In this document: piece by piece, positions 1-64,000 of the stretch
Position numbering within the stretch: the first letter of the stretch is position 1
How the letters are laid out: each line of letters opens with the position of its first letter
DNA from: Deltaproteobacteria bacterium
GTDB lineage: Bacteria > UBA10199 > JADGCS01
Assembly: GCA_015228875.1 (NCBI GenBank)
Contig: JADGCS010000001.1
Span: 55,886 to 119,885 of the forward strand
DNA length: 64,000 bases
Reading direction: 5' to 3'
Translations under genes and position numbers: made by a program
The notes under the pieces: model-generated
What the model saw: only the letters and a program-made list of their open reading frames with translations
The model's database searches: none
Told to the model about the DNA's origin: nothing

Positions 1-48
1 ATGAGGTGCCAGCCCCTTTAGTATTTTCGGCTTGATGCGGGTTATGGT
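1..48 (+). repeat. Repeat family B (REP-like), partial copy at the window edge
   Basis: gtattttcggcttgatgcgggttatgg matches the 3' end of family B. Confidence 0.5.
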
Positions 49-168
49 GTGTGGGTGTCATCGGGCGTAGATGGCCTCGATTTAAGTCAATTCAAGTATT
101 CACTTGTCAAATAACTGGCGCAAATCCAGATAGAACGCATGTCTGGTCAGCCAATTCCGGAGAAATAA

Positions 169-1731
169 ATGGGAAACGATAGCGATCATATAAAAAACGA
201 TTCAAACAATGGGCGGGAGCAGCGGACCTACGAAAGACACTCATCAAAGACTGGTGTAGCTCGCAGGACCTACACCAAGGATAACAACAGAAGGCCGTCA
301 AGATATTCAAACGATGACAGGGACAACAGAGATATGAGGGATAATAGAGACATGAGAGACAACAGGGATGTTCGTGAAAACGGTGTGGTGACCGAGCAAA
401 AAAAAGTCAGCATCAAAGATATAGACCTGACCATCATGGCCCAAGAGGCCCCCAACCTGGTCCATTTTTTTTCGGGCAACGAGGCCATCTACCTTAAAGA
501 ACTCAAAGAGGTCGACATCAACGAGCTCATTTCCGTGGGGAGGCTCTTTGGTGTCGAAAATCCTTCAGGACTCAAAAGACAAGAGCTCATCTTTGCCATT
601 CTGCAGGCACAAAAGGATACGGGGGATATATACGGCGAGGGTGTCTTAGAGACCCTGCCGGACGGTTTTGGTTTTTTAAGGGCCACAGATTTTAACTACC
701 TGCCGGGGCCGGACGATATTTATGTCTCTCCCTCGCAGATCCGCCGCTTTAATCTGCGAACAGGCGATACAGTCTTTGGTCAGATCCGTCCGCCCAAAGA
801 GGGTGAGCGGTACTTTGCGCTTCTTAAGGTCGACAAGGTCAATTTTGAATTGTCCGAACAAGCTCGTAACAAAATTCTGTTTGACAACCTCACACCGTTG
901 TATCCCAACAACAAATTCAACCTCGAACACTCCACCAAAGAATACACATCCCGCATCATTGACCTCTTAGCCCCCATTGGCAAGGGTCAGAGGGCAATGA
1001 TTGTGGCGCCCCCAAGGACTGGTAAAACAATGATGCTGCAAAATGTCGCCAATGCCATCAGCGCCAACCATCCGGATGTCACACTCATTGTGCTGCTCAT
1101 CGATGAGCGCCCCGAAGAGGTCACCGACATGAAACGCTCCATTAGGGGTGAGGTGATCAGTTCCACATTTGACGAACCTGCCACGCGTCACGTTCAAGTT
1201 GCCGAGATGGTCATCGAAAAGGCCAAGCGCCTTGTCGAACACAAAAAAGATGTCGTGATCCTGCTCGATTCAATCACGCGCCTTGCAAGGGCCTACAATA
1301 CTGTTGTGCCGCCATCCGGCAAGATCCTGTCTGGTGGTGTCGATTCTAATGCGCTTCACAAACCCAAGAGATTTTTTGGCGCTGCCCGCAACATAGAAGA
1401 GGGTGGTTCGCTCACCATCATCGCGACGGCCCTTATCGATACCGGTTCGCGCATGGACGAGGTCATCTTCGAAGAATTTAAGGGCACAGGTAATTCCGAA
1501 ATCCACCTCGACCGCAAACTCATGGAAAAGCGCATCTTCCCGTGCATGGATGTCAACAAGTCCGGCACCCGAAAAGAAGAACTCCTCCTTAAACCAGAGG
1601 TCTTAAGCCGCGTCTGGATCCTTCGCAAACTCCTCCACGCCCTCAACGTGGTCGACACATTAGAGTTTCTGCAGAGCAAAATGAAAGACACCGCGGACAA
1701 CACAGACTTTTTGGAGTCGATGAATAAGTAG
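169..1731 (+). CDS. rho: Transcription termination factor Rho with N-terminal low-complexity (DNRDMR)x3 insertion
   Basis: RNA-binding motif [18 protein letters not shown]...ERYFALLKV. Walker [19 protein letters not shown] and conserved C-terminal ATPase region. The N-terminus is rich in R/D/N repeats. Confidence 0.93.
322..375 (+). repeat. 3x tandem 18-bp repeat encoding DNRDMR / DNRDMR / DNRDVR inside rho
   Basis: gacaacagagatatgagg / gataatagagacatgaga / gacaacagggatgttcgt read directly from the sequence. Confidence 0.85.
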
Positions 1732-1768
1732 TTACAGCGTCTGTGTCAGCCAGTATCACCCAAAAGAG

Positions 1769-3844
1769 CTACTTACCTGGCTTTTTTTCGATCCTGCAGA
1801 TCTTGGAACACCCGTCACCATTCCTTTGGTTGCCATCGTCACATTCCTCGCTGCCGGCTTTTTTCCCGTTGCCACACCCCTTTGTGCATTGGCTGGGGTT
1901 ATTATAATTGCAGGCATAACCGCTCTCAATGGCGCAGGCTGAACACCCATCACCGCTGACATTTGGTTCTGCAGAATTCATACCATCTATTGCAGAACGT
2001 GACAGTTGGGTGATTGTTTGTGAAGACACATCGAGACCAAAAATTGTAAAGCCTTGCCGACTCGTGCCAGTCCATATTGATGAACCGGAATTAAAAACAA
2101 CCTTGTTACCATCTGATGAGGTTCTTTGATCAAAAGAATGTCCGTTACCCTGAACGCCACTTGCATCCTTGGATACAAGCGAAATGTTATTCCGCACGCG
2201 ATCATAACGAAACAGATCTTTCATTGTTCTGTTGGTGTCAAGTCTGGTCAATCCGGGATCTTCGGACACAAAGACTACATAGCGCCCGTCAAAACTGACT
2301 TGTGGTTTGTTTGATGCTCCTGTTGGCTCCGCCCCGTCGTGTCTCATCGAAATACGCGTGAAAGTACCCCCAACAGCATTTTTTTCGTAAAGAAACACAT
2401 CTAATTTATTATTGTTGTCATTGGGTACAAGATTGGTTGCCTCCGATTCAAAGGCGATAAAGTTACCGTCGTCACTTATGCTGGGATTATCAGATGCCCC
2501 ATTGGCATCTGACCCATCATCACCCTGAGTGATTTTTTGCGTCCTGCCTTCCACAAGATCGTGAATACATATGTTTTTGATGTCATTGATTGTGCAAACA
2601 AAGGCCAGATAGCGGGCATCGGGTGTGATTTGTGGGTTTGTATTTTGCCCAGAAAGGTCAAGGCCCTCACCGTGAAGTTTTATGAGTTGTGCATCGAATG
2701 GGTCGGGGTAGGTCAGCCTTCCAGTGGCGGCACGCTCGTGCGTTACAGAGTCACGACACATGACTTCGTATGCAATGGTCGCGGTATCATCCATTCCGGG
2801 GCTGGTTCTCAAGTTGACGCCAAACCAGCCGTCAAACCATTCGGTCTCTAAAGAAGATCCGGAATGTGTGTAAACCACCTTACAGGATATATTATTTTCT
2901 TTGTTAGTATTTGGTTCAAATCTCAGTTGACCATCGTCCAGCAAATGGACTTTCGTTGAGATAATATGCAAAGGGTTGTCGATGATAATGTGACGATGAA
3001 TAATTGTTTCATTCCCGTAAACATCGGTTACCTTGATGAGAAGGTCTGTTGCTCCATTTTTAAAAAGACGGGTATCAAAGTCAAAATCCCATGCGCCATC
3101 TACAACCCCAGTTACAACAGTGCAAACATGCGATGGATTACAAAGACTGATACGTCTCACCCCTGTGTCATCAAGGGCAACCCCACGGAATGTGACAGTG
3201 CCGCTGATCGTTGAATCTTCTGCGGGAGCGGTCAATGAGACTTGGGGGTTATTCATCACAAAATAGGCAATCCTGTCTTCAAACACAATTCCATCGGGGT
3301 CAGAGGTTCTCAGACGCAATTGATACGACCTGTTTTCTGTGACCGTCGGGACCGTTAATTCCCCCAAGACCCTTTCACCAATCACGGCACTCCCCCCCAG
3401 GCTGCTGATCACAGCGCCAGCGTCGTCAAGCCACTCCAGTGTATAGGGTGTTGGCGCGTCAGCATCCTCTGATCCCACAGAGCCCTCTACACTCAGGGTG
3501 TCTCCAGTGTTCAAGACGATCCCATTATGCGGGGACGTGATCATGACCTCGTAGGGATCCTGAATATCTAAAGCAATATCTGCCTGCACAAGGCCGTAAC
3601 CGTAGTATACATCAAAGCCAGGTGCCCCAAAGTCTGTGCCGCCCAGACGCAATGCCTGTTGCACCTGATCGTTACTGTATTCTGGGTGGGACTCGCGTAT
3701 GAGTGCGGCAATACCGCATACGTGAGGGGTGGCCATGCTTGTGCCGCTTTTCATCTCATAGGAACTACCTGGGATGGTTGATAAGACATCAACACCGGGG
3801 GCTGCCACATCAACGTTGATCCCAAAATTTGAGAAATCCGCGGA
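1769..3844 (-). CDS. S8 subtilase C-terminal fragment in the -1 frame relative to 3751..5112. It carries the catalytic Ser (SGTSMATPHV), PD40/TolB-like beta-propeller repeats and a C-terminal Myxococcus-type Cys-rich repeat.
   Basis: In frame B, upstream of the GTG the tool used, the sequence reads SADFSNFGINVDVAAPGVDVLSTIPGSSYEMKSGTSMATPHV. Repeated DGxxxAFxS units follow. The C-terminus reads ECDDGNQRNGDGCSKIC. Confidence 0.75.
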   Translation of the reverse strand, partial: SADFSNFGINVDVAAPGVDVLSTIPGSSYEMKSGTSMATPHVCGIAALIRESHPEYSNDQVQQALRLGGTDFGAPGFDVYYGYGLVQADIALDIQDPYEVMITSPHNGIVLNTGDTLSVEGSVGSEDADAPTPYTLEWLDDAGAVISSLGGSAVIGERVLGELTVPTVTENRSYQLRLRTSDPDGIVFEDRIAYFVMNNPQVSLTAPAEDSTISGTVTFRGVALDDTGVRRISLCNPSHVCTVVTGVVDGAWDFDFDTRLFKNGATDLLIKVTDVYGNETIIHRHIIIDNPLHIISTKVHLLDDGQLRFEPNTNKENNISCKVVYTHSGSSLETEWFDGWFGVNLRTSPGMDDTATIAYEVMCRDSVTHERAATGRLTYPDPFDAQLIKLHGEGLDLSGQNTNPQITPDARYLAFVCTINDIKNICIHDLVEGRTQKITQGDDGSDANGASDNPSISDDGNFIAFESEATNLVPNDNNNKLDVFLYEKNAVGGTFTRISMRHDGAEPTGASNKPQVSFDGRYVVFVSEDPGLTRLDTNRTMKDLFRYDRVRNNISLVSKDASGVQGNGHSFDQRTSSDGNKVVFNSGSSIWTGTSRQGFTIFGLDVSSQTITQLSRSAIDGMNSAEPNVSGDGCSACAIESGYACNYNNPSQCTKGCGNGKKAGSEECDDGNQRNGDGCSKICRIEKKPGK

Positions 3845-5112
3845 TTATCACCTGACTGTATTGCGGCAACGGTCACAACACCAGCAATGTTGGCAGGGTA
3901 GTAGTTGTAGGTATCAGAGTGATCGTTCCCTGCAGCGGCCACGACCACAGCATCCAGACTGCGCGCAAACGCAATCGCTTCACGCTCAACAAGTGATCCT
4001 TCATACGAGCTAACACGTCCCAGACTTAAATTGATCACATCAGCCCCCATAGTCGCCGCGTAGGTGATTGCCGCAGCAATATCCGAGGAGCGGCCTTTAC
4101 CAATTGATGATAGAGCTCGCACCGGCATGATCTCGCTCCCATGCGCAACACCAACCACACCGATCCCATTATCGCCCACAGCCGCAATGTTCCCTGCAAC
4201 GTGTGTGCCGTGATAATGTTGATCCATCGGGTTGTTATCCGGGCCTTCATCGTTGTAGGTTGTAAAATTGTAACCGTTAACATCATCAATGTAACCGTTT
4301 GCATCATCGTCGATGCCGTTATCGGGGATCTCGCCGGGATTTTGCCAGATATTCTCGCTTAAATCGGGGTGGTTGTAATCAACACCGCTGTCCACAACGG
4401 CAACAACGACGCCAGCCCCGGTGATGCCCTGTGCCCAAGCCTCAGGTGCGTTTACCCTGTCGATTCCCCAGAGTTCCGGCAGGGAGGGGTCATTGGGGAG
4501 GGGGACTGCGGGATCCACCTCATCGAGTGTAATCACCTCGTCAATTGTTACCGACTCCACATCTGGGTCGTTTTTAAGTTCGTTGATGAGATCTGTCACT
4601 GCGGGGTCTGTTTTGTCTTTGCTGATTTTTGCATCAAGCTTCATGACGTAGAAATCAGAGAGACGGGGAGTCTTGTCTGTGGGAGACCCCTTATTTTTAA
4701 GGGTTGGACGCTGTTGCTTGACCTTATTAAACACATCTTGATGCAACAGGCCTTCGGTTTTCCCCGATGTTTTCATTTTTTTTACAAGTCCGGTAAACAC
4801 GGGCCTTGTCTCGCTGATCTTTTTATGCTGATTAAAAAAGGTATCCAGTTTTGAACCTCCTGATTTTTTGATATCACCTCTCTTAAACCGCATTTTGTCT
4901 GCTGATAATCTGTCCTTTAACAGGCCGCCCAACCCAGGGGCACCGGACTTCGCGGGCTTAAATTTGACGATCAGGCGCACAGGTTCTTTTTCTGCATCCG
5001 CCTGTTGATCCAAAAGTGGATCTAAGCCCTTAAACTGGCCCTGCGTGAGGCAGGGGACAAGAAACAGACAGCCAATAAAAACGATCAACGCGATGGATGT
5101 GTTTTTAAACAT
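3751..5112 (-). CDS. Secreted S8 subtilase, N-terminal fragment: signal peptide, propeptide, and the catalytic Asp/His/Asn part
   Basis: Signal peptide MFKNTSIALIVFIGCLFLV. Motifs VAVVDSGVD, HGTHVAGNIAA and AAGNDHSD. The frame ends in out-of-frame residues after ...SGDNPR. Confidence 0.8.
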   Translation of the reverse strand: MFKNTSIALIVFIGCLFLVPCLTQGQFKGLDPLLDQQADAEKEPVRLIVKFKPAKSGAPGLGGLLKDRLSADKMRFKRGDIKKSGGSKLDTFFNQHKKISETRPVFTGLVKKMKTSGKTEGLLHQDVFNKVKQQRPTLKNKGSPTDKTPRLSDFYVMKLDAKISKDKTDPAVTDLINELKNDPDVESVTIDEVITLDEVDPAVPLPNDPSLPELWGIDRVNAPEAWAQGITGAGVVVAVVDSGVDYNHPDLSENIWQNPGEIPDNGIDDDANGYIDDVNGYNFTTYNDEGPDNNPMDQHYHGTHVAGNIAAVGDNGIGVVGVAHGSEIMPVRALSSIGKGRSSDIAAAITYAATMGADVINLSLGRVSSYEGSLVEREAIAFARSLDAVVVAAAGNDHSDTYNYYPANIAGVVTVAAIQSGDNPRISQILGSTLMWQPPVLMSYQPSQVVPMR

Positions 5113-5426
5113 ACAGGAGACCTCATTCGGTTAAGTGTTTAGCTATAGATGAAAGCAATTTTTGTGCCACTGCTTTGTTTTTTTGCTGGAATAACAATAG
5201 GTTACATGTTTGTCGCCCCAAAGACCTGTTATCAAATTGATAAATTATCATATTAGGGGGCAAAATATTGACACCAGAATTGCTGATACAGCTACAAAAT
5301 TAAAGGCTGATGCGACAGTCCAATCCACAGGTACCCTTAAAAAAAAGCAGAAAAACGCCTTTTTTCATACCAAAAAAAACAAAATAATGCCTTTATTCAT
5401 ATTAAAAAAAGCACTATAATAGAGCC

Positions 5427-6740
5427 ATGCGAAGAACAATCTATCAGGACCTGCTTGGTTGGAAGCGTGCAAAGGCGCGAAAGCCGTTGATTCTCAAGGG
5501 TGCCAGACAGGTCGGCAAGACCTACTCTTTAAAAGAATTTGGAGCAGTCGAGTTTGCACACTGCCATCATTTTGATTTTATTAAAGACAAAAAATTAAAA
5601 ACAGTATTTGAAGGGGACACTGATCCTCTGGCCATCATAAAAAAACTCGAGATTCAATACGATAAAAAAATTGATCCCGCCCGCGATCTTATTATCTTTG
5701 ATGAAATACAGGACTGTCCCAACGCCTTAACCTCTCTAAAATATTTTTGCGATGATTTAAAAAATTCTTTTGTTATTGGTTCGGGTTCTTTTTTGGGTGT
5801 CAGTCTCTCTGCAGAGCCCTATCCTGTGGGCAAGATTAAAACCCTCAAAATGTATCCGATGACCTTTTTTGAGTTCTTAAGAGGGCTTGGTAGAGAACCC
5901 TTGCTCAATGCCATTTTAGAAGGCACTCAGGGCAACAGGATTGATTTATCGGTTCACGAAAAGGCGTTGGAGTATCTTAAATTTTATTTTATCACGGGGG
6001 GCTTGCCCGAGATCGTCAACGAGTTTAAAAACAGCCATTCTGATTTAGCGGGTTCGTTTATCAAAGTGCGCGAGATGCAGTTCGAGATGCTGGACAACTA
6101 TCAGAACGACATGTCAAAGCATGCCGGAAAAATAAATGCATTAAAAATACAGGCGGTCTTTCAAGATGTGCCCGTTCAACTTGCAAGAGAAAACAAGAAC
6201 ACAACAAAGTTTGTCTTTAAGGATGTTTTAACTTCACGCTCAAACTACGAGCAACTCGAAGACCCCATCATGTGGCTTGAAAAATCAGGTTTGATATTTA
6301 AGGTGCCTGTCTGCAACAGGGCCGCCCAACCGTTAAAGGCCTACACGACACACAATCATTTCAAGTTGTACCTGTTTGATGTCGGGCTGCTTGGGGCCAT
6401 GACGGGGCTTGAGCCAAAGACCATCTTCAATTACGATTTCGGCAGTTACAAAGGGTATTTTGTCGAAAACTATGTGTTGCAAGAGTTGACATCGTCTCTT
6501 GAGGCGCCTGTTTACAGTTGGAAAGAAAACACCAGCGAGGTTGAATTTTTAATTGCGCTATCGGGTGAGATAACGCCTGTTGAGGTCAAGGCAGGGATCA
6601 ACAAAAAGGCAAAGAGCCTCAAGGTCTTTATGGATAAGTATTCGCCAAAAAAAAGTTTTCTGGTGTCGGGCCACACCATCAGTCTTAAAAATAAGGGGGT
6701 GTCTTATTTGCCCTTGTATGCGGTGTCTGCGATCGGGTGA
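5427..6740 (+). CDS. AAA+ ATPase family protein (N-terminal P-loop GARQVGKT, DUF4143-like C-terminus)
   Basis: ILKGARQVGKTYSLKEF Walker A, DExx-like IIFDEIQ. The length and layout are typical of stand-alone AAA/DUF4143 proteins. Confidence 0.6.
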   Translation: MRRTIYQDLLGWKRAKARKPLILKGARQVGKTYSLKEFGAVEFAHCHHFDFIKDKKLKTVFEGDTDPLAIIKKLEIQYDKKIDPARDLIIFDEIQDCPNALTSLKYFCDDLKNSFVIGSGSFLGVSLSAEPYPVGKIKTLKMYPMTFFEFLRGLGREPLLNAILEGTQGNRIDLSVHEKALEYLKFYFITGGLPEIVNEFKNSHSDLAGSFIKVREMQFEMLDNYQNDMSKHAGKINALKIQAVFQDVPVQLARENKNTTKFVFKDVLTSRSNYEQLEDPIMWLEKSGLIFKVPVCNRAAQPLKAYTTHNHFKLYLFDVGLLGAMTGLEPKTIFNYDFGSYKGYFVENYVLQELTSSLEAPVYSWKENTSEVEFLIALSGEITPVEVKAGINKKAKSLKVFMDKYSPKKSFLVSGHTISLKNKGVSYLPLYAVSAIG

Positions 6741-6841
6741 CAGCCTGTTGATTTTTTTATTCGGGGCTCAGGGACACTTGGGGCATGGCACCATCCTTGC
6801 CAACCACCCCGATGTTTAAAAAAAGAGGGAAACTCACATCA

Positions 6842-8305
<1,464 letters not shown>

Positions 8306-8309
8306 CCTG

Positions 8310-9276
8310 TTATTTTTTTACGGCATCGGCATTGAGCGCGTTGATCAACTCACCTTTTGTTAAAAAGGCTGCGATTTGATTTGCCGCATCGATGGCGACG
8401 TTATCCTGCGCCTCGTGCGTGGAGGCGCCGAGGTGCGGGGTAAAGATGACCTTGTCGCTTTTTAAAAGAGGGTGATGAGGGTCGACAGGTTCTTTTTCAA
8501 AGACATCAAGGGCTGCACCCGCCACAATGCCGTTTTCTATGGCCGCGCAGAGGTCTATTTCGTTGATGATCCCGCCGCGTGCACAGTTGATAATAAAGAC
8601 GCCTTTTTTCATTTTTTCGAAGGCCTGTTTGTTGACCATGCCGGCTGTTTTTTCATTTTTTGGCGTATGAATGGTGATGTAATCGGCGGTTTTGTAAAGG
8701 TCGTCGAGCTCTACTTTTTTTGCACCCAGTGCCGTGACAGCGGCCTCTGTTAAAAAGGGATCGTAGACAATGACATTCATTTTAAGACCTGCGGCCCTGT
8801 CGGCCACTATTTTACCTATGTTGCCGGCGCCGATGAGACCAAGAGTTTTATTGAAAATCTCCGACCCCATGAAGGCGTTTTTTTCCCACTTGCCGGCCCT
8901 GATTGAGGCGGTAGCCTGCGGGATCTGGCGGGAGCAGGCAAACATCATCGCGATGGCGTGTTCGGCGGTGGTGACTGTATTGCCAAACGGGGTATTCATC
9001 ACGATGATCCCTTGTTTGGAGGCCGCGGGGATATCGACGTTATCAACACCAATCCCTGCACGAGCAATGACCTTAAGTTTTTTTGCACAGGATAAGATGT
9101 CGGCCTTGAGTTTTGTTGCCGAGCGAATAATAATGGCATCAACATCGGCAATCACCTCCTTGAGTTTGTCGATATCTTTACCAAGACCGGGCTGGTTTAA
9201 GACCTCGATCCCCTTTGTTTCCTGAAGTATTTTGATTCCCTTGGGGGAGCACTTGTCCGAAATGAGTACTTTCATA
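8310..9276 (-). CDS. D-isomer-specific 2-hydroxyacid dehydrogenase (short SerA-like phosphoglycerate dehydrogenase, no ACT domain)
   Basis: MKVLISD start with upstream RBS. NAD-binding motif GLIGAGNIGKIVA. Catalytic region FINCARGGIINE...HLGAST. The tool ORF extends upstream through a spurious region. Confidence 0.8.
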
Positions 9277-9410
9277 ATGTTTGCAAAAATTCCAGACAGC
9301 CCCCTGATACGCACGGTTGCCGTGCAGGAGAGCACCCACCTTCTCTGTGGTGGCATGAGGAGGGGGGTGAGTCTGGAAGAACGCGTTAATGGTTGTTATA
9401 CCCTCGATGT

Positions 9411-9507
9411 ATAGGAATTTCAAAGTCGACAGAGCGCGGGTGCATTCCTCGCAAAATGGAGGAATTCAATCGCGTCAAAGTCAAGTTAGTAACTTGTGAT
9501 CATTTGA
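9411..9507 (+). repeat. Repeat family A copy
   Basis: ataggaatttcaaagtcgacagagcgcgggtgcattcctcgcaaaatggaggaattcaatcgcgtcaaagtcaagttagtaacttgtga. Confidence 0.85.
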
Positions 9508-9744
9508 GCCGCGCCTTTACCAGGTTCAAGTCAATAACCGGGACCGTGCTATCATACGGGTGGACATTGTCAATAGCACCTTGATCAGAAGACCGCTGAT
9601 GATGGGACAGAGGCCCTGAGCGGGTATCCTTCGCTCTCAGGAGACAGGTGAATAACGCGCTGATATTATAAAAAAAGTTGATGTCAGGGGCTCTCATGCC
9701 CTATGGGTTTCCTGGATGGGAGAGACCTTTTCTGGAGGGTGCCT

Positions 9745-10122
9745 ATGTTGACCGCAAATCATGAATACGACATCATCACCTGCCGGGGATTTCAATACGC
9801 ATGCGAGATCGGCATTTTTGAGAATGAGCAGGGCGTTAAACAAAAAATTCTTGTGGATCTTAAGGTCCCCATCAAGAAAGACGTGTCTTACGAACAGGAC
9901 AGGGTGCAGGATATCCAGTTCGCTTACGATCAGGCAAATCAGGTGATCAAGGGTGTTGTTGAGGGAAAAAGGTATAATCTGATCGAATCACTCGCAGAAA
10001 AAATTGCCTGTGAGCTTTTACAAAAATTTGCTATTGAGTTTGTCGAAGTGGAGGTCACAAAATTTCCCATCGATATGCCCAACGCAGACTCCGTTTCATT
10101 CACATGCATCAGGGGCAGGTAA
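9745..10122 (+). CDS. folB: Dihydroneopterin aldolase
   Basis: About 125 aa with the FolB-like pattern IxxCRGFQYACEIGIFENEQGVKQKILVDL...YNLIESLAEKIA. A GGAGGG RBS precedes the ATG at 9745. Confidence 0.75.
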   Translation: MLTANHEYDIITCRGFQYACEIGIFENEQGVKQKILVDLKVPIKKDVSYEQDRVQDIQFAYDQANQVIKGVVEGKRYNLIESLAEKIACELLQKFAIEFVEVEVTKFPIDMPNADSVSFTCIRGR

Positions 10123-10123
10123 T

Positions 10124-10777
10124 ATGAAAATCATATCCAATACCGCCATCAGTATCGATGGAAAAATAGGTTTTAAAATAGATCAGCTTGTTTTTTTGGG
10201 GACACGGCGGGACCGTATCAGGATGAGTGAGATTAGGGGAACGGCGGACGCCATTCTGGTTGGAGGGCAGGGTTTTAGAAACTGGCCAAAACCCCTGCTG
10301 GCCAGAGAAGAAGACGAAAAACACGATCTTAAAAAAAAACCAAAACTGAATGTCGTTTTATCCCACAGCCTGCATCTACCGGTTGACAACGAATATCTTG
10401 CCGAAAAGAGAAAAAGAACTCTGGTCCTGACTGACGCCACAGCAATCCCCCATGGATTTCCCTTTGAGGTCGTGCAGTGCAGGGGGCAGATTTCTGCGGA
10501 ATGGATCGCGGACGAGATTGCCAAGAGGGGTGTAGAGACGCTGCTGATCGAGGGCGGTTCAACCATCCTGCACATGTTTTTACAGTCCGAACTCATCGAT
10601 GAGATGTTTATCACGCTGTGTCCGCTGATTATTGGTGGCCATCAGGCCCCGTCGCTTGTGGGCGGCGAGGGATTTACCGTCAGCCATTTCAAGCGTTTCG
10701 AGATCGTTAAAAACGAAGTCATCGGTCACGAGATCTTTCTGCACTACAAGTTACTAAAAAACAAGTTACTAACTTGA
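10124..10777 (+). CDS. RibD C-terminal-domain / dihydrofolate-reductase-like family reductase
   Basis: ISIDGKIG, DAILVGGQGF and LLIEGGSTILHMFLQSELIDEMFITLCPLIIGG are hallmark motifs of the RibD_C/DHFR fold. The ATG lies 1 nt after the folB stop. The C-terminal approximately 12 aa are read from repeat A. Confidence 0.7.
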   Translation: MKIISNTAISIDGKIGFKIDQLVFLGTRRDRIRMSEIRGTADAILVGGQGFRNWPKPLLAREEDEKHDLKKKPKLNVVLSHSLHLPVDNEYLAEKRKRTLVLTDATAIPHGFPFEVVQCRGQISAEWIADEIAKRGVETLLIEGGSTILHMFLQSELIDEMFITLCPLIIGGHQAPSLVGGEGFTVSHFKRFEIVKNEVIGHEIFLHYKLLKNKLLT

Positions 10778-10875
10778 CTTTGATGCCCCGAAGGAAATGC
10801 CCTTGGGGCACGCGATTGAATTCCTTCATTTTGCGAGGAATGCACCCGCGCTCTGTCGACTTTGAAATTCTTGGA
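10762..10875 (-). repeat. Repeat family A copy (inverted), with a nested 24-nt GC motif
   Basis: Reverse complement of the 9411 copy, with inserted ccccgaaggaaatgcccttgggg. Confidence 0.85.
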
Positions 10876-10895
10876 TATAAATATAGAGGTATCAA

Positions 10896-11519
10896 ATGAA
10901 ATGTGAAGAATCAAACCGCAAGTGTCAGCACACAGTTTTCAAGATCGCAGAAAAAAAAGACAACAGCCCCGTCATCAGGGAGTCTGTGGCAAATATTCTC
11001 TCTGCCCTTGGTGAGGATGTGGGACGGGAGGGGCTGGTTAAAACCCCCGAACGTGTGGCAAAGGCGCTGCAGTTTTTAACCAAGGGCTACTACGAAGACC
11101 CCTGCTCCATTATCAAGAGTGCGCTGTTCGAAGAAGACATAAACGAGATGATCGTGGTCAAAGACATCGAGCTTTATTCGATGTGCGAACACCATCTGCT
11201 GCCTTTTGTTGGCAAGGCGCATGTTGCCTATCTCCCCAGAGGGAGAATTGTAGGCCTTTCAAAGGTTGCGCGTGTGGTCGATATCTTTGCGCGCAGGTTT
11301 CAGGTGCAGGAAAGGCTCACCAAGCAGATTGCCGAGACACTCAACAACTGCCTTGAGCCGCAGGGGGTTGCTGTGGTCATTCAGGCGGCCCATATGTGCA
11401 TGCAGATGAGGGGGGTGCAGAAACAAAATTCGGTCATGGTCACTTCGACGATGCTGGGGGCCTTTCAGGAGCTGGCGACACGCAATGAGTTCATGAATTT
11501 TATCAAGGGGAGTTTATAA
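10896..11519 (+). CDS. folE: GTP cyclohydrolase I
   Basis: [18 protein letters not shown]...[25 protein letters not shown]. Confidence 0.93.
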
Positions 11520-11531
11520 AGCGGGGAGAAT

Positions 11532-11939
11532 ATGTCTCACACACGATTAATCTGCCGCTATCCATTTTGCGCGGCGCACAGACTCTGGCGATCGGACTGG
11601 TCCGAAGAAACCAATAAAAAACATTTTGGCAGATGCACCGGTATCCATGGCCACGATTACAGGATAGAGGTCCACCTCACGGGTGATGTGTCAAGGGAAA
11701 CCGGGATGCTCATTAACGGTTTTGCAGTCGACGAGATTGTCGGCACATTTATCAGTAAACACCTTGATCACAAGTATCTCAATCAGGACATCCCTTTTTT
11801 TTCAGATCATCTGCCCACAGCCGAGATGATTGCCTTCTGGGTTTATAGCAGTCTCAAAGCATCGTTTCCCAGTCATGTGACACTCGAGAAAATAGTGATT
11901 TTCGAAACACCCGATCTGATCGTCGAGTACAGTGTATGA
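11532..11939 (+). CDS. queD: 6-carboxytetrahydropterin / 6-pyruvoyl-tetrahydropterin synthase family (QueD/PTPS)
   Basis: CxxxHGH motif (CTGIHGHDYRIEV), FxAAHRL start, about 135 aa. Confidence 0.8.
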   Translation: MSHTRLICRYPFCAAHRLWRSDWSEETNKKHFGRCTGIHGHDYRIEVHLTGDVSRETGMLINGFAVDEIVGTFISKHLDHKYLNQDIPFFSDHLPTAEMIAFWVYSSLKASFPSHVTLEKIVIFETPDLIVEYSV

Positions 11940-13024
11940 ACATCAGACATGTTATCTTTGACTGGTCGGGGACTTTGTTCAACGATCACAGGCCTGGATA
12001 TCTGGCCACCAGGGATATTTTTGTAAAACTTGCCGGCATTGATATTTCTTTTAAGGATTACAAAAAATATTTTAAACTGCCGGCGGTTTCCATTTACAGG
12101 CGTTACGGCATCAAGACCCCTTTTAAAAAAATCAACGAAATCTATTTTAAAATATATGAAAATTACTACAGAAAGGGATCCCTTTTTGACGGGGTGATTG
12201 ATGTCCTCAAAACACTTAAAAAACAGGGGATACAGGTCAGTGTTTTTTCTACGGTCAGACAGGATCTCATTGAGGATCTTGTCAAAGCATACAATCTTGA
12301 GAGTTATATTACAAACGTCACGGGTTCGGTATGTGACAAACGTAAAGAGATGAAAGGGCTGTTACAAAAAATCAAATGTCAGCCCGCTCAAATCCTGTTT
12401 ATAGGAGACATGGAACACGACATTCAGGCGGCGAAAAAAAACGGACTGATCAGCGGCTGTGTGAATAATGGGTATAGTACAAAAGAGATACTTGTTCGTT
12501 CCCGTCCGCGTTTTATGTGGCAGACACAGAGGGATCTGGTCCCTTTTTTAAAAAAAATATCCCAGAAAAAAAATAAAGCAGTTTGTCCCTTAAAATACCC
12601 TGTGTCAACTGTCGGGGCGCTGATCTTTAATACAAAAGGAGAGGCCCTGTTTGTGCTGACACACAAATGGGGATTCACTTACGGGATTCCCGGCGGCAAA
12701 ATAAAAAAAGGTGAAAGTGCAGATGCTGCCCTAAAGAGGGAGCTTCTCGAAGAGACAGGTCTCGATATCATTATCAAGGAACTCATTGTTGTGCAGGACT
12801 GCATTGCTTCGAGGGAATTCTACATCAAAAAGACACATTTTATTTTATTTAATTATCTTGCCTGTGCAAAGAGTGGTGTCGTACAACTTAACAATGAGGC
12901 CGTATCGTTTTTGTGGCTTGATCCTCGTGATGCACTCAACTTAACACTTAATGAACCCACGCGGTATCTGTTAAAAGTTTATCTTCAAAAGGCAAAAAAA
13001 AAGACCCTCGCACATTGCCGGTAG
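11936..13024 (+). CDS. HAD-superfamily phosphatase fused to a NUDIX hydrolase
   Basis: N-terminus VIFDWSGTLFND (HAD motif I DxxGT) and FIGDMEHDIQAAKKNG (motif IV). C-terminus carries the Nudix box GGKIKKGESADAALKRELLEETGLD. The start overlaps the queD stop (ATGA). Confidence 0.75.
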   Translation: MNIRHVIFDWSGTLFNDHRPGYLATRDIFVKLAGIDISFKDYKKYFKLPAVSIYRRYGIKTPFKKINEIYFKIYENYYRKGSLFDGVIDVLKTLKKQGIQVSVFSTVRQDLIEDLVKAYNLESYITNVTGSVCDKRKEMKGLLQKIKCQPAQILFIGDMEHDIQAAKKNGLISGCVNNGYSTKEILVRSRPRFMWQTQRDLVPFLKKISQKKNKAVCPLKYPVSTVGALIFNTKGEALFVLTHKWGFTYGIPGGKIKKGESADAALKRELLEETGLDIIIKELIVVQDCIASREFYIKKTHFILFNYLACAKSGVVQLNNEAVSFLWLDPRDALNLTLNEPTRYLLKVYLQKAKKKTLAHCR

Positions 13025-13244
13025 GCAACGGGAAGGTCTTAAAAGGGGGTCAGTCAGCTCTTTCGAGCTTCTAAGTCTTTATCGGGTGGGCCTGTGTGAT
13101 GTTGCGCCTTTTTTAACAAAAGACCGGTTGCACAACAGACGCGAGAAACACAGAGTGATAACAACAAGATGAGCGTGCCGCGCCGTGTCAGACACCCCCC
13201 CCGTTGATGCGCTATTTTAAATTGGGGCGCGCTTTGGGTTTTAT

Positions 13245-14501
13245 TTGATCATGCGAATATTGGAATCTCTCAATGTCCCCAAAAATGACAACGATTTTCC
13301 GGTCGAAAAGATTCTCAATCACAAATTGATTCTTGAGTTTGAAAAACTTGCGCGGTTTAATTCGTCAAAGCAACTGGTTCAATCCGCAGAATTTCAACAG
13401 CTCAAGCAGCCGTTATCCGAGTTGATTTACGGATACGAGTACGGCTGTTATGTCGACGAATCCGACACGGCGAGAAAAAAACCATTTATCAGAGCTGTGT
13501 TGTGGCACCTTGAGAATGGGATTAACTACAACGGTATTCTCGAGACATTAAGAAACAGGGCGCTTGTGCGCAAGGCTGATATTTATTTTTTTCCCTCGAC
13601 CGACATTGGTATGGCCCGTTCGGGCAACAGAAATGTCATTCGCGATCTCGCCATCGAGCTTGGGTATAATTATTATTTTGCAACAACCTTTGTAAATCTG
13701 GATTCAAGCGATACAAATCATTTCGGACAAAAAACAAATGTGCTGGGGCTGGAGGGAAACGCCATCATGACAAGGTTTCCCGTCTCAAACTTAAGGTACG
13801 TCTCCCTTAATCATTATCACGATATTTTTAATGGTCCCAAAAAGATTCTGGGTTGCGAAAAGGTGCTGCTTGCAGACCTTGTCATCGATGACAACCGGCA
13901 TTTGACGGTTGTTTGTATCAATCTCCCCGATTATTCATCTCCGCGACACCGCTACAAATACATGCGGCAGGTGATGGGCAGCTTGAAAGACCATCAAATC
14001 AGAAAAACACCCATTTTGATTGGTGGGGATTTAAAAACCTCCACGTACAACTGTAAGACAGAATTGCATTTTTTCTTGAGTGTTCTCAATAAGGTCTATC
14101 GTGATTTTGATTTTATTGCAGGTGAGCACCATGTTTTTCCCGAGCGTTTCTTTGAAAAACATTTCTTTGATTACCTTAAAAGCAGGGGGTTTTATTTTGA
14201 TATTTTAAATGAGATGGGAACAGGGTGTTTTAACGTCAAACCAGAAGAAATTTTTGCTGCTTACACAAAAAAAAGAGATACAAAATTATACAATCTGGTC
14301 AGATCTTTGTTAAAAAACAGAAATGAAAAACTTTCGTATAAACACGACTGGTTTATAGGCAACCGCTTTATCAAGCCCAGCGAAAGTCATCAGGCGGAAA
14401 GACCAAAGGTTATTTCGCATTTGTTTTTTGATGGTCGTCCCGTATCGAGTCATGATCCTGTTCTACTGGACTTTGAGATTGCGGATGTTCGGAAAGATTA
14501 A
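13245..14501 (+). CDS. Endonuclease/exonuclease/phosphatase (EEP)-family protein
   Basis: GNAIMTRFPV and ILIGGDLKTSTYN resemble EEP catalytic motifs. The gene is AT-rich. Confidence 0.45.
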   Translation: MIMRILESLNVPKNDNDFPVEKILNHKLILEFEKLARFNSSKQLVQSAEFQQLKQPLSELIYGYEYGCYVDESDTARKKPFIRAVLWHLENGINYNGILETLRNRALVRKADIYFFPSTDIGMARSGNRNVIRDLAIELGYNYYFATTFVNLDSSDTNHFGQKTNVLGLEGNAIMTRFPVSNLRYVSLNHYHDIFNGPKKILGCEKVLLADLVIDDNRHLTVVCINLPDYSSPRHRYKYMRQVMGSLKDHQIRKTPILIGGDLKTSTYNCKTELHFFLSVLNKVYRDFDFIAGEHHVFPERFFEKHFFDYLKSRGFYFDILNEMGTGCFNVKPEEIFAAYTKKRDTKLYNLVRSLLKNRNEKLSYKHDWFIGNRFIKPSESHQAERPKVISHLFFDGRPVSSHDPVLLDFEIADVRKD

Positions 14502-14994
14502 ATGAATCAAAAAATCTCTTGTTGTCTTTTTTGGACGAAAAACCATGCTTTGAAATCACACCCAGTGTGTAGAGGGTATTGGCGTTAAAAAAGATACGGT
14601 AACAGATGTATTGCTGATCCTGCGTGACAAAACTGATTTCTACCCCCGCGTTTTTTTTCACGGTGATTTTTTTTTCTGATTTGACCGTTCCCATTTTGGT
14701 GTTCACAAGGATTGATTTTGTATTGTCAATAAAAAGCTGCTTGTCTTCTTGCGACAGTTCCGTGCTGTGGATTGAATAGATAATCTTGAATTGTGTGTCA
14801 CCGCTTTCGGACAGGACTGTGTTGACGGTGTATTCTGCCCTGACGGTGAAAGAAAACTGTGGTTCGGCTGGCAAAAGAATGGAGAACAAGTCATCGGGTG
14901 TCTGGTACTGTATCCAGTCAGGTTGATCATCAGCCTCTGCGCTGTTTGCGCATAAAGAAAACAACACGGCAATCAGCAGTATTTTTTTTATCAT
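14410..14994 (-). CDS. Secreted hypothetical protein (signal peptide)
   Basis: MIKKILLIAVLFSLCANSAEADD signal peptide. Its 3' end overlaps the convergent EEP gene by about 90 bp. Confidence 0.45.
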   Translation of the reverse strand: MIKKILLIAVLFSLCANSAEADDQPDWIQYQTPDDLFSILLPAEPQFSFTVRAEYTVNTVLSESGDTQFKIIYSIHSTELSQEDKQLFIDNTKSILVNTKMGTVKSEKKITVKKNAGVEISFVTQDQQYICYRIFFNANTLYTLGVISKHGFSSKKDNKRFFDSFNLSEHPQSQSPVEQDHDSIRDDHQKTNAK

Positions 14995-15063
14995 GGGGCA
15001 ATCTTATAATGTGCCCGTAATAAAAACAATTGATTTAAAGGCACGCACTCAATATCAGTTACA

Positions 15064-15153
15064 CCCTAACCCGCATAAAGCGGAAAAACCTACGCGGGCA
15101 GGCGACTCGAAAATTTTGTTGCCGAAACGCGTAGAAAAAACCTATCTAGGTTC
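15064..15153 (-). repeat. Repeat family B copy (inverted)
   Basis: ccctaacccgcataaagcggaaaaacctacgcggg...gaaacgcgtagaaaaaacctatctaggttc. Confidence 0.8.
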
Positions 15154-15154
15154 T

Positions 15155-15625
15155 ATGGCAAAAAAGACCGAAGAGGGCGGGATTAAAATTGTCTGCGAAA
15201 ATAGAAAGGCCAGATTCCTTTACCAACTCACAGATCGTTTTGAGGCTGGGATCGTTCTGACCGGCTCGGAGGTCAAGTCCATCAGAAAAGGCCAGGTGAA
15301 TCTCACAGATGCCTATGCCGACATCCACAACGATGAGGCCTTTATTCTGCAAATGCACATCTCTCCCTACGATAAAGGGGGCTATGCCAATCACGAACCC
15401 AAACGAAAGAGAAAACTTCTGCTGCATAAACGTGAGATTTTAAAGCTCATTGGAAAAACAGAGATCAAGGGAATGACCCTGATTCCACTCAAGGTCTACT
15501 TTAAAAATGGAAAGGCCAAGATTGAACTGGCTCTGGGATCAGGAAAAAAGGGCCCTGACAAAAGACAGACAATCAAAGAACGTGAAACAAAACGGGAACT
15601 CGATCGCGAGATGAAAAGGAGATAA
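15155..15625 (+). CDS. smpB: SsrA-binding protein
   Basis: ENRKARFLYQLTDRFEAGIVLTGSEVKSIR...LLLHKREI, and a basic C-terminal tail. The tool ORF starts upstream inside a family-B repeat; the true start is ATG 15155. Confidence 0.9.
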   Translation: MAKKTEEGGIKIVCENRKARFLYQLTDRFEAGIVLTGSEVKSIRKGQVNLTDAYADIHNDEAFILQMHISPYDKGGYANHEPKRKRKLLLHKREILKLIGKTEIKGMTLIPLKVYFKNGKAKIELALGSGKKGPDKRQTIKERETKRELDREMKRR

Positions 15626-15630
15626 GTTAA

Positions 15631-17433
15631 ATGCAGACAGATACCATTGCCTCACCAGTGATTGTTCCCCGCAAAAAAATCAAGGGGAGCAGAATTATTA
15701 TCAGCTGTCTTGAGAGGGAGGGGGTAGATACCGTGTTTGGTTATCCCGGCGGGGCATCCATGGATATTCATCAAGCGCTTACCTTGTCAAAAAAAATCAG
15801 GGTGGTTCTGCCCAGACACGAGCAGGGAGCGGCGTTTGCTGCCTCAGGTTACGCGCGGGCCACGGGCAAACCAGGGGTCTGCCTTGCGGCCTCAGGCCCC
15901 GGGGCAACCAACCTCATCACGGGGATCATGGACGCAAGACTCGATTCGATTCCCATGGTGATTCTCACAGGGCAGGTTGCGACAAAAGTCATCGGGACGG
16001 ATGCCTTTCAGGAAACAGACATTGTGGGTGCCACATTGCCCTGTGTCAAGCACAGCTACCTCATGAAGGACGTCAATGACATCTCATGGGTGATGAAAGA
16101 GGCCTTTCATCTGGCAAGCTCCAACCGTCCAGGACCTGTGTTGATTGACTTTCCCGTTGATATCCAGCAGGCGCTCGCTGTCCTTGATGACAACGCCGAA
16201 CGCAAAAGAAGCGGGGCTGTTTTTAAAACAGAACCGGCCAAAGGGCAGATCAAAAAGGCCCTTGGGCTGATTAACGAGGCGCAACGGCCCGTTATCTATG
16301 CCGGTGGCGGCATCATATCGGGAAATGCCTCTGATGAACTGAGAAGGTTTGTCAAAAAAACGGGGATCCCTGTAACAACCACCAGCATGGGGCTGGGCGC
16401 ATTTCCAGAGGACGACCCCTTGTCACTGCATATGCTGGGGATGCACGGCGCTGTTTACGCCAATATGGCCATCGCCCGTGCTGATCTTGTCATCGCGCTG
16501 GGGACGCGCTTTGACAACAAGGTGACTGGCAAGATTTCAGAATTTTGCAAAAACGCAAAGATCATTCATGTCGATATCGATGCGAGCGAGATCAACAAAA
16601 ACACAATTGTGGCCCTCCCCATTCAGGGGGATGTCCGGCAGACACTCGAAGCATTCAACACAGAGGCAGTCAAACTTAATATTGAACCCTGGATCAACGA
16701 GATCCAAAAATTAAAAAAAGAATTTGCGCACAGTTATCCAAAGTCAAAAGAGCACATCGTGCCGCAGGCCGTGATTGTAGAGTTGTCCGGGCTTGTCCCC
16801 AACGATGCCGTGGTCTGCACGGGGGTGGGACAGCATCAAATGTGGACCGCACAGTTTTTCAAGTTTAAAAATCCGAGGAGTTTTATTTCGTCCTGCGGCC
16901 TGGGGGCTATGGGATTTGGCCTTCCGGCGGCCATAGGGGCACAGGTGGCTTTTCCGAACAGAATGGTGATCGATATCGACGGCGACGGCAGTTTTTTAAT
17001 GAACATTCAGGAGCTTCAAACCCTTAAGACAGAGAACATCCCGGTCAAGTGCGTTGTGCTCAACAACAGCTATCTTGGCATGATGGCACAGTGGGAAGAT
17101 CGTTATTACAAATCCGTGCGTGGCCACACCTGTCTTGGCGAGGCCAATTTTGCCGAGATTGCCAAGGCGTTTGGCATTGCGGGGGCAACGGTCTCAAGGT
17201 CTGAAGATGTCGCACCGGCCCTTAAGGAGATGTTATCACACAAGGGGGCCTACGTGCTTGATGTCAAGTACCCCTACAACGATGCTACTCACGGGCATGT
17301 GCTGCCGATGATCCCTGCGGACGGGACGTATTTGGATTCGATATTACCGGGTGGGGTTATCCTGCGCGACTACCTGAAGCAGAAGGGTGCAACGGAGTGC
17401 TGCGTATCAAAAGACCGCCCTGCAGGTCTTTAA
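15631..17433 (+). CDS. ilvB: Acetolactate synthase large-subunit-like TPP enzyme
   Basis: GYPGGASMDIHQAL, GPGATNLITGIMDA, and the TPP-binding GDGSFLMNIQEL...NNSYLGMM. Confidence 0.85.
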   Translation: MQTDTIASPVIVPRKKIKGSRIIISCLEREGVDTVFGYPGGASMDIHQALTLSKKIRVVLPRHEQGAAFAASGYARATGKPGVCLAASGPGATNLITGIMDARLDSIPMVILTGQVATKVIGTDAFQETDIVGATLPCVKHSYLMKDVNDISWVMKEAFHLASSNRPGPVLIDFPVDIQQALAVLDDNAERKRSGAVFKTEPAKGQIKKALGLINEAQRPVIYAGGGIISGNASDELRRFVKKTGIPVTTTSMGLGAFPEDDPLSLHMLGMHGAVYANMAIARADLVIALGTRFDNKVTGKISEFCKNAKIIHVDIDASEINKNTIVALPIQGDVRQTLEAFNTEAVKLNIEPWINEIQKLKKEFAHSYPKSKEHIVPQAVIVELSGLVPNDAVVCTGVGQHQMWTAQFFKFKNPRSFISSCGLGAMGFGLPAAIGAQVAFPNRMVIDIDGDGSFLMNIQELQTLKTENIPVKCVVLNNSYLGMMAQWEDRYYKSVRGHTCLGEANFAEIAKAFGIAGATVSRSEDVAPALKEMLSHKGAYVLDVKYPYNDATHGHVLPMIPADGTYLDSILPGGVILRDYLKQKGATECCVSKDRPAGL

Positions 17434-18928
17434 CAGGGATGCTTTTAAAACCTTGGAAGGTTTTTTCTACGCGTTTCGGCATCAATTTTTGCATGGTGTC
17501 CGCCCGCGTAGTATTTTCCGCTTTATGCGGGTTATGACTCACCCTGCCTTCGATCTGCCAGTCATCGTTTAACGGAAAACAAATCAGGGTAAAGGGGTCA
17601 GGGCGCTCCATCAGCCTGTATTTTTTTCCGACAATTTCAAACTCATCACCGGCCTTTAATCCCAGCGGGAGGGAGGGCAGTGCCCTTTTGTAGTTTGTAA
17701 ACGTCGACGGATTAACATGATTAAGGTCGATGACCTCTCTGATGAGATAACCGTTTGCATCGATGGTTTCTATGATGATGGTTGGCTCCTTGATCTCTGC
17801 AATTTTACCTGTTTTATCCTTGATTGTAACGCAGTCTCCCTGCGTGAGTGATTGCACGAGTGTTTTGATTTCGTCCCTGATCCTGAACGTGTGAGGGTTG
17901 ACGTCGTTGAGGTCAACGGGTTCCGTGACCACGACCCCCTTGGCATCGACGGCCTCAATGAACATGACATAGTCGTTGATCGCGGCAACCCTTCCCCTTT
18001 TTTCCTTAAGACTGATGTAGTCCCCGACCTTGATTGCGGCAATGAGCGCTGGATGTTTGTCGCGTCGGGTAGTGGCGGTGCCGATCAATGCCGAGTTTGG
18101 GACTGTGACCACGACCCCATCACCAAACACGTCAAAGTCACGCAGTTCGACAGAAAAAGGGGTGACCTGTTTCACAACCCCTTTGTGTTCGCCAATAACA
18201 ATACTGTCGCCGATACCAAAGTGTTGGTACATATTGGAAAGAAAAAAAGTGGCGAGATTTTTTATCGGGTCCTGAAGTGCAAACCCCAGGCCCAGGCCCA
18301 GGAGTCCCATGCCTGCAACCAGTGCCGTGACATCTACCCCAATCGATTTAAGACCAAAGATCGCTGCCCCTCCAAGCAGGGCCGTCTGCGCAAGTTTGAG
18401 GCCAAGCCCCGTCATTTTTTTGCCGCGCTCGGTGATGTTGGGGTCGTCCTTTATGGCCTTTGCCCTGTTCGAAAGATGGCGATACAAAAGATAGGCGCCA
18501 AGCCCCAATGCCCCCACCTTGCCGATCCCGGGCAGTTGTCTGGTTATAAAATCGTTAATATTGAGAATGTTCCATGAGTGGAGGACAGCAAGCAACGCCC
18601 CCGTATCAAAGACAAGCTCCGCAGTTGTGAGCGCTGTATTAATAGCGGGTTTTGTTGTGTCCTTGATGCGGGATGACTGATGAATTTTTTGTTTTGCATA
18701 GCCCAGCGTACGGTGTAAGGCATACGCGCCCGTGGCAAGACCCGCAGTGGTCAAGAGTGGTGTCTGGACTGTCCTGAGCACACCCGCAACACTGTCAACC
18801 GTGAAAACAGCATGGGATAACCCCTGCAGGGAGGGTGTCGTCTTGACAGGTAACGCATGTTGTACCTGAGTGAGCGGGGAATGAAGAAAATGAGAAACGG
18901 GGCCGTGAAGCAGTTGTCCAAGGTGCAT
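17357..18928 (-). CDS. MscS-family mechanosensitive channel with duplicated C-terminal beta-domains
   Basis: Transmembrane segments, then GLGLGFALQDPIKNLATFFL...IGDSIVIGEHKGVVKQVTPFSVELRD, the MscS signature. An internal 40-aa duplication follows. The C-terminus as translated runs into a family-B repeat. Confidence 0.75.
   Translation of the reverse strand: MHLGQLLHGPVSHFLHSPLTQVQHALPVKTTPSLQGLSHAVFTVDSVAGVLRTVQTPLLTTAGLATGAYALHRTLGYAKQKIHQSSRIKDTTKPAINTALTTAELVFDTGALLAVLHSWNILNINDFITRQLPGIGKVGALGLGAYLLYRHLSNRAKAIKDDPNITERGKKMTGLGLKLAQTALLGGAAIFGLKSIGVDVTALVAGMGLLGLGLGFALQDPIKNLATFFLSNMYQHFGIGDSIVIGEHKGVVKQVTPFSVELRDFDVFGDGVVVTVPNSALIGTATTRRDKHPALIAAIKVGDYISLKEKRGRVAAINDYVMFIEAVDAKGVVVTEPVDLNDVNPHTFRIRDEIKTLVQSLTQGDCVTIKDKTGKIAEIKEPTIIIETIDANGYLIREVIDLNHVNPSTFTNYKRALPSLPLGLKAGDEFEIVGKKYRLMERPDPFTLICFPLNDDWQIEGRVSHNPHKAENTTRADTMQKLMPKRVEKTFQGFKSIPVKDLQGGLLIRSTPLHPSASGSRAG
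17448..17546 (+). repeat. Repeat family B copy
   Basis: aaaccttggaaggttttttctacgcgtttcggcatcaatttttgcatggtgtccgcccgcgtagtattttccgctttatgcgggttatg. Confidence 0.85.
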
Positions 18929-19043
18929 AACAAAAAAACTGTCGCAGAGTATAAAAAAAATGGCAAGGAAAAAGTGGGTCGAAACAAAAAAACAAACCCC
19001 ATATAATCAACTGTTTGCAACGGTTGGGGAGGGGTGGCATGCC

Positions 19044-19077
19044 TCGCGTCATTGCGAGGAGCGCTAGCGACAAAGCA
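19044..19077 (+). repeat. Single family-C unit
   Basis: cgtcattgcgaggagcgctagcgacaaagcaatc matches the arms of the 26.3 kb hairpin. Confidence 0.6.
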
Positions 19078-19142
19078 ATCCAGTGATAACCATTGATTTT
19101 ACTGGATCGCCACGCAGGCCACCTTCGGTGGCTTGTGCGCGC

Positions 19143-20330
19143 TTATTTAACTGGTGTGTCCTGCCTGTTTTTGTGTTTGAGGGTCATGTGGTACTTGAGT
19201 GAGGCCCTGAGGGCACTTGCGCCCTGTGACGTTTTGATGAGTCTCACACTGACAATACGCGCAAGATTGCGGTAGATTTTTGCTGCAATGACAGGAAAAT
19301 TTCTTTCGATATTTTCGAGGTTGTTAAGATCGTGTACCAAAACATCTGCAGGGGACATGGCAATGACATCGGAAGAACGCGTGGTCTCGGCAAGGTAGGC
19401 CACCTCGCCGAATGTTTCTCCCTCGGAAAAACTGCAGATCTGATTGATGATGCCTTCGATCTCGTGACAGACCGAGACCTCTCCCGACAGCAGGGTGTAA
19501 ATCTCGTTTTTGGAGTCGCCAAACGTGATGATTTTATCGCCATTCTTGTATTTTTTTATTTTACCGAGACTGGTGATCAGTTGCACTTCTTCTTTTGACA
19601 TCGACTTGAAGAGATTAACCGTGTCACCGATGGTTGCCGAGATTTTTTCGGAGATGAGATCAAACGCGTCATCGTTGCTCATGGAGAGCTTGATTTCCCT
19701 GTCCGCGTAACGGGAGAAAACTTTTTTATAATGCTGGGCAGCATCCGGGGCGTTGGGAAATTTGACCGCGATTTCGACAAACGGAGAACAGACCGTGTCA
19801 AAGTGGTTGGTGTCTTCTGTCACAAGGACCATGGGGGTGGCATAGCCGCTTTCTGGGTGATTGATATTGGACATGTACTGTCTGAATCCCAGGTGTTCGA
19901 AAAGAGTAACAAGGTGTGCCCAACTGTCGATAAAAACATACTGGCACTTCTGCTTTCGGGCAAATTCGTAGCAGGCAAGGAGGAGTTCTTTTACAATCGA
20001 CCCGCCGCTGTGTGACTGACTGATAGCGAATTTGGTGAACATCGCCGTGTGACCCGGATAATAAGGTTTAAAACCGTCGAGTTCGTAAAAATTTTCGTGA
20101 TGAACAGGCCCGTCTTTAGAAAGGTTGACCCTTAAGGCCCCAACGACCTTGCCGTTTTCTACGGCGAAAAAGTTGTGTGCGTAGCTGTCACAGGGTTCGA
20201 TGAGTTGTTTACTGTCGTGGAGCGCGTGCTCTGGAAAAAGATGAAGTTCTTCGACAAAGACCTTGTAGCGCAAGTGATAGACAGCATCCTTGTCTTCTTT
20301 GGTCGTGGCTTCTTTAACTTGAATGGTCAT
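19143..20330 (-). CDS. GNAT-fold (N-acyl amino acid synthase-like) acyltransferase fused to a cyclic-nucleotide-binding domain
   Basis: N-terminal about 200 aa resemble acyl-CoA N-acyltransferases (ALRVNLSKDG...FIDSWAHLVTLFEHLGF). C-terminal FGEVAYL...RSSDVIAMSPADVL is a cNMP-binding fold. Confidence 0.5.
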   Translation of the reverse strand: MTIQVKEATTKEDKDAVYHLRYKVFVEELHLFPEHALHDSKQLIEPCDSYAHNFFAVENGKVVGALRVNLSKDGPVHHENFYELDGFKPYYPGHTAMFTKFAISQSHSGGSIVKELLLACYEFARKQKCQYVFIDSWAHLVTLFEHLGFRQYMSNINHPESGYATPMVLVTEDTNHFDTVCSPFVEIAVKFPNAPDAAQHYKKVFSRYADREIKLSMSNDDAFDLISEKISATIGDTVNLFKSMSKEEVQLITSLGKIKKYKNGDKIITFGDSKNEIYTLLSGEVSVCHEIEGIINQICSFSEGETFGEVAYLAETTRSSDVIAMSPADVLVHDLNNLENIERNFPVIAAKIYRNLARIVSVRLIKTSQGASALRASLKYHMTLKHKNRQDTPVK

Positions 20331-20665
20331 AAGGGCACCTTGTTATGGGGAAAAACAAGAAAAACAAAACACAAATAACTGCGGGGTTGTTTACTCGATC
20401 TTGGTCACGAATTCAACCGGAGATTTACTGTATCACATTGATTGCATTCTTGCCAAACTATCGATGACAGGTTGTTTTATCCGAGCATTGTTTTAACCCT
20501 TTCACACCTGTCACAAATACATTCTTCTCGCGCCCAAGAAATCGGTGTCGCATAAGGCTTCAACCAACGAACCCAAAAGGTCATTTTCAGGTATCACAGT
20601 CGAGAGTATCTCCCCGATGTGATCTATTGACAAGGATATAAAATATTGAATATACACTTTATTAT

Positions 20666-20938
20666 ATGTATACTGTTTATGAACACAAGAGAGTAAAATT
20701 GCAGATCAAGAAAGCTCCTCCAGATGTCAAAAGAAAGTATATGGCATGGAAAAGGATTATGGAACTCGAGGGTCAGTATGGACTGAGTTTTATCAAGGGA
20801 TTCCATGATGAGGGTTTAAAAGGCCAATGGAAAGGGTTTCGATCATCACGTCTTGGTTTAAAATGGCGCGTTATTTATAAAATATACAAGGATGATTTAG
20901 AGGTTTATGTGATCGAAATTAACCCACATAAATATTGA
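20666..20938 (+). CDS. higB: Type II toxin, RelE/ParE (HigB-like) family
   Basis: 90-aa basic protein ending ...GLKWRVIYKIYKDDLEVYVIEINPHKY, placed upstream of an HTH antitoxin. Confidence 0.7.
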   Translation: MYTVYEHKRVKLQIKKAPPDVKRKYMAWKRIMELEGQYGLSFIKGFHDEGLKGQWKGFRSSRLGLKWRVIYKIYKDDLEVYVIEINPHKY

Positions 20939-21222
20939 GAGGCAACATTATGAGAAAGATTAATAAAAAAAATTTTGAGAAAGCAAAAGATCACATCAAA
21001 ATGACTCCTGGTGAAATGCTTGTCACATTACGTAAACTGCAGGATATCTCGCAGAACGATTTGTCAGAGATGACGGGAATGAGCCAATCAAACATTTCCA
21101 ATATGGAATCAGGGCGCCAACAAATAGGAAGAGATAGAGCTCTCGTTTTGGCTCAGGCCCTCAAAGTGCATCCTTCAGTTATTCTGTTTCCAGATTACCA
21201 AATGGATGAATGTGCGGTATAA
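20935..21222 (+). CDS. higA: XRE-family HTH antitoxin (HigA-like)
   Basis: QNDLSEMTGMSQSNISNMESGRQ helix-turn-helix. Overlaps the higB stop. The alternative start ATG 20950 has a better RBS. Confidence 0.7.
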   Translation: MRGNIMRKINKKNFEKAKDHIKMTPGEMLVTLRKLQDISQNDLSEMTGMSQSNISNMESGRQQIGRDRALVLAQALKVHPSVILFPDYQMDECAV

Positions 21223-21235
21223 CGTTTCGATTACC

Positions 21236-21262
21236 TGCAGCGGCTGTGCCGCTGTCTTGACC
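21236..21262. terminator. Candidate bidirectional terminator hairpin between convergent higA and ORF 21323
   Basis: gcagcggctgtgccgctg stem-loop followed by a T-containing tract; weak. Confidence 0.3.
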
Positions 21263-21322
21263 TCCGTCTATTTTTGACCTTAAACGGGGCGGGCAACAGA
21301 GTCTCGTGATTACTGGTCAAGA

Positions 21323-22210
21323 TCAATTATGAAAAAGCGGCACCTCGCGCATCTTGTCAAACTCTGCGGTATGAAATCTTTTCATGCGCTCCAATACCTT
21401 TTTGCCTGAAGCGGTGAGCTTTATGTACACCCTGCCCATGCAGAAATAGCCTTCAATAGAGGACCGGAACCGGTTGAGTTGTGCCTCGAAGACAGCCATG
21501 TCACTCTCCATGGCCTCGATTTGATTTTTCTTGTCCCTTAAGATCTCTACCAGTTGATGGGCAGCATGGACGTGGTCGGCCCTCTTTTGTTCGAGGCGCT
21601 CCTTTTTTTTGCCCGCATCTATTTCGGGGTTGAAGTAGCTCATGAATGACCGCGTCATGACCATCCACGATGAATTGACATGCCAGGATGTGATTTGATC
21701 TTCTATTTTTTCTATCTCCCTTGTGTGATGCAGAAGTTTTTTTGTGATCTCTACTGTTTGTCTTCTGATCGGGAAGATCTGATCCTGAACCGACTGGATA
21801 AAACCCTTAAGGGCTGAAATCTCAGAGACCTCCCATTGAATTTCCTGGGCAGCGCGCATTTTTACAAGGCCCTCATCGTTAAGCCTGTTAAGAAAAGAGA
21901 GGGGAACTGTTTCGAGATCATGGTTTGTTGTCCCTGTTTCGGCAAAGAGCAGGACGTCGAATTTTTTTACCTGTATGGAATCTGTTGCCGAAAAATCGCT
22001 TCTGATCCTTTCTATTTTTTTGCCTGGCCCCACTGTTTCTGAAGAGGGCGTTTGTAAATCCGATTGATAGGTGAGGGATTCATCCGCATCCAATGTCCCC
22101 GGAGGTACATCAGAGACAGAGATGCTTAACTCGTGCGAGAGCCCGCGATATTTTATATGGTCAGTCATGGCAGCAAGATAACGCATGAAGGAAATGATGA
22201 CTATAGGCAT
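21323..22210 (-). CDS. Hypothetical coiled-coil protein
   Basis: Long ORF without recognisable motifs. Confidence 0.4.
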   Translation of the reverse strand: MPIVIISFMRYLAAMTDHIKYRGLSHELSISVSDVPPGTLDADESLTYQSDLQTPSSETVGPGKKIERIRSDFSATDSIQVKKFDVLLFAETGTTNHDLETVPLSFLNRLNDEGLVKMRAAQEIQWEVSEISALKGFIQSVQDQIFPIRRQTVEITKKLLHHTREIEKIEDQITSWHVNSSWMVMTRSFMSYFNPEIDAGKKKERLEQKRADHVHAAHQLVEILRDKKNQIEAMESDMAVFEAQLNRFRSSIEGYFCMGRVYIKLTASGKKVLERMKRFHTAEFDKMREVPLFHN

Positions 22211-22299
22211 GCCTGATCACAAACCTTTGGTCTCTCGCGCATTGTTGTAGCGTATTGAAATTATTTATGTATTTCTCGTTAACATGACAAAGAACACCT

Positions 22300-24099
22300 G
22301 TGGGTCAGAAATGTAATAAACATTTTGAGATTGGTCTGAAAAGGGGTATGACCCTTTTGGCAGAACAAGCAGAACAAAGTGATACTATGATCAAACAACG
22401 CATCTTACTCTTTGCCCTTTTGTTTTCGATGACGCTTGCGGGGGTGCTGGGTCATCTGATCTGGAAGGACCTGCTGGGTCGCGAAAATAAAGGGTATGCT
22501 GTTAAAATGATCCGGGGTATGTATGCCCTTGTCAATAATGTCGATCAAGTTGTGCATCGACACATTACCCCGGAACTTTATAAAGACATTCTGCATCAGC
22601 CCCTATCAAAGACGTCTTTTAAGGACTCTCAGGTTTTTAATAATTTAAGAAAAGAACTCAAAAAAATTGACGGTCTTCACAATTTTTATATCGGATTTTA
22701 CACAGACTGTAGCGATGAAGAACCCGGTTCATGTTATTTTGATGACTACCCGGGTGGACAGGTTGTCAGGCGCTACGAGCCAGAGAGCCGCCCATGGTAT
22801 CTTGCCACGCATTCCCACACCGACTGGGTCCTGATCAACTTTATGAGGTTAAAGGAAACCCTCTCGACAGATTACCCTCCAAAGTGGGGATGGGTCTTGA
22901 GCAAAAAAATCGTTTACGATGAACAGGACGACCCTGCAGACAGCCCGCGGGACAAGGGTCTCTGGATCAACCTTTATATCCCGTTTGAGCAAAAAGAAAA
23001 TCTGGAACAGGACTTCAACGAATATCATGGCTCCATCCTTGAACTCGCCCTTTCAAAGGATTACCCCTATTTTTTCTTTTTTGAACTTTTTTTTAAGACG
23101 GTGCTGTTTCCCAAAAAAGCAATCTCTGATCCGGGATCACTGACCATCCTGTGCCATCAAAACAACGAGTACGAACTCTTCAGTTCTCTGTACAGGTCCT
23201 TTGTTTCCTGCCAGGTCAACAAAGAGACGATCCATTTTAATTTTTCAAAAAAATATGATCATTCCTGGCACCGCCTTTTTCTGGTGTTCATTGGACTCGT
23301 GTTTGTTTTTGTGACTTATTTTTTCTTCAGGTACATCCAGGGCCTTCAGATGCAGAGCATCAACAACAGACTGGAAATTGAAAAAGCCAAAACAGCAAAC
23401 TTGATCGGATCAAAGCTCATCCACGATCTCAAAAAGGGCATCATGGCCCCACTCAACCAACTCCCGCAGATTTATGAACACAACTTCGAGTCCGAGGCGC
23501 TGCAACGCGATTTTAAGGAGCGTCTCAAGGCCAACTTTAAACAGCATTTTAAATACTTAAGTTTGCTGAGTAAATACACTCAGCTTCTCACAAACAATTT
23601 AAAGAGAACGCGGGAAAAAAGGTGGGTCAAACTTGATCAGACAATCATGGTGCAATACCTCGACTGGATACTGGGCCGCCATGAAGTGGACATCATCCCG
23701 GTGAACGATGAAGATATTGTTTTAAGAATGGAAATCGAATCGACGGAAAAAATACAGGCAGGGCTTTATCTGTCGGTCAACTTTCCAGACATGTATATCC
23801 CCGAAATATCCTTTTACCGCATCCTTAAAAACATCTGGGAAAACTACAACGCCTACGGAAAAGGGTCGCTTGTTATTGAGTGCGAAAAGCAGAACCACAT
23901 GATGATTGTCAGGGCAACAAACCAGATCAAAGAGCAGACTGAACACACAGCGTCAGCAACCAATCTGGGGCTTACCATCATCAATCAACTTTTGGAGGAC
24001 AATTTTGGCGCAGAAAGGGTTAACGCCTCTGTCAAAAAAGATGATGATCTTTACCTGATCAACATTGTTTTCCCGATCCTTGAGGTTCCTCCCGAGTAA
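22300..24099 (+). CDS. Sensor histidine kinase with periplasmic Cache-like domain
   Basis: TM1, periplasmic region with RPWYLATHS (Cache PWY motif) and TM2. Then LIHDLKKGIMAPL (H-box-like) and a C-terminal ATPase with NLGLTIINQLLE. Confidence 0.6.
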   Translation: MGQKCNKHFEIGLKRGMTLLAEQAEQSDTMIKQRILLFALLFSMTLAGVLGHLIWKDLLGRENKGYAVKMIRGMYALVNNVDQVVHRHITPELYKDILHQPLSKTSFKDSQVFNNLRKELKKIDGLHNFYIGFYTDCSDEEPGSCYFDDYPGGQVVRRYEPESRPWYLATHSHTDWVLINFMRLKETLSTDYPPKWGWVLSKKIVYDEQDDPADSPRDKGLWINLYIPFEQKENLEQDFNEYHGSILELALSKDYPYFFFFELFFKTVLFPKKAISDPGSLTILCHQNNEYELFSSLYRSFVSCQVNKETIHFNFSKKYDHSWHRLFLVFIGLVFVFVTYFFFRYIQGLQMQSINNRLEIEKAKTANLIGSKLIHDLKKGIMAPLNQLPQIYEHNFESEALQRDFKERLKANFKQHFKYLSLLSKYTQLLTNNLKRTREKRWVKLDQTIMVQYLDWILGRHEVDIIPVNDEDIVLRMEIESTEKIQAGLYLSVNFPDMYIPEISFYRILKNIWENYNAYGKGSLVIECEKQNHMMIVRATNQIKEQTEHTASATNLGLTIINQLLEDNFGAERVNASVKKDDDLYLINIVFPILEVPPE

Positions 24100-25320
24100 T
24101 TGCTGATGATCAAACCATTTCTCAACATACTGCTGCTCGATGACGACAACAATTTCGCCGCAACACAGGCCGAAAACATCAGGCATCGGCTGCACGCGTC
24201 TTACGGGCTCGATAAAGAGGTTTTTTTTATTGAAAGCAGCACACGCCTGGATACGATTACCGAGACCATCAGCTCAAGAAACTGGGACGTGGTTTTGTGT
24301 GATCTTGGCTGGGGGGATCTTAATCTCGAAGGTATCCAGATTCTCAACGACATCAAAATGTCTTACCCTTCGGTCTACGCCTTTCTGTACACGGCTCAGG
24401 ACCCCAGTGACGAAACAGTGAGTCAGGCACTGCAGTGGAAGCTCAATTTTATAGATGACATCATCCCGATCGATGAGCAGGATTATACAATGCGCATGGT
24501 TGCCAATATCATCGACGTCTTTGAACGCAAGCGGTCCTTGCTCCTTTCCAAAAAGGATCCCGAGGATACCATTAAACTGCTCGAGGATTTTTTAAAGGCA
24601 GAGTCCGTACACAAAAATAAGATGTGCGAAAAAAACTTTGCAGAAGGGTACCTTTTTAAACACGTCTTTCCGGAGTGCCATTATCTGGCACTCACTGAGC
24701 CAGCTTTTGCTGATGATGTGGCAGGGGTGTGGAGGGGGAAGGTCTTAAACATCATTGATCAGCTAGATCACCAGACGCACGAACACGATGTGTCCATCAG
24801 GGGAACACGCTTACTCCCCAAAAATCAGAGGGTGGCGGTCATCAAGGATTTATCACGCGAGCTGCATGACATTCAAAAGAGGATACAACCGCTCCTCAAC
24901 GAACAGGCGGAATCACTCGCTGCCGAGATTTGTGTCTCCCAGTACGAGCTATCCATCAAGATTAAAGAAAACCCCATCGACCAGCGTTTAAAAAAATACA
25001 ACGACCTCATCCTTAACAAAAAAAGATTCCCGCGTGTCGAGGGCCATGACCTTCTTGCCCTCGATAAAACCTCTTTCATTGAGTTTATCAAGTCCACATA
25101 CGGTGGTTTTCCTCAAATGGCCGAAAGACGCGGGTTGGATCTTAACAATATTTACCGTGTCAACAGAAAATTTAAAAACCTGCCGTTTATTGTATTTAAA
25201 TACGAAACGATCGCCGAGATCATCGGCATTCACAATCCGGACGCCCTAAACGAAAAGATCGCCAGGCTGCTGTCACAGGAAAGACAGATCAGACGCGTTG
25301 TCAACAGACTGCCGCGGTGA
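24100..25320 (+). CDS. Response-regulator receiver protein with uncharacterised 250-aa C-terminal output domain
   Basis: ILLLDDD...VVLCDLGWGD...YTAQDPSD receiver motifs. The C-terminal domain was not recognised. Confidence 0.55.
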   Translation: MLMIKPFLNILLLDDDNNFAATQAENIRHRLHASYGLDKEVFFIESSTRLDTITETISSRNWDVVLCDLGWGDLNLEGIQILNDIKMSYPSVYAFLYTAQDPSDETVSQALQWKLNFIDDIIPIDEQDYTMRMVANIIDVFERKRSLLLSKKDPEDTIKLLEDFLKAESVHKNKMCEKNFAEGYLFKHVFPECHYLALTEPAFADDVAGVWRGKVLNIIDQLDHQTHEHDVSIRGTRLLPKNQRVAVIKDLSRELHDIQKRIQPLLNEQAESLAAEICVSQYELSIKIKENPIDQRLKKYNDLILNKKRFPRVEGHDLLALDKTSFIEFIKSTYGGFPQMAERRGLDLNNIYRVNRKFKNLPFIVFKYETIAEIIGIHNPDALNEKIARLLSQERQIRRVVNRLPR

Positions 25321-25328
25321 GGGCCAAG

Positions 25329-26252
25329 TCACCCATTTCCAATCCTGATTTTTTCCGAGGTTGTGTTTTCACGATTGTCTGATACCTCTGTCGCCTCTTT
25401 GCCCGATTGTTCCTCTATCGGGATTGGCATGTATTTGACATCCTCACGGGTGCTGTCCTCAATGAGGATCTGGCTGTCCTGAGTATCAGGGCCCCTGAAA
25501 AGCCCGTTATTCTGGGGCAGAGGTGTGTCTTCTGCGGTGGTTGCCTTCTGGGTCATGCCCCTGAAGAGCCCAAGGACAAGGCGCAGGATGTAAAGCGGAA
25601 TCACCGAAAACATGACAAGCGCGGTAAAACGGGAAAAGGGGGTGATGCCGTCAAGAATCATGGAGACATAGGCAGAGGTGTTAAACTGTGAAATAAAAAT
25701 ATCGACGGCACAAAAGACGCCAAAACCGATGATAGAGGCAACGGGAAAACGGATAAACATGAGATAATTGCGCGTGAGTTTTTTTATGCCAAATGCCAGG
25801 ACAAAGATGGATGTAAAACCCGATGCAATGGCCGCGGAGAGGGCAACAGCAGAGGTCAGGCGATAATTGATCAATTGATCGAGCAGGGTGTCGAACTGTG
25901 AGGTCTCAGGGTCGAGGCTGTGTTTTTTAAACATCATGAGCAGAAAGAAAGAGAGTAAGACCATGCCTGCGGTGTTGAGAGATGCATAAAAGGCGGATTT
26001 AAAGCCGTAAAATTCGAAGACAAGATACAGACAAATAAATGAGATAAAGAGTGCCATGTGGGAGAGTGGCATCAAGCCTGTGATGACGGTGATGTGTGGC
26101 TCACCGTCGGTTGTGGTGGCCTCAACACTGGGGTAGAACGGGATCTGCTTTGCGGACAGGACGAGTCCAAGGACCGCAATAGTGATCGCGACAGCAAAAA
26201 GCAGATACTGCACCAGGAAAATTTTTGTGGGGATGGGTTTCATATCTTGCAA
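25329..26252 (-). CDS. Integral membrane protein (possibly YhhQ/VUT-like)
   Basis: Six or more hydrophobic helices. The family assignment is tentative. Confidence 0.4.
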   Translation of the reverse strand: MQDMKPIPTKIFLVQYLLFAVAITIAVLGLVLSAKQIPFYPSVEATTTDGEPHITVITGLMPLSHMALFISFICLYLVFEFYGFKSAFYASLNTAGMVLLSFFLLMMFKKHSLDPETSQFDTLLDQLINYRLTSAVALSAAIASGFTSIFVLAFGIKKLTRNYLMFIRFPVASIIGFGVFCAVDIFISQFNTSAYVSMILDGITPFSRFTALVMFSVIPLYILRLVLGLFRGMTQKATTAEDTPLPQNNGLFRGPDTQDSQILIEDSTREDVKYMPIPIEEQSGKEATEVSDNRENTTSEKIRIGNG

Positions 26253-26311
26253 AAGCGTGGGCCATGAGAAATTCTGACGTATCCGCAGGAACGTCAGAAT
26301 TGCTTATGGTC

Positions 26312-26462
26312 TGGTAACTTCTCAATAAGTCATGGCGCATGCATACGTCATTGCGAGCGTACGCGAAGCAATCCCCCGAGTTCACTCATGAGATTGCTTT
26401 GGTCGCTTACGCTCCCTCGCAATGACGGCCGCAACTGCCAGGGGTTATTGAGAGAAGTTACA
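26312..26462. repeat. About 150-bp imperfect palindrome built from two inverted family-C units (cgtcattgcgag...aagcaatc) with perfect 15-bp outer arms
   Basis: gtaacttctcaataa (26314-26328) pairs with ttattgagagaagttac (26446-26462). The inner arms are also reverse-complementary. The centre is the palindrome ctcatgag. Confidence 0.8.
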
Positions 26463-26504
26463 TGGCCCGCGCTTTATTAACTGCATTTATTGGGTTTATG
26501 CAAA

Positions 26505-27257
26505 CTAATAGTACGCCCCGTACCCGGTCCACTGCTGCCAGGGATAGTGTGTGTCTGCTGTGACCTTGATCCAGAAGGGGCGCCCGGATGTTCTCCAGGG
26601 GTCAACGATCAGACCGTCCTTGAAGGGTCGTCCCATGGGGATAATGACAGCCACATTGTGTTCGGTAATTTTTTGCATGTTTGCTTCGCCCCAGACCACA
26701 TAGAAAAACCCGCGATTGACCGTCCTTAAATAAGCAAGCAGGTCCTCCGCCCAGTGTTTGCAGGCACCCCTCTTGCGCACGCCGACATCGATCATCATAT
26801 TGTGGACAATAGGAATAAAGATTGACCTGTAGGATTTTTTTAATCTTCTGATCTCGTTAAATAGGCCCACAGTCAGTACGGTGGCCTCGGTTTGCAGACT
26901 GGCGCGGTCAAAGTCGGTGTTTTTATAATGAGCAGTGTACAGATCGATCAGATCTTCCCTGAGTCTATAAAGGGGGTCGATTTGTTTTTTTTGTTCTACA
27001 AGATCAAAGTACTCTTTTTTGTAAGAGGCCTGTTTTTTAGAAAGCCTGTTTAGATTTTTGCCCTTGGAATTTTTGAATCGCCTGATGAGATCGGGCGAAA
27101 GGGTAGAGATCAGTTTGTTGTACCTTGTCGTTATCTCTGTGTGGTAAGAGTCGAAGTTTTCGGGGGTGATTTGAGTAAGGTAGTCCCGTTTTGCCATGGC
27201 AGAAGGGGAGATAAAGACAAAAATCAATAACAGGATCGAGATCAGGGTCTGTTTCAT
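26505..27257 (-). CDS. Secreted hypothetical protein
   Basis: MKQTLISILLLIFVFISPSAMA signal peptide. Confidence 0.45.
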   Translation of the reverse strand: MKQTLISILLLIFVFISPSAMAKRDYLTQITPENFDSYHTEITTRYNKLISTLSPDLIRRFKNSKGKNLNRLSKKQASYKKEYFDLVEQKKQIDPLYRLREDLIDLYTAHYKNTDFDRASLQTEATVLTVGLFNEIRRLKKSYRSIFIPIVHNMMIDVGVRKRGACKHWAEDLLAYLRTVNRGFFYVVWGEANMQKITEHNVAVIIPMGRPFKDGLIVDPWRTSGRPFWIKVTADTHYPWQQWTGYGAYY

Positions 27258-27543
27258 ATGTCTGATAAAACCTTTCTTGCGTTGCATGGGTTGGCAGGCA
27301 CCCCTGTTTTACCATGAAGATTATGCAAAAATCCATGGCGCAAAGCGGCCCTGACGGATGTAACCATTTTTGGCAGAAATCAAGAGAATACTCACTTTAA
27401 ATTAACTTGAAAATTATGCAAAAAGGAAGACGCGTTCAATGCGTCTTTGTTTTTGCCGAAAAAAAATGACATTAGTTTTATTGCATTAACAGGGATGGCG
27501 TTGTAAATGTTCGTATCCTGCAAATCATGGGGAGGGGGGGACA

Positions 27544-27936
27544 ATGGAGCCTTCTAAGATACTGCTTGTCGATGATGAAAGAGGCTACATCGATAGTCTT
27601 TCGGGGCGCCTTGTGATTCGCGGTTTTGATGTCCGTGGCGTCGAGGATGGTTTTAAAGCCATCGAAGCCCTTAAGGATTTCAGGGCAGATGTCGTCCTGC
27701 TTGATGTGGTCATGCCAGGCAAGGACGGCGTGCAGACGCTCAGGGAGATCAAACAAAATTACCCCAACATTGAAGTCATCATACTCACAGGCAACGCAGA
27801 TGCGCAGACAGCGATTAACGTAATGGAGCTCGGGGCCTTCGACTACCTTCTTAAACCGGTTGGTGTGGATCATCTTGTCTGCAGGCTCAACGATGCCTGC
27901 AAGAAAAAAATGCTGCTCTTAAAAAAAGTGTATTAG
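27544..27936 (+). CDS. Single-domain response regulator (CheY-like receiver)
   Basis: ILLVDDE...VVLLDVVMPGKDG...IILTGNAD...LLKP. Confidence 0.9.
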   Translation: MEPSKILLVDDERGYIDSLSGRLVIRGFDVRGVEDGFKAIEALKDFRADVVLLDVVMPGKDGVQTLREIKQNYPNIEVIILTGNADAQTAINVMELGAFDYLLKPVGVDHLVCRLNDACKKKMLLLKKVY

Positions 27937-28152
27937 CCGTTTGTGTCGAGCGGCAATGCGCTTGAGAACATAACAAGTGTCTGTCGGTAAATGCCCTGTT
28001 TCTTCGGAAGTTTGAAAATTTTGCCGCTTGCAAAATATTTCAAACCCTGAAAAATCATGTCTTTATGTTTTGTCACGGGACATGATTTTTCAGGACTCCT
28101 GCGAAACAGGGCGTTTACCGACAGACACAAACCAAGCCAGCGAGGTACAAAA

Positions 28153-29433
28153 ATGAAAAAAATGAGAAAAGTCTACGACATGATGCTGGAGGCATCAGTG
28201 GCTCATGCAAAATGGGATTACGAGGTCTCTTCCAATATCTTAAAAAGAAAGAGTCGTCTCCTTATCCTTTTTATTCTCCTGCTTCCGATTATACTGGTGT
28301 CCCTTGCGCAGGCAACAGGCAATCTGCCGGTATCTCTCGGCGGAAAGGAAACTTACACACCAGAGTTCTACACAACATCGGTCTTTCTCCTTTCGATTGT
28401 CATCGGTTTTTGTGCCGGACTCATTACGGGCTGTATCGGTGCGGGTGGCGGGTTTATTATTACGCCCGCCCTGATGAGCATTGGGATCAAGGGCATCCTG
28501 GCCGTGGGGACAGATCTTTTTCATATCTTTGCCAAGGCCATTATGGGAACTGTCATTCATAAAAAACTGGGAAATGTCTGCGTGGGACTTGCTGTGGCCT
28601 TTCTGGTTGGTTCCGGTATTGGTGTGGTTGGCGGGGGTGTGATTAACCGTACCTTGTACGAGATCAACCCCATCTTAAGCGATACCTTTATCAGCCTGTT
28701 TTATGTGTTTCTGCTCGGGTTTCTGGGAGTCTATGCCCTGACGGACTTTTTAAGGCTCAGAAAAAAGGGGGAAGATGTCGATGTGCACCGGAGCGGCAGC
28801 TCGCTCAAAGAAAAAGACGGAAGTTTAAAAAAAGCAACCCTCTCTTCAAGGCTTCAGGCCTCCAATATACCGCCCGTTATTAACTTTGATCAGGACCTTG
28901 TCCCTGGTGGTAAAAAAATTCCGGCTCTGTTTGTGGCGATCTGCGGTTCAATAGTGGGTTTTGTGGCCGCGATCATGGGTGTGGGCGGCGGTTTTTTGAC
29001 CTTCCCCATGTTTGTGTACATCCTAGGCGTGTCTTCTTACACAACTGTCGGGACCGACATCACACAGATCATTTTTACGGCCGGTTTCGCCTCGATCACC
29101 CAGTATGCCATTTATGGTTTTATTTTTTATACCTTGGCGATGGGGATGCTGATTGGTTCGCTGGCGGGTATCCAGATCGGGGCGTTGACCACAAAGGTTG
29201 TCCGTGGAATTTATATCCGCGGGTTTTATGCCATGGCCATCCTTGCCGGTTTTTTTAACAGGCTTTTTATCCTGCCCAAAAAACTGGATGAGTTGGGGGT
29301 GATTGCGATCCCCAAGACAATACTGGCAGTCCTCACCCAGTTTGGCACGATCAGTTTTTATATTACCATTGCCATTTTTGCGCTGTGGGTGACGAGCAAG
29401 TTTTTTCTTAATATCAAACAGCTCAGGGCCTAA
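28153..29433 (+). CDS. TSUP (TauE/SafE, DUF81) family membrane transporter, tandem two-domain form, paralog 1
   Basis: Two GxGGG signatures: GCIGAGGGFIITPALMSIG and MGVGGGFLTFPMFVYILG. Multiple transmembrane helices. Confidence 0.7.
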   Translation: MKKMRKVYDMMLEASVAHAKWDYEVSSNILKRKSRLLILFILLLPIILVSLAQATGNLPVSLGGKETYTPEFYTTSVFLLSIVIGFCAGLITGCIGAGGGFIITPALMSIGIKGILAVGTDLFHIFAKAIMGTVIHKKLGNVCVGLAVAFLVGSGIGVVGGGVINRTLYEINPILSDTFISLFYVFLLGFLGVYALTDFLRLRKKGEDVDVHRSGSSLKEKDGSLKKATLSSRLQASNIPPVINFDQDLVPGGKKIPALFVAICGSIVGFVAAIMGVGGGFLTFPMFVYILGVSSYTTVGTDITQIIFTAGFASITQYAIYGFIFYTLAMGMLIGSLAGIQIGALTTKVVRGIYIRGFYAMAILAGFFNRLFILPKKLDELGVIAIPKTILAVLTQFGTISFYITIAIFALWVTSKFFLNIKQLRA

Positions 29434-29554
29434 AGCTGGTTCTTTCTATGCCCCGAAGGAAATCCCCTTGGGGGAGGTGCGGTTTAACGTCAATATATGA
29501 TAGTCAGCCCGCGTGGTATTTTAGGACCGATGCGGGGTATGGAGGATAAGCAAA

Positions 29555-30256
29555 ATGATTATTGTAAACAAAAAAACTTTTTATACCGGTTTCTTTATGG
29601 CTGTTGTCTTTGTTTGTGTCCTTGTGGGCATGTTTATGCCTTTGTTCGAGGGAAAAAACGCCTTTGAGTCCGCTGATGACCTGTTTAATTCACTTTCCAA
29701 GGGCTCAACGTATTATATACCCGGTGTTGAGAAGGAGGTCCGGGCTATGGGGCACCAGCCCATCACTTCCGAACAAAAAACCACCGACACAGCAGACACA
29801 CTCAAGGTGTTGACCACAAACAATATACAGGTTGTTCCATCGGGCGATAAGATCAGTGTGACGGGAAACCTCGACGATATCATCAGCGTCGCACTTGGTG
29901 ATGCAGACTTAATGTTTAAAAATGACGGGGACGCGATTGTAAAAAAGTACGGTATTCCCGAGGCAAAAAGGGTGGTCTACATTTGGTGGCATGTATTGAC
30001 CGGTCTCGAAAAATCCCTCGAAAAGGCAGAACGCTTTAAAGAGGCGGCCATGACAAAAAAGGCCAAGGCACGGGGGATAGAGGTTGCCTACAATTTTTTC
30101 GCAATTAATTCACAGGATATCTCGCAGAAGTGGGGGATTCTTTTATTCTCACTGATATTCTATGTGTGCTACACACTGTGGTGGGGTTATGCCATTTTTT
30201 ATCTCGTAGATGGTGTGGGACTCAAACTCAAACCGGGCATGAAAAAAGAGGCGTAA
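29555..30256 (+). CDS. Hypothetical membrane protein
   Basis: N- and C-terminal transmembrane helices. The gene sits between TSUP-1 and the ppsA-like gene with 8-bp spacing. Confidence 0.45.
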   Translation: MIIVNKKTFYTGFFMAVVFVCVLVGMFMPLFEGKNAFESADDLFNSLSKGSTYYIPGVEKEVRAMGHQPITSEQKTTDTADTLKVLTTNNIQVVPSGDKISVTGNLDDIISVALGDADLMFKNDGDAIVKKYGIPEAKRVVYIWWHVLTGLEKSLEKAERFKEAAMTKKAKARGIEVAYNFFAINSQDISQKWGILLFSLIFYVCYTLWWGYAIFYLVDGVGLKLKPGMKKEA

Positions 30257-30263
30257 CGCCGTT

Positions 30264-32864
30264 ATGGGGCCCAAAAAACCGTTTTTTTCCTTCGTAAAAA
30301 AAAAACCTCAAAAAAATACAGAAGAGCTTCGTCACGAGTTTAAAAAGAGATATCATCATTTTAAACTCCTGCTTCTTGCAAACAGCAATGCCCTCAATGC
30401 CATGACGGAGATGGAAGAGGCCCATCAGGGGGAACGCCCGTTAAGACTCAGTTTCATCAGGTCAAGATGCACGACCATTGCCACTAATGTTTATCTGATG
30501 ATCAAAAATCTCAATGCCCTGTCTGGTGACAAATACACCAGGCTGTATGAAAAATTTAAGGAGATTCAATCCAGCATCTCGCCCTTTCTGGTTCGTCATG
30601 AGCCTCTTAAAGACCAGCCCTTGATTCTCTCCATGGAGAAACTCAATAAAACTCTTGCGGATCACTCGGGAAACAAAATGGCAAATCTCGGTGAGATCAG
30701 AAGCAGACTTGGTATTGCTGTTCCCGAAGGTTTTGTTGTGACCTCAAGGGCCTATCGTGCTTTCATGGATGACACAGGTCTCAAGTCCGCCATATACGAG
30801 TCTTTGCAAATGGCGGAGGCAGAATCCTTTGAGGACTACGACAATCTGTGCCGTGAAATCAGGCGAGTTGTTCTAAAGACTGATCTCCCTGATGCGCTAA
30901 AAAACGCCATCACCGAAGGGTATTCTGCCGTCGAAAAGAAACTGGTGGCAGGCGTGCCTGTTGCCATGAGAAGCTCTTCTTCACTGCCTGAACTGGCAGG
31001 ACGCTCCTTTGCGGGGCAGTACCACACTGTACTTGGTGTGACACAAGAGCATCTCTTTCAGGCATACAAGGAGGTCGTTGCGAGCAAATATTCACTGCCG
31101 GCGATGATGTACAGGATCAACCGCGGTATTCGTGAAGACGATGTCACAATGTGCGTCGGCTGCATGGCCATGGTGAGCGCAGAAGCGGGCGGGGTGGCCT
31201 ATTCAAAAAATCCTGTAGATGCACAGGATGACAATGTGATGATTCATTCGGTCTTTGGACACCCCAAGTGTATCATGGACGGGACTGACACAGCGGATTT
31301 GTTGGTTGTGACGAGAGAAACACCGCTGAGAATTGTCAAGAGGGACATCCCTTTAAAAACAAGGGAAATCAAATTTAACCCCGCGGGTCTTTTGTCCGAA
31401 GTGGGGATCAATGAGGAGCGTGGGCTTAAGGCCTCGCTATCCGATGAAAAGGCGCTTGAACTCGCTGCGCTTGTCCTTAAGATTGAGGATTATTACAAGA
31501 CAGCGCAGGATGTAGAGTGGGTATTGACAAGAGAGGGAAAAATTATTGTCGTGCAGTGTCGCCCCATTGTGCAAATCAGTCTTAAGGACCCCGTCAATAT
31601 TGAGGAGGATGATCATACAAGGCCGCACGGGATTCTTATGTCGGGTGGCAGCACAGCAAGTCCGGGCATTGCATCTGGTCCGGTCTTTGTGGCGAGAAAA
31701 GAAAAAGATATCCTTAATTTCCCCCAAGGGGCGGTTCTGGTTGCGGAGCAGTCCCTGCCTTACTGGGCCATTGTATTAAACAGGGCCTCCGCGGTCATTG
31801 CCGAGTCGGGCAATATCGCGGGGCATCTGGCCACTGTCGCCAGGGAATTTAATGTCCCGGCCCTTTTTGGATTAAAGGACGCCACAAAAATCTTGAAGAA
31901 CGGGGAGGCGATCACTGTTGACGCGGACCGCAGGCAGGTCTGTGAAGGCAAGATTGAAAGGGAGTCTTTAAACAGACTTAAAGAATCACAAGAGGTTTCT
32001 CAGCGGAGATATTATAAAAGCACCCCCGTTTATGCAGCCCTGTGTGGCGCGATACAGCACATCACCCCACTGCATCTGCTTGACCCCGATGCCATCGATT
32101 TTGTCCCCGAAAAATGCACGACCTTTCATGACATCACGCGATTTTGTCACGAAAAGGCATCAAACGGGATGTTTGAAACAGGGACTGACAAGGAGTTTAC
32201 AGAGTATCAGAGCAGGCAGCTTGTCTGCGACATCCCGATGCAGTTCTGGGTCATTGATCTTGACGACGGCTTTCGCGAAAGACCCGCAGACAACAACTTT
32301 GTCAAATTTGAAAATATCGTGTCGATTCCCATGCTGGCGATCTGGGCCGGGATGACGGCGATTCCATGGAAAGGCTCCCCGCCTGTTAATTTAAAGGGTT
32401 TCATGTCTGTTATTTTGGGATCAATGGGCGACACGTCACTCGATCCCTCTATGCCCTCAAGGTATGCGATAAAAAATTATTTTATGGTCTCCAAAAATTA
32501 CTGCAGCCTTCAGTCAAGATTTGGTTATCATTTTTCTTCTACCGAGGCTATTATCGGCGAAAATGCCTTTGAGAACTACATTCATTTTCGATTTAAGGGG
32601 GGTGCTGCCGACCGTCGTCAAAGGGTCGACCGTGCGAGACTGATCGCCAGCGTACTCGAAGAGATGGGCTTTCATACCGTGCTTAGAGGAGATTCGGTGG
32701 ATGCCAGAATGAAGGGGCACGATCCCATCTTTACCGAGTCACGATTAAGGATCATCGGCTATTTAACCATCCACACAAGACAACTCGACATGGTGATGGA
32801 GGGAGAAGAATCAATCCAGATCTACAAGGACAAGATTATTGCGGATGTTTTAAAACTGGTCTGA
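30264..32864 (+). CDS. PEP-utilising-enzyme family protein: PpsA-like ATP-grasp domain plus swivel phospho-histidine domain, with an unrecognised C-terminal domain
   Basis: KMANLGEIRSRLGIAVPEGFVVTSRAY (PPDK_N-like), central SGNIAGHLATVAREFNVPALFG (mobile His domain). No PEP-binding TIM-barrel motifs were seen. Confidence 0.65.
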   Translation: MGPKKPFFSFVKKKPQKNTEELRHEFKKRYHHFKLLLLANSNALNAMTEMEEAHQGERPLRLSFIRSRCTTIATNVYLMIKNLNALSGDKYTRLYEKFKEIQSSISPFLVRHEPLKDQPLILSMEKLNKTLADHSGNKMANLGEIRSRLGIAVPEGFVVTSRAYRAFMDDTGLKSAIYESLQMAEAESFEDYDNLCREIRRVVLKTDLPDALKNAITEGYSAVEKKLVAGVPVAMRSSSSLPELAGRSFAGQYHTVLGVTQEHLFQAYKEVVASKYSLPAMMYRINRGIREDDVTMCVGCMAMVSAEAGGVAYSKNPVDAQDDNVMIHSVFGHPKCIMDGTDTADLLVVTRETPLRIVKRDIPLKTREIKFNPAGLLSEVGINEERGLKASLSDEKALELAALVLKIEDYYKTAQDVEWVLTREGKIIVVQCRPIVQISLKDPVNIEEDDHTRPHGILMSGGSTASPGIASGPVFVARKEKDILNFPQGAVLVAEQSLPYWAIVLNRASAVIAESGNIAGHLATVAREFNVPALFGLKDATKILKNGEAITVDADRRQVCEGKIERESLNRLKESQEVSQRRYYKSTPVYAALCGAIQHITPLHLLDPDAIDFVPEKCTTFHDITRFCHEKASNGMFETGTDKEFTEYQSRQLVCDIPMQFWVIDLDDGFRERPADNNFVKFENIVSIPMLAIWAGMTAIPWKGSPPVNLKGFMSVILGSMGDTSLDPSMPSRYAIKNYFMVSKNYCSLQSRFGYHFSSTEAIIGENAFENYIHFRFKGGAADRRQRVDRARLIASVLEEMGFHTVLRGDSVDARMKGHDPIFTESRLRIIGYLTIHTRQLDMVMEGEESIQIYKDKIIADVLKLV

Positions 32865-33438
32865 GACCACTCGTAATCCCCAAAAAATCAAGAAGTTTGT
32901 TTTTAAATCTGATTGTGAAGGCTGGCTTTGGTCCCTCGGGGTCTGTGGGAGGGGTGTGCAGTATTTTGTTGTCACGCGCATCGCTTAATCTTGCGATCAA
33001 ACAGTCCATGTTGATGGGTTTAAGGAGATAAGCAAAGGCCCCTGATTCGAGAATGCGAATAGACAAATCCATATCTGCATGAGCGGTGAGGACAATAATT
33101 TCACACAAGGGGTGCCTTTTTTTGATTTGCTGAATGCAGTAGATGTCCTCAGCGTTGGGGGCCTGTGTGTCAAGCAGGATTACATCGGCCTTAAAAGTGG
33201 CCAGCGCTGCCAAAAGATCCTCCCGGCATGAAACACCCACTGTGTCAAGGTTTCTTGCCTTAAAGATTTTGATCATCCTTTCCCTGTAGTAATCGACATC
33301 GTTAACAAACAACACCCTGGTGCGTTCTGCATAAATCGCGTCACGCGTGCGTGGGTGATCCAAAGACACACCCTTTCGATCAGACACCCCCTCTCTAATC
33401 AAGGCGGGGTAATAACTGATGACACTGTGAAAGCTCAT
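32836..33438 (-). CDS. Response-regulator receiver-domain protein
   Basis: VLFVNDVD...VILLDTQAP...IIVLTAHAD...YLLKP. Confidence 0.7.
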   Translation of the reverse strand: MSFHSVISYYPALIREGVSDRKGVSLDHPRTRDAIYAERTRVLFVNDVDYYRERMIKIFKARNLDTVGVSCREDLLAALATFKADVILLDTQAPNAEDIYCIQQIKKRHPLCEIIVLTAHADMDLSIRILESGAFAYLLKPINMDCLIARLSDARDNKILHTPPTDPEGPKPAFTIRFKNKLLDFLGITSGLRPVLKHPQ

Positions 33439-33609
33439 AAAAATTCATTATGCAATGAGCATGCCAAAATCAGTGGGGTCCGCATTTGTTCTATCTTGTT
33501 GAAAAAAGAGACTTATTTATTAACAGCTGTTTTTGAATGCGGTGACAAACAGGACGGTAGCGTCAGATTTTTTTACAGGTTGTAAAGAACATGTGAGGGA
33601 CTTGATGTA

Positions 33610-33693
33610 TAGGAATTTCAAAGTCGACTGAGCGCGGGTGCATTCCTCGCAAAATTAAGGAATTCAATCGCGTCAAAGTCAAGTTAGTAACTT
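33610..33693 (+). repeat. Repeat family A copy
   Basis: aggaatttcaaagtcgactgagcgcgggtgcattcctcgcaaaattaaggaattcaatcgcgtcaaagtcaagttagtaacttg. Confidence 0.85.
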
Positions 33694-33700
33694 GTTAATA

Positions 33701-35131
33701 CTACCCGACCGTTGAGCGCACCTTGAGATTGTATTTTTCGATCTTGGCCTGAAGCGTTGGTCTTGTGAGCCCCAGAAGTTTGGCGGCATTGGTCCTGTTG
33801 CCATCAGTCAATTTGAGGGCTTCAGCGATAATGATTTTGCCGAACTGGTCCATTAAAGAATCAAACTTGCCATCTTGGGTCGTCGCATCGAACATGTGAC
33901 GAACAAGCTGTTGCACACTGCATTCGGGGTCGCTCATAAATTCATTGGGTGTCTTTGTGTTTTTTTTGCACAGGATAACCTGCCGCAGGTCCTTGACCTC
34001 AACGGGGGCGCCTTGAGAGAAGATCAGAACCCTTTGAATGGTGTTTTGCAGTTCCCTGACATTGCCTGGCCAGTTGTATTCTAAGAGCATGGCAACGGCA
34101 TCTTCAGTCAGGCCTGGATTGGGTTTGCCGTTTTGTGCCGAGAAAAAACTCATGAAATAATCGGTGAGCAGAGGGATATCTCCCTGACGGTCGCGTAAAG
34201 GCGGGACATTAAGGGTGACAACTTTAAGTCTGTAATAGAGATCCTCCCTGAAACTTCCCTCCGCAAGAGCCGCTTCAAGATTGCGATTGGTCATGGCCAC
34301 AATTCTCACGTCGACAGGAATGGTCTCTCTGCCGCCGAGTCTTTCGATGCATTTTTCCTGCAGGAGTCTTAAAATCTTTGCCTGAATATTTGCCGGCATA
34401 TCGCCGATTTCATCGAGGAGTACGGTTCCCTTGTTTGCCTGTTCAATCTTCCCCAGTTTTCTGCTGACGGCGCCAGTAAAGGCGCCTTTTTCGTATCCAA
34501 AAAGCTCGCTTTCGAGCAGGGTGTCGGGGATAGCCACGCAGTTGATGACGACAAAAGGTTTGTTGGATCGTTCGCTGTGCTGATAAATGGCTCTGGCCAC
34601 GAGTTCCTTGCCTGTGCCAGTCTCGCCGCGCACAAGCACTGTGGCATCGTTGGGTGCAACATGCCCGATTTCTTTGTAGAGCTTTTGCATAACCTTGCTT
34701 TGTCCTACAATGACATCGGACTTTGTCCCATCGGCAATGATATTCATGTCTATTCTTTTTCTCATGAACTGGCCCGACTTAATGGCGTCTTTGATGAGTT
34801 CAAGGATCTCCGGGATATCAAATGGTTTAAAGATGTAATCAAATGCCCCCATCTTGGTCGCTTCGATGGCCATATCTGTGGTTCCGTACGCAGTCATGAT
34901 GATCAATGGGAGTTTGGGATCGATATCGTGAATGATCAAAAAAGCGTCATACCCACTCATGCCAGGCATTTTGATATCCATCAAGACAAGGTCGGGAGAG
35001 CGGGACTCAACCAGATTGATGCCCTCCTGCCCGGTCTGTGCAATGATGACGTTATAGCCCTCAGCGATCAGAATTTTTTTAAAACTCTTGAGAAGCTGCA
35101 GATCATCATCGACTATGAGAATGGTTTCCAT
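33701..35131 (-). CDS. Sigma-54-dependent transcriptional activator (NtrC family response regulator)
   Basis: Receiver domain, AAA+ domain with GETGTGKELVARAIY and GAFTGA, and a C-terminal Fis-type HTH. Confidence 0.93.
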   Translation of the reverse strand: METILIVDDDLQLLKSFKKILIAEGYNVIIAQTGQEGINLVESRSPDLVLMDIKMPGMSGYDAFLIIHDIDPKLPLIIMTAYGTTDMAIEATKMGAFDYIFKPFDIPEILELIKDAIKSGQFMRKRIDMNIIADGTKSDVIVGQSKVMQKLYKEIGHVAPNDATVLVRGETGTGKELVARAIYQHSERSNKPFVVINCVAIPDTLLESELFGYEKGAFTGAVSRKLGKIEQANKGTVLLDEIGDMPANIQAKILRLLQEKCIERLGGRETIPVDVRIVAMTNRNLEAALAEGSFREDLYYRLKVVTLNVPPLRDRQGDIPLLTDYFMSFFSAQNGKPNPGLTEDAVAMLLEYNWPGNVRELQNTIQRVLIFSQGAPVEVKDLRQVILCKKNTKTPNEFMSDPECSVQQLVRHMFDATTQDGKFDSLMDQFGKIIIAEALKLTDGNRTNAAKLLGLTRPTLQAKIEKYNLKVRSTVG

Positions 35132-36597
35132 TATTTTTCCTCACATGGCAAAGAGATCACAAAGGTTGTTCCTTTGTTGTTTTCGGAGATGACGTGTATC
35201 TTTCCCCCGTGTTCATTGATGATCCTGACGGCAATACTCAGACCAAGACCAGTGCCGTCATCCTTTGTGCTAAAAAACGGCTGAAATATTTTTTCCTGAA
35301 CAGCCCTTGGTATGCCTGGTCCGTTATCTGCGATGCTGATGACAACGGCCCGGCCTATCGATGCATTTGTTTCAAGGTGTTCGGTAATCTCAATCCTGCC
35401 TTCTTTGACCATGGCCTCGCAGGCGTTGGTGATGATGTTGACAAGAACTTCTATCAGTTGATCTGGATCGGCCCAAATATCGGGGGATTTGTCTTTTCTG
35501 TTGATGATGACTTCTACGTTATACAATTTTAAGCGATGGTGCAGGAGTTGCAAGGTGGAGTCGACAATAGATGACGGGCTGATCTTTTTTTGCTTGAGTT
35601 TGGGTGGTCTGGCAAACTCGACAAAGTTATTGATCACGCTGTCGATGTGTCTGACCTCTTCTGAAATAACGTCAAGGTCCTCCTTCTGATCCCCTGTAAG
35701 AGCTTTGTGTCTCTGCATGGAAAAAAGTCTCATTTTAACGGATGTCAGGGGGTTGCGAACGCTGTGAGCCACACCGGCAGCCAGTTTTCCAACCTCAATC
35801 CATTTCTCTGATTTTTGCAGTATCTCGTGACTTAATTCGAGTTCGATCTTGGTCTTGTCGGCGTTTTCTATCAGGGTGTGTACACTTCTGCTTAATGTCT
35901 TGACCTCGTCGGACGGGTGCGATTCGGCGGGCGCGGCGTGGGCGTCGAATGTCAGCTGGCGTATGGGTTCGAGGATAAAATTAAGCAGGATATAACCAAG
36001 CAGTGCAGTAAAGAAGATCATCAGGCTCATCGTGACAAGGACAAAGGTATTGACAATATTTGCCTTGTGGTAATTTTTTTTGATGGCCTCGTTGATAATG
36101 CGTTGATGCAGTTCCTTGTAAGCCTCACACGATTTTTGAATTTCAAAGAATTTGCCGCGGACATCCTGATGAAGCCTGGCGCCGGCTTCTTTTTCGCCCC
36201 TTTGATACATTGTGATCACCTTGCTCTTTGAGTCAGAATATTTCTGGTATTCCACCCTGATGGTATCAAGCAGTTTTTTTTCTGGTTCGCCCTCGCTGAA
36301 TTGATTGGCCTCGGCCAGTTTTGTATCAAAGAGGTTCTGATATTTTTTGAGTTGGTCAAGCCATGCCGGGTTTCCATCAAGAAAAAAATAACTAACGTAG
36401 CCTTTTTGCATGGCGAGCGCGTTATCAAATTCGTGAGCCGAATTAAGGGCCTTGGTACTCCTGTCTATGATATTTTTTAGGGAGCCATCGACCTGATGAA
36501 TGTACCAGATGGTCACTACAGCCCCTGTGATGGCCATGATCATGATGAAAAGGAGAATGATCAGGATCCTTGTACGCAAACTCAGTTTGAAAAACAT
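35131..36597 (-). CDS. Sensor histidine kinase (partner of the NtrC-like regulator)
   Basis: N-terminal TM/HAMP region, H-box AAGVAHSVRNPLTSV, and ATPase NGPGIP...GTGLGLSIA. Confidence 0.9.
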   Translation of the reverse strand: MFFKLSLRTRILIILLFIMIMAITGAVVTIWYIHQVDGSLKNIIDRSTKALNSAHEFDNALAMQKGYVSYFFLDGNPAWLDQLKKYQNLFDTKLAEANQFSEGEPEKKLLDTIRVEYQKYSDSKSKVITMYQRGEKEAGARLHQDVRGKFFEIQKSCEAYKELHQRIINEAIKKNYHKANIVNTFVLVTMSLMIFFTALLGYILLNFILEPIRQLTFDAHAAPAESHPSDEVKTLSRSVHTLIENADKTKIELELSHEILQKSEKWIEVGKLAAGVAHSVRNPLTSVKMRLFSMQRHKALTGDQKEDLDVISEEVRHIDSVINNFVEFARPPKLKQKKISPSSIVDSTLQLLHHRLKLYNVEVIINRKDKSPDIWADPDQLIEVLVNIITNACEAMVKEGRIEITEHLETNASIGRAVVISIADNGPGIPRAVQEKIFQPFFSTKDDGTGLGLSIAVRIINEHGGKIHVISENNKGTTFVISLPCEEK

Positions 36598-36761
36598 AAT
36601 TCTTGATGTGTTGCTGCCCCTTAACGTGGCAACAAATATTTTTTACAACCTGTAAAAAAAAATGGCAACAAGCAGCTGAGTCAGGTGTCTCATATGACAG
36701 CCAGAGAGAAATTATACACTCATTTCAGTAAGATATTGCCCCATGCAGGTCATGCCTTTTC

Positions 36762-36777
36762 TGGCACACTTGTTGCT
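36762..36777 (+). promoter_or_regulatory. Sigma-54 (-24/-12) promoter TGGCAC-N5-TTGCT
   Basis: ctGGCACacttgTTGCTata matches the consensus with correct GG/GC spacing. It lies 70-90 bp upstream of the small-TM/TSUP-2 operon and is divergent from the NtrC/HK pair. Confidence 0.7.
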
Positions 36778-36780
36778 ATA

Positions 36781-36810
36781 AGATCAAGTAGGATCAAGTA
36801 GGATCAAGTG
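36781..36810 (+). repeat. 3x tandem 10-bp repeat (a/g)GATCAAGTA, followed by a gaagc-tgcttc hairpin, in the 5' leader
   Basis: agatcaagta ggatcaagta ggatcaagtg read directly. Confidence 0.8.
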
Positions 36811-36849
36811 GAAGCTGCTTCAAATTTCTTAGATAGAAAGGACGTTATT

Positions 36850-37020
36850 ATGGGAACTATCATCAACTGGATGACCGAGTTAAATTCATCTGATCGCCTG
36901 ATGTTTGGTGTTTTGACTGTGTTTACAATGGCTGGTCTCGGGATTTCAATTGCCATCATCGCAGAATTATTCTTCAGGGCTCTTGGTATCAAGTGTGACA
37001 AGATTGAAATTCAGCACTGA
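36850..37020 (+). CDS. Small (56 aa) single-pass membrane protein
   Basis: AAAGGA RBS, then ATG MGTIINW... and hydrophobic FGVLTVFTMAGLGISIAIIAELFF. It immediately precedes TSUP-2. Confidence 0.45.
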   Translation: MGTIINWMTELNSSDRLMFGVLTVFTMAGLGISIAIIAELFFRALGIKCDKIEIQH

Positions 37021-37087
37021 CTGGCTGTGTGGAACTTGGTGGGGCAACCTGTGTAAATCTTTGTAAACTTTTTTAAGGAGGATCATC

Positions 37088-38299
37088 ATGGATCTTTATT
37101 TACCTATAGCCGGTGTTGAGATCGCCGCATGGCAGCTTGTGTTGCTTGGTCTCACCGTTGGTGTGATCGGTGGTTTTTTTGGAATTGGCGGGGCCTTTAT
37201 GGTCACGCCAGCCCTTAACGTATTTGGTTTTCCGATGGCCTATGCCATCGGCACAGACATGGCGCACATCGCGGGTAAATCGATTGTGGCCACGGCCAAA
37301 CATCGCAAACTCGGTAATGTAGATTTAAGGCTGGGCATCCTGATGGTTATTTTTACGGCAATAGGCATCGAGGGGGGCGCAACGCTTATCATGTGGCTTG
37401 AAAAGATCGGCAGAGTAGGCCCCATTGTGCGTATTGTTTACATGGTTCTTCTTTTTGGACTTGGTTCCTACATGATGTACGAGTATTTCAAACTGACTCG
37501 TGGGGCGATGAGCAGCGGGGCTCATGATGCCAAGACATCAGGTCTGGCCCTCAGGATGCAGAGCCTTAAACTCAAACCCATGATCACTCTTAAAACGTCC
37601 GGTGTTCAAATTTCTCTATGGGTTATTGCGGTTGTTGCCACCTTCACGGGATTTCTTGCGGGTTTTCTGGGTGTCGGCGGCGGTTTTATCAGGATGCCCT
37701 CCCTCATCTACGTTATCGGCTGCCCAACTACGGTAGCCGTTGGCACAGATCTATTTGAGGTCATGATCTCCGGCGCATACGGCGCCTTCTCTTATGCCTA
37801 CAAGGGCCGCGTGGAGATTGTTGCAGCGATTGTCATGCTGCTTGGTGCGGCACTGGGAGCGCAGTTTGGGACTGTGGCCACAAAATACGTCAAGGGACTC
37901 ACCATACGGCTCTATTTTGCTGTGACCATGCTGCTTGCCGGTGTGTCTGTTATTTTTAAACACATTGCCTCCCACTACAAAAATATGTACGAGCCGTCGC
38001 TTATTGCATGGGCAAAGAGCACAAGTGGTTTGTCCGACAAAGTAGAGGTCAAGGACTGGATCATGATGCACAAACCTGCTGTGCAGAGTTGGGTCACTCA
38101 ACAATCCGATATCTTGCAAAGTGCCTACGTCCTGGATAAGTCCTGGAACAACTATTCTGGCTATCTGATGCTGGGTGCGGCCTGTGCCTTGAGCGCCCTG
38201 ATTATCATTAAAATGATCAGGGGTGTCATTTACGAGCGACGTCTTAATGGCTCGAAGATGCCTCTGGGGCGACAGGTAAACGTCGCAACAGCTGAATAA
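37088..38299 (+). CDS. TSUP (TauE/SafE) family membrane transporter, tandem two-domain form, paralog 2
   Basis: GGFFGIGGAFMVTPALNVFG and LGVGGGFIRMPSLIYVIG. A strong GGAGGA RBS precedes the start. Confidence 0.7.
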   Translation: MDLYLPIAGVEIAAWQLVLLGLTVGVIGGFFGIGGAFMVTPALNVFGFPMAYAIGTDMAHIAGKSIVATAKHRKLGNVDLRLGILMVIFTAIGIEGGATLIMWLEKIGRVGPIVRIVYMVLLFGLGSYMMYEYFKLTRGAMSSGAHDAKTSGLALRMQSLKLKPMITLKTSGVQISLWVIAVVATFTGFLAGFLGVGGGFIRMPSLIYVIGCPTTVAVGTDLFEVMISGAYGAFSYAYKGRVEIVAAIVMLLGAALGAQFGTVATKYVKGLTIRLYFAVTMLLAGVSVIFKHIASHYKNMYEPSLIAWAKSTSGLSDKVEVKDWIMMHKPAVQSWVTQQSDILQSAYVLDKSWNNYSGYLMLGAACALSALIIIKMIRGVIYERRLNGSKMPLGRQVNVATAE

Positions 38300-38429
38300 G
38301 GGTCTTGTCCTGCCCATACCTGGTATCCATTTGTCTTGATTGCATCCCTCACATGTTATAGAGGTCTGCCTGATTTTTTTACTCAAATATAAACCTCGTT
38401 GTGAGTCACGAGGTATTAAGGAGCAGATT

Positions 38430-39239
38430 ATGTCTATAGTCACCATCTCAAGGGGGTCGCATTGTTACGGTACAGAGATAGCCGAAAAGGTTGCCCGCAA
38501 ACTGGGATTTGAGTGTATCTCCAGAGAGATCCTGCTCGATGCCTCAAGGGATTATCATGTCCCAGAGGTCAAGCTCATCAAGGCCATTCACGATTCACCG
38601 TCTTTTCTTGACCGATTAACCCTTGGTAAAAAGAGATACATCACCTACATCCAGACAGAACTGCTTAAACACTTAAACAGGGACAATATTGTTTATCACG
38701 GCCTGGCCGGGCATTTTTTTGTGAGGGACATCAGTCATGTGCTCAAGGTGAGGGTCATCGCCGATCACGAAGACCGGATCAAGCTCGTCATGGGGCGCGA
38801 TCATGTCTCCGAAAAAGAGGCTGTTAAACTGCTCGAAAGGGACGATGCAGAACGCAAAAAATGGGGGCTTGCCCTGTACAACATCGACACAACAGATCCT
38901 TCATTGTATGATCTCGTGTTGCGTATCCGTAAATTCTCTGTCGATGACGCCGTCGACATAATCTGTCGATCTGTTCAATTAAAACAATTTCAGACCACTG
39001 CCGATTCAAAACAAAAACTCGCGGATATCCTGCTTGCCTCACGTGTCAGGTCTATCCTGATTGATATTGCAGCTATCAGAGATATATCAGCGGCAGAGGG
39101 TGTCGTCTATGTCTCCCTTGAGGGACACGCGCTTCAACTGGATGAATTGCATACCCTGATCAGAAAAAAAATCTTTGATGAGGTTGGCTTTTCAGAGGTC
39201 AAATTTGAATCGATCATCACCGGCGGTCTCGCAGATTAA
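38430..39239 (+). CDS. Cytidylate-kinase-like family P-loop protein
   Basis: IVTISRGSHCYGTEIAEKVARKLGF is a (d)CMP-kinase-like N-terminus. An AAGGAG RBS is present. Confidence 0.55.
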   Translation: MSIVTISRGSHCYGTEIAEKVARKLGFECISREILLDASRDYHVPEVKLIKAIHDSPSFLDRLTLGKKRYITYIQTELLKHLNRDNIVYHGLAGHFFVRDISHVLKVRVIADHEDRIKLVMGRDHVSEKEAVKLLERDDAERKKWGLALYNIDTTDPSLYDLVLRIRKFSVDDAVDIICRSVQLKQFQTTADSKQKLADILLASRVRSILIDIAAIRDISAAEGVVYVSLEGHALQLDELHTLIRKKIFDEVGFSEVKFESIITGGLAD

Positions 39240-40429
39240 AACTCGTTCACCCCATTAATCAACGCCACGGCATCCAGATCAAAGCCGTTGGTGACCAGTC
39301 CTCCCGTATTGGCTTCTGCCCGGTTTTTTGCACAGAGCCCGATGTCCCGAATTTTGATATACTTGACTGCCGGCTCGGGAGGGGCTTCGAGGTCTGAGAT
39401 ATCAAAAGGATCGCCGCCGGACAAGCTGGGGTCCAGATATTCCTCCACATCAAGCCCTGCCTTGACAGGATGAACCCCCGCGCATCCTTTAAAGACAAGC
39501 CCTGCGTCATATTGCGTGCAGTCGAATGTCGCGTAGTGTACATCATCGGCGCTGACAGCGACCTCTGCACACTCCCTCCAGCCCGGAAACGGATTTTCGA
39601 AGACGGTAAAATCGGGACCTGGGCCATCAACAATAAGATAACCGTTAAGTTCGATCTTGATCTCGCCATCAGTGCCCAGAGAGACGACATCGTATGTGCC
39701 GCCGGGTGGGCCGAAGATGATCCCTGGAAAATCACTCAACCCAAAACCCGCGTCCGGTCCAAAGTTTGTTGTAAAAATGTCGTCGTCATTTAAAAAATAA
39801 TCTGCCTCATCATCCGGTGGTTCGGGGAGGAGGGGAGAGAAGGGGGTGTCAACAGGTTCGTCTGTTTCCTCTGTGATCACTTCCGCGGGTTCTGTGTCTT
39901 CAATGAGAGTCTCCTCAACTGCCATGAGAGATTCTGTGTCTTCATTGGAGGTCTCTTCAATGGCTGTTTCAGATTCTGCCTGAGCGGGCGTGTTGTTGCG
40001 CACCTCGACAAAGACCGCAGTGGATATGTTTTGCAGGGTGACGAGAATGTTTGTTGTCCCCGCTTGCACGGCCAAGAGCCGGCCTTTGTGGTTCACGGTG
40101 ACTGTATCACTGTCATTTGAGTACCAGATGATTTTGCCGCTTAAGAGCGGGTAAGGGCAGTTTAAGGTGTCTGTAAGATTTGTATAAACTGTGCCGTCGG
40201 AGAGTTGGACATTGAGCATGAGCCCCTTCTTTTGCCCCGGGGTCAACGTGATACTTGTGCCCTGAATCACAGTAATGGAGTCAATGGTTACGTAGGTTGC
40301 GGCCGGTTCCTCATTGACGGAGGGAGCGGGCGGCGTAGTGCCCTGATCAGGCGGGGCAGGGGTTGCAAACCTGTCTGGAGTAAAACATGCAGGGAGCAGG
40401 CAAAAAAGCAGCAAGGGGAGTACGCGCAT
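39236..40429 (-). CDS. Lipoprotein with Big_2-like Ig domain and acidic linker
   Basis: LLFCLLPAC lipobox, BIG2-like TVTVNHKGRLLAVQAGTTNILVT, and a long E/D/T-rich spacer. Confidence 0.5.
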   Translation of the reverse strand: MRVLPLLLFCLLPACFTPDRFATPAPPDQGTTPPAPSVNEEPAATYVTIDSITVIQGTSITLTPGQKKGLMLNVQLSDGTVYTNLTDTLNCPYPLLSGKIIWYSNDSDTVTVNHKGRLLAVQAGTTNILVTLQNISTAVFVEVRNNTPAQAESETAIEETSNEDTESLMAVEETLIEDTEPAEVITEETDEPVDTPFSPLLPEPPDDEADYFLNDDDIFTTNFGPDAGFGLSDFPGIIFGPPGGTYDVVSLGTDGEIKIELNGYLIVDGPGPDFTVFENPFPGWRECAEVAVSADDVHYATFDCTQYDAGLVFKGCAGVHPVKAGLDVEEYLDPSLSGGDPFDISDLEAPPEPAVKYIKIRDIGLCAKNRAEANTGGLVTNGFDLDAVALINGVNEF

Positions 40430-40430
40430 A

Positions 40431-41702
40431 TTATTCCCCCGTGATTGAAACACCCGCCACAATTGGGGTGAGCGTCTCACCGACCTGCTCTTTTGTTTCA
40501 ATATTGAAAACCTTGATGGCAGGGTTTGCGTCCCCTTCTGAGGTGCTGATCACCCGGTAACTTGCCCAGAGATAAGGGGGGTGAACATGGATGTCGCGGA
40601 TATCTGTTGCGTAGTCCTGAAAGGTTGTGATCGCAGATGAATCGCTTAAATCTTGCGGGAAAGAAACAATTTTTGATTCAAATGTGAAACTGCTGATGTC
40701 GTATCTGGCAAGGACAGCAAAAATTTTATCGCCCGATGGTTTGAGGTATTCGACGTAGCCACCAAGCCCCGAATCGTGGATAAATAATTCTGTGGTTTGG
40801 GCCTCGATATTTATGACCTCGATCCCGCCATACGAGGTGTTAAAGGAATAATCCGCAGTGTGTGAAACAAAGAGTCGGGTCATGTCGTCACTGGCCGCAA
40901 GGGCGGAGGGATTGCGCCCCTGCATTTTGATGGTGCCGGTGATGTGATGTTCGTTGACATCAATCATCCCGACGAGACCGTTTGAGTTCGCCGTAAATGT
41001 GCTCTGAAGATCCTGCAAGAGAACGTACAGTGTGTTGTTAACGATAAGCATCTTGTACGCACTGCCATTTTGGTCGCCATCGTCATTAAGGTATGCGGCA
41101 AAAGAATAGCGATGGGGTATTTCGCCCGTGTTGGTATTCATTTCGATGACATCGGCAGGGTCGCCGTTACTATCGATATTGTCGGGGTCACTCCCCGGAT
41201 TGTAAAGGGAGATAAAGGCCCTGTTGCCCTCGATGATACAATCACGCGGGTTGGTGCCGTTGCCTGTGGAGAATTGATTGAGGGTTTTAAAGGGGTGTTG
41301 TGGGTCGTACGGGTCGATGATTTGAAGGTTATCCGAACTGACCGAGTTGAACATGGCCCCGGCGTGAAGAACGTATAAAAGCCCTTCATGCAACCGCACG
41401 GTTGCCTCTGTCCCTAGCAGGGTGACCCCGGAGTTGGTAAGCACTGTAACTCCGTCTTCGATTTGGGCGGCATAAAGCTGACCGCTAGACTGGTAGTCCG
41501 TTGCAAAAACAAAAACAGTTTGCCGGTCTTCTGCGCTGTCCTCTGGGTCGAAATCAGTCTCATCCTCGATACCTATGGATGGATCAACAGCGACACCCTT
41601 TGCAGGCTCCACAGAGATACTGCCGCAAGAGAGCAAAAAGCAGACCGACAAACAAATGAATAAAGCAACACAAACAGTTTTTTTAGGGGAACGGATAGAC
41701 AT
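40431..41702 (-). CDS. Lipoprotein, probable beta-propeller
   Basis: FLLSCGS lipobox, then a repetitive beta-rich sequence. Confidence 0.5.
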   Translation of the reverse strand: MSIRSPKKTVCVALFICLSVCFLLSCGSISVEPAKGVAVDPSIGIEDETDFDPEDSAEDRQTVFVFATDYQSSGQLYAAQIEDGVTVLTNSGVTLLGTEATVRLHEGLLYVLHAGAMFNSVSSDNLQIIDPYDPQHPFKTLNQFSTGNGTNPRDCIIEGNRAFISLYNPGSDPDNIDSNGDPADVIEMNTNTGEIPHRYSFAAYLNDDGDQNGSAYKMLIVNNTLYVLLQDLQSTFTANSNGLVGMIDVNEHHITGTIKMQGRNPSALAASDDMTRLFVSHTADYSFNTSYGGIEVINIEAQTTELFIHDSGLGGYVEYLKPSGDKIFAVLARYDISSFTFESKIVSFPQDLSDSSAITTFQDYATDIRDIHVHPPYLWASYRVISTSEGDANPAIKVFNIETKEQVGETLTPIVAGVSITGE

Positions 41703-41924
41703 GGGGTTGTCCTCGCAAAAGTCTTTGTCCTACAATGTCTTGATGGTCTTTATTAAAGAAAAACTTAAAACCACAGAACGGTTGCAGCAACGACAAAGCT
41801 CAGGCAGGTCTTCTGACTTATGGGACTTGATATGATTTTATCAAGAGACGATTAAGGCAACCTTCCCATGTTTTGTCTGGCAAGCTAGCGCTTGGCGCAA
41901 CTACGCGACGAAATCTTCTGTTTT

Positions 41925-41967
41925 GCACGGGATGCACCCGCGCTCAATTGACTTTGAAATTCCCAGA
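41925..41967 (-). repeat. Repeat family A partial copy
   Basis: gcacgggatgcacccgcgctcaattgactttgaaattcc. Confidence 0.6.
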
Positions 41968-42096
41968 CACCAACACACAGTGGTTATACGCCCTACAACC
42001 CCATTTACAGCGGCGGGACCGCGCCGGATTTGCACCGGCTTCCCGTTTAATCCCCGAGGGGAACCTGATGTGTGGTATTTACACGGCGTTGTGATT

Positions 42097-42933
42097 TTAT
42101 GTCAAGACCAGACTGATGGGACAGTGATCGGAACCCCATTGATCCATATGTACCTCTGCCTTTTTTACCCGACCGAGCATATCGGGAGTGACCACAAAGT
42201 AATCAATACGCCACCCGATATTTTTCTCTCTGACACCCGGGCGGTAGGACCACCAGCTGTAAACATCCTTGGTGTCTGGATGAAGATGTCTGTAGGTATC
42301 GATGTAATCATGACCGAGAAATTTTGTAAATGACTCGCGTTCTGTGAGTGTAAAGCCACTGTTGTTCTCGTTACTTTTTGGATTCTTAATGTCGATCTCT
42401 TGATGCGCTACATTCATGTCACCGCAGCAGATAATGTTCTTTTGTGTGCTTCTTTTTTTTTGCAGCACTTTTAACAGATGCTCGTTAAACTTGAGTTTAA
42501 AGGGGATGCGTTCGAGCTCCCTCCCGCCGTTGGGGACATAAACATTGACCAGCGTAAATTTGTCAAAGTCCGCAATGATGGTTCTCCCTTCGTTATCACA
42601 TTCGGGCCTGCCCAAACCAATCGTGACAAGTTGTGGTCGTATTTTTGTAAGTATGGCGACGCCGCTGTAACCCGGTTTTTTTGCGCAGGCGAGGGCATAG
42701 TAGATGGGGGGGCGTTGTCCTTTTGATGATGCCTGTTCGTCAAAGGGGAGTTCTTCGGGGTCATTGAGCAGGGGGATCAAGTTATATTCCCTCGCTATTT
42801 TTAAAAAATCGACGGCCATGATCTTGGTTTCCTGCAGGCAGACAATGTCCGCGTTGGTTTGGTAAAACCATTCCCAGAAACCCTTTTTAATGCAGGCACG
42901 GATGCCGTTAACATTCCATGATATGATTTTCAT
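42097..42933 (-). CDS. xth: Exodeoxyribonuclease III
   Basis: MKIISWNVNGIRA...CLQETK...GDMNVAH...WSYR...GWRIDYF...SDHCP. The tool ORF is extended N-terminally through a repeat-A copy. Confidence 0.9.
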   Translation of the reverse strand: MKIISWNVNGIRACIKKGFWEWFYQTNADIVCLQETKIMAVDFLKIAREYNLIPLLNDPEELPFDEQASSKGQRPPIYYALACAKKPGYSGVAILTKIRPQLVTIGLGRPECDNEGRTIIADFDKFTLVNVYVPNGGRELERIPFKLKFNEHLLKVLQKKRSTQKNIICCGDMNVAHQEIDIKNPKSNENNSGFTLTERESFTKFLGHDYIDTYRHLHPDTKDVYSWWSYRPGVREKNIGWRIDYFVVTPDMLGRVKKAEVHMDQWGSDHCPISLVLT

Positions 42934-43050
42934 AGGTTGTCCATGAGGACCGAGGTAACAGGGATTGCAATTCTCATGATTTGTCAGTAATTCATTGCTT
43001 GCAAAACCATGAAACCTTCTTATGAACTTAACGTAAATCACATGGGTTGG

Positions 43051-43135
43051 CAAGTTACTAACTTGACTTTGACGCGGTTGAGTTCCCTCGTTATGCGAGG
43101 AATGCACCCGCGCTCTGTCGACTTTGAGATTCCTG
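43051..43135 (-). repeat. Repeat family A copy (inverted)
   Basis: caagttactaacttgactttgacgcggttgagttccctcgttatgcgaggaatgcacccgcgctctgtcgactttgagattcc. Confidence 0.85.
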
Positions 43136-43154
43136 GACATCAAGCAGGCTGATC

Positions 43155-43694
43155 ATGTGCTCATTATCCATGAAAAAAAATTTTATTTTTATTGTTGTCA
43201 TTTTTTTGTTGGGATATTTTTTGTACTCTGCCCTGTTTTCTCAGTCGGGGCTGGCCATTGGTAAGGCGGCCCCCTTATTTACTGTAGAGACACCAGGGCA
43301 TGAGCCATTTCAACTCAAAGATCATATTGGCAAAAAGGTGATCCTTTTGAATCTCTGGGCCACATGGTGTCCCGCCTGCCGCGAGGAGATCCCGGTACTT
43401 AATCAAATCCAGTCAGAACTTGATGGTGCAAAATTCATGATGGTTTCTATCATGCTTGATGAGACAAAGGACGCACAACAAAAACACGAGGCTCTCAACA
43501 GATTTAAGGAAAAAATACCCATTCACTTTCCTGTGTATTTTGATAACGGCTTTGCTGTGGCAGATGCTTACGGCACTTATAAACTGCCCGAATCCTACAT
43601 CATCGATTTAAACGGTGTCGTCAGTTACAAACATGTGGGACCCATAATGGGCTGGGATAAAAACGACATTATAGAGAGAATCAAGCAACTATAA
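43155..43694 (+). CDS. TlpA-like thiol:disulfide oxidoreductase (thioredoxin fold), membrane anchored
   Basis: WATWCPACREEIP motif with an N-terminal hydrophobic segment. Confidence 0.8.
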   Translation: MCSLSMKKNFIFIVVIFLLGYFLYSALFSQSGLAIGKAAPLFTVETPGHEPFQLKDHIGKKVILLNLWATWCPACREEIPVLNQIQSELDGAKFMMVSIMLDETKDAQQKHEALNRFKEKIPIHFPVYFDNGFAVADAYGTYKLPESYIIDLNGVVSYKHVGPIMGWDKNDIIERIKQL

Positions 43695-43699
43695 TATAC

Positions 43700-43816
43700 A
43701 GGAATTTCAAAGTCGACAGAGCGCGGGTGCATTCCTCGCAAAATAAAATGGAGAAATTCAATCGCGTCCCCCAAGGGGATTTCCTTCGGGGCATCACAGT
43801 CAAGTTGGTAACTTGA
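43700..43816 (+). repeat. Repeat family A copy, with a nested 24-nt GC motif
   Basis: aggaatttcaaagtcgacagagcgcgggtgcattcctcgc...cccccaaggggatttccttcggggc...gtcaagttggtaacttg. Confidence 0.85.
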
Positions 43817-44567
43817 GGTCTATTTTTTCCCCGGGTCTTAAAAGGCAGACCTCACTTGTCACACCTTGTTTTGTCATTTCTTGTGAGAGTGTTTCGCTTA
43901 TTTTTTCGAAGGTTCGGCCGTGATAATTAAAGGATCCAAACGCATTGGGGATCATTTTTTTGGCCCCCAAATCTTTAAAGGCCTGCACTGCCTCTGCAGG
44001 GGTCATGTATCTTTTGCCCGCAATAAAATCGGGATTTAAGTGATCGATGGGAAGGATAGCCACATCGATGTTGTAGTTTTTACCAATATCGAAAAAACAG
44101 GCCCCATCGTATTTTGTATCGCTACAGTAAAAGACCGTGGCTGTGGGGAGTTTGATGATGTAGTGAAGACTGTTCTGAGGGATCAATGGGCAGTTTCTAA
44201 ATCCCCTATGAAGGGGTTTTAATCCGATAATTTGACACGACCCGATCCCCATTTCTGCTCCATTTTTGAGTTCGTTGATGGGGAATCTGTGGAACCTGCT
44301 GATGATCCTGCCAAGTCCCATGGGGAGAATAATCTGGGCGGTCTGTTTAAAATACCTGAGGGCATCGAGATTCATCCGATGATGATGGGCGTTGCTTAAG
44401 AGGACACAGTTAACCTTGTGAAGGTCCTCGGTGTTTATTGACGGGTCATCCAGTCTCCTGAGGTAGAACATTTTTTTGTCAAAGTTGGGATCGATGACAA
44501 GACTGATATCTGACGTTTTGAGCCACACGGTTGTGTGTCCGAGAAATGTGATGCTGCATTCATTCAT
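43800..44567 (-). CDS. MBL-fold metallo-hydrolase
   Basis: ITFLGHTTVWL...LLSNAHHHRMNLDAL pattern. Confidence 0.65.
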   Translation of the reverse strand: MNECSITFLGHTTVWLKTSDISLVIDPNFDKKMFYLRRLDDPSINTEDLHKVNCVLLSNAHHHRMNLDALRYFKQTAQIILPMGLGRIISRFHRFPINELKNGAEMGIGSCQIIGLKPLHRGFRNCPLIPQNSLHYIIKLPTATVFYCSDTKYDGACFFDIGKNYNIDVAILPIDHLNPDFIAGKRYMTPAEAVQAFKDLGAKKMIPNAFGSFNYHGRTFEKISETLSQEMTKQGVTSEVCLLRPGEKIDLKLPT

Positions 44568-44705
44568 AATGGGTTAGGGCTCTAAAGCCAAGCCCTGTCA
44601 TAGGGGCGAAAACAATTGATTTGACCAACCGACGCATGTAGTAACAACAAGTTGGATTCTTGTCAAAGGATCCGCTTTTGAGATTATTACAATCGGAGAA
44701 TCATC

Positions 44706-45830
44706 ATGGATTTTGTAAAACGACCCACTGTTGCAGTGGTGCATCTTGATCATATCAGACACAACGCAAGACAGATCCTTGCCCTGCTCCCCAAGGGGCA
44801 GGAGGTCATGGCCGTTGTCAAGGCCAATGGTTATGGGCTGGGCTCGGTCATGACAGCACGCGCACTGGGTTCTTGCGGGATTAAAAAATTTGGTGTGGCC
44901 ACGTTCGAAGAAGGTCTCGAATTAAGAAAACAGGGGATCAGTCACGAGATTCACATCCTCGATGGGATCATGGCCCCGCTCGAAGACTACCATTCCAACA
45001 GGTTGTACCCGGTTATCTACGAGATGGAACATCTTAAGGCACTTAATGAGTATCTTGCTCGTGAACAGCGCGAATTTTCTGCAAGCCTTAAATTTGATAC
45101 CGGCATGGGCAGACTTGGTTTTGCACCGGCACAGGTCGACGAGGTGGTTGCGATGCTCAAAAGGACACCCGAACTCAAAATTGTTGCCGTGATGACCCAC
45201 CTCTCAAAGGCCGATGTCGACAATACAGAACACACTGCCCGACAATACACACTGTTTGGAAAACTAAGAGAGATCCTTAAAGAGAGGGGGCTCAAAAACG
45301 CAAAGTACGGCATCTGCAATTCGGCAGCCATTGTGGACCAGCGCTTCGAAGACTTCGATTTTGTCAGGCCGGGCATTATTCTCTACGGTTGTTATCCCGA
45401 TCCAAGACAGCATACAAAGATCGACCTCAAACCCGTGGTCGAACTTAAAACCAGGATTTTCAGCCTTAAAAAATATCAAGTCAATTCTTCCATTGGTTAT
45501 CGCGGCACCTTTGTGACAGACAGGGAATCCTTAATCGCCTTTTTGCCCATTGGTTATGCTGACGGTTATCCCAGACTCGTCTCAAACAGGGGACACGCCA
45601 TTATCAGGGGGCTAAAGGCCCCGATTGTCGGCAATATATCCATGGACCTCATGGCCATTGATGTCACGGATATCAAAGACGTGGAACTCTACGACGATGT
45701 CATCCTTATCGGACAAGACGGGAGCGAGATCATTCGGGTCGAGGACGTCGCAACATGGGCCGAGACCATTTCATACGAAATCATCTGTGGCCTGTCAGTC
45801 AGGGTCCCCAGGGTGTACGAAGGGGCGTGA
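44706..45830 (+). CDS. alr: Alanine racemase
   Basis: AVVKANGYGLG PLP-lysine motif, length about 375 aa. Confidence 0.9.
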   Translation: MDFVKRPTVAVVHLDHIRHNARQILALLPKGQEVMAVVKANGYGLGSVMTARALGSCGIKKFGVATFEEGLELRKQGISHEIHILDGIMAPLEDYHSNRLYPVIYEMEHLKALNEYLAREQREFSASLKFDTGMGRLGFAPAQVDEVVAMLKRTPELKIVAVMTHLSKADVDNTEHTARQYTLFGKLREILKERGLKNAKYGICNSAAIVDQRFEDFDFVRPGIILYGCYPDPRQHTKIDLKPVVELKTRIFSLKKYQVNSSIGYRGTFVTDRESLIAFLPIGYADGYPRLVSNRGHAIIRGLKAPIVGNISMDLMAIDVTDIKDVELYDDVILIGQDGSEIIRVEDVATWAETISYEIICGLSVRVPRVYEGA

Positions 45831-46588
45831 TGCGGTTCTTTTACGATATCGTTAATTATCTGGGGGATTTTTTTGTCTTCTGCGTCAACAGCTTTCTGTG
45901 GCTGTTAAGACGCCCCTTCAGGCACCGGCTTTTTATCGATCAGGTCAACACGGTTGGTGTCGATTCCATCCCCATCATCGTCCTTGTCAGTATCTTTACG
46001 GGGATGGTCTTCGCCCTGCAGACCACATACGCGTTCCGCCTGTTTAATGCGGAGAGTCTCGTCGGGGCCACTGTGGCCCTGTCGCTCACGCGCGAGATCG
46101 CCCCTGTCTTTGCTGCCCTTATGATCACGGCACGCATTGGTTCCTCAATGGCCGCAGAACTAGGCACCATGAAGGTCTCAGAACAGATCGATGCCCTCGA
46201 CTCCATGGCGGTCTATCCCCACCAGTACCTCGTTGTCCCCAGGGTCTTTGCAGCCACACTTATGGTCCCGTTGCACACCGTTATTTTTGACTTTATAGGC
46301 GTGCTGGGTGCGTATTTTGTCGGCGTGATCCTCTTGGGGATCCCCAAGGGTTATTTTATGATGCGCATCGAAAACATGGTCGACCCTGATGACGTTTTTG
46401 GGGGTGTGGTCAAGGCGGCTGTTTTTGGCTTTATTCTGGCGAGCATCTCCTGTTTTGAGGGATTTCGCACCAAAAACGGCGCCAAGGGTGTGGGTATCTC
46501 AACCACAAGGGCCGTGGTCATCTCCTCCGTTTCCATACTGATTATCGATTATTTTCTCACACAACTCATTCTGGAGTTCATCACATGA
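45830..46588 (+). CDS. mlaE: Phospholipid ABC transporter permease MlaE
   Basis: MlaE-like transmembrane pattern. The start overlaps the alr stop. Confidence 0.85.
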   Translation: MRFFYDIVNYLGDFFVFCVNSFLWLLRRPFRHRLFIDQVNTVGVDSIPIIVLVSIFTGMVFALQTTYAFRLFNAESLVGATVALSLTREIAPVFAALMITARIGSSMAAELGTMKVSEQIDALDSMAVYPHQYLVVPRVFAATLMVPLHTVIFDFIGVLGAYFVGVILLGIPKGYFMMRIENMVDPDDVFGGVVKAAVFGFILASISCFEGFRTKNGAKGVGISTTRAVVISSVSILIIDYFLTQLILEFIT

Positions 46589-47337
46589 TCAGTATCAAGG
46601 GACTCAAAAAAAGTTTTGGCGCCCAGGTTGTCCTTGATGATCTCTTTTTCGAGATCCCAGACGGCAAAATCACTGTTATCATAGGCCGCAGCGGTGAGGG
46701 AAAAAGTGTTCTCTTAAAGCACATGATGGGACTCATCCGCCCCGACAGCGGCGAGGTCGTTGTAGACGGCGTTTCGCTGTTCACGCTTGATGACTTTCAA
46801 CTCAACGAAAACAGAAAGCAGTTTGGCATGCTCTTTCAAAATGCGGCCCTCTTTGATTCGATGACCGTGTTTGAAAACATAGCATTTCCCCTGGTCGAAC
46901 ACAGCGTTCTTTCGGGGAATAAGATCACAGAGAGGGTGAACGACCTGATCTCCCTTGTGGGGATGGATGAGGTTGTTTTAAAAAAATTTCCATCAGAACT
47001 CTCTGGGGGGATGAGAAAAAGGGTGGGGCTTGCCAGGGCGATAGCCCTTAAGCCCAAGATACTCCTCTATGACGAGCCGACAACGGGGCTGGACCCCGTG
47101 ATGACCGACGTTGTAGACCACCTGATATTAAATACACAAAAAAAATTGAAAGTTACCTCGGTAGTGATTAGTCATGACATCTCTGCTGTTTATGCCATTG
47201 CCGATAAAATCGCCATGCTGCATGAGGGTAAAATATTAATGGATGGGACACCCGATGAATTTAAAAACACAAACAACGAGGTCATTAAAAATTTTCTTGA
47301 GGGCAGGGCAACGGGGGAGCAGCTTAAAGACTTGTAA
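46585..47337 (+). CDS. mlaF: Phospholipid ABC transporter ATP-binding protein MlaF
   Basis: GRSGEGKS Walker A, LSGGMRKRVGLARA signature, LLYDEPT Walker B. Confidence 0.9.
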   Translation: MISIKGLKKSFGAQVVLDDLFFEIPDGKITVIIGRSGEGKSVLLKHMMGLIRPDSGEVVVDGVSLFTLDDFQLNENRKQFGMLFQNAALFDSMTVFENIAFPLVEHSVLSGNKITERVNDLISLVGMDEVVLKKFPSELSGGMRKRVGLARAIALKPKILLYDEPTTGLDPVMTDVVDHLILNTQKKLKVTSVVISHDISAVYAIADKIAMLHEGKILMDGTPDEFKNTNNEVIKNFLEGRATGEQLKDL

Positions 47338-47370
47338 CGCGTCTCAAAACGCCGCACAATAAACGCCAAC

Positions 47371-48726
47371 ATGAAGAGCAACAATTTCAAAGCCGGCATT
47401 TTTGTCCTGATCACAATGGTCCTTCTTGTGATCATGATCCTCAAGATCAGTCAGGGTGGTCTCATCTTTTCAAAGACATATTACCTTTACATGGACATCA
47501 ATTCTGCCGTGGGCCTTGCAAAAAACAGTCCTGTCCAGATTGCCGGCGTGGATATCGGGATTATTGAGGATATCCTGCTCACAAACCGCAACACGGCTCG
47601 ATTAAAACTCTCCATCAGGGACGACATAAGAATCTCCAGACAGGCATCGGGCAACATCAAGACAACGGGTATTCTGGGCGATGCCTATGTCGAGATCATG
47701 CAGGGCGAGTCCATGACAGAGACACTTAAAGATGGCGATGTGATCACCGATGTGACCAGTTTCGGGGATATCAATTCAGTCACGGGCCAGATTGCTGCCA
47801 TTGCGACCGATGTTAAAGCGATCACCGCTCAAATGCGTAAACTCATGGCGGGAGACGGTTCCACTTTTGACAACACCATGAAGAACATCGAGAAAATTTC
47901 CAACTCGCTTTCCAATGTCACCTCAGCAAACGAAGACAACATCAACGTCATCATTGCCAACATGAAGGCGCTGTCGCAAAACCTTAATTACATGGTGGCC
48001 CGCAACATGGGAAGGGTCGACAGCACGTTTTACAACCTCGACGATATTACAGGGACCATCTCCCGCGGAGAAGGCACTATCGGACAGCTCGTCAAGGACG
48101 ACAAAACGATCAACAAACTCAACGAGACGCTCGAAGGCATCAACGATTTTTTGGGCGGGGCCAACAGGCTTAAGGTAGATCTGGGCATGCACTCCGAATA
48201 CCTTGCCGGGACGGGAGATTTTAAAAACTATGTCTCCCTAAGTTTAAAGCCAAGGCCCGATAAATATTTTCTACTCGAGGTAATGAGCGACCCCGATCCC
48301 AGTTTTGAAACGGGGATCGAAGAGACCATTGTGACCTCCGGGGCAACAAGCAACAAAATCACCACAAAAACGCGCACAAAAAAACTTGATGGGTTCATGT
48401 TTTCGGCGCAGATCGCAAAAAAAATACACGACTTCACCATCAGGGGGGGGCTCATCGAATCGTCCGGCGGTATCGGGGTTGATTACGACAAAGGCATCTT
48501 TGGCCTTTCTTTTTCTGCGTTCGATTTTAAGAGCGATGAAGGGCAAAAGCCGCACCTTAAGGCCATGGGGCGCACGCAGGTGAGTCACAATTTTTATTTT
48601 CTGGGCGGTGTTGATGACTTTATCAACACCAATCAGGATCTGGCCTGGTTTCTGGGCGCCGGTCTTTCGTTCACGGACGACGACATCAAATCACTCCTGG
48701 GGATCATGACAGGGTTAAAGCGGTGA
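47371..48726 (+). CDS. mlaD: MCE-domain protein (MlaD-like) with long C-terminal extension
   Basis: N-terminal TM, then MCE-like VGLAKNSPVQIAGVDIGIIEDI. Confidence 0.75.
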   Translation: MKSNNFKAGIFVLITMVLLVIMILKISQGGLIFSKTYYLYMDINSAVGLAKNSPVQIAGVDIGIIEDILLTNRNTARLKLSIRDDIRISRQASGNIKTTGILGDAYVEIMQGESMTETLKDGDVITDVTSFGDINSVTGQIAAIATDVKAITAQMRKLMAGDGSTFDNTMKNIEKISNSLSNVTSANEDNINVIIANMKALSQNLNYMVARNMGRVDSTFYNLDDITGTISRGEGTIGQLVKDDKTINKLNETLEGINDFLGGANRLKVDLGMHSEYLAGTGDFKNYVSLSLKPRPDKYFLLEVMSDPDPSFETGIEETIVTSGATSNKITTKTRTKKLDGFMFSAQIAKKIHDFTIRGGLIESSGGIGVDYDKGIFGLSFSAFDFKSDEGQKPHLKAMGRTQVSHNFYFLGGVDDFINTNQDLAWFLGAGLSFTDDDIKSLLGIMTGLKR

Positions 48727-48801
48727 GCTGGGGGATATTTGTTGGCAGTGGGCCGTGTAAGTCGAGGCTGATGTTTCCCGGCTAAGGGCTGGGGGCTGCT
48801 T

Positions 48802-50037
48802 ATGGCACAAATCAACAGTCATTATTTAAAACTCAAATCAGGTTATTTGTTTCCAGAGATTGGTCGCAGGGTGAGCGAATTTGCTCAAAAAAATCCTGCA
48901 GCCCGTCTCATCCGTCTTGGTATTGGTGATGTGACACGGCCGCTCCCCGATGCTGTGGTCAAAGCGGGCAAGGCTGCCTTTGACGAGCTGTCACGGGCCG
49001 AGACATTCAGGGGCTATGGTCCAGAAAAGGGCTATGAGTTTTTAAGACGGGCCATTGCAGAAAACGATTTTAAACCCCGTGGGGTTGTTGTTGATCCAGA
49101 AGAGATCTTTATCTCCGACGCCTCCAAGTGCGACACGGCCAACATGCAGGAGCTCTTTGATCAAAACTGCAGGGTGGCGATTCCCGATCCTGTCTACCCC
49201 GTCTATGTCGATACCAATGTGATGGCGGGCAGGACAGGCAGTGCAGACGGGCAGGGGAGGTACGAGGGGCTTCATTATCTTTCATCGGGTCCTGAGAGCG
49301 GTTTTCTTCCCCAAATTCCCCGAGAAAGATTCGACATCGTCTACCTTTGTTTTCCAAACAACCCAACGGGCGTTGTCGCCACAAAGGACGAGCTTAAAAG
49401 ATGGGTCGATTACGCACGGGCAAACGAGGCCGTTATTTTTTTTGACGCGGCCTACGAGGCTTACATCACCGATGAGCACATCCCTCATTCTATTTTCGAA
49501 ATCGAGGGGGCCAGCGAATGCGCAGTTGAATTCCGCTCATTCTCCAAAACTGCGGGTTTTACCGGCACGCGGTGCGCCTTTACGGTGGTCCCGCGGGCGT
49601 TGATGTGCCGCAATAGCCGCGGGGAAAAGGTTGCGCTTCACGCCCTGTGGCACAGGCGTCAGTCTACAAAGTTTAACGGTGTGAGTTACCCCGTTCAAAG
49701 GGCGGCGGAGGCCTGCTACTCGGACGAGGGTAAAAAAGAGATCAGGGAGTTGATCGCTTATTACATGGAAAATGCCAAGTTCATTCACCAAACCCTTTCA
49801 AAGATGGGGTTTGCGGTCTACGGGGCCATCAACGCGCCTTACATCTGGCTTAAAACACCACACGACACAGATTCGTGGGGTTTCTTTAACGAGCTTTTGC
49901 ACAAGGCCCATGTGGTTGGCACGCCCGGGGCCGGTTTTGGGGCCTGCGGCGAGGGGTATTTAAGGCTCTCCTCATTTGGCTCGCGTGCGGACATCGCAGA
50001 GGCCATGGAGCGGATCAGACAGATTTATGATATTTAA
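48802..50037 (+). CDS. dapL: LL-diaminopimelate aminotransferase
   Basis: N-terminus [20 protein letters not shown] is characteristic of DapL. Class I aminotransferase fold with [15 protein letters not shown]. Confidence 0.85.
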
Positions 50038-50038
50038 A

Positions 50039-50095
50039 TATATCATGTGATATTTTAAAATATCATACGATATTTGACAATAACATATGATATAT
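50039..50095 (+). promoter_or_regulatory. Three spaced ATATC-N4-GATAT palindromes, a candidate operator upstream of the HTH-MNT gene
   Basis: atatcatgtgatat, atatcatacgatat and atatgatatat lie within 60 bp in front of ORF 50124. Confidence 0.5.
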
Positions 50096-50123
50096 CGTAA
50101 AATCATAAAAAAGGCCATTCGCC

Positions 50124-50747
50124 ATGCAGTTTCGCAATCACCTCATCAACTTACTTGCCGACCCTGTCAAAATACGTGTGTATCAAGCATTATCTCTCCA
50201 CACTGTCGGCTTGACCGGCAGGGCACTGGGCCAGATCGTTGAAACCTCGCCTTTTAAGATCAATCAGGTCCTGAAATATCTGGTTGAACAGGGGCTTGTT
50301 ATCCAAACCGTCCTGGGGAAGGCCCATCGCTACAGCCTCAACCTCGAACACGTCTTTATCAAAAGTGCCATGATGGCTCTGCTCAAGTCTGAGAAAGACA
50401 TTTTAAAAAACATGGGGCGCATGATGACCAACAGGCTCTCCCCAAAGCCTCTGGCCATTATCCTTTACGGGAGTGTCGCGCGGGGAGACGAGGGGGCGAG
50501 GAGCGATCTGGACCTCCTTGTTGTCTTTGGAGACCGGCCCCCTTCTTCGAAGGTACTCATAAAAAAGTTTGAAGACATCCCCCTTATGTACGGCAATTTC
50601 CCGTCGATCACATGTGTTGGACTGTCTGACTTTCTGTCGCCAGACAGTGCCCACCAGGCGTTGATGAGGCACATTAAAAAAGAGGGTAAAAGCATTGCGG
50701 GTTTATCAGTCACTGCATTAATAAGCAAATATGGTCACAAAAGTTAA
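50124..50747 (+). CDS. Minimal nucleotidyltransferase (MNT) with N-terminal winged-helix DNA-binding domain
   Basis: LYGSVARGDEGARSDLDLLVVF matches the GS-x9-DxD nucleotidyltransferase motif. Confidence 0.7.
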   Translation: MQFRNHLINLLADPVKIRVYQALSLHTVGLTGRALGQIVETSPFKINQVLKYLVEQGLVIQTVLGKAHRYSLNLEHVFIKSAMMALLKSEKDILKNMGRMMTNRLSPKPLAIILYGSVARGDEGARSDLDLLVVFGDRPPSSKVLIKKFEDIPLMYGNFPSITCVGLSDFLSPDSAHQALMRHIKKEGKSIAGLSVTALISKYGHKS

Positions 50748-51135
50748 CACAGTCGCTGTTATAAAAAACGAATACAAAAGCTACAAAAAAAAGGCCGACC
50801 AGTTCTTTGCGGTTATGAACATGTGTCTCGAAGACCGAGAATGGGACGCTGTTTTTCTTAATGGCCTGCACGCGGTGATCAGTATCAGTGATGCCCTGTG
50901 CGTTTTTCAACTCGGGCAGAGGAGCACCGGGCGCTCTCATACCGACGCATCAAAACTGCTTCAACAGGCTTACCCCACGGCCGAAGGAAAAAAACGCGCC
51001 GGTCAGTTTTTTGAAATGATTAATATTAAAAACGAGGTCGAATACACACCACGCCTGTTTCAAGAAGGCGAGGCCCGCACGTTTTCCCTCAAAGTCAGCC
51101 GGTTTATAGAATGGGCGGTCAAGAAGCTGCCTTAG
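50731..51135 (+). CDS. HEPN-domain protein (partner of MNT)
   Basis: Overlaps the MNT stop. An R-x5-H motif (RSTGRSH) sits in a helical protein of about 130 aa. Confidence 0.6.
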   Translation: MVTKVNTVAVIKNEYKSYKKKADQFFAVMNMCLEDREWDAVFLNGLHAVISISDALCVFQLGQRSTGRSHTDASKLLQQAYPTAEGKKRAGQFFEMINIKNEVEYTPRLFQEGEARTFSLKVSRFIEWAVKKLP

Positions 51136-51282
51136 TGCCTTAGTACCTCGATTCATAAACATGGCAACATATTTATTCACTCGGCACCCAGTACTGAGTG
51201 AGCAAAAATATAATTCAATGGTAATCAAATTACGTTACCGTATTTGCGAATCGAAGTACTTAGTGGGGTGTTACCGCGCGGT

Positions 51283-53793
51283 TTATTCTGTCACCTGCAA
51301 GACACCACCAATCACTGCAGGGGCATCTGTGACAGTTGGTTGTGTCCCGATATTTGGTACTGTATACAGCGAGGCATCCGGCAGGTCGTATGTGGTGAGG
51401 CTTAAACCCGCGCCTGTGCACTCGGAGGTTGCGACAGAAGTCATCTGTTGTTCTCTCTCAAGGGCCTTAACGTAGTAGGTGGTATTGGTTGCGATGTCTG
51501 TTACCGCTGCCCCGTTTGCAATCGCAAACTCGGGGACCCAACGTATAAAGACGTCACCATCCATACCCTCGGCACAGTTTACCTCGGTCCCCGTGTCTTC
51601 GTTGATGCACTTGCCCGGGATCCCCCAGAGGTCACCGTGTCCCTCGTAACTCAGATAGTACTTGGCCCCCGTGGTGTGTGTGTATTCAACCATGACGGGG
51701 TGATCGAAGGTCACAAATGTACCATTGGCATCTTTGATAAGGGACAGCTTTTGGTGATTCTCGGGGCCTGTCTCCCATGTGTAGTATTCATCGAGGTCCC
51801 AGATTTTAAACGTGCAGGTCTGGTTTGCGTCCCAGTCGCAGGCAAGGCCCGAGAAGGATGCGGGGTCGATGAGCGTCCCCATCCAGATCCCCCAAGGATA
51901 GGCCGCGTTGGTACTGGAGAGGACCACATCACTCGTGCCATGGATGAGTTGCATGGTGTCTTCGTTAAAACTGTAGCTTGCGTAATTTGTACCCGCAGCG
52001 AGGCTGCCGGGTGCGGTGTTAAATGCCAGGTCCTGATAGGACGTCCCCGCATCAGCGGCCCATGTGCTTGCCTCAAAGTAGGGATTTTCGGTTGTGATCG
52101 CTGTGGGATCGATACAGTTTTCGAAGCAGGCAAAGGACGCTGGGATTTCGGTATCACCGGGCATGACGTACTCATTGCGGTAGAAGATGACCTGCGTTAA
52201 ACCGGTGAGGGGGATGAGTTCGTTATTTGCGTTTCTCAATTTAACGCGCCCATGACCGCCGAGTGATTCGGCCCAAAAGCCAAAGTCCCAGTCGTTATCA
52301 GTAAAGGTGATCACTACCGGTGTGATGTCTTCCCAGTACCAAGTGGTTTCGTTCATCTGCGCGACCTTGTAGAGTTTGTCTTCTGTGGCGTTCCATTCGA
52401 CCCGGTAGTTGGTGCAGCCGTTTTGATCACAACTTCCCCAGTTGAGGGGGACACCGGCAATCTCATCGAGGGTGACTGTGTCCCTTGTGTGCCTGACAAG
52501 CTTGCCCCCTGCTACAAAGAGTTCGTACTCCTCTTCTGCAGACTCGCCCCCAGGACCCCACGACATTTTTTGCACGGTATCACCCGATTCGAGGCTGACA
52601 TCGCCGTTTACCCACAGCCCCCAGTAACCGACATAACCGTGGTGGTCTTCGATGCCATCATTGTATTTTATCGGGAATCCTGAGTCCAGTTCAAGACGCG
52701 CCCCGGGAGTCTGTGATGTTTCATGGTGGTAAAGACTGTATCTAAAGACAATGTCGTGATAAGCCGCGCGTGAAAGACACAATTCGGAGCTATCGGCGGC
52801 ATTGGACCTGTAAAAATAGTTGTCGTTGTAGGCAAGATTAAATGTATCGGACTTGTTGGTGCTGTATAAAGTTTTAAAAAGGTCCATCGAATCATACGTC
52901 TCTGTGTTGGAGATAGTCCCCGAACCTGCAGAACCATTGGTGTTGCGGGCCATGGTCACTGCCTGCGTGTATTCTGCATAACCAAAAGAACCCGTGTTAT
53001 AAAACTGCAGCATGATCTGGCCGTCGTCGTCGTATGTGCGCATGTGACCTGTCATGACCTGCGGCCCCCTTGAACCATCATCTAAAACATCGTAACCGGC
53101 AAAGTTCATGGTGAAGATACCAAGGGGGTTTGCCTCGGAGGCGGATTCTTCGATCTCCAGTCTGGCATCAATGAACATGGCTGGTTCTGAATGAAATTCG
53201 TCGCCACTGCCTTCTTGCTTAAACCAGACCGAGACAACCTGTCCTGATGTGTCCGTCTCGCGATAGGAGTTGACGGTCCAGAGTTCATACTCCGGTGCTG
53301 AGCCGCTTGAGGATTGATCTTGTGAGCTTTGTCCCGCCGACTGGGCATTATCCTTGTTTGACGAGCACTGTGTGGTGTCGATCATCGCCAAATAATCACC
53401 CGCGTTGAGCATGGCATAGTATTGAGTCTGGTCTGTCATGCAGAGGATCTGGTTGATGAGATCGAAAACCTCTGCCGATCTTTCGTGCACATAAGTGAAG
53501 GTTATGTCGTTGTGATAGTCAGAATCGGCGGGCAAGTCGGCTACGGCGTACTGAAGCTTTGTGAGAGTCTTTGCAAGACCCGCGCTGATGGCAGTTGACG
53601 CTGTGGTCTGGGCATCGACAACGCTGACCTGTTCTGCCAGGGTGAGTGACTGCGAGGCAAGTCCCACAGCCCCCGCGCCGCCTTCGGTGGTCGCCGAAGT
53701 ACTGATGGCACTGCCCCCGCCGCCAAAACAGTGCAGGATGAGCATGGCCAGACACACGATGACGAGGCTCAACAATTGTTGGTGTTTTTTCAT
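51283..53793 (-). CDS. Large secreted hypothetical protein (836 aa)
   Basis: Signal peptide MKKHQQLLSLVIVCLAMLIL, G/S/T-rich, no recognisable catalytic motif. Confidence 0.5.
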   Translation of the reverse strand: MKKHQQLLSLVIVCLAMLILHCFGGGGSAISTSATTEGGAGAVGLASQSLTLAEQVSVVDAQTTASTAISAGLAKTLTKLQYAVADLPADSDYHNDITFTYVHERSAEVFDLINQILCMTDQTQYYAMLNAGDYLAMIDTTQCSSNKDNAQSAGQSSQDQSSSGSAPEYELWTVNSYRETDTSGQVVSVWFKQEGSGDEFHSEPAMFIDARLEIEESASEANPLGIFTMNFAGYDVLDDGSRGPQVMTGHMRTYDDDGQIMLQFYNTGSFGYAEYTQAVTMARNTNGSAGSGTISNTETYDSMDLFKTLYSTNKSDTFNLAYNDNYFYRSNAADSSELCLSRAAYHDIVFRYSLYHHETSQTPGARLELDSGFPIKYNDGIEDHHGYVGYWGLWVNGDVSLESGDTVQKMSWGPGGESAEEEYELFVAGGKLVRHTRDTVTLDEIAGVPLNWGSCDQNGCTNYRVEWNATEDKLYKVAQMNETTWYWEDITPVVITFTDNDWDFGFWAESLGGHGRVKLRNANNELIPLTGLTQVIFYRNEYVMPGDTEIPASFACFENCIDPTAITTENPYFEASTWAADAGTSYQDLAFNTAPGSLAAGTNYASYSFNEDTMQLIHGTSDVVLSSTNAAYPWGIWMGTLIDPASFSGLACDWDANQTCTFKIWDLDEYYTWETGPENHQKLSLIKDANGTFVTFDHPVMVEYTHTTGAKYYLSYEGHGDLWGIPGKCINEDTGTEVNCAEGMDGDVFIRWVPEFAIANGAAVTDIATNTTYYVKALEREQQMTSVATSECTGAGLSLTTYDLPDASLYTVPNIGTQPTVTDAPAVIGGVLQVTE

Positions 53794-53991
53794 GGCTACT
53801 CCTTTATGCCCACGTTTGCGCCGAGTGCTTTAAACACTGCAGACAGCAGAGAACGCCAGCATTAAGTTTATAGGTTGGATCGGATAGGAGCCCACTATCA
53901 CACATGCGGATAAAACGCAAAAAACGATTTTTTCCCCCGCGAGCCAATGCACAACGCCTTATTGTAAACCAAAAATGACGCTGTTGCAATA

Positions 53992-54083
53992 GAACCTTGG
54001 AAGGTTTTTTCTACGCGTTTCGACATCAATTTTTGCATGGTGTCCGCCCGCGTAGTTTTTTCGGATTTATGCGGGTTATGGGA
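53992..54083 (+). repeat. Repeat family B copy
   Basis: gaaccttggaaggttttttctacgcgtttcgacatcaatttttgcatggtgtccgcccgcgtagttttttcggatttatgcgggttatgg. Confidence 0.85.
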
Positions 54084-54154
54084 GCTGAGCCACATCTCTT
54101 TTGACAGACGGGCTCAATACATTATAGCGGTGTTAAGTCCTGCAGGCGTTTGTC

Positions 54155-55522
54155 ATGAACAAAAACACATCATTTTACAAATCACTCAAATACTCCATTT
54201 ACGACGGCAGCGCCCACGCGGTCATGGTGGGGGCGGGTGAGAGTTATCTCATGGCCTATGTTGTGGCCCTGGGGTTCAGTAATTTTGCGATTGGTCTGAC
54301 AGCATCTATTCCCCTCCTCATTGCCGCTTGTTCACAGCTCTACATTGTCAATCGGGCCGGGGACATCACCTCACGCAGGTTTTTTATTGTGAGACTGGCA
54401 CTGCTGCAGGGCGCAATGTGGATTCCGTTGATGGTCCTTCCGGCCCTTCTGCCCGCGTACAGGGTCTCTGTGGTGGTTCTTCTGCTGATCCTCTACCACA
54501 GTTGTATCCATCTAGCCACACCCGTCTGGAACTCGTGGATGGCGGACCTTGTGGACCCCGCAAAAAGGGGGGATTACTTTGGCACACGAAACAAATATCG
54601 TGCCTTGTCTGAGGTCATTGCCTATCTCATCTGCGGTTTTATTCTGCAATTTATGTCAACAGATGATTCGCTTGACGGATTTTATATTATTTTCTGCGTG
54701 GCCTTTGCGGCAAGGGGCGTGTCTGCCCTGTTTCTGCACAAAATAGAAGAACCCACTTACCAGAGACCACAGGCAGAGGACCAGTTTACCTTTCTTGAGT
54801 TTTTAAAAAAGGCTCCCCATAACAACTTCGGCAGATTTGTGTTGTTTAATTTTTGTCTGATCGCGGGGTCGTTTCTCGCAAGCCCTTTCTTTACGGCCTA
54901 CATGCTCAAAACACTGCACTTTAGTTACATTGAGCTTGTGGCAATCTATGCCACATGCCTTGTCTTCCAATTCTTTTTTTATCACAGTTGGGGGATCATT
55001 GCAGATCGTTATGGCAATATCCGCGTCCTCAAGGTGACAGCACTTGGGCTGTCTGTCATCCCTGTTTTGTGGGTCCTCACCCGTAATTTCTGGTGCATCA
55101 TTTTTTTTCAGTTTTTGGCAGGTGTGACCTGGTCAGGCTATCTTTTAACCTCATCCAATTTTATCTATGATGCGGTCTCGCAGAAAAGGCTGCAGCGCTG
55201 TGTTGCCTACTTTAATTTTATGGGGAATTTTGCCATTTTTATCGGCGCCTTGTGTGGCGGCGCCATCACAAGGATCTATGATTTTTTCCTGGGGGACTTA
55301 TGTCACATGATGCCGCAGGGTTTTGTATATTACCTGCTGTTTACTCTCTCGTCTGTTTTAAGACTCCTTGCGGTGGTCTTTTTTGCAGAACGCCTTAAGG
55401 ATGTGCGTCCCGTACAACAGGGCAGTCTCTTTAAACTGCTTGGTGACTTTATGACTGTGAGTCTCACCTTTGAATCCGGCGGGCGCAGGAGGCCACAGCA
55501 GCAAGACGATTTAAAAAAATAA
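54155..55522 (+). CDS. MFS transporter
   Basis: Twelve predicted transmembrane segments in a typical MFS layout. Confidence 0.7.
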   Translation: MNKNTSFYKSLKYSIYDGSAHAVMVGAGESYLMAYVVALGFSNFAIGLTASIPLLIAACSQLYIVNRAGDITSRRFFIVRLALLQGAMWIPLMVLPALLPAYRVSVVVLLLILYHSCIHLATPVWNSWMADLVDPAKRGDYFGTRNKYRALSEVIAYLICGFILQFMSTDDSLDGFYIIFCVAFAARGVSALFLHKIEEPTYQRPQAEDQFTFLEFLKKAPHNNFGRFVLFNFCLIAGSFLASPFFTAYMLKTLHFSYIELVAIYATCLVFQFFFYHSWGIIADRYGNIRVLKVTALGLSVIPVLWVLTRNFWCIIFFQFLAGVTWSGYLLTSSNFIYDAVSQKRLQRCVAYFNFMGNFAIFIGALCGGAITRIYDFFLGDLCHMMPQGFVYYLLFTLSSVLRLLAVVFFAERLKDVRPVQQGSLFKLLGDFMTVSLTFESGGRRRPQQQDDLKK

Positions 55523-55819
55523 TCAATGGCAAATGACCTGCGTGTTGTTTTTTTGGGGGCCTTGTTGCTCCTCCATCCTTTTTATGATTTCCTGTTCTTG
55601 TTGTTTGGCTTCGAGTTTTTTTTGGTTACGGTGTCTTTTGTATGCACGTTTTTCTTCGAGCGTGTAGTTTTGCGGGTCCCTCTGGGTATTTCCCTTAAAA
55701 CCGGAGCCGATAAACTCCACCGCGGGCGATAACACGGCACAGTTCTGCACACCGAGGGATAAAATCAGGGTTGCTAAGACAGTCAAATGGCGATATTTTG
55801 CGGAGTCTAAAGAGGTCAT
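55523..55819 (-). CDS. Small secreted basic protein (hypothetical)
   Basis: Signal-peptide-like N-terminus and K/E/Q-rich tail; weak evidence. Confidence 0.25.
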   Translation of the reverse strand: MTSLDSAKYRHLTVLATLILSLGVQNCAVLSPAVEFIGSGFKGNTQRDPQNYTLEEKRAYKRHRNQKKLEAKQQEQEIIKRMEEQQGPQKNNTQVICH

Positions 55820-55827
55820 CTATGATA

Positions 55828-56727
55828 TTGAAACATGTTTTTATATTTTTACTACTTATGGTCCTGATTCCGCAACATTCCTTTGCAGAACTCACAAAAA
55901 GACACAACATCCCTCACGACGGTGTGATTAATCTCTACTCCTACCACTTCAACGAATTTCTCCATATAAAGTACCTCGATGAACAGGGTCGCTGGATTGA
56001 AAGTGCCTACAAAAAAATAAATTACATCCTCAGATCACGCAAGGACAATCAGGAGATCAACATGAGCAAACCGCTCGTTGAGCTTGCGGATCACCTGCAG
56101 GATCACTTTAAGGCCGATACCATAGAGGTCATCAGCGCCTACCGCAGCCCCGAGTTTAACAAGGCCCTCAGAGATGCGGGCCGCAATGTGGGAGAAAAGA
56201 GTTATCATATAAAAGGCATGGCCATGGATATTCACATCGACGAGGTCCGTGAAACAACCCTGCGTGATTATCTCTTGTCACTGAGGATGGGCGGTGTGGG
56301 TTACTACGGGCCAGAACTCATGGTACACATGGACCTTGGCCCTGTTCGTCAATGGCAGGGCGGTGCGTTTAAAGACAATACCGAGATCGGTTATTTTTCA
56401 AAGGGTCCGATAAAAATCAGGACCGACCGGTTGTATTATCGTAAAGACGCGGCTCTGCGCATATCAATGGAAGGGTTCGTGCCCACAGGGGGGACAAAAC
56501 TTGTTTTGCAAAAATTTTACCGCGGTCATTTTGTAAAAGCGGGTGATTGCTCTTTTCTCCTTGCCCAAAAACGGGCCGGGGCCACTGGACAGGTGGGGAT
56601 AGTGACCACTGTACGTGATGTCACGGGCGCAATGACATCCCAAAGCCCCCTTGGAAGATTCAGACTGAGGCTTCAGGGCAGGGGACAGTGGCAGAATTCA
56701 AACGAGTTTTACATTAAGGGGATTTAA
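55828..56727 (+). CDS. DUF882 / peptidase M15-like (YcbK-type) secreted protein
   Basis: Signal peptide, then VISAYRSPEFN...SYHIKGMAMDIHID, a motif typical of DUF882. Confidence 0.7.
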   Translation: MKHVFIFLLLMVLIPQHSFAELTKRHNIPHDGVINLYSYHFNEFLHIKYLDEQGRWIESAYKKINYILRSRKDNQEINMSKPLVELADHLQDHFKADTIEVISAYRSPEFNKALRDAGRNVGEKSYHIKGMAMDIHIDEVRETTLRDYLLSLRMGGVGYYGPELMVHMDLGPVRQWQGGAFKDNTEIGYFSKGPIKIRTDRLYYRKDAALRISMEGFVPTGGTKLVLQKFYRGHFVKAGDCSFLLAQKRAGATGQVGIVTTVRDVTGAMTSQSPLGRFRLRLQGRGQWQNSNEFYIKGI

Positions 56728-56750
56728 AATTATAAACGGGACGATACCCC

Positions 56751-57317
56751 ATGTTGCTCTTAATCGACAATTATGATTCCTTTACCTACAATCTGGTGCA
56801 GTACCTTGGGGAACTGGGGGCCGATGTTGTGGTCAAACTGCACGATCAAATCAACTGCGATGACATCGACAGCCTGCAACCCGATCACATTGTTATTTCA
56901 CCCGGTCCCTTAACCCCAGACGAAGCGGGGATCTCAATTGAAGTGGTCAGGAGATTTTCGGGCCGCATCCCGATATTGGGTGTTTGTCTTGGTCACCAAA
57001 GTATTGGAGCGGCGTTTGGTGCCCACGTGATTAAGGCTCCAGTGGTGATGCACGGAAAAACATCCAAAATCTATCATGACGGGAAAACTATATACAAAGG
57101 GCTTCCGGTGCCTTTTGAGGCGACACGTTATCATTCACTGGTGATTGACAGGGACGCCTTGCCCAGTGAACTGGAAATCTCTGCAACAACTGATGACGGT
57201 GTCATCATGGGCGTGCGACACAAACACCACCCAACAGAGGGTGTGCAGTTTCACCCCGAGTCTGTTCTGACTCATGAGGGCAAAAGGCTCTTGGGAAATT
57301 TTATTGAATGTGTGTGA
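56751..57317 (+). CDS. pabA: Glutamine amidotransferase, anthranilate/aminodeoxychorismate synthase component II
   Basis: LLIDNYDSFTYNL...ILGVCLGHQSI...HPES. Confidence 0.85.
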   Translation: MLLLIDNYDSFTYNLVQYLGELGADVVVKLHDQINCDDIDSLQPDHIVISPGPLTPDEAGISIEVVRRFSGRIPILGVCLGHQSIGAAFGAHVIKAPVVMHGKTSKIYHDGKTIYKGLPVPFEATRYHSLVIDRDALPSELEISATTDDGVIMGVRHKHHPTEGVQFHPESVLTHEGKRLLGNFIECV

Positions 57318-57323
57318 ATCATT

Positions 57324-58034
57324 ATGAACAACACAGTCATCAAAAACAAAACGGCGGTCATTATCCCTGCGGGGGGTGCAAGCCTGCGTTTTGGAGGCGG
57401 GCAAAAAAAACAGTTTGTCACACTCAACGGCAGACCTGTTGTTAACCACAGCATTGCAGCCTTTATCAATCACCCCGCTGTGACAGAGATCGTGGTCTGT
57501 CTCCCCAAAGAAGACCTTGATCACCCCGAGATCATCCATGATAAAAAAATCCGCAGGGTCGAGGGTGGCGGTACGCGAAGCAGCTCTGTCCATAAGGGTT
57601 TTAGTCACCTTACAAACACAGATGACAACACCGTGGTCCTCATCCACGACGCCGCGAGGCCCATTTTATCAAGGTGCCTCATCGATGCGGTGATTGAGGC
57701 GACGCTCAAGGGTGGTGCGGCCATCCCCGTTACCAGACTGACCGACACGATCAAAGAGGTCGATGATCACAAGACCGTCATTAAAACACTCAACCGCGAA
57801 CACTTAAGGGCTGTGCAAACCCCGCAGGGGTTTTTGTACGGAATCTTAAATAAGGCGTATCGGTTCCCTGCCTTTGATGACCCTCGGTACACCGATGAGG
57901 CCTTGCTTGTAGAAGAAACGGGCCAGACAGTATCGGTGGTTGATGGGGAGAGGGAGAACATCAAGATCACTAATCAGTTTGATCTTAAGGTGGCAGAGGC
58001 GATATTGAGCCGGACATGGGGGGGGCTGCCATGA
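57324..58034 (+). CDS. ispD: 2-C-methyl-D-erythritol 4-phosphate cytidylyltransferase
   Basis: AVIIPAGGASLRFG...KQF motif. Confidence 0.9.
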   Translation: MNNTVIKNKTAVIIPAGGASLRFGGGQKKQFVTLNGRPVVNHSIAAFINHPAVTEIVVCLPKEDLDHPEIIHDKKIRRVEGGGTRSSSVHKGFSHLTNTDDNTVVLIHDAARPILSRCLIDAVIEATLKGGAAIPVTRLTDTIKEVDDHKTVIKTLNREHLRAVQTPQGFLYGILNKAYRFPAFDDPRYTDEALLVEETGQTVSVVDGERENIKITNQFDLKVAEAILSRTWGGLP

Positions 58035-58510
58035 AATTTCATACCGGTATCGGCTACGATGTCCATAAACTGGTCAGGGGCAGGGACTGCATCATAGGCG
58101 GTGTCAAGTTTGATCACACGCACGGACTTCTGGGCCACTCCGATGCCGATGTGCTTTTGCATGCGGTCTGTGATGCCCTCTTGGGAGCACTTGCCCTGGG
58201 TGATATCGGCGATCATTTTCCCGACAGAGACCCCAGGTATAAAAATATTGACTCCCGCATTCTTTTAAAAAAAACCTACCAGATGATTTTAGACCGGGGC
58301 TATGTGCTCAACAACCTCGACACCATCATCGTCTGCGAAGACCCAAAAATAAAGCCCCGCAGGCAGGAGATCATCAGCACCCTTGCAGAAATATTAGCAG
58401 CAGACAAGACACAGATCTCCGTCAAGGCCACAACCGAGGAACACATGGGCTTTACAGGCCGCTGTGAGGGGATCAAGGCCTGGGCTTATGTTTCAATAGT
58501 GGAGAAATAA
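58031..58510 (+). CDS. ispF: 2-C-methyl-D-erythritol 2,4-cyclodiphosphate synthase
   Basis: GIGYDVHKL...GHSDADVLLHA motif. ATGA overlap with ispD. Confidence 0.9.
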   Translation: MKFHTGIGYDVHKLVRGRDCIIGGVKFDHTHGLLGHSDADVLLHAVCDALLGALALGDIGDHFPDRDPRYKNIDSRILLKKTYQMILDRGYVLNNLDTIIVCEDPKIKPRRQEIISTLAEILAADKTQISVKATTEEHMGFTGRCEGIKAWAYVSIVEK

Positions 58511-59950
58511 ATGCAGATTTACAACACACTCACAAGAAAAAAAGAAGACCTGATCCCCTTGGAGGCGGGCAGGGTTAAAATGTACGCCTGCGGGATCACG
58601 GTCTACGACTTCTGCCACCTGGGACACGCGCGGGCGCTGCTCACCTACGATATCATTGCCCGCTACCTTAAATATAAAGGTTATCAGGTCCTGTTTGTGC
58701 GCAACATCACCGACATCGACGACAAAATCATCAACCGCGCCAATGAGAGGGGAATTGATTATCGTGACCTCACAAAACAATACATCGGTTATTTTTATGA
58801 AGACACAAATACCCTTGGTCTTTTAAGACCTGATCACGAACCCCGCGCGACGGACTGCATTGCCGAAATCATAGCCCTCGTCCAGGGTCTCATCGATAAA
58901 GACCTTGCTTACAACGTGCATGGCGACGTCTTTTATGCGGTGCGAAAGTTTAAGGGGTACGGTAAACTCTCCGGAAAAAATATCGAAGAGTTGAGCTCCG
59001 GCGCGCGAGTGGATGTCAACGAGGCCAAAAGGGACCCGCTTGACTTTGCACTGTGGAAGGCCGCCAAGCTTAACGAGCCAAGCTGGGACTCGCCTTGGGG
59101 CAAGGGCCGGCCCGGGTGGCACATCGAGTGTTCGGCGATGAGCATGAAATACCTCTCTGCGACCTTCGACATCCACGGTGGGGGGCGTGACCTGATCTTC
59201 CCGCATCACGAAAACGAAATCGCGCAGTCCGAGGGTTTTACGGACAAGCCATTTGCGCGGTACTGGTTTCATAACGGTTTTGTAAACATCAACACGGAAA
59301 AAATGAGCAAGTCGCTGGGTAACTTTAAAACCATCAGGGATATTCTGCAAAAATTTCCCGCCGAGGTTGTCAGGTTTTTTATCCTCTCGTCCCACTACCG
59401 TTCACCGCTCGATTACACCGATCAAAATATTTTCGACGCCGTCACAAGCCTCGAAAGATACTATGAGACCAAAAAGAGACTCAAAGATTATTGCGCACAA
59501 GGTCTTGATCCCGCGAGCCCTGAAAAATTGGGGGACAAGATCGCCGCATTTAAAAACGATTTTATCACATCGATGGACGATGACTTTAATACAGCAAAGG
59601 TTGTGGGTGCGGTCTTCGAATGGGTGCGGGTGTGGAACAAACTGCTCGACGAAGGCAGAGCGCTGTGTGATGACATCAGGGTGTTTTTTAATGTTATAGA
59701 AGAGATCCACCAGACCCTTGGCATGTTTGGATCAGATCCAGATGTGTTTTTGACCGAACTAAAAAACAAAAGGGTGACGCAAACGGCCGTGTCGCCCGAA
59801 TCGATCGAGGGTCTCATCGCAGAGAGGCAGGGCGCACGCAAGGGCAAAAACTTTAAACGCTCCGACGAGATCAGGGATGAACTTCTCAAAAACGGCATTG
59901 TGCTCAAGGATCACCCCGACGGCACAACGAGCTGGACTGTGAAAGGGTAA
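58511..59950 (+). CDS. cysS: Cysteine--tRNA ligase
   Basis: HLGHAR (HIGH) and KMSKSLGN motifs. Confidence 0.95.
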   Translation: MQIYNTLTRKKEDLIPLEAGRVKMYACGITVYDFCHLGHARALLTYDIIARYLKYKGYQVLFVRNITDIDDKIINRANERGIDYRDLTKQYIGYFYEDTNTLGLLRPDHEPRATDCIAEIIALVQGLIDKDLAYNVHGDVFYAVRKFKGYGKLSGKNIEELSSGARVDVNEAKRDPLDFALWKAAKLNEPSWDSPWGKGRPGWHIECSAMSMKYLSATFDIHGGGRDLIFPHHENEIAQSEGFTDKPFARYWFHNGFVNINTEKMSKSLGNFKTIRDILQKFPAEVVRFFILSSHYRSPLDYTDQNIFDAVTSLERYYETKKRLKDYCAQGLDPASPEKLGDKIAAFKNDFITSMDDDFNTAKVVGAVFEWVRVWNKLLDEGRALCDDIRVFFNVIEEIHQTLGMFGSDPDVFLTELKNKRVTQTAVSPESIEGLIAERQGARKGKNFKRSDEIRDELLKNGIVLKDHPDGTTSWTVKG

Positions 59951-59959
59951 AGGTTCTCA

Positions 59960-61489
59960 ATGTCAACCATCTTCAATCACCTTCTCTCAAACCAAACACC
60001 CTACACCATCATCCTTGCACTTGTGCTGCTGCATTTTATACTCAAGGTCATTGACACAAGGGTAATCAAAAAAAACAGGCACATCGCATCCCTCATCCGG
60101 GCATTTAGAAATCTGGTCCTGCCGACCTCCATCACCCTTGTGGTTGTGCTTAAAATTCTCAACTATCCTGACACCTCAACACCTGTCAGGCTTGTTAACA
60201 CCCTGCTGTGGGTCTTTGTTTTTCATATCATCCTGTCCCTTCTTAACGTTATCCTGTTTGTTGGGGAACACAAGGGATCCTGGCGCGATCAGGTTCCAAA
60301 AATCTTTGTCAATCTCTCACGTCTTGTTTTGATCCTCATTGGTCTTGCCTTTATTCTCTCGGTTGTCTGGGGACAGGATCTCAAGGCCCTCTTTGCTGCA
60401 CTGGGTGTGGGTTCGATTGTGGTTGGCTTTGCCCTGCAGGATACACTGGGGAGCCTCTTTGCGGGTATCGCACTCTTGTCCGAAAAGGCCTACAAGGTGG
60501 GCGATTGGATCGAGATTGGTGAGACAAAAGGGAGGATTGTCGATGTCAACTGGCGGTCCGTGAGCTTGCAGACACGTGAACACGACCTGGTGCGTATCCC
60601 CAACTCTGTGATGGGAAATCAGATCATTAAAAATCTTAACAGACCAACCACGGTTCATACCGAGATCGTCAATATTGGTTTTTCATACAACGATCCCCCC
60701 AATCAGGTTAAGGAACTTCTTAAACAGGCGGCACTGACCACAAAGGGTGTTCTGCCAAACCCAGTTCCAGAGGTGCAAACCATGGGTTATAACGATTCTG
60801 CAATAGACTACCGCGTCCTTCTGCACCTCAGCGACCTCAACCACCTTTTAAAAATCCGCGACGACTTTTTATCGCAGGTCTGGTACCTCGCCAAAAGAAA
60901 CAAGCTCACGATCCCGTTTCCGATCAGGACTATCCACAGGGAGACGCAGGTGCATCGCAAGGCACCGCACACGTCACCGTCACTTGTTAATCTTCTCAGG
61001 GCTGTTTCCATTTTTTCACCTCTTGAGGAGGCAGATCTTGTGACACTTGCTGACAACGCGCTCACGGAACACTACGGTAAAACCGAAAGGATTGTCAGGC
61101 AGGGTGATCCCGGAAACGCCTTTTATGTGATTATCAATGGCGAGGCGGTTGTTGAGGTGTGCGACGATCACGGCAAGATGCAGACTGTCGGCAGGATCAA
61201 AAAAGGTGATTTTTTTGGTGAGATGTCCCTGCTCACAGGAGAACCGCGTTCCGCCTTTGTCACAGCCCAGCAAGATATGGACGTTCTTGTGATTTATCCC
61301 GGCGCGTTAAAGCCACTCCTCGAAAGTAAAACAGAGATTGCGTTACAAATGGCCGAAATTATCGAGACCCGCAAAAAAGGACTCAAAGAGGTCAGGGAAA
61401 AGGCCCATCTGTCGCCTGCCGAAGTTTCAGAGATCAACGGCAGGGTGAACAAACTGTTTAACAGGATCAAACATTTTGTGGGTGTGTAG
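59960..61489 (+). CDS. MscS-family mechanosensitive channel fused to C-terminal cyclic-nucleotide-binding domain
   Basis: VGFALQDTLGSLFAGIAL...VGDWIEIGETKGRIVDV (MscS), then RQGDPGNAFYVIINGEA...GDFFGEMSLLTGEPRSA (cNMP-binding). Confidence 0.8.
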   Translation: MSTIFNHLLSNQTPYTIILALVLLHFILKVIDTRVIKKNRHIASLIRAFRNLVLPTSITLVVVLKILNYPDTSTPVRLVNTLLWVFVFHIILSLLNVILFVGEHKGSWRDQVPKIFVNLSRLVLILIGLAFILSVVWGQDLKALFAALGVGSIVVGFALQDTLGSLFAGIALLSEKAYKVGDWIEIGETKGRIVDVNWRSVSLQTREHDLVRIPNSVMGNQIIKNLNRPTTVHTEIVNIGFSYNDPPNQVKELLKQAALTTKGVLPNPVPEVQTMGYNDSAIDYRVLLHLSDLNHLLKIRDDFLSQVWYLAKRNKLTIPFPIRTIHRETQVHRKAPHTSPSLVNLLRAVSIFSPLEEADLVTLADNALTEHYGKTERIVRQGDPGNAFYVIINGEAVVEVCDDHGKMQTVGRIKKGDFFGEMSLLTGEPRSAFVTAQQDMDVLVIYPGALKPLLESKTEIALQMAEIIETRKKGLKEVREKAHLSPAEVSEINGRVNKLFNRIKHFVGV

Positions 61490-61509
61490 TTTTTTTTAGA
61501 ACCTAAGTA

Positions 61510-61703
61510 GAACCTTGGAAGGTTTTTTCTACGCGTATCGGCATCAATTTTTGCATGGTGTCCGCCCGCGTAGTATTTTCCGCTTTATGCGAGTTATGTT
61601 TTTTCTACGCGCAGGGGTTTGGCGCATTTCGTCAAACATGAAATCATTCATGTTTGAACGCAATGCACCCCGCGCAGTATTTTCAGCTTTATGCGGGTTA
61701 TGG
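61510..61703 (+). repeat. Two tandem repeat family B copies; the second has a variant core with a perfect caaacatgaa/ttcatgtttg hairpin
   Basis: gaaccttggaaggttttttctacgcgtatcggc...gctttatgcgagttatg, then ttttttctacgcgcagggg...cgcgcagtattttcagctttatgcgggttatgg. Confidence 0.85.
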
Positions 61704-62996
61704 ATTTTTAAGCGTGCCCAGACCTGCCACGTATCCCGATGACCATGCCCACTGCAGATTGTACCCGCCAAGGGTTCCCGTCACATCAAGGACTTCGCCC
61801 GCAAAAAACAGCCCTCTGACAATTGTTGACTCCATTGTTTGGGGATCAATGTGTGTTGTGGCGACCCCGCCGCGCGTGACCTCGGCCTGAGCAAATCCGG
61901 CTGTTGCAACAGGGACAAAAGAAAACTCCTTCACAAGCGTTGAGAGTTGTGCTGCGGTATGGTGAGAGACGGCGCCTGTGGTTAATTTGCCGACCCCTGC
62001 AATAGCGCAGAGTGTCTTTGCCAGATTTGCAGGCATGATTTTTGAAAGCACCGTGCACGCCTGTTTTTTGTTGTCCGTTTTTTTTCTGCCGTTAAGCCAA
62101 TTTTTAAAATCCTCACAGGACGGGGCAAAATCAACGGATAGAGACTCGTGCGGGTTCCAGAAAAGTGAGGCGTTAAAGACGGCGGGGCCGCTCAGTCCCG
62201 TGTGTGTAAAAAGAATACCGCCCGCAAAGCTTTTGCCCGCCGTAGTCACAACGGCATCAAGGGAGACGCCCGCAAGTTTTGAAAAATGGTTTTTAAGTGC
62301 GGCGGGAAAAATCACTCCCGCGAGCGCCGGATGCCGTTTGGTGACCTTGTGTCCAAACTGCCTTGCCAACCGATAACCCAAATCGGAACTCCCCAGGTGG
62401 GGACAGGACAAGCCCCCCGTGGCAATGACAAGATTCTTTGAGGAGAAGGTGTTGTTGTCGGTTTTTACGGTAAATATGGGAATTTCAAAGTCGACAGAGC
62501 GCGGGTGCATTTCTCGCATGACGGAGGAATTCAACCGCGTCAAAGTCAAGTTGGTAACTTGTTTCCGACCAGGGTCGTGCTGAACAGACAGGACATTGGT
62601 GCTGGTGAGTAACGTCACACGTTGTTTATCCAGTTTTGTGACAAGCATGTTAAGAATGTCGCGTGAGGTTTTTTTACAGAACAACTGCCCCTTGTCCTTT
62701 GTAAAAAACTCTATATGGGCCGATTGCACCCAATTAATAAAATCGGTGTTTTTAAAACGGTTGAGCGCGTGAGTGCAGAAATCAGGATCTTCGGAAACGT
62801 AGTCTGCACTTGATACTTTAAGGTTTGTAAAATTGCAGCGTCCACCGCCTGAGGCGAGTATTTTTTTTCCTGCAGAGGTGTTTTTTTCGAGAATGAGCGC
62901 CTTGTGGCCCCGGTTTCCCGCTGTGACAGCACAAACAAGCCCTGCGGCCCCCGCCCCGATGATGATGACATCAAATAAAGTGGCAGATTGATCCAT
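61698..62996 (-). CDS. HI0933-like FAD-dependent oxidoreductase carrying an in-frame repeat-A insertion
   Basis: FDVIIIGAGAAGLVCA dinucleotide fold, NLVIATGG and C-terminal GEVLDVTGTLGGYNLQWAWSSG. Family-A repeat copy 62479-62562 is translated without a stop. Confidence 0.7.
   Translation of the reverse strand: MDQSATLFDVIIIGAGAAGLVCAVTAGNRGHKALILEKNTSAGKKILASGGGRCNFTNLKVSSADYVSEDPDFCTHALNRFKNTDFINWVQSAHIEFFTKDKGQLFCKKTSRDILNMLVTKLDKQRVTLLTSTNVLSVQHDPGRKQVTNLTLTRLNSSVMREMHPRSVDFEIPIFTVKTDNNTFSSKNLVIATGGLSCPHLGSSDLGYRLARQFGHKVTKRHPALAGVIFPAALKNHFSKLAGVSLDAVVTTAGKSFAGGILFTHTGLSGPAVFNASLFWNPHESLSVDFAPSCEDFKNWLNGRKKTDNKKQACTVLSKIMPANLAKTLCAIAGVGKLTTGAVSHHTAAQLSTLVKEFSFVPVATAGFAQAEVTRGGVATTHIDPQTMESTIVRGLFFAGEVLDVTGTLGGYNLQWAWSSGYVAGLGTLKNP
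62479..62562 (+). repeat. Repeat family A copy located inside a CDS (in-frame)
   Basis: gggaatttcaaagtcgacagagcgcgggtgcatttctcgcatgacggaggaattcaaccgcgtcaaagtcaagttggtaacttg. Confidence 0.85.
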
Positions 62997-63006
62997 TGTG
63001 AAAAAG

Positions 63007-64000
63007 CTATTTAACCCCGACACCTGTATACTCAAACCCCATCTCTTTTAAAAAGCGGGCATCGTACAAATTGCGGCCGTCAAAGATTTTGGGTTGTTTA
63101 AGGTTTGAGAGCACAGCATTAAAGTCGGGGCTTCGAAATTCGTTCCAATCGGTGGCAATAATCAGCGCATCAGCGCCCACGGTGCATTCCAGCGGGTCGT
63201 TGTGGTAATGAAGTTTGTCGATATAGGCGAGCTTGGTGTTGTCCATGGCCTCGGGGTCGTACACATGGAGTTCAACCCCCGAGTCGACCAGATGATCAGC
63301 AAGCTTAAGGGCCTGAGACTCGCGGATATCGTCGGTCTTGGCTTTAAAGGCGAGTCCCCACAGGGCCATCTTTTTGCCTTTGAGTCTCTCCCTTGAACCA
63401 AAAGAGGCGCAGATTTTTTTAAAAAATTTTAACACCTGTTTGCTGTTGACGCTGTCACACGCCTTAAGTGTCTCAAACGGGGTATCGGCATCTTCGGCGA
63501 CCCTGATAAGCGCCTTGACATCCTTTGGAAAGCAGGACCCACCGTACCCAAGACCCGGATAAAGAAAGGCGGGACCTATGCGGGGGTCGGTCCCCATGCC
63601 GGCCCTGACATCGTTGACGTCTGCGCCCACAGCATCGCAGAAATTGGCCACCTCATTCATGAATGAGATGCGCAGGGCGAGCATGGCGTTTGCCGCGTAT
63701 TTGGTGATCTCGGCAGAACGACGTTTCATAAAGACCAGTCTTCTTTTTTGATGTGTAAAGGGCGCGTAGAGTTTTTCGATCAGGGGCTTGATGGAGTCGT
63801 CATTGGTCCCGATGACAATCCTGTCTGGTTTCATAAAATCGTTGACAGCATCGCCTTCTTTTAAAAATTCGGGGTTGGAAAAAACACAGTACGGGTGTTT
63901 GAGTCCTTCTTTAAAAATTTTTTCGATCTGATCGCCAGTGCCTACGGGGACTGTGCTCTTGGTAGCAATGATCACCTGCTTTTGAGCCACGGCGCAGATT
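63007..64000 (-). CDS. ugd: UDP-glucose 6-dehydrogenase, C-terminal part; the N-terminus lies beyond the window end
   Basis: GSCFPKDV catalytic Cys region, TDWNEF, UDP-binding domain. Confidence 0.85.
   Translation of the reverse strand, partial: ICAVAQKQVIIATKSTVPVGTGDQIEKIFKEGLKHPYCVFSNPEFLKEGDAVNDFMKPDRIVIGTNDDSIKPLIEKLYAPFTHQKRRLVFMKRRSAEITKYAANAMLALRISFMNEVANFCDAVGADVNDVRAGMGTDPRIGPAFLYPGLGYGGSCFPKDVKALIRVAEDADTPFETLKACDSVNSKQVLKFFKKICASFGSRERLKGKKMALWGLAFKAKTDDIRESQALKLADHLVDSGVELHVYDPEAMDNTKLAYIDKLHYHNDPLECTVGADALIIATDWNEFRSPDFNAVLSNLKQPKIFDGRNLYDARFLKEMGFEYTGVGVK

Follow-up and report, generated by a model that had tools for sequence, protein, structure and literature searches.

Two overlapping reading frames on the minus strand of the window, as we term the whole 64-kb stretch of DNA that was analysed, are the two halves of one gene for an S8 family protease (subtilase), split by a one-base frameshift. 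The split subtilase is an ordinary broken gene or an assembly error in a metagenome-derived genome, and it involves no new mechanism. The main value of the observation lies in annotation hygiene: the deposited record, a metagenome-assembled genome (MAG) named "Deltaproteobacteria bacterium", carries two separate proteins, MBF0103743.1 (453 aa) and MBF0103742.1 (679 aa), with no frameshift flag, and these fragments of one gene call for a single merged entry marked as frameshifted or as a pseudogene. The gene and its surroundings comprise the following features, in which residue numbers are those of the conceptual fusion of the two halves.

5247..5274, minus strand: sigma-70-like promoter match upstream of ORF-N (9/12 positions, a consensus match only)
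3751..5112, minus strand: ORF-N, from an ATG start (5112→3751), 453 aa, deposited as MBF0103743.1
5038..5112, minus strand: predicted signal peptide, MFKNTSIALIVFIGCLFLVPCLTQG, recognized by eye from a basic N-terminus followed by a hydrophobic core
3593..4419, minus strand: Peptidase_S8 catalytic domain, residues 232-507, within which the frameshift falls
3835..3846, no strand: perfect 12-nt palindrome, aatccgcggatt / AATCCGCGGATT, centred on the frameshift point
3842..3844, minus strand: frameshift point, placed by frame reading and by alignment to homologues and to the structure 3vv3_A
1769..3844, minus strand: ORF-C, an open -1 frame of 691 codons from stop to stop, with its stop at 1771-1769
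3053..3247, minus strand: Big_7 bacterial Ig-like domain, residues 623-687 (40 bits)
1994..2626, minus strand: PD40-type beta-propeller repeats (PF07676, 31.8 bits when residues 800-1051 are searched, cutoff 20.9)
1784..1945, minus strand: C-terminal cysteine-rich acidic repeat, which includes ECDDGNQRNGDGCS (TIGR02232 and DUF4215)

In ORF-N, the signal peptide and an N-terminal pro-region are followed by two thirds of the S8 catalytic domain and then, up to the frame 0 stop at 3751-3753, by an out-of-frame tail of 30 aa, PRISQILGSTLMWQPPVLMSYQPSQVVPMR. ORF-C contains, in order, the remaining third of the S8 domain, the Big_7 domain, a region without assigned domain, the PD40 repeats and the cysteine-rich repeat; the earliest start codon in it, a GTG at 3808, opens the 679-aa product deposited as MBF0103742.1. 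The two frames overlap by 94 nt. At the break, where the deposited sequence reads …GATAATCCGCGGATTTC…, the minus strand gives GGT GAT AAT CCG CGG ATT in frame 0 and TGA TAA TCC GCG GAT TTC in frame -1, and the frame of ORF-C opens at 3844, just past the in-frame TGA TAA at 3850-3845. The codon content of both frames at this point places the switch at 3842-3844, inside the span (3838–3845) near which the original prediction had put a 1-nt frameshift splitting an S8 subtilase. The remnant of one ancestral codon is two nucleotides (CC, 3843-3842) lying between AAT (Asn423) and GCG (Ala425), and the addition of one base at 3842-3844 restores a single ORF of 1114 codons. No further stops or frameshifts are present in either half of the 3.3-kb gene. 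The GC content of the gene (48.7%) is close to that of the window (47.8%), so that the gene looks native. Its neighbours are rho on one side and, on the other, a pair made up of an AAA_14/DUF4143 gene and purA. No promoter site comparable to that of ORF-N was found just upstream of ORF-C.

That both frames belong to one gene is confirmed by profile matching. ORF-N alone matches positions 1-184 of the 288 of Peptidase_S8 (PF00082) with 131.9 bits, and ORF-C alone matches positions 188-288 of 288 with 61.8 bits, while the conceptual fusion yields one uninterrupted match over 1-288/288 (206.9 bits, E 5.3e-61); the fusion and both fragments lie above the curated gathering score of 21.8 bits. Since the fusion gives a full-length S8 match, two chance ORFs are ruled out. 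When one placeholder residue is set at the joint, the fusion aligns without gaps to 13 homologues, and it also aligns without gaps through the joint to the structure of deseasin MCP-01 (3vv3_A, E 5.5e-57). Both alignments call for a single additional residue at the joint, so the gene lacks exactly one nucleotide, in agreement with the single-base indel that had been proposed from the sequence. Repair by a 2-nt insertion was rejected, as the product would then be shorter by one residue than all 13 homologues in a block free of indels.

The conceptual product has 1114 aa, somewhat more than the 1100 aa originally given, and its description as an S8 protein with PD40 and cysteine-rich repeats holds. 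The motifs of catalytic Asp241 (VVDSGVD, codon at 4392-4390), catalytic His304 (HGTHVAG, 4203-4201), oxyanion Asn396 (AAAGND, 3927-3925) and catalytic Ser459 (GTSMATPH, 3739-3737) stand in canonical order in the fusion and align with those of the homologues and of 3vv3_A. They do not share one uninterrupted frame: Asp, His and Asn lie in frame 0, within ORF-N, and Ser lies in frame -1, within ORF-C, exactly as first read from the sequence. As the break divides the catalytic residues between the two fragments, each fragment would be incapable of protease activity. A mycosin assignment (TIGR03921, type VII secretion-associated) was discarded at 191.1 bits, below the equivalog cutoff of 278.75, and reflects generic S8 similarity only. 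In the C-terminal part, four units of the PD40 motif S-x-D-G-x-x-[IVL]-x-F start at residues 830, 880, 940 and 999, and the region is also covered by two matches from the scan of genome contigs with ORF-C, L001 (E 7e-26) and L002 (E 2e-25). The earlier label of a TolB-like propeller is apt at the level of the PD40 repeat (31.8 vs 20.9) but does not extend to TolB itself (TIGR02800), whose equivalog model reaches 26.5 bits against a cutoff of 343.15 and has the PD40 repeat type alone in common with the product. The cysteine-rich repeat scores 53.8 bits with TIGR02232 (myxo_disulf_rpt; cutoff 20.8) and 30.4 bits with DUF4215 (PF13948; cutoff 27).

It is slightly more likely than not that the base was truly lost in the sampled population, through an inactivating mutation of very recent date; the gene would then be a pseudogene of recent origin or a null allele that is still segregating, with no programmed process involved. 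The affected gene encodes a secreted multidomain S8A serine protease of about 1114 aa, composed of signal peptide, pro-region, catalytic, Ig-like, PD40 and cysteine-rich parts, and the lost nucleotide at 3842-3844 falls in a loop codon just ahead of the conserved A-x-FSNxG strand. A ribosome that begins at the native start leaves the frame past Asn423 and terminates 30 codons on, giving a truncated product that retains Asp, His and the oxyanion Asn and lacks the catalytic Ser; the downstream frame of 691 codons holds the Ser, with neither signal peptide nor Asp/His nor an evident start signal of its own. The break does not lie in a homopolymer, the usual place of sequencing indels, and this favours a real mutation. 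Young pseudogenes in bacteria typically arise in long, dispensable genes that encode secreted proteins, and a frequency of one broken gene per roughly 55 is not unusual. We infer that the missing base is real and not an artefact of assembly, and a real, recent mutation is slightly favoured over an error, a preference that rests on these base rates. If the lesion is real, an uncultured "Deltaproteobacteria" lineage would have lost a large secreted protease very recently, a minor data point for gene decay that brings no new mechanism.

The strongest competitor, to which we assign a substantial probability somewhat short of even, is that the gene is intact in the organism and that the base was lost during metagenome assembly, by popping of a strain-variant bubble or in polishing. 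The source is a MAG contig (125,110 bp), and the lesion is the only one in a gene that keeps all its domains and catalytic residues, as an artefact would look. The lesion also coincides with the midpoint of a perfect 12-nt palindrome, a class of which the window holds 24 (shuffle mean 17) and which covers only about 0.45% of it, and sequence-specific sequencing problems are known to occur at inverted repeats. Against this, the palindrome is shorter than any assembler k-mer, the break lies outside any homopolymer, indel errors of short-read consensus are rare at non-repetitive sites, and no other gene checked in the window looks frameshifted. None of about 50 other ORFs checked in the 64 kb is apparently split, which argues that the assembly is not rich in indels; most of these ORFs have complete Pfam domain coverage and about ten have no Pfam match, of which only 40431-41702 was checked by translation. 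Five overlapping pairs of same-strand ORFs all represent separate genes: eight of the ten ORFs involved have near-complete Pfam coverage, one lipoprotein ORF without Pfam match has its own signal peptide, and 50731-51135 was taken as a separate gene without Pfam match or translation check. Two small adjacent ORFs in the window form a toxin-antitoxin pair and not a split gene. The CCGCGG at the break was considered separately as a possible trace of restriction-site avoidance, which was rejected because CCGCGG occurs in the window about as often as expected (18 observed vs 19.7 expected). A recent pseudogene and a sequencing or assembly error were the two causes put forward at the outset, and that pair of alternatives holds.

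Programmed ribosomal frameshifting, by which the deposited sequence, left unaltered, would yield the full-length protease through a -1 (or +2) shift, is very improbable. The overlap of 94 nt makes such a shift geometrically possible, a 7-nt Shine-Dalgarno-like AGGTGAT immediately precedes the switch, with 3 nt separating it from the CCG codon, and an in-phase T_TTG_GGA heptamer is present at 3826-3820. This heptamer, the only one in phase, is nevertheless located downstream of the conserved A-D-F-S-N-F-G, which is already encoded in the -1 frame, so that the switch must occur at AAT-CC-GCG. At the switch itself (3838-3846) there is neither an in-phase X_XXY_YYZ slippery heptamer nor a homopolymer, no Rfam frameshift element was detected, and the downstream RNA shows no stimulatory structure (minimum free energy -30.4 kcal/mol vs a shuffle mean of -29.4, z -0.29). 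At a spacing of 3 nt, a Shine-Dalgarno-like element promotes +1 shifting (the prfB case) and not -1 shifting, and the +1 frame reaches a stop 11 codons past the CGG codon. We know of no S8 protease that uses recoding. Programmed frameshifting was rejected on the slippery-site, RNA-folding and Rfam results, and the doubt with which the original prediction treated it was well placed. It is similarly hard to credit that the deposited sequence is correct and that some full-length protease arises by non-canonical -1/+2 recoding at AAU-CCG-CGG, which immediately follows the Shine-Dalgarno-like AGGUGAU; if true, a secreted protease gene would contain a frameshift site of a new kind. A milder variant of this reading sees in the break an on/off null allele that segregates and is maintained in the population, the secreted protease being costly.

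Least probable, to the point of being scarcely credible, are two genuine and separately functional genes, as in the deposited annotation, which lists MBF0103743.1 and MBF0103742.1 separately, both as "S8 family serine peptidase", and for which ORF-C offers a possible GTG start at 3808: that start would remove the conserved ADFSNFGINVDV strand, each piece holds only part of one S8 fold (1-184 and 188-288) and of the catalytic triad, a signal peptide is absent from ORF-C despite its domains of extracellular type, and all 120 of the 120 matches listed for a junction-spanning query are single polypeptides, the great majority covering 80-97% of the query, so that these relatives read through the break region.

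No independent assembly or orthologue of the subtilase gene was found in the collections searched. A search with the full-length fusion returned the deposited 679-aa fragment only, the next best match having 49% identity over 26% of the length. The junction-spanning query (209 aa) found no identical fragment; the matches returned were all of 366 aa or less, with the gene's own fragments absent, and the best identity was 59% over a third of the query, or 51% for a match covering most of it. The size of these matches suggests that a length filter applies to this search, and longer proteins were covered by the search with the full-length fusion. Genome contigs scanned with ORF-C gave PD40 and cysteine-rich-repeat matches only, metagenome contigs gave 0 matches to an exact DNA pattern that spans the junction and allows a gap of variable length and 0 relatives in a protein scan with the non-S8 middle region, and exact-product contig look-ups for ORF-N, ORF-C, PurA and Rho had none on record.

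Among known systems, the fusion belongs with the multidomain secreted proteases of the subtilisin family (S8A/PF00082), of which deseasin MCP-01 (PDB 3vv3) is the closest solved structure, and like many secreted subtilases it combines a signal peptide with C-terminal accessory domains. Such accessory domains are notoriously variable in S8 proteases. None of the matches listed has the set of Big_7, PD40 repeats and cysteine-rich repeat as a whole. By precomputed Pfam assignments, P0007 and P0008 combine S8 with PD40/TolB-like propeller repeats and P0021 combines S8 with DUF4215; the S8 domains of all three are 44-47% identical to that of the fusion and each is accompanied by one of the two C-terminal modules. 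Unlike the fusion, they are intact single ORFs, and none has both modules; as similarity is confined to individual domains, they are not orthologues. The domain combination, which had been called notable, is thus weakly supported as such, in that the triple set is unmatched among the matches listed but S8 with PD40 and S8 with DUF4215 occur elsewhere; the fusion protein is an orphan at the level of orthologues, assembled from well-known modules. With -1 sites of the dnaX type and of insertion sequences the locus shares overlapping -1 frames and an upstream Shine-Dalgarno-like sequence only, and it differs from them in lacking both a slippery heptamer at the switch and a stimulatory structure, and in its Shine-Dalgarno spacing, which is wrong for such a site. 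In contrast to intact S8A proteases, the coding sequence is broken by a 1-nt frameshift and specifies no active enzyme as written. In this it resembles young frameshift pseudogenes and "frameshifted" coding sequences, which likewise carry a single disabling indel and leave fragments recognizable by one family model; compared with annotated frameshifted coding sequences, this one comes from a MAG and stands in its record unflagged, as two proteins.

The subtilase gene is read on the minus strand in two frames, which overlap by 94 nt and contain no additional stop or shift inside either half:

ORF-N, ATG at 5112 to TGA at 3753-3751, minus strand, upstream part of the gene, 453 aa
ORF-C frame, offset -1 from ORF-N, open from 3844 to the stop at 1771-1769, minus strand, 691 codons

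By itself, ORF-N matches positions 1-184/288 of the Pfam Peptidase_S8 (S8) profile at 131.9 bits, and ORF-C matches positions 188-288 at 61.8 bits; joined, they give one continuous match (1-288/288, 206.9 bits, E 5.3e-61). ORF-N and ORF-C are one gene, the single split S8 subtilase gene of the original prediction, with Asp241, His304 and the oxyanion Asn396 encoded upstream of the break and Ser459 downstream. The joined protein, with a placeholder X between ...VAAIQSGDN and ADFSNFGINVDVAAPG..., was aligned by MAFFT with 13 S8 homologues, and the region from the VAA strand to the FSNxG motif was gap-free throughout. Deseasin MCP-01 (3vv3_A), the closest solved structure, likewise aligned gap-free over this region in HMMER (E 5.5e-57), with 'sgdnXadfsnfg' at the joint paired with 'srdnMssfsqwg'. 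Since exactly one placeholder residue suffices in both alignments, one codon is held by only two nucleotides and one base is missing, which bears out the single-base indel proposed earlier. A two-base insertion was rejected, as the product would be one residue short of 13/13 homologues in an indel-free block. Across the break, the minus strand reads GGT GAT AAT CCG CGG ATT in frame 0 and TGA TAA TCC GCG GAT TTC in frame -1. The frames must join at 3842-3844, within the 3838-3845 interval originally predicted: the -1 frame does not open before 3844, and GCG, the codon of the conserved Ala, begins at 3841.

On base rates, we lean slightly towards a real, very recent mutation as the source of the missing base, because broken genes are normal in bacteria (about 1-2% of genes), long, non-essential genes that encode secreted proteins are preferred targets of breakage, and short-read consensus sequences seldom carry indels outside homopolymers. 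The probability of an assembly or consensus error is substantial but less than even. The frameshift site lies outside any homopolymer, and all other sizeable ORFs of the 64-kb window were checked as a guide to the quality of the assembly, about 40 by Pfam and the remainder by inspection. Profile coverage of the Pfam-matched ORFs was essentially complete (e.g. Rho, PurA, FolE, alanine racemase, MlaE/F/D, CysS, PPDK-like and NtrC-type genes), and no split gene was found among overlapping same-strand ORF pairs in the window, so the assembly is not indel-rich. The protein, genome-contig and metagenome-contig collections searched contained no independent copy of the locus. A perfect 12-nt palindrome, AATCCGCGGATT (3835-3846), is centred on the frameshift, and a second, ATCAACGTTGAT (3809-3820), also lies inside the frame overlap. 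The window holds 24 such palindromes against a shuffle mean of 17, and the prior chance of a given site falling inside one is about 0.5%, for a link that was observed post hoc. There is no avoidance of CCGCGG in the window.

Programmed frameshifting, already judged unlikely in the original prediction, is not supported. The switch point has neither an X_XXY_YYZ heptamer nor a homopolymer of at least 4 nt, the RNA fold of 121 nt around and downstream of it is not better than shuffles (z -0.29), and an Rfam search there returned no element. The sole in-phase heptamer in the overlap, T_TTG_GGA (3826-3820), cannot be the shift site because it lies downstream of ADFSNFG, which is already encoded in the -1 frame and fits the family (Ala in 11/13 and Phe in 13/13 homologues). 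A Shine-Dalgarno-like AGGTGAT does precede the CCG codon by 3 nt, but such spacing, as known from prfB and dnaX, favours +1 rather than -1 shifting, and the +1 frame meets a stop 11 codons past the CGG codon.

A real mutation would leave, from the native start, a 453-aa secreted fragment that lacks a third of the fold as well as the catalytic Ser. The earliest possible start of ORF-C is a GTG at 3808, giving a 679-aa product without a signal peptide; this start would drop the conserved ADFSNFGINVDV strand, and no promoter-like site was found immediately upstream. Neither fragment is expected to be active. The two occur verbatim in NCBI as MBF0103743.1 (ORF-N, 453 aa) and MBF0103742.1 (ORF-C product, 679 aa), so the frameshift was already present in the deposited MAG. 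These are adjacent, separate proteins on a 125,110-bp contig, both named 'MAG: S8 family serine peptidase [Deltaproteobacteria bacterium]', and are listed apart with no frameshift flag rather than as one frameshifted gene. In practice, the two records should be treated as pieces of one frameshifted gene; fragments of this kind enter protein databases as though they were complete proteins.

Other features of the window are as follows:

169-1731 (+), Rho, extended N-terminally by an R/D/N-repeat-rich stretch of about 105 aa, with the Rho_N domain from residue 111
20666-20938 and 20935-21222 (+), a small two-gene pair overlapping by 4 nt and resembling, by eye, a toxin of RelE/HigB type with a helix-turn-helix antitoxin of XRE type after it
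21323-27287, five successive sizeable ORFs (295, 599, 406, 307 and 260 aa) with no Pfam match at E<=1e-5
51283-53793 (-), 13245-14501 (+), 14410-14994 (-) and 29555-30256 (+), an 836-aa ORF and several others, likewise with no Pfam match at E<=1e-5
27544-27936 (+), 28057-29433 (+), 32836-33438 (-), 33701-36597 (-) and 37088-38299 (+), a signalling cluster with a 4HB_MCP-sensor histidine kinase, an NtrC-type sigma-54 activator and two stand-alone receiver proteins, interspersed with two TauE/SafE-family permeases and an 866-aa PPDK_N/PEP-utilizer protein
41786-42083 (-), a cobalamin riboswitch (RF00174) matched over its full length at 94 bits, with two lipoprotein-like ORFs immediately downstream
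41702 to 40431 (-), the first of these, 423 aa, with a lipobox-type signal and no Pfam match
40501 to 39236 (-), the second, with an internal start MRVLPLLLFCLLPAC and a weak Big_2 match only

The last two may be B12-regulated surface lipoproteins.

The conceptual 1114-aa product, ORF-N and ORF-C joined through one placeholder residue, is arranged as follows:

N-terminus, signal-peptide-like by eye
pro-region of about 200 aa, no Pfam match
residues 232-507, S8 catalytic domain
residues 623-687, Big_7 Ig-like domain
about 110 residues between Big_7 and the PD40 repeats, no domain assignment
residues 830-1040, four PD40-type repeat units located by motif; the PD40 model scores 31.8 bits (cutoff 20.9)
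C-terminus, Cys-rich acidic repeat, TIGR02232 (53.8 bits, cutoff 20.8) and DUF4215

Identity as a mycosin (191 bits, below the cutoff of 279) and of the propeller part as TolB (26.5 bits, below 343) was rejected. Multidomain secreted subtilases form a very large family, of which the protein is a new member with no orthologue in the collections searched; the single-base frameshift in its gene is an ordinary one, and the locus holds nothing to surprise a specialist. None of the protein-search matches listed has S8, PD40 and DUF4215 together; the joined protein shares its S8+PD40 architecture with the matches P0007 and P0008 and its S8+DUF4215 architecture with P0021, and shuffling of accessory domains is the norm in this family.

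Follow-up and report, generated by a model that had tools for sequence, protein, structure and literature searches.

The locus

The window, i.e. the whole stretch of 64,000 nucleotides that was analysed, carries on its plus strand between positions 9745 and 13024 five co-directional genes whose domains, already named in an earlier note on this DNA, were all recovered by profile matches to the open reading frames. They are flanked and interrupted by two copies of a dispersed repeat, and the order is as follows.

9415..9497, plus strand: copy of a dispersed REP/MITE-like repeat, upstream of folB, inverted pair with 10761-10870 (alignment A2)
9745..10122, plus strand: folB-like gene, dihydroneopterin aldolase family, 125 aa (PF02152, E = 3e-20)
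10124..10777, plus strand: RibD_C/DHFR-fold NADPH reductase paralogue, 217 aa (PF01872, E = 8.6e-26)
10761..10870, minus strand: second, inverted copy of the repeat with a 27-nt hairpin insert, overlapping the RibD_C stop
10896..11519, plus strand: folE, GTP cyclohydrolase I (TIGR00063, 261.5 bits, cut-off 181.6; PF01227, E = 5.7e-76)
11532..11939, plus strand: PTPS-family gene of the QueD (PTPS-I) type (PF01242, E = 2.1e-30)
11936..13024, plus strand: HAD–NUDIX fusion gene, 362 aa, its ATG overlapping the queD stop (HAD_2 and NUDIX profile matches)

The Shine-Dalgarno sequence GGAGGG lies 6 nt ahead of the folB ATG at 9745. Direct reading of the junctions bears out the spacings reported before: the folB stop TAA (10120-10122) is separated by one T from the ATG at 10124, and the stop of queD and the start of the fusion gene are both contained in ATGA at 11936-11939. 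All genes of the proposed five-gene operon are thus present, but their expression as a single unit is presumed, and the 118-nt gap between the RibD_C gene and folE contains a copy of the dispersed repeat. Five copies of this repeat occur within the window against none expected by chance. The two copies listed above pair over 61 + 26 nt, and their sites correspond in relatives to the positions of DUF2203 (9415-9497) and of queE (10761-10870). No queE homologue was found across the whole window.

The fusion gene is indeed AT-rich, as had been noticed, with 40.8% GC and the lowest GC3 (0.441) among the 49 open reading frames of the window (mean 0.555, sd 0.049). The lateral acquisition suggested on this ground is nevertheless not supported, since relatives, in which the fusion gene is not GC-poor, have the same order folE–queD–fusion with its 4-nt overlap, and the window and a related locus (L081) have the purA–serA flank in common. 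The downstream frame at 13245-14501 was previously called an EEP gene; this label reflects motif resemblance only, as the frame has no match in Pfam, NCBIfam or PDB sequences even at E <= 1.

FolE and the QueD-type protein

The product of FolE is dihydroneopterin triphosphate, and the type of the PTPS-family gene bears on the branches that leave from it. Its active-site motif CTGIHGH (residues 35-41, positions 11634-11654) has the form CxxxHGH. According to the motif definitions (PTPS-I/QueD CxxxHGH, PTPS-III ExxHGH, PTPS-II CxxxxxHGH; PMC5041015) this excludes PTPS-III, which would bypass FolB, because the position of its glutamate is occupied by threonine here and by alanine in relatives; PTPS-II is excluded by the spacing of the motif. 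With 63.7 bits the protein stays below the cut-off of the QueD equivalog (89.25). Relatives show the same CxxxHGH motif and have a QueE gene alongside. Therefore, the operon would serve both branches leaving FolE's product: with a QueD-type protein, and queE clustered in relatives, it is not purely a folate operon.

The FolB-like protein and its reductase

The FolB-like protein scores above the cut-offs of PF02152 (73.3 bits against 31.8) and folB_dom (59 against 45) and slightly under that of the aldolase model TIGR00525 (65.4 against 72.15), while the FolX model gives 39.4 bits against a cut-off of 152. In the alignment with FolB from E. coli (2O90) residues E21, Y53, E73 and K98, which we take to be the catalytic ones, are all identical. 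FolX possesses the same four residues, so they cannot separate an aldolase from an epimerase.

The RibD_C protein remains under the cut-off of every RibD and archaeal reductase equivalog, the best being TIGR01508 (103.5 bits against 186.45), with TIGR00227 at 92.9 against 150.15. A FolB–RibD_C pair is also found in the related locus L083, there with a 4-nt overlap, and in both loci the reductase is translationally coupled to FolB. Its substrate is probably dihydrofolate or a dihydropterin.

The HAD–NUDIX fusion protein

Profile searches of both halves return HAD_2 (E = 2e-23, residues 6-171) and NUDIX (E = 7.6e-17, residues 224-346), and the AlphaFold2 model of the protein reaches a pLDDT of 94 and a pTM of 0.90. 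The following elements can be assigned.

11936..12550, plus strand: HAD domain, subfamily IA with helical cap, residues ~1-205 (HAD_2 match, motifs I-IV)
11957-11974, plus strand: HAD motif I, FDWSGT (D9-W-S11-G-T13)
within 12245-12253, plus strand: HAD motif II, S105
within 12335-12346, plus strand: HAD motif III, K135
12404-12421, plus strand: HAD motif IV, GDMEHD (D158, D162)
12596..13000, plus strand: Nudix domain, residues ~221-355 (PF00293, E = 7.6e-17)
12695-12763, plus strand: Nudix box GKIKKGESADAALKRELLEETGL, residues 254-276, in agreement with GX5EX7REUXEEXGU

Among relatives D9, S105, K135 and D158 of the HAD domain are invariant (alignments A1 and A3), while D162 shows no exception in A1 and at least 90% conservation in A3. 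Canonical motif I reads DxDx(T/V), with the nucleophilic aspartate followed by the acid/base aspartate at +2 (PMC8069645). Here the nucleophile D9 is kept but the +2 position is Ser11, whereas the Ser/Thr of motif II, the Lys of motif III and the acidic pair of motif IV are all in place. This is a family-wide property: the 222 members inspected have DWSGT (205), DWAGT (8), DFSGT (6), DFAGT (2) or DWCGT (1), and DxD occurs in none of them. As the usual acid/base aspartate is missing the chemistry differs from that of a textbook HAD phosphatase, and monoester hydrolysis by this predicted phosphatase may be slow or may proceed via another residue.

In structure comparisons with Foldseek the HAD domain matches phosphoglycolate-phosphatase-like HADs (TM 0.76-0.85 to 2hsz, 3d6j and 2hdo), and its scores on the phosphoglycolate phosphatase (Gph) equivalogs are below cut-off (best 62 bits against 225). 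With Gph, PpaX and BT2127, all of subfamily IA, it shares the Rossmann-like core, the helical cap, motifs II-IV and the nucleophilic aspartate. These enzymes have DxDGT and a context of carbon metabolism, in contrast with DWSGT and FolB in the fusion family.

Within the Nudix box E260, R268, E269, E272 and E273 show no variation among sets of 27 and of 39 relatives. The modelled Nudix half has the alpha/beta/alpha fold of the superfamily and resembles Ndx1 (1vc8, TM 0.84) and MutT (3grn, TM 0.80), and NudI was also matched. Orthology with NudB was rejected as the model NF006961 yields only 24.6 bits against a cut-off of 103; NudB is absent from the best 60 PDB sequence matches of the fusion protein, and the Nudix half is at least as close to generic MutT, NudI and Ap6A hydrolases as to NudB. 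With NudB from E. coli, FolQ (YlgG) from Lactococcus and NUDT1 from Arabidopsis it shares the small size of the domain, the intact box, a genomic setting in the pterin branch and the (here proposed) removal of pyrophosphate from the product of FolE; NUDT1 is one among many equally distant PDB matches. Unlike these three, the Nudix domains of the fusion family are always located C-terminal to a HAD domain or are fused to FolB. FolQ too was found by its clustering with fol genes (PMC1971073).

Extent of the family and its linkage to FolB

The protein belongs to a large and unnamed family of HAD–NUDIX fusions (343-392 aa), which make up 115 of the best 120 matches. It is present in at least 574 loci of species-representative genomes, with 510 representatives at E <= 1e-30, mostly in Verrucomicrobiota and Planctomycetota and also in some sulfate-reducer-like lineages. 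Database names are generic (“HAD hydrolase-like protein”, “NUDIX domain-containing protein”).

A survey of co-occurrence, as proposed in the earlier note, found FolB directly downstream of the fusion in 65 of 80 loci from species-representative genomes; the refuting condition named there, homologues never linked to folate genes, is decisively contradicted. In 62 loci the FolB gene begins right after the fusion stop (within ~340 nt); the other three carry it as an in-frame fusion (L058) or separated from the fusion gene by an SDR gene (L001, L002). No FolB match was found elsewhere in these loci. Seven of the 15 loci without downstream FolB have less than 500 nt of downstream sequence. Gene order varies between lineages: fusion–FolB in Verrucomicrobiota, where most such loci have no reductase, fusion–SDR–FolB in Planctomycetia, fusion–FolB–SDR on other metagenome contigs and FolB–(RibD_C)–(QueE)–FolE–QueD–fusion in the clade of the window. 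In this last clade the tightest coupling of the fusion is with queD and not with folB; outside it no queD or queE was found near the fusion and FolB is still there. In certain lineages the Nudix domain alone or the HAD domain alone adjoins FolB.

The same partners are also joined covalently. HAD–NUDIX–FolB proteins include P0121, P0122, P0123, P0126, P0127, P0135 and P0148 (assigned by Pfam), and ~20 clusters of this type were counted; single clusters have members from independent assemblies (ENA, NCBI, Logan, JGI), and the in-frame fusion L058 is a single ORF of 498 aa. NUDIX–FolB fusions form ~20 clusters (195-332 aa), and HAD–FolB fusions are represented by P0176, with 11 of 15 checked loci fused. 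P0121 has a FolB domain that exceeds the equivalog threshold for FolB (80.6 bits, cut-off 72.15) and gives 49.3 bits on the FolX model. The evolutionary association of both the HAD and the Nudix domain with FolB is very strong.

A frequent third member of the module is an SDR. Eleven of 14 such SDRs bear TGX3RXG, the signature of PTR1/FolM (PMC1971073), and the pteridine reductase model gives that of L086 a score of 206.7 bits. By approximate query sequences, which make this count a lead only, folK or folP is near the fusion in one of 156 loci.

Proposed role and alternative explanations

We consider it rather probable that the product of 11936-13024 belongs to the pterin branch and combines two phosphohydrolase activities, with substrates and order of steps deduced from domains and genomic context. 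FolE (10896-11519) would make 7,8-dihydroneopterin triphosphate, from which the Nudix domain would strip pyrophosphate, as NudB and FolQ do, to leave the monophosphate. The HAD domain would then take off the last phosphate to give dihydroneopterin, which FolB (9745-10122) would cleave or epimerise. The operon would represent the branch point after FolE, with QueD (11532-11939) pulling the triphosphate to the 7-deazaguanine branch (queuosine precursor) and the fusion together with FolB pulling it to folate or pterins. For this conversion, which had been put forward before, speak the size of the family, the adjacency to FolB, its recurrence in other gene orders and phyla, the FolB fusions, the FolB character of the partner, the conserved active-site residues and the Parachlamydia precedent described below. 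Against it stand motif I without the second aspartate, a Nudix half that is no NudB orthologue, the scarcity of folK and folP nearby, the frequent PTR1/FolM-type reductase, by which the product may be other than folate, the tighter coupling to queD in the clade of the window and the lineages with one of the two domains beside FolB; the role remains a prediction. A more specific proposal is that the DWSGT-type HAD is a dedicated dihydroneopterin-monophosphate phosphatase working without the canonical acid/base aspartate, which with Nudix, and often with FolB in one polypeptide, constitutes a two- or three-step enzyme leading from FolE's product to dihydroneopterin or 6-hydroxymethyl-dihydropterin. 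We regard this as evenly poised.

The same chemistry could have another destination. In the FolX/FolM route to tetrahydromonapterin, too, a FolB-family protein is combined with a TGX3RXG reductase and FolE, and to our knowledge its phosphatases likewise have no assigned genes. By analogy the module, which sometimes includes FolE, would make an unconjugated tetrahydropterin (such as tetrahydroneopterin or tetrahydromonapterin) and not, or not only, folate; its FolB-family protein would be mainly an epimerase, and reduction of the dihydropterin would fall to the SDR or the RibD_C protein. The frequent SDRs with their signature and pteridine reductase score, the coupling of reductase and FolB in the window and L083 and the near absence of folK and folP from the cluster point in this direction, and folM-like genes clustering with pterin genes were predicted to make tetrahydropterins (PMC1971073). 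However, the partners favour the FolB over the FolX model (see the scores of the window protein and P0121), the reductase of the window has the RibD_C and not the SDR fold, and most loci of Verrucomicrobiota manage without any reductase. Besides, FolM is the only dihydrofolate reductase listed for Parachlamydia UWE25 in the SEED folate table of 2007, so an SDR fits folate synthesis as well. We consider this destination unlikely, though worth keeping in mind, and it would leave the role proposed for the fusion untouched, changing the fate of the product.

It is also conceivable that another enzyme removes the last phosphate and that the substrate of the HAD domain has a good leaving group or is a by-product. 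Candidates would be pyrophosphate or triphosphate set free by Nudix or QueD or, were the monophosphate accepted by FolB, a phosphorylated two-carbon fragment. QueD releases triphosphate and is the protein whose gene is coupled to the fusion in the clade of the window; moreover DWSGT replaces DxDxT family-wide, and the nearest named HADs are phosphoglycolate phosphatases and the pyrophosphatases PpaX and BT2127. Yet all scores on named HAD families are far under their cut-offs, HAD–FolB fusions with neither Nudix nor nearby QueD bind the HAD domain to FolB itself, and we know of no characterised bacterial FolB that uses phosphorylated dihydroneopterin, and we regard this reading as quite improbable. 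Hardly credible at all is the idea, raised as the alternative in the earlier note, that both domains are housekeeping nucleotide-sanitising enzymes assembled here by chance, or its variant that they serve the 7-deazaguanine branch instead of FolB. The likeness of the Nudix half to MutT, NudI and Ap6A hydrolases, the generic database names, the overlap with queD and the queE of relatives would suit it, but chance cannot account for a neighbouring FolB in 65 of 80 genomes with differing gene orders nor for FolB fusions in all combinations. Beyond the clade of the window FolB is kept where queD and queE are not found, and within the window no queC was found with an approximate query sequence, which serves as a lead only.

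Significance and precedents

Although folate synthesis is covered by textbooks and targeted by drugs, most bacteria are without an assigned dihydroneopterin triphosphate pyrophosphatase, and no gene is assigned to the removal of the last phosphate before FolB. The latter gap was pointed out in the earlier note, and the literature still ascribes the step to a “non-specific phosphatase” (PMC1971073, PMC4161248). A protein family from hundreds of species that is tied to FolB by adjacency and fusion turns this gap into a concrete experiment on a defined protein. If the more specific proposal of a dedicated monophosphate phosphatase is true, the HAD domain would be the first specific enzyme for this step. 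If the preferred reading as a pterin phosphohydrolase is true, it would provide an example of a HAD phosphatase functioning without the +2 aspartate. A correct annotation would then become possible for thousands of genes that now bear names such as “phosphoglycolate phosphatase”, “HAD hydrolase-like” or “NUDIX domain-containing”, and it would become clearer how these phyla divide FolE's product among folate, other pterins and queuosine.

In our literature search no paper connecting a HAD enzyme with dihydroneopterin was found. To this extent the fusion is undescribed as had been supposed, but it is present in databases, and a FolQ–FolB fusion had been tabulated already in 2007. In the SEED table mentioned above folQ and FolB of Parachlamydia UWE25 form one fused gene (peg 1157) beside FolM (peg 1156), with folK and folP elsewhere. 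This follows the same module logic as NUDIX–FolB and fusion–SDR–FolB in the present family. The comparison is based on that table entry only, which mentions no HAD and gives none a function. Parachlamydia belongs to the same superphylum as the main hosts of the fusion family.

The five-gene pterin cluster

Profile matches bear out the coordinates and domains of the five co-directional genes that an earlier note had placed at positions 9745-13024 of the window:

9745-10122, +, folB-like gene (PF02152, E = 3e-20)
10124-10777, +, RibD_C reductase gene (PF01872, E = 8.6e-26)
10896-11519, +, folE (TIGR00063, 261.5 bits vs. a cut-off of 181.6)
11532-11939, +, PTPS family gene (PF01242, E = 2.1e-30)
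11936-13024, +, HAD–NUDIX fusion gene (HAD_2 E = 2e-23, residues 6-171; NUDIX E = 7.6e-17, residues 224-346)

The tight spacing was also read correctly: a single base lies between the folB stop and the RibD_C ATG, and the PTPS stop shares bases with the ATG of the fusion gene (ATGA). The folB start at 9745 is supported by a GGAGGG Shine-Dalgarno sequence. In the NCBI metagenome-assembled genome (“Deltaproteobacteria bacterium”) the fusion protein is merely labelled “HAD hydrolase-like protein”; an exact look-up of the protein from the window returned no record. Between 9200 and 13400 the only match to a known RNA or riboswitch was a chance one to DicF (E = 0.29), and promoter and terminator scans gave counts no higher than in shuffled sequence. 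Approximate E. coli query sequences gave no match in the window for folK, folP, queC, folA and nudB, a lead that falls short of showing absence; the proteins of relatives gave none for queE and DUF2203.

In an alignment with E. coli FolB (2O90), the FolB-like protein conserves E21, Y53, E73 and K98, which we take to be the catalytic residues. With 65.4 bits it falls slightly under the FolB equivalog cut-off of 72.15, and the FolX model scores far lower. The RibD_C protein stays below the cut-offs of all riboflavin-reductase models. Published signatures of the PTPS proteins are CxxxHGH for QueD/PTPS-I, ExxHGH for PTPS-III, which bypasses FolB, and CxxxxxHGH for biopterin-related PTPS-II (PMC5041015). 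The motif found here, CTGIHGH, predicts the QueD/PTPS-I type and rules out the other two.

A large family linked to FolB

The fusion is a member of a large unnamed family. It retrieved 3313 matches from 5.8 billion proteins; among the best 120 of these 3313, 115 combine HAD and NUDIX in 343-392 aa and the other five are shorter or have no HAD Pfam call, with sequence identity falling as low as 35%. An exhaustive profile search returned 510 representatives at E <= 1e-30, and a scan of species-representative genomes at least 574 loci, mostly in Verrucomicrobiota, besides Planctomycetota and a few others. Database names within this family are generic or wrong (e.g., “phosphoglycolate phosphatase”).

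Neighbourhoods were screened ±5 kb around the family genes of 80 genome loci with an HMM built from FolB sequences. Only its first-round matches were counted, since a second round drifted onto the fusion gene through read-through ORFs; the HMM replaced an all-against-all clustering of neighbouring ORFs that suffered from spurious ORFs in GC-rich genomes. Metagenome loci were found with the family alignment of 39 relatives as query, while the single fusion protein gave no loci in the same scan because its patterns were too specific.

FolB was detected in 65 of the 80 genome loci. In 62 of them it starts directly after the stop of the fusion gene (within about 340 nt), in one verrucomicrobial genome (locus L058) it is fused in frame, and in two Planctomycetia loci (L001 and L002) it follows an intervening SDR (short-chain reductase). 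At no other place within ±5 kb of those loci was FolB found; among the 15 loci lacking it, seven offer less than 500 nt of downstream sequence. The gene order, read from Pfam calls and in metagenome loci, varies among lineages as follows:

Verrucomicrobiia: fusion–FolB
Planctomycetia: fusion–SDR–FolB
many metagenome contigs: fusion–FolB–SDR
clade of the window: FolB–(RibD_C)–(QueE)–FolE–QueD–fusion

Complete or partial fusion with FolB is recurrent. Single HAD–NUDIX–FolB polypeptides comprise seven Pfam-confirmed representatives at 50% identity (about 20 clusters at 90% identity, members of one cluster deriving from different archives), and that of L058 is an ORF of 498 aa. The FolB domain of one such protein (P0121) scores above the equivalog cut-off. 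NUDIX–FolB polypeptides form about 20 further clusters, and HAD–FolB fusions were seen in protein P0176 and in 11 of 15 loci inspected, each with the motif DWSGT. Certain lineages possess only the family-type Nudix together with SDR and FolB, others only the family-type HAD with FolB. Enzymes catalyzing consecutive steps are expected to stay adjacent despite rearrangement in different phyla and to fuse repeatedly, which is the pattern seen here. For these two reasons we set aside the alternative in the earlier note, namely that both domains co-localise with the folate genes by chance.

Some architectures deserve mention in their own right. HAD-less family Nudix genes adjoin SDR and/or FolB in metagenome loci L116-L119, L123-L128 and L130-L131, and three SDRs near such genes show the ordinary TGX3GXG instead of TGX3RXG; the parts of the module (Nudix, HAD, FolB, reductase) are thus separable and its reductase is not uniform. 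A metagenome protein of 483 aa (P0125) begins, unexpectedly, with an Smr domain (PF01713, E = 6.6e-17) that precedes the HAD–NUDIX unit. Next to the fusion in Planctomycetia and in L081, a locus of a relative of the window, FolB has 240-250 aa (L086 7806-8558; L081 5569-6291; L001 9040-10548). Its additional C-terminal part of ~130 aa gives weak cupin or mannose-6-phosphate-isomerase-like matches (E = 0.0002-0.008, under cut-offs), and we know of no function for a FolB–cupin architecture.

Active sites and predicted structure

An AlphaFold2 model based on 27 relatives reached a pLDDT of 94 and a pTM of 0.90, with somewhat lower values in the linker alone. Its HAD half matches phosphoglycolate-phosphatase-like HADs (TM 0.76-0.85) and its Nudix half small Nudix enzymes such as Ndx1, MutT and NudI (TM about 0.8). 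No PDB entry was found, by sequence or fold, that contains both domains. The Nudix box (residues 254-276) is intact, and with 24.6 bits against a NudB cut-off of 103 this half is not a NudB orthologue.

The HAD half retains motifs II (S105), III (K135) and IV (D158/D162). Motif I reads FDWSGT, which keeps the nucleophile Asp9 but has Ser instead of Asp at +2, and it is this second Asp that serves as general acid/base in canonical HAD phosphatases (PMC8069645). Motif I could be recognised in 222 family sequences, of which 205 show DWSGT, the others DWAGT, DFSGT, DFAGT or DWCGT, and none DxD, so the unusual motif is a trait of the whole family and not a defect of the window gene. Because the +2 Asp is missing, this half should not be classed as a standard HAD phosphatase. 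Another residue may take its place; H161, Y54 and W10 vary little or not at all across the family. That the domain instead acts on a substrate whose leaving group is better appears improbable to us. A phosphonatase mechanism requires a Schiff-base Lys; the cap region has no invariant Lys, and a phosphonatase-like reading of DW[S/A]GT was therefore rejected.

Putative role in pterin metabolism

In the proposed sequence FolE would yield dihydroneopterin triphosphate, the Nudix domain would take off pyrophosphate (known NudB/FolQ chemistry), the HAD domain would take off the last phosphate, and FolB would then work on free dihydroneopterin. The earlier note had proposed the fusion as a candidate for both dephosphorylation steps. 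Comparative genomics, through FolB adjacency and fused proteins, argues for a pterin phosphohydrolase acting ahead of FolB, an interpretation that we regard as well supported at the level of sequence, with the fusion as candidate enzyme. In the literature the final dephosphorylation is still ascribed to a non-specific phosphatase (PMC1971073; PMC4161248), FolQ homologues occur in few bacteria (PMC1971073), and full-text searches revealed no paper tying a HAD enzyme to dihydroneopterin. The single precedent found is Parachlamydia UWE25, where folQ and FolB are one gene (peg 1157) next to FolM (peg 1156), folA is missing, and folK and folP are found at other sites (PMC1971073, supplementary table); it follows the same module logic but includes the Nudix part only. 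Nudix and HAD folds are known as such, and what would be new is a dedicated bifunctional enzyme that partners FolB and whose HAD active site is non-canonical. The family is offered as candidate for a textbook pathway step that has no assigned gene, and this old gap can now be tested directly.

The cluster, described as a folate/pterin operon in the earlier note, is not devoted to folate alone. Relatives carry, between RibD_C/FolB and FolE, a radical-SAM gene that is QueE (254 bits on the QueE model), and the PTPS protein is of the QueD type; both users of FolE's product thus have their genes in the cluster. Folate is one possible output of the module, with the SDR or RibD_C protein serving as dihydrofolate reductase by analogy with Parachlamydia. 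Instead, or additionally, the module could supply unconjugated tetrahydropterin as in the FolX/FolM route: of 14 cases of the frequent SDR, 11 show TGX3RXG, the signature of PTR1/FolM, the SDR scores best on pteridine reductase models, and folK and folP were not clustered with the module (a lead only, from approximate queries). The role proposed for the fusion is identical under either end product. In two relatives the FolB–QueE–FolE–QueD–fusion cluster is headed by a DUF2203 gene (PF09969, E = 2e-32; L081 5114-5554 and L083 4882-5316), whose product may have ties to pterin or deazaguanine metabolism.

Base composition and surroundings

The fusion gene is indeed AT-rich, with the lowest GC3 of the 49 window ORFs, and lies in a low-GC stretch from 11.9 to 15.0 kb. 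Its lateral acquisition, considered in the earlier note, finds no support: a dozen related loci repeat the order folE–queD–fusion (again with a 4-nt overlap in L083), in four relatives the fusion gene is not GC-poor compared with the genes around it, and upstream of the cluster the window and L081 share the purA–serA flank. Replacement in place by a foreign copy is still conceivable, as identity to the closest relative is only 55%, and nothing positive speaks for it.

The serA-like gene of the window (8310-9356, -, 348 aa) covers no more than positions 1-315 of the phosphoglycerate dehydrogenase model, which has 525 positions; its syntenic counterpart in L081 encodes 530 aa with intervening and ACT domains. 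Between serA and the cluster L081 has an aminotransferase and a Na/H exchanger, both absent from the window.

Two ORFs downstream are GC-poor to the same degree as the fusion gene:

13245-14501, +, ORF of 418 aa with scattered EEP-like motifs (e.g., C-terminal SSHDPVLLDF)
14410-14994, -, convergent ORF of 194 aa with a signal-peptide-like N-terminus, overlapping the 3' end of the former by 92 nt

The EEP identity given earlier to the longer ORF found no Pfam, NCBIfam or PDB sequence match, and the shorter one matched no family. As the genes that follow the cluster are different in each relative examined, the longer ORF is not a member of the conserved cluster.

A dispersed repeat of ~85 nt occurs in five copies in the window, against 0 expected by chance:

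9415-9497
10761-10870, -
33613-33656
43089-43132, -
43702-43745

An additional 27-nt GC hairpin is present in two of the copies. The folB–RibD_C pair is flanked by two copies in inverted orientation at the exact sites where relatives have DUF2203 and queE, and the final RibD_C codons come from one repeat copy. The repeat may mark repeat-associated gene loss or rearrangement.

Follow-up and report, generated by a model that had tools for sequence, protein, structure and literature searches.

A FolB-linked clade of RibD_C-fold proteins from uncultured bacteria as candidate pterin reductases

In the 64 kb stretch of DNA analysed here (hereafter the window), the gene at 10124-10777 on the forward strand starts with ATG and specifies a product of 217 aa, predicted to be an NADPH reductase of the RibD_C fold and a member of a clade linked to FolB. 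This product matched the RibD_C family of Pfam (PF01872, E 8.6e-26) over residues 2-204 of 217, scoring 91.4 bits (cut-off 24.1), and was a 100% match to NCBI protein MBF0103748.1, which is named 'dihydrofolate reductase family protein'. The reading frame is a real gene, and its assignment to the RibD_C family is correct. A TTG-start ORF spanning 10004-10777 was ruled out as the gene because all family members begin with MK[IV][IV]SNTA. The TAA codon of folB ends at 10122 and the ATG of the reductase gene follows at 10124, bearing out the preliminary description of this DNA, in which the gene was placed immediately 3′ of folB with a spacing of 1 nt. Directly 5′ of this ATG lies the purine-rich stretch GGGGCAGG, and scans for promoters and terminators around the cluster revealed none above chance.

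The neighbouring genes of the cluster lie on the same strand. The upstream gene (9745-10122, with an alternative start at 9703) specifies a FolB-type dihydroneopterin aldolase (PF02152, E 4.2e-20), which scored 64.9 bits with the TIGR00525 equivalog model (cut-off 72.15) and 58.5 with the domain model TIGR00526, above the cut-off of 45.05; equivalents of residues E21, Y53, E73 and K98 were recognised in it by eye. Downstream of the reductase gene follow the genes for a GTP cyclohydrolase I (FolE; 10896-11519; PF01227, E 5.7e-76), which reached 261 bits with TIGR00063 (cut-off 181.6), and for a PTPS-family protein (11532-11939; PF01242, E 2.1e-30), which scored 63.7 with TIGR03367, under the cut-off of 89.25. 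The start of the next gene (11936-13024) overlaps the stop of this queD-type gene by 4 nt and specifies a fusion of an atypical HAD domain (HAD_2, E 2e-23) with a FolQ-like NUDIX pyrophosphatase (NUDIX, E 7.6e-17), to which the HAD-NUDIX fusion of four Chlamydiae MAGs was 41% identical over its full length. On the opposite strand, upstream of the cluster, lie serA-like and purA genes.

The preliminary description had suggested that the PTPS-family gene might mark the cluster as a producer of a tetrahydropterin cofactor, a suggestion that was not supported in that form. PTPS proteins with a CxxxHGH motif are of the PTPS-I/QueD type, whereas Cx5HGH denotes PTPS-II (biopterin) and ExxHGH PTPS-III (folate) (PMC5041015). 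The window protein carries CTGIHGH, and thus the QueD rather than the biopterin motif, and is 56% identical to a homologue at a related locus (L082) whose operon also contains FolE and, two genes from the PTPS homologue, a QueE (TIGR04349, 247 bits). The motif and this placement beside QueE therefore point to a predicted role in 7-deazaguanine/queuosine synthesis rather than in that of tetrahydrobiopterin.

Pfam scans of the window covered the non-overlapping candidate ORFs of at least 90 aa, apart from an 836-aa ORF (51283-53793), one of 98 aa and those from 58016 onwards, and the final 6 kb were inspected by eye. None of these candidate ORFs matched DHFR_1, thymidylate synthase, ThyX, HPPK, dihydropteroate synthase or FolC, and canonical RibD, queC and queE were likewise absent from them. 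A phmmer search of the entire window in six-frame translation, with E. coli FolA, FolK and FolP and an approximate ThyX query, gave no match either, so that the earlier observation that no folA is visible in the window was corroborated by both approaches. The name 'folate cluster' that had been given to this region fits in part: folB and folE are present, but the committed folate genes are absent from the window, and the folate-type genes of the cluster comprise only folB, folE and the Nudix (FolQ-like) fusion, that is, the early pterin branch.

An AlphaFold model of the window protein (pLDDT 89.8, pTM 0.88) was compared with known structures by Foldseek. The highest scores (TM ~0.8; 0.77-0.82 for 5XUX, 2AZN and 2B3Z) were to the Rib7 proteins from M. 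mazei, M. jannaschii and M. thermautotrophicus and to RibG of B. subtilis, followed by M. tuberculosis Rv2671 (TM ~0.72) and by the T. maritima dihydrofolate reductase (DHFR; 1CZ3; E 1e-11), for which TM was 0.59 when normalised to the query and 0.75 when normalised to the target. Because the model superposes on Rib7/RibG, on Rv2671 and on the Thermotoga DHFR, the claim that RibD_C shares the DHFR fold can be upheld. The likeness to FolA (PF00186) extends to the core fold and the NADPH site, and the profile search matched T. maritima DHFR at E 7.5e-11; unlike FolA, however, the window protein gave no Pfam DHFR_1 match at E 0.01 and is ~60 residues longer. With Rv2671 (4XRB, 4XT4, 4XT6) it has in common the RibD_C fold, and neither protein has a deaminase domain. 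Crystal structures of Rv2671 contain dihydro- and tetrahydropteridine rings, which shows that the RibD_C fold can support DHFR-type chemistry on a pterin ring. The pterin rings in these PDB titles, and the acceptance of Rv2671 as a DHFR analogue rather than a riboflavin enzyme (PMC12855090), also support the earlier statement that members of this family have been shown or proposed to substitute for FolA in some lineages.

The closest relatives in both sequence (profile E 4.6e-37) and structure (TM ~0.8) were the archaeal and fungal Rib7 proteins (5XUX, 2AZN, 6P8C). Rib7 is the 2,5-diamino-6-ribosylamino-4(3H)-pyrimidinone 5′-phosphate reductase of riboflavin synthesis. The window protein resembles it in being a single domain of ~220 aa with the G..G and EGG motifs for NADPH and with residues Asn6 and Asp30. 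These best matches, to the three archaeal Rib7 proteins named above, speak for a genuine archaeal/fungal-type riboflavin reductase (DAROPP reductase) that adjoins folB by chance, as does the finding that the best NCBIfam model for the protein was the archaeal-type TIGR01508. The score with this model was 103.5 bits, however, against a cut-off of 186.45, and those with TIGR00227 (92.9 against 150.15) and TIGR00326 (64.5 against 156.35) fell short as well, so that every NCBIfam riboflavin cut-off was missed. Moreover, no rib gene or deaminase adjoined the gene in the window or at the Pfam-annotated loci, and the clade is bacterial and coupled to FolB.

A database search yielded ~58 single-domain proteins at 35-50% identity to the window protein, then a gap, then relatives at ~30% identity and finally bifunctional RibDs. 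When 1.84 billion cluster representatives were searched with a profile, 291 proteins were obtained at E ≤ 1e-30, with the clade signature described below confined to roughly the best 40-50 of them. All clade members are single-domain proteins. Literature searches for a RibD-like gene tied to folB or to tetrahydromonapterin returned nothing on this clade, which is a small, distinct, unnamed and uncharacterised branch of the riboflavin-reductase/DHFR fold, placed immediately behind a dihydroneopterin aldolase gene in ~150 uncultured bacteria.

To define this signature, we compared alignment columns between 56 clade members and 16 reference reductases (four distant single-domain relatives, ten bifunctional RibDs and two archaeal Rib7 proteins). 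On the NADPH side, the clade retains the G..G and EGG motifs, with Glu143, the catalytic Glu of EGG in riboflavin reductases, being invariant. Arg38 and Asp42 are retained as well. In riboflavin reductases this Arg binds phosphate. On the substrate side, the clade keeps Asn6 as in TIGR01508-type proteins, a position at which archaea have Asn and bacterial RibDs have Lys, and which has been tied to recognition of the 2-amino versus the 2-oxo group of the substrate (PMC3631187). Asp30 (codon at 10211-10213, forward strand), the counterpart in the alignment of Asp33 in M. mazei Rib7, is likewise invariant in the clade and common to archaeal Rib7, whereas bacterial RibDs carry Ala or Ser. We take Asp33 of M. 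mazei Rib7 to recognise the 2-amino group of the substrate. The PDB titles of 5XV0 and 5XV2 name D33N and D33A mutants of this protein, and an S88E mutant is also on record; our mapping of N9, D33, D57, E156 and S88 onto M. mazei Rib7 presumes positions beyond the D33N, D33A and S88E that these titles confirm. That Asn6, Asp30, Arg38 and Glu143 are all common to archaeal Rib7 is a further point in favour of a riboflavin reductase.

The adjoining loop differs from that of the riboflavin reductases. In all 16 references it reads GxGT[IV]xDDPxLTxR, whereas in the clade it reads GGxTFRNWPxPLxP, with the [IV]xDDP segment replaced by FRNWP (10274-10288 on the forward strand of the window). In the window protein, Asn53 thereby takes the place of an essential Asp (D83 of yeast RIB7, D200 of E. 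coli RibD). This position is Asp in 16/16 reference reductases and is never acidic in the 56 clade members (Asn in 47, Thr in five, Gln in two); across the wider clade it is N, H, T, Q, L, K or A, and this variation means that the Asn tells us little more than that the Asp has been lost. The second Asp of DDP is Trp in 50 of the 56 members, the Arg of LTxR is gone, and a new Arg52 is invariant. M. mazei Rib7 with the D57N change reportedly behaves like the D83A mutant of yeast RIB7. The latter has lost nearly all activity while its NADPH binding is unaffected (PMC3631187). By these alignments, the clade has lost a residue that riboflavin chemistry needs. The loss of DDP is also specific to the clade, because the next relatives (~30% identity, including P0066 and P0067) keep DDP; these relatives show no FolB linkage. 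In the structural model, the rebuilt loop (residues 51-70), which should contact the substrate, was the least confident part (pLDDT 59-65).

The genomic context of the clade was read by HMM searches of six-frame translations, with 10 kb available on each side of a locus. A scan with the family profile of one genome per GTDB species yielded 75 loci, all in MAGs. The carriers belong to an uncultured Burkholderiales lineage (labelled 'Caldimonas' or 'Rhizobacter sp.'), to Myxococcota, Polyangia and 'Deltaproteobacteria', and to Chlamydiae, with one MAG each from Nitrospira, Schekmanbacteria and Bdellovibrionales. Of 80 genome-derived loci, 70 had a FolB gene directly upstream on the same strand, as did 77 of 80 loci from metagenomes (~147/160 together), one of the three metagenome exceptions being a truncated locus. 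Three unrelated contigs with Pfam annotation, whose other surroundings were wholly different, and three more such contigs had FolB immediately upstream in every case. The FolB stop and the reductase start overlapped by 4 nt (ATGA) at 36/73 genome loci and 39/77 metagenome loci, and by 1 nt at eight further loci.

The partner FolBs kept the catalytic residues E21, Y53, E73 and K98 (E. coli numbering) in 69/69 full-length proteins, although this four-residue test cannot separate an aldolase from an epimerase because FolX also has all four. They were nearer to E. coli FolB (mean identity 30%) than to E. coli FolX (17%). Pairwise identities of FolB and of the reductase were correlated (r = 0.90, Mantel 0/999), in part as a result of common phylogeny. 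A homology search with the FolB partner of the Burkholderiales lineage matched metagenome sequences, at 83-94% identity.

The wider surroundings vary between lineages. Burkholderiales loci run alaS, FolB, RibD_C, GNAT and a secreted dienelactone-hydrolase-like protein, while in the lineage of the window (L080, L082, L111, L145) the pair sits inside one overlapping operon, which in L082 comprises, in order, a FolB extended by a further C-terminal domain, SDR, RibD_C, QueE, FolE, QueD and HAD/NUDIX. In four Chlamydiae MAGs, RibD_C is followed by FolE and HAD/NUDIX but not preceded by FolB, and the window combines both arrangements; at six Myxococcota loci the reductase gene stands alone, without FolB. 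No folK, folP, folA or thyX was found within 10 kb of any of the ~160 loci, and neither phenylalanine hydroxylase nor pterin carbinolamine dehydratase was detected near any locus by phmmer with approximate queries. Going by their families, the recurring partners would all make or handle 7,8-dihydroneopterin. The pterin role put forward in the preliminary description thus stood insofar as the FolB linkage (~147/160 loci), the sub-cut-off scores and the change of Asp to Asn point away from an ordinary riboflavin gene and towards a functional tie to pterin metabolism.

Taken as a whole, it is probable that the enzyme reduces some pterin ring, dihydrofolate (DHF) being included among the possibilities. 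More specifically, and tentatively, we favour an NADPH-dependent reductase that converts an unconjugated 7,8-dihydropterin, which FolB makes or uses, to a tetrahydropterin. This reading is favoured because the partners handle 7,8-dihydroneopterin, the residues for the 2-amino-4-oxopyrimidine are kept and the residue for ribosyl reduction has been dropped; the 2-amino-4-oxopyrimidine moiety is common to pterins and to the archaeal riboflavin substrate. The reductase would have descended from archaeal-type riboflavin (Rib7) reductases with a change of substrate, and would function together with the dihydroneopterin aldolase whose gene lies directly upstream, the tight translational coupling of the two fitting consecutive steps best. 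In the proposed sequence, FolE would convert GTP to 7,8-dihydroneopterin triphosphate, the phosphates would be removed by the Nudix/HAD fusion or by general phosphatases, and FolB would epimerise or cleave the resulting dihydroneopterin. Asn6 and Asp30 of the RibD_C protein would then bind the 2-amino-4-oxopyrimidine face of the pterin, and NADPH would donate a hydride to the C6=N5 bond of the unconjugated 7,8-dihydropterin to give the tetrahydropterin. The substrate, which may be dihydroneopterin, dihydromonapterin or 6-hydroxymethyl-dihydropterin, is inferred, as are the product and its physiological consumer, whereas the fold, the family, the coupling to FolB and the motif changes were shown by the analysis. 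The absence of committed folate genes near the loci counts for this reading. Against it, no tetrahydropterin-using enzyme was found near any locus; moreover, FolB may simply be a housekeeping folate enzyme, in which case the coupling would say 'folate' rather than 'unconjugated pterin'.

Overall, the pair would do the work of FolX/FolM with a reductase of the DHFR/RibD fold in place of the SDR fold. FolM, PTR1 and PruA belong to the SDR enzymes and carry a TGxxxRxG motif; the fold of the clade is unrelated to theirs. The proposed logic is the same in FolX/FolM and in PTR1/PruA, with a FolB-family T-fold enzyme and an NADPH reductase leading to a tetrahydropterin outside the folate pathway. The FolX/FolM route of E. 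coli and Pseudomonas, by which dihydroneopterin derivatives are converted to tetrahydromonapterin, is mentioned in PMC1971073.

A rather unlikely alternative, raised in the preliminary description, is that the protein serves as the dihydrofolate reductase of these genomes and acts on the DHF made by FolC, as Rv2671 can in M. tuberculosis. Its fold is that of DHFR and Rv2671, folA is missing from the window and from 10 kb around every locus, the linked FolB is a folate-pathway gene with intact catalytic residues, and the NCBI name already reads 'dihydrofolate reductase family protein'; in addition, many bacteria have no recognisable DHFR (PMC1971073). The pair was, however, never near folK, folP or folC (~160 loci, 10 kb), and FolB and DHFR are four pathway steps apart, which makes the tight coupling of just these two odd. 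In a purely manual alignment of the loops, no conserved Arg appeared at the position of the DHFR arginine for the glutamate tail, and hhalign of the family with E. coli FolA aligned only 28 columns around GGG (probability 0.5%). The likeness to Rv2671 is also distant (~21% identity, E 7.5e-9), and the window protein scored 54.5 with NF010663 (cut-off 184) and 54.7 with NF010664 (cut-off 226), the models of the Rv2671-type 'pyrimidine reductase family'. The identity and the model scores set the clade apart from Rv2671. We know of no reported FolB linkage for Rv2671.

Another GTP-derived substrate is possible because the pair in the window lineage sits among queD, queE and folE, but we consider it improbable. 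The enzyme might then act on phosphorylated dihydroneopterin, on a 6-substituted dihydropterin feeding QueE, or in pterin salvage or repair; the second of these would amount to an alternative route to 6-carboxy-tetrahydropterin. Such a role would fit the overlapping operon with QueE, FolE, QueD and HAD-NUDIX, to which L082 adds an SDR and an extended FolB, and the retained Arg38 together with the new invariant Arg52 suggests an anionic group on the substrate. Nevertheless, que genes accompany the pair in this one lineage only, the ~140 other loci having FolB alone, while QueD of the same operon already makes CPH4 and FolB acts on dephosphorylated dihydroneopterin. That the protein is a genuine riboflavin reductase is highly improbable, as no member retains the essential Asp, the arginine of LTxR has gone and the FolB adjacency is kept across phyla, beyond chance placement.

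It is conceivable, although on balance doubtful, that a Rib7-derived enzyme took over DHFR-type chemistry and forms with FolB a self-contained two-gene module, which has spread among Burkholderiales, Myxococcota, Chlamydiae and other uncultured lineages. To our knowledge, a tetrahydropterin cofactor route is known in few bacteria only, and the clade might provide an entry to a tetrahydropterin cofactor new to bacteria, such as 6-hydroxymethyl-tetrahydropterin. Alternatively, it might supply the long-missing dihydrofolate/dihydropterin reductase of genomes without folA or FolM, the enzyme for the final reduction of folate synthesis being still unidentified in many bacteria (PMC1971073). Recognition of the clade would also correct the names it now bears in databases. 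'Riboflavin deaminase-like' and 'dihydrofolate reductase family' mark the two ends of their range, and none is backed by evidence. With its FolB partner, its diagnostic GG-x-T-F-R and its clear origin among the riboflavin reductases, the clade is a sharply defined candidate for such a role.

In the lineage nearest the window, the FolB partner of the RibD_C-fold putative reductase was found to carry an additional C-terminal domain of 80–120 aa, as in two loci of this lineage, L082 (8587–9297) and L080 (9405–9995). In L082 this additional domain contains a possibly cupin-like HYH...E...H pattern. The same locus has an SDR gene between FolB and RibD_C, the motif of which (TGGGTGIG) differs from the TGxxxRxG motif of FolM/PTR1, and has QueE directly downstream of RibD_C. 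In L111 and L145, also of the window's own lineage, the gene order was DUF2203-FolB-RibD_C-QueE.

Among the Burkholderiales, locus L005 (9616–12035) and approximately 90 similar loci displayed a constant gene order, with alaS first, followed by FolB and RibD_C, and with frequent stop/start overlaps between neighbouring genes. RibD_C was followed by a GNAT acetyltransferase in 57 Burkholderiales loci, and in at least 38 the GNAT gene was in turn followed by one encoding a signal-peptide-bearing member of the dienelactone hydrolase family. A gene of this hydrolase family was also present downstream of RibD_C in the Myxococcota locus L073, which is unrelated to the Burkholderiales loci. All 75 species-representative genomes carrying the clade (L005–L079) were MAGs and none was an isolate; organism names were plainly wrong in several records, with lake MAGs labelled, for example, 'Klebsiella pneumoniae' or 'Bifidobacterium breve'. 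The more distant RibD_C relative P0067 (L085, 7351–8678, on a 6.15 Mb contig) has kept the DDP motif, and a MOSC/YiiM-domain gene lies upstream of it with a 1-nt overlap; this pairing is a different, likewise uncharacterised, RibD_C partnership.

Elsewhere in the window, an isolated gene for a PabA/TrpG-type glutamine amidotransferase (56751–57317, +) adjoins ispD/ispF, and is the only further gene there that could be folate-related (pABA synthesis). A subtilase (Peptidase_S8) is broken into two overlapping ORFs in separate frames (1769–3808, –, and 3751–5112, –), one covering profile positions 1–184 and the other 206–288, and is a frameshift, pseudogene or assembly error. Six successive ORFs at 21323–27873 (295, 599, 406, 307, 260 and 131 aa) had no Pfam match at E 1e-4 and are located in a region of reduced G+C content (0.43–0.47). 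Two small overlapping gene pairs, consisting of a 90-aa ORF with an HTH_3 protein (20666–21222) and a Pol-beta-type nucleotidyltransferase with a 134-aa ORF (50124–51135), resemble toxin-antitoxin modules. A fusion at 19143–20330 (–) combines a cyclic-nucleotide-binding domain with an N-acyl amino acid synthase domain of the FeeM/GNAT type.

Downstream of folE/queD, the window encodes a HAD+NUDIX fusion (11936–13024, +), with counterparts in L082 (12288–13412) and L052 (11301–12377). Between Chlamydiae MAGs and the lineage of the window, the fusion is conserved at 41–46% identity. Its Nudix box is intact. The sequence of HAD motif I is DWSGT, or DFAGT in the Chlamydiae version, and so lacks the second Asp that HAD phosphatases typically have. 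The second dephosphorylation step of dihydroneopterin triphosphate is without an assigned gene in most bacteria, and the fusion could perform both dephosphorylation steps of this compound.

Follow-up and report, generated by a model that had tools for sequence, protein, structure and literature searches.

A FeeM-like acyltransferase domain fused to a cyclic-nucleotide-binding domain: a large protein family with a possible role in cAMP-controlled N-acyl amino acid synthesis

The fusion gene and its surroundings

The window, by which we mean the whole 64-kb stretch of DNA analyzed here, carries two minus-strand genes between positions 17357 and 20330, one encoding an MscS-like protein and the other a fusion of a GNAT-type acyltransferase with a cyclic-nucleotide-binding (CNB) domain. 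Both are already in NCBI, as MBF0103756.1 and MBF0103757.1. All three open reading frames (ORFs) named in the preliminary description, these two and a channel gene on the opposite strand, are present at the positions given there, and a six-frame search of the window with a CNB profile detects two such domains and no more, in agreement with its count of two CNB fusion proteins. The features of the first two genes are these:

17357..18928, minus strand: MscS-like gene, 523 aa, MBF0103756.1, downstream of the GNAT–CNB gene (Pfam)
17446..17534, minus strand: intergenic repeat of ~90 nt, dispersed; this copy lies within the 3' end of the MscS-like ORF and forms an inverted repeat with 15067-15155
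19143..20330, minus strand: gene for the FeeM-like GNAT plus CNB protein, 395 aa (ORF list, Pfam and exact NCBI match to MBF0103757.1)
19161..19295, minus strand: long C-terminal helix after the CNB domain, aa 346-390 (DSSP on the AF2 model)
19296..19610, minus strand: CRP-type cyclic-nucleotide-binding domain, aa 241-345
19359..19421, minus strand: phosphate-binding cassette GETFGEVAYLAETTRSSDVIA, aa 304-324 (sequence and family conservation)
19821..20285, minus strand: FeeM/LuxI-fold GNAT acyltransferase domain, aa 16-170 by Pfam, with the fold spanning about aa 1-185
20007..20009, minus strand: codon of Ser108, at the Arg position of GNAT motif A (R-G-x-G), placed by column counts and profile alignment

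The GNAT–CNB gene opens with an ATG at 20330, upstream of which inspection of the sequence reveals a Shine-Dalgarno-like AAGGTG motif, and closes with a stop codon at 19143-19145. AF2 models the 395-aa protein with a pLDDT of 93.6 and a pTM of 0.80 from a 74-sequence alignment, which we used because a 5-sequence version reached a pLDDT of only 65. In this model, the helix at aa 346-390 resembles the C-helix of CRP and is a possible dimerization element. An acyltransferase–cNMP fusion had been proposed for this gene, and a domain search recovers both halves above their gathering thresholds, as FeeM (PF21926) and cNMP_binding (PF00027).

On its Pfam matches, the ORF at 17357-18928 is a divergent MscS: only MS_channel_1st and MS_channel_2nd are found (aa 189-284) and, as previously described, no CNB domain. 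Its product comprises TM3 and one beta domain, followed by two or three tandem repeats of ~54 aa (41% identity, E 6e-16), and alignment shows its last ~60 aa to be read-through of the ~90-nt repeat and of the antisense strand of the neighboring TPP-enzyme gene. Six copies of that repeat occur in the window, against 0.01 expected, and a search of Rfam returned no family for it. The position of an MscS gene next to the acyltransferase, taken earlier as a meaningful pairing, is not conserved: among 101 related loci, MscS recurs near one locus pair only (L035/L036), ~4 kb off. The juxtaposition is therefore probably incidental, and the MscS-like gene is probably unrelated to the fusion gene and no functional partner of it.

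The second CNB fusion lies some distance away on the plus strand:

59960..61489, plus strand: gene for an MscS plus CNB channel, 509 aa, MBF0103795.1 (Pfam and sequence)
60311-60907, plus strand: its MscS domains (MS_channel_1st, 2nd and 3rd), aa 118-316
61067-61327, plus strand: its CNB domain (cNMP_binding, E 2.4e-20), aa 370-456

Here the mechanosensitive channel with a C-terminal cNMP-binding domain is as first described, but it is not new. Its layout, an MscS pore helix and vestibule domains (TM3, beta and alpha-beta), then a linker and a C-terminal CNB domain with a canonical phosphate-binding cassette (FGEMSLLTGEPRSAFVTA), is that of the bCNG channels, which a review treats as a published family, citing Caldwell 2010 and Malcolm 2012 (PMC13591265). 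That review places bCNG channels in Gram-negative bacteria, mostly cyanobacteria, whereas the present ORF comes from a 'Deltaproteobacteria' MAG, and it describes the role of cNMP in their gating as not yet established (PMC13591265). By domain layout, the MscS–CNB protein is an ordinary member of this known channel type, separate from the acyltransferase, with which it has only the sensor domain in common.

A FeeM-like acyltransferase and its relatives

A family search against 50%-identity cluster representatives returned 2797 representatives at E<1e-3 and 338 at E<1e-30. Fusion with a CNB domain is present in 78 of the best 150, and one representative carries a fused PP-binding domain. Every one of the 17 matches in GTDB species genomes is a fusion; one belongs to a Nitrospirales MAG (46% identity) and 16 to Leptospira, Leptospiraceae or Spirochaetales, cultured Leptospira species among them. 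The close subfamily (>40% identity) consists of 6 known proteins, and because a scan of GTDB species representatives with a 5-sequence full-length alignment found no relative, that subfamily and the source MAG are absent from these representatives at the patterns scanned. The earlier view of the architecture as uncommon fits the close subfamily but not the best 150 representatives, about half of which carry the fusion. Our literature search for a GNAT or N-acyl amino acid synthase fused to a CNB domain, including in Leptospira, found no paper describing one, and FeeM–CNB proteins appear to form a sizeable family that is so far uncharacterized.

Whether the N-terminal domain is an acyltransferase had been the stated doubt about the fusion, and on profile search it does match an acyltransferase family. 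FeeM PF21926 aligns to aa 16-170 with nearly its whole model (positions 1-155 out of 158), scoring 39.2 bits against a threshold of 27 (E 7.9e-10), and also matches 139 of the 150 relatives. General GNAT Pfam models match the protein more weakly; FeeM is both its top fold match and its best-scoring GNAT-type Pfam model, and the protein has the FeeM/LuxI variant of the GNAT fold. A profile of 59 family sequences reaches the CoA-dependent AHL synthase BjaI (E 4.6e-6), and a smaller family profile gave no sequence-level match to FeeM or AHL synthases. Neither alignment to BjaI nor family conservation allowed us to name a conserved catalytic residue.

Set beside the N-acyl amino acid synthases FeeM, OxzA and TyzA (PF21926; PDB 2G0B), the window protein shares only 14% identity with FeeM, is encoded away from any tailoring genes and adds a C-terminal CNB domain, a feature not mentioned in the oxazolone papers searched for such terms. 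A functional analogy for cAMP switching of a GNAT is provided by mycobacterial Pat (Rv0998/MSMEG_5458; PDB 4AVA), a cAMP-activated protein lysine acetyltransferase. In Pat, the CNB domain is N-terminal. The domain order is thus reversed, the GNAT subfamily is another one and the acceptor is a protein lysine, whereas a free amino acid is the predicted acceptor of the window protein; the Pat model NF058543 reaches 21 of the 460 bits that its cutoff requires, aligning to the CNB part only (aa 239-354). Among LuxI-type AHL synthases (LasI, TofI, BjaI and RpaI), the matched structures are ~184-221 residues long and lack a C-terminal CNB domain. In the profile alignment, the window family shows a hydrophobic column opposite the WEWSR-strand Glu of BjaI, and the LuxI profile PF00765 (Autoind_synth) gives no match to the window protein at E<=0.1 and a match to 1 of the 150 relatives (7.9e-4). 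Scores for the ornithine lipid N-acyltransferase OlsB (NF052554/NF052555) are also far below threshold, at 16.2/13.4 bits against cutoffs of 350/320.

The genes around relatives are informative about chemistry. In the published oxzAB and tyzACB systems, the N-acyl amino acid synthase (NAS) is followed by a ThiF cyclase and a flavin oxidase, with mmpL9 beside tyz, and loci of relatives match this ThiF-plus-nitroreductase arrangement of oxazolone synthesis (OxzB/TyzBC). In L006/L007, L009 and L013, a ThiF gene follows immediately downstream in the same orientation. Of 51 non-redundant two-domain entries with flanks of 3 kb or more, 10 have ThiF no farther than 3 kb away, and five of these ten have a nitroreductase as well. 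An MMPL exporter gene adjoins the two closest relatives with known gene context; a B12 radical-SAM gene overlaps the end of the family gene in the Nitrospirales locus and in L030, L035 and L047; and a SAM methyltransferase is found downstream in nine Leptospira loci and as a C-terminal fusion in five loci. PEP-CTERM proteins flank relatives in L002, L006/L007 and L009; for the window protein, the PEP-CTERM/exosortase acyltransferase model TIGR03694 scores 22.2 bits (cutoff 111.95) over aa 3-71 only. Across the 64-kb window, tblastn and custom HMMs detected no homologue of ThiF, nitroreductase, MMPL, PEMT, radical-SAM, methyltransferase or class III cyclase genes, and the window copy is an orphan without the partner genes of its relatives.

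The GNAT domain could instead be a cNMP-regulated acetyl- or acyltransferase with a different acceptor, for example protein lysines (the target of Pat), amines including polyamines, or SAM (used by LuxI-type AHL synthases). We consider this unlikely, given the lead of FeeM among fold and GNAT-type Pfam matches and the poor showing of the Pat and LuxI models. The recurrent ThiF and nitroreductase, MMPL and methyltransferase neighbors, moreover, are the ones that N-acyl amino acid pathways use, and no LuxR-type neighbor was seen. The substrate class we infer is that of FeeM, OxzA and TyzA: with acyl-CoA or acyl-ACP as donor, the GNAT domain would most likely place a fatty acyl group on the amino group of an amino acid.

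The cyclic-nucleotide sensor and neighboring cyclases

The C-terminal domain matches cNMP_binding PF00027 at aa 259-341 (E 5.5e-13; 49.1 bits, cutoff 27.5) and has the beta-roll fold. Its phosphate-binding cassette is intact (motif G-E-x-F-G-E...R-S; G304, G308, E309, R318 and S319), with the Gly, the Glu for the ribose 2'-OH and the Arg-Ser/Thr pair for the phosphate all in place. Across 74 family members, G308 is kept in 72, E309 in 65 and R318 in 58, and position 319 is S or T in 44.

Cyclase genes recur beside relatives. In 12 of the 17 genome loci, a class III cyclase catalytic domain lies less than 2 kb away and is divergently transcribed, a count made up of nine loci with a separate cyclase gene and of L087, L088 and L089, which have a true HAMP-cyclase; this gene immediately adjoins the family gene in L088 and L089, and in L087, where the adjacent ORF was left out of the scan, it lies 1.9 kb upstream. 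A HAMP-cyclase as the conserved divergent neighbor in 16 of 17 loci was considered and rejected: in 13 of those, the neighbor is a sensor-PP2C (SpoIIE), behind which the separate cyclase gene, of 311-316 aa, stands in nine. Among metagenome loci, L018, L021 and L076 have a differently built Ser/Thr-kinase–AAA16–cyclase directly adjacent, and L054 has a cyclase-domain ORF directly upstream of the family member. Fifteen of 17 aligned cyclase domains, including 12 of 12 from genome loci, share a K-x-[ILM]-G-D motif; its Lys occupies the position that specifies the substrate, and we take this residue to mark adenylate-type class III cyclases. The Leptospira loci show synteny across species and are set among PP2C and anti-sigma partner-switching genes; because many of the cyclase-linked loci are such syntenic orthologues, the linkage counts as about three independent lineages rather than 16.

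Ligands other than cNMPs are known for CRP/FNR-type domains, for example in NtcA and CprK, and the CNB domain might likewise sense neither cAMP nor cGMP, responding to another ligand or serving as a mere dimerization or scaffold module. The lack of a cyclase gene in the window and the loss of R318 in some relatives would fit such a role, but the window protein has a canonical cassette, conserved for the most part among its relatives, and cyclases of at least three different architectures adjoin family members, and we regard this as a little less probable than the use of another acceptor. Most likely, the CNB domain would bind cAMP and switch the acyltransferase allosterically; which ligand binds, whether it acts allosterically and in which direction are points that we infer.

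A further reading is confined to the window copy, which could be a catalytically weakened paralogue that acts as a cNMP-binding regulator or decoy instead of an active synthase. When motif A is located by aligning the family profile to the GNAT 3fb3 ('YRGAGLG') and BjaI ('RRDGAL'), its Arg is kept in 71 of 74 family members, as R-G-S, whereas the window protein reads S108-G-G-S, with the glycine-rich loop retained and the Arg lost, a change that could weaken acyl-donor binding. A probable second copy, MBF0105556.1, is 46% identical to MBF0103757.1 and retains the Arg; the numerical closeness of the two accessions suggests that it belongs to the same MAG. With the pathway partners also absent nearby, a weakened copy is conceivable. 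However, GNAT motif A contacts pyrophosphate chiefly via backbone amides, all other highly conserved positions are kept in the window protein (R21, Y22, E28, D48, R67, F87, G148, R150, G162, P166, D173, S182 and P183), and the ORF is intact with a good ribosome-binding site, which together make a weakened paralogue doubtful and, in our estimate, slightly less probable again than a CNB domain blind to cyclic nucleotides. Very improbable is a Pycsar-like anti-phage system, in which cyclase and CNB-effector pairs would use the acyltransferase as effector and a cyclic pyrimidine as trigger: PADLOC reports PycTIR and PycC hits, but these reflect generic homology because the MscS–CNB channel is matched equally well, the adjacent cyclases are HAMP-membrane or kinase-fused sensors with the adenylate-type Lys, the syntenic Leptospira loci are embedded in partner-switching genes, and the window has no cyclase.

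A possible cAMP-controlled route to lipid signals

On the domain architecture, fold, conserved motifs, family size and gene neighborhoods established here, we propose that the window protein is probably an N-acyl amino acid synthase under allosteric cAMP control and one member of a large family, a soluble two-domain enzyme that would pair a FeeM/LuxI-fold GNAT with a CRP-type CNB domain. That a cyclic nucleotide controls the synthesis of an N-acyl signal had been suggested at the outset; the cyclase and tailoring genes beside relatives speak for it, whereas the window copy, lacking these partners, does not, and its value is chiefly that of a pointer to the FeeM–CNB family. More tentatively, FeeM–CNB proteins may constitute a widespread class in which cAMP directly switches on the synthesis of lipids or signals derived from N-acyl amino acids, such as oxazolones, methyl esters and radical-SAM-modified products, at the level of the enzyme rather than of transcription.

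Recognition of N-acyl amino acids, and of the oxazolones derived from them, as bacterial lipids is recent, and their control is poorly known; examples include OxzAB (Proteobacteria) and TyzACB/TrzAS (M. tuberculosis). A committing acyltransferase that carries its own sensor and is encoded beside sensor cyclases would let an environmental signal act via cAMP directly on lipid-signal output, at the post-translational level. The idea is testable now because cultured saprophytic Leptospira species hold orthologues with an adjoining cyclase. If true, mycobacterial Pat would no longer be the sole kind of cNMP-gated GNAT: these proteins would form a second one, differing in chemistry and domain order, and they would tie cyclase-based sensing to membrane or extracellular lipid signals in Leptospira, in Nitrospirales, in the deltaproteobacterial MAG of the window and in lineages represented only by metagenomes.

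Domain architecture of the two cyclic-nucleotide-binding fusions

The three open reading frames of interest lie exactly where the preliminary description placed them, and their proteins are already in NCBI, from a 'Deltaproteobacteria bacterium' MAG:

19143-20330, minus strand: GNAT-CNB gene (GNAT acyltransferase with a cyclic-nucleotide-binding, CNB, domain), 395 aa, NCBI MBF0103757.1
59960-61489, plus strand: MscS-CNB gene, 509 aa, NCBI MBF0103795.1
17357-18928, minus strand: MscS-like gene, 523 aa, NCBI MBF0103756.1

Both fusions carry the C-terminal cNMP_binding domain (Pfam PF00027) previously claimed for them, at aa 259-341 of GNAT-CNB (E 5.5e-13; 49.1 bits, gathering score 27.5) and at aa 370-456 of MscS-CNB (E 2.4e-20), where it follows three MscS domains (aa 118-316). 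A custom CNB HMM run on the six-frame translation found exactly these two CNB domains in the window. The MscS-like protein, in which Pfam recognizes the MscS pore helix and one beta domain alone (aa 189-284), has no Pfam CNB domain, as had also been proposed. With its full domain set and canonical phosphate-binding cassette (PBC), MscS-CNB is by sequence a bCNG channel of an already known kind; one of the window's two fusions is thus not new. A 2026 review (PMC13591265) places bCNG channels in Gram-negative bacteria, chiefly cyanobacteria. It adds that their overexpression does not shield E. coli from osmotic downshock, that no structure has been solved and that the part played by cyclic nucleotides (cNMPs) in gating is unknown.

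The N-terminal domain of GNAT-CNB exceeds the cutoff of the FeeM N-acyl amino acid synthase (NAS) model PF21926 (aa 16-170; E 7.9e-10, 39.2 bits versus 27), and generic GNAT models match with lower scores. A profile of this domain (59 members) also reached the CoA-dependent AHL synthase BjaI at E 4.6e-6, so profile search bears out its assignment as an acyltransferase. A GNAT with another acceptor, Pat-like or LuxI-like, is an unlikely reading, if the strongest of the alternatives to an NAS under cAMP control. An AlphaFold2 model built on an alignment of 74 two-domain relatives reached a mean pLDDT of 93.6 and a pTM of 0.80 (a smaller 5-sequence alignment gave a pLDDT of only 65), with the following parts:

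about aa 1-185: GNAT fold
aa 185-240: helical linker, the least confident region
aa 241-345: CNB beta-roll
aa 346-390: long C-terminal helix

The PBC, GETFGEVAYLAETTRSSDVIA, retains the canonical Gly, Glu and Arg-Ser, which make the ribose and phosphate contacts in canonical CNB domains; across the relatives, conservation is 72/74 for G308, 65/74 for E309 and 58/74 for R318.

Distribution of the fusion and the genes beside it

The fusion had been called uncommon, which holds for the close subfamily and fails for the wider family. Relatives above 40% identity number five or six proteins only in a word-indexed search, and the patterns tried for this subfamily matched nothing in 185,579 GTDB species genomes. 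When an HMM of just the N-terminal domain was run exhaustively against 1.84 billion representatives, 2797 scored at E<1e-3 and 338 at E<1e-30. A CNB domain is fused in 78 of the best 150 representatives (Pfam E<=0.001), most of the rest being stand-alone proteins of 190-305 aa; further fusions among the 150 are rare (methyltransferase, 3; PP-binding carrier domain, 1; B12/radical-SAM, 1). A second GTDB scan, with an N-terminal alignment, identified 17 species genomes, and all 17 encode the fusion: one Nitrospirales MAG (46% identity) and 16 Leptospira/Leptospiraceae/Spirochaetales, with cultured species including L. vanthielii, L. jelokensis, L. idonii, L. ilyithenensis and L. soteropolitanensis. 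The architecture is therefore unstudied, not rare. Fused and stand-alone forms largely separate by N-terminal-domain similarity, the nearest neighbour being of the same type for 92% and 81% of them, respectively. MBF0105556.1 shares 46% identity with MBF0103757.1, and their close accession numbers suggest two paralogues of the same MAG. At a contig edge (L048, 2-955), one ORF has the CNB domain (aa 31-126) before the GNAT (aa 148-313), which may reflect a variant with the domain order swapped, or a pair of tandem genes called as a single ORF. A Haem_oxygenas_2 'iron-containing redox enzyme' gene recurs as the partner of stand-alone GNATs of this family (L017, L019, L024, L025, L028 and L066), and L025 holds several such pairs in tandem.

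We compared 101 loci encoding relatives (79 metagenome, 17 genome and 5 contigs of closer relatives) by calling ORFs, locating the relative's gene (the target) by HMM, clustering neighbouring ORFs and naming recurrent clusters by Pfam. Twelve of the 17 genome loci have a cyclase catalytic domain no more than 2 kb from the target. In nine syntenic Leptospira loci, a divergent operon beginning ~100 bp upstream has a membrane sensor-PP2C (SpoIIE) gene first and a class III cyclase gene (311-316 aa) second; a HAMP-cyclase adjoins the target divergently in L088 (85 bp) and L089 (7 bp) and lies 1.9 kb upstream in L087; and a differently built Ser/Thr-kinase-AAA16-cyclase adjoins it in three metagenome loci (L018, L021, L076). 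L054 has a cyclase-domain ORF immediately upstream. Because three unrelated cyclase architectures adjoin the same effector family, we argue that its CNB domain genuinely senses a cNMP, probably cAMP. The motif K-x-[ILM]-G-D, whose lysine marks ATP specificity in class III cyclases, is present in 15 of the 17 aligned cyclase domains (12 of 12 from genome loci). That the CNB domain fails to bind cNMPs is slightly less likely again than a different acceptor. In the Leptospira loci L090-L098 and L101, the target sits inside a signalling cluster that spans about 100 to 2600 bp on the upstream side and up to 2 kb on the downstream side, with the sensor-PP2C (SpoIIE) and 311-316-aa class III cyclase on the divergent side and an RsbW-like HATPase (DUF6272), a 115-aa ORF, a SAM methyltransferase and a TetR regulator downstream.

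Tailoring and export genes recur as well. Among the 51 non-redundant two-domain entries whose flanks reach at least 3 kb, 10 have ThiF within 3 kb of the target, and in five of these a nitroreductase-family protein is beside ThiF or fused to it. In L006/L007, L009 and L013 the ThiF gene directly follows the target in the same orientation. This layout follows the same logic as two published oxazolone pathways: OxzAB, with an N-acyltransferase upstream of a ThiF-nitroreductase didomain, and TyzACB, with an NAS, a ThiF cyclase, a flavin oxidase and a flanking mmpL9. The two closest relatives with known context adjoin an MMPL transporter, one of them ThiF too. A downstream B12 radical-SAM gene overlaps the target in the Nitrospirales locus, L030, L035/36 and L047. 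A SAM methyltransferase lies ~0.9 kb downstream in nine Leptospira loci and is fused C-terminally in five loci (GNAT-CNB-MTase, 661-691 aa; L086, L089, L092, L099, L100). Also recurrent are upstream 7TM-GAF histidine kinases, sigma-54 regulators and PEP-CTERM proteins.

Three single loci add detail. L006 (7728-13513; near-identical in L007) has a ThiF, nitroreductase and PEP-CTERM block between two GNAT-CNB paralogues; on either side are a 7TM-GAF histidine kinase and sigma-54 regulators. In L085, CysK-like (PALP) and CysE-like (hexapeptide) genes at 5064-6955, minus strand, closely precede the Nitrospirales GNAT-CNB/radical-SAM operon; cysK1 and cysE flank the M. tuberculosis tyz cluster, a likeness that may be coincidence. 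Anecdotally, an Ion_trans channel and a MIP aquaporin follow the GNAT-CNB-MTase directly in L086, on the same strand.

Surroundings of the window gene

The 64-kb window holds no homologue of the relatives' partner genes (cyclase, tailoring, export); GNAT-CNB is neighboured by SmpB, a TPP enzyme of acetolactate-synthase type and several ORFs without a Pfam match. At residue 108 its protein carries Ser, whereas Arg occupies this site in 71 of 74 relatives; profile alignments equate the site with the initial residue of GNAT motif A ('YRGAGLG' in 3fb3, 'RRDGAL' in BjaI). The window copy is an orphan with a motif-A blemish. R108S speaks for a degenerate paralogue, a reading we consider improbable, marginally more so than a CNB domain that binds no cNMP. 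Divergent from the gene are two ORFs overlapping by 4 nt that look like a toxin-antitoxin module:

20666-20938, plus strand: 90-aa ORF
20935-21222, plus strand: 95-aa Xre-type HTH protein (PF01381), matching PADLOC control-protein and capH-like models

On the same strand, a gap of 214 nt separates GNAT-CNB from the MscS-like gene downstream. A simple scan found no terminator-like site on the minus strand of 17000-21400, nor any promoter-like site on that strand within the gap, so co-transcription is possible. Among the fetched loci MscS is not a recurrent neighbour, occurring in L035/36 only, about 4 kb off, and the adjacency is probably incidental. In place of the usual MscS C-terminal alpha-beta domain, the single beta domain is followed by two tandem ~54-aa repeats of 41% identity (E 6e-16; aa ~300-410; 17700-18030, minus strand) and by a third, weaker one. 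The annotated C-terminus is probably not native, because the last ~60 codons (17357-17540, minus strand) read through a dispersed repeat and the antisense of the convergent TPP-enzyme gene, which overlaps by 77 nt, to 17433.

This dispersed intergenic repeat, ~90 nt with internal hairpins (CATAACCCGCATAAAGCGGAAAATACTACGCGGGC...TGCCGAAACGCGTAGAAAAAACCTTCCAAGGTTCTA), matches no Rfam family and has six copies in the window against 0.01 expected, one immediately after the MscS-CNB gene and another within the 3' end of the MscS-like ORF:

24-43, minus strand
15067-15155, plus strand
17446-17534, minus strand
54002-54077, minus strand
61520-61595, minus strand
61680-61699, minus strand

A cobalamin riboswitch (RF00174; 94 bits, E 4e-22) lies at 41786-42083, minus strand.

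Proposed cyclic-nucleotide control of acyl transfer

The analysis establishes the architecture, fold, conserved motifs and genomic associations of GNAT-CNB. On balance, we think it probable that the protein is a cAMP-controlled N-acyl amino acid synthase, whose substrates, ligand and sign of regulation we infer. Binding of cAMP to the CNB domain would alter access to the acyl-donor or acceptor site, and the long C-terminal helix may mediate dimerisation, as in CRP. A Pycsar-like defence effector is very improbable, as the PADLOC matches are generic and the same ones arise from MscS-CNB.

Such a cAMP-controlled synthase can be likened to a hybrid of FeeM/OxzA/TyzA chemistry and the mycobacterial Pat-style cAMP-gated GNAT. 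Judged by their curated profiles, GNAT-CNB belongs to none of the Pat, LuxI, OlsB and TIGR03694 families. A term search of the oxazolone-pathway papers found no mention of a cyclic-nucleotide domain, and we found no description of the GNAT-CNB fusion in the literature; domain annotation makes it visible in databases, but within the searchable literature it is uncharacterised. The family to which GNAT-CNB points would connect second-messenger sensing to lipid-signal biosynthesis, a link that can be tested directly with cultured Leptospira as the model.
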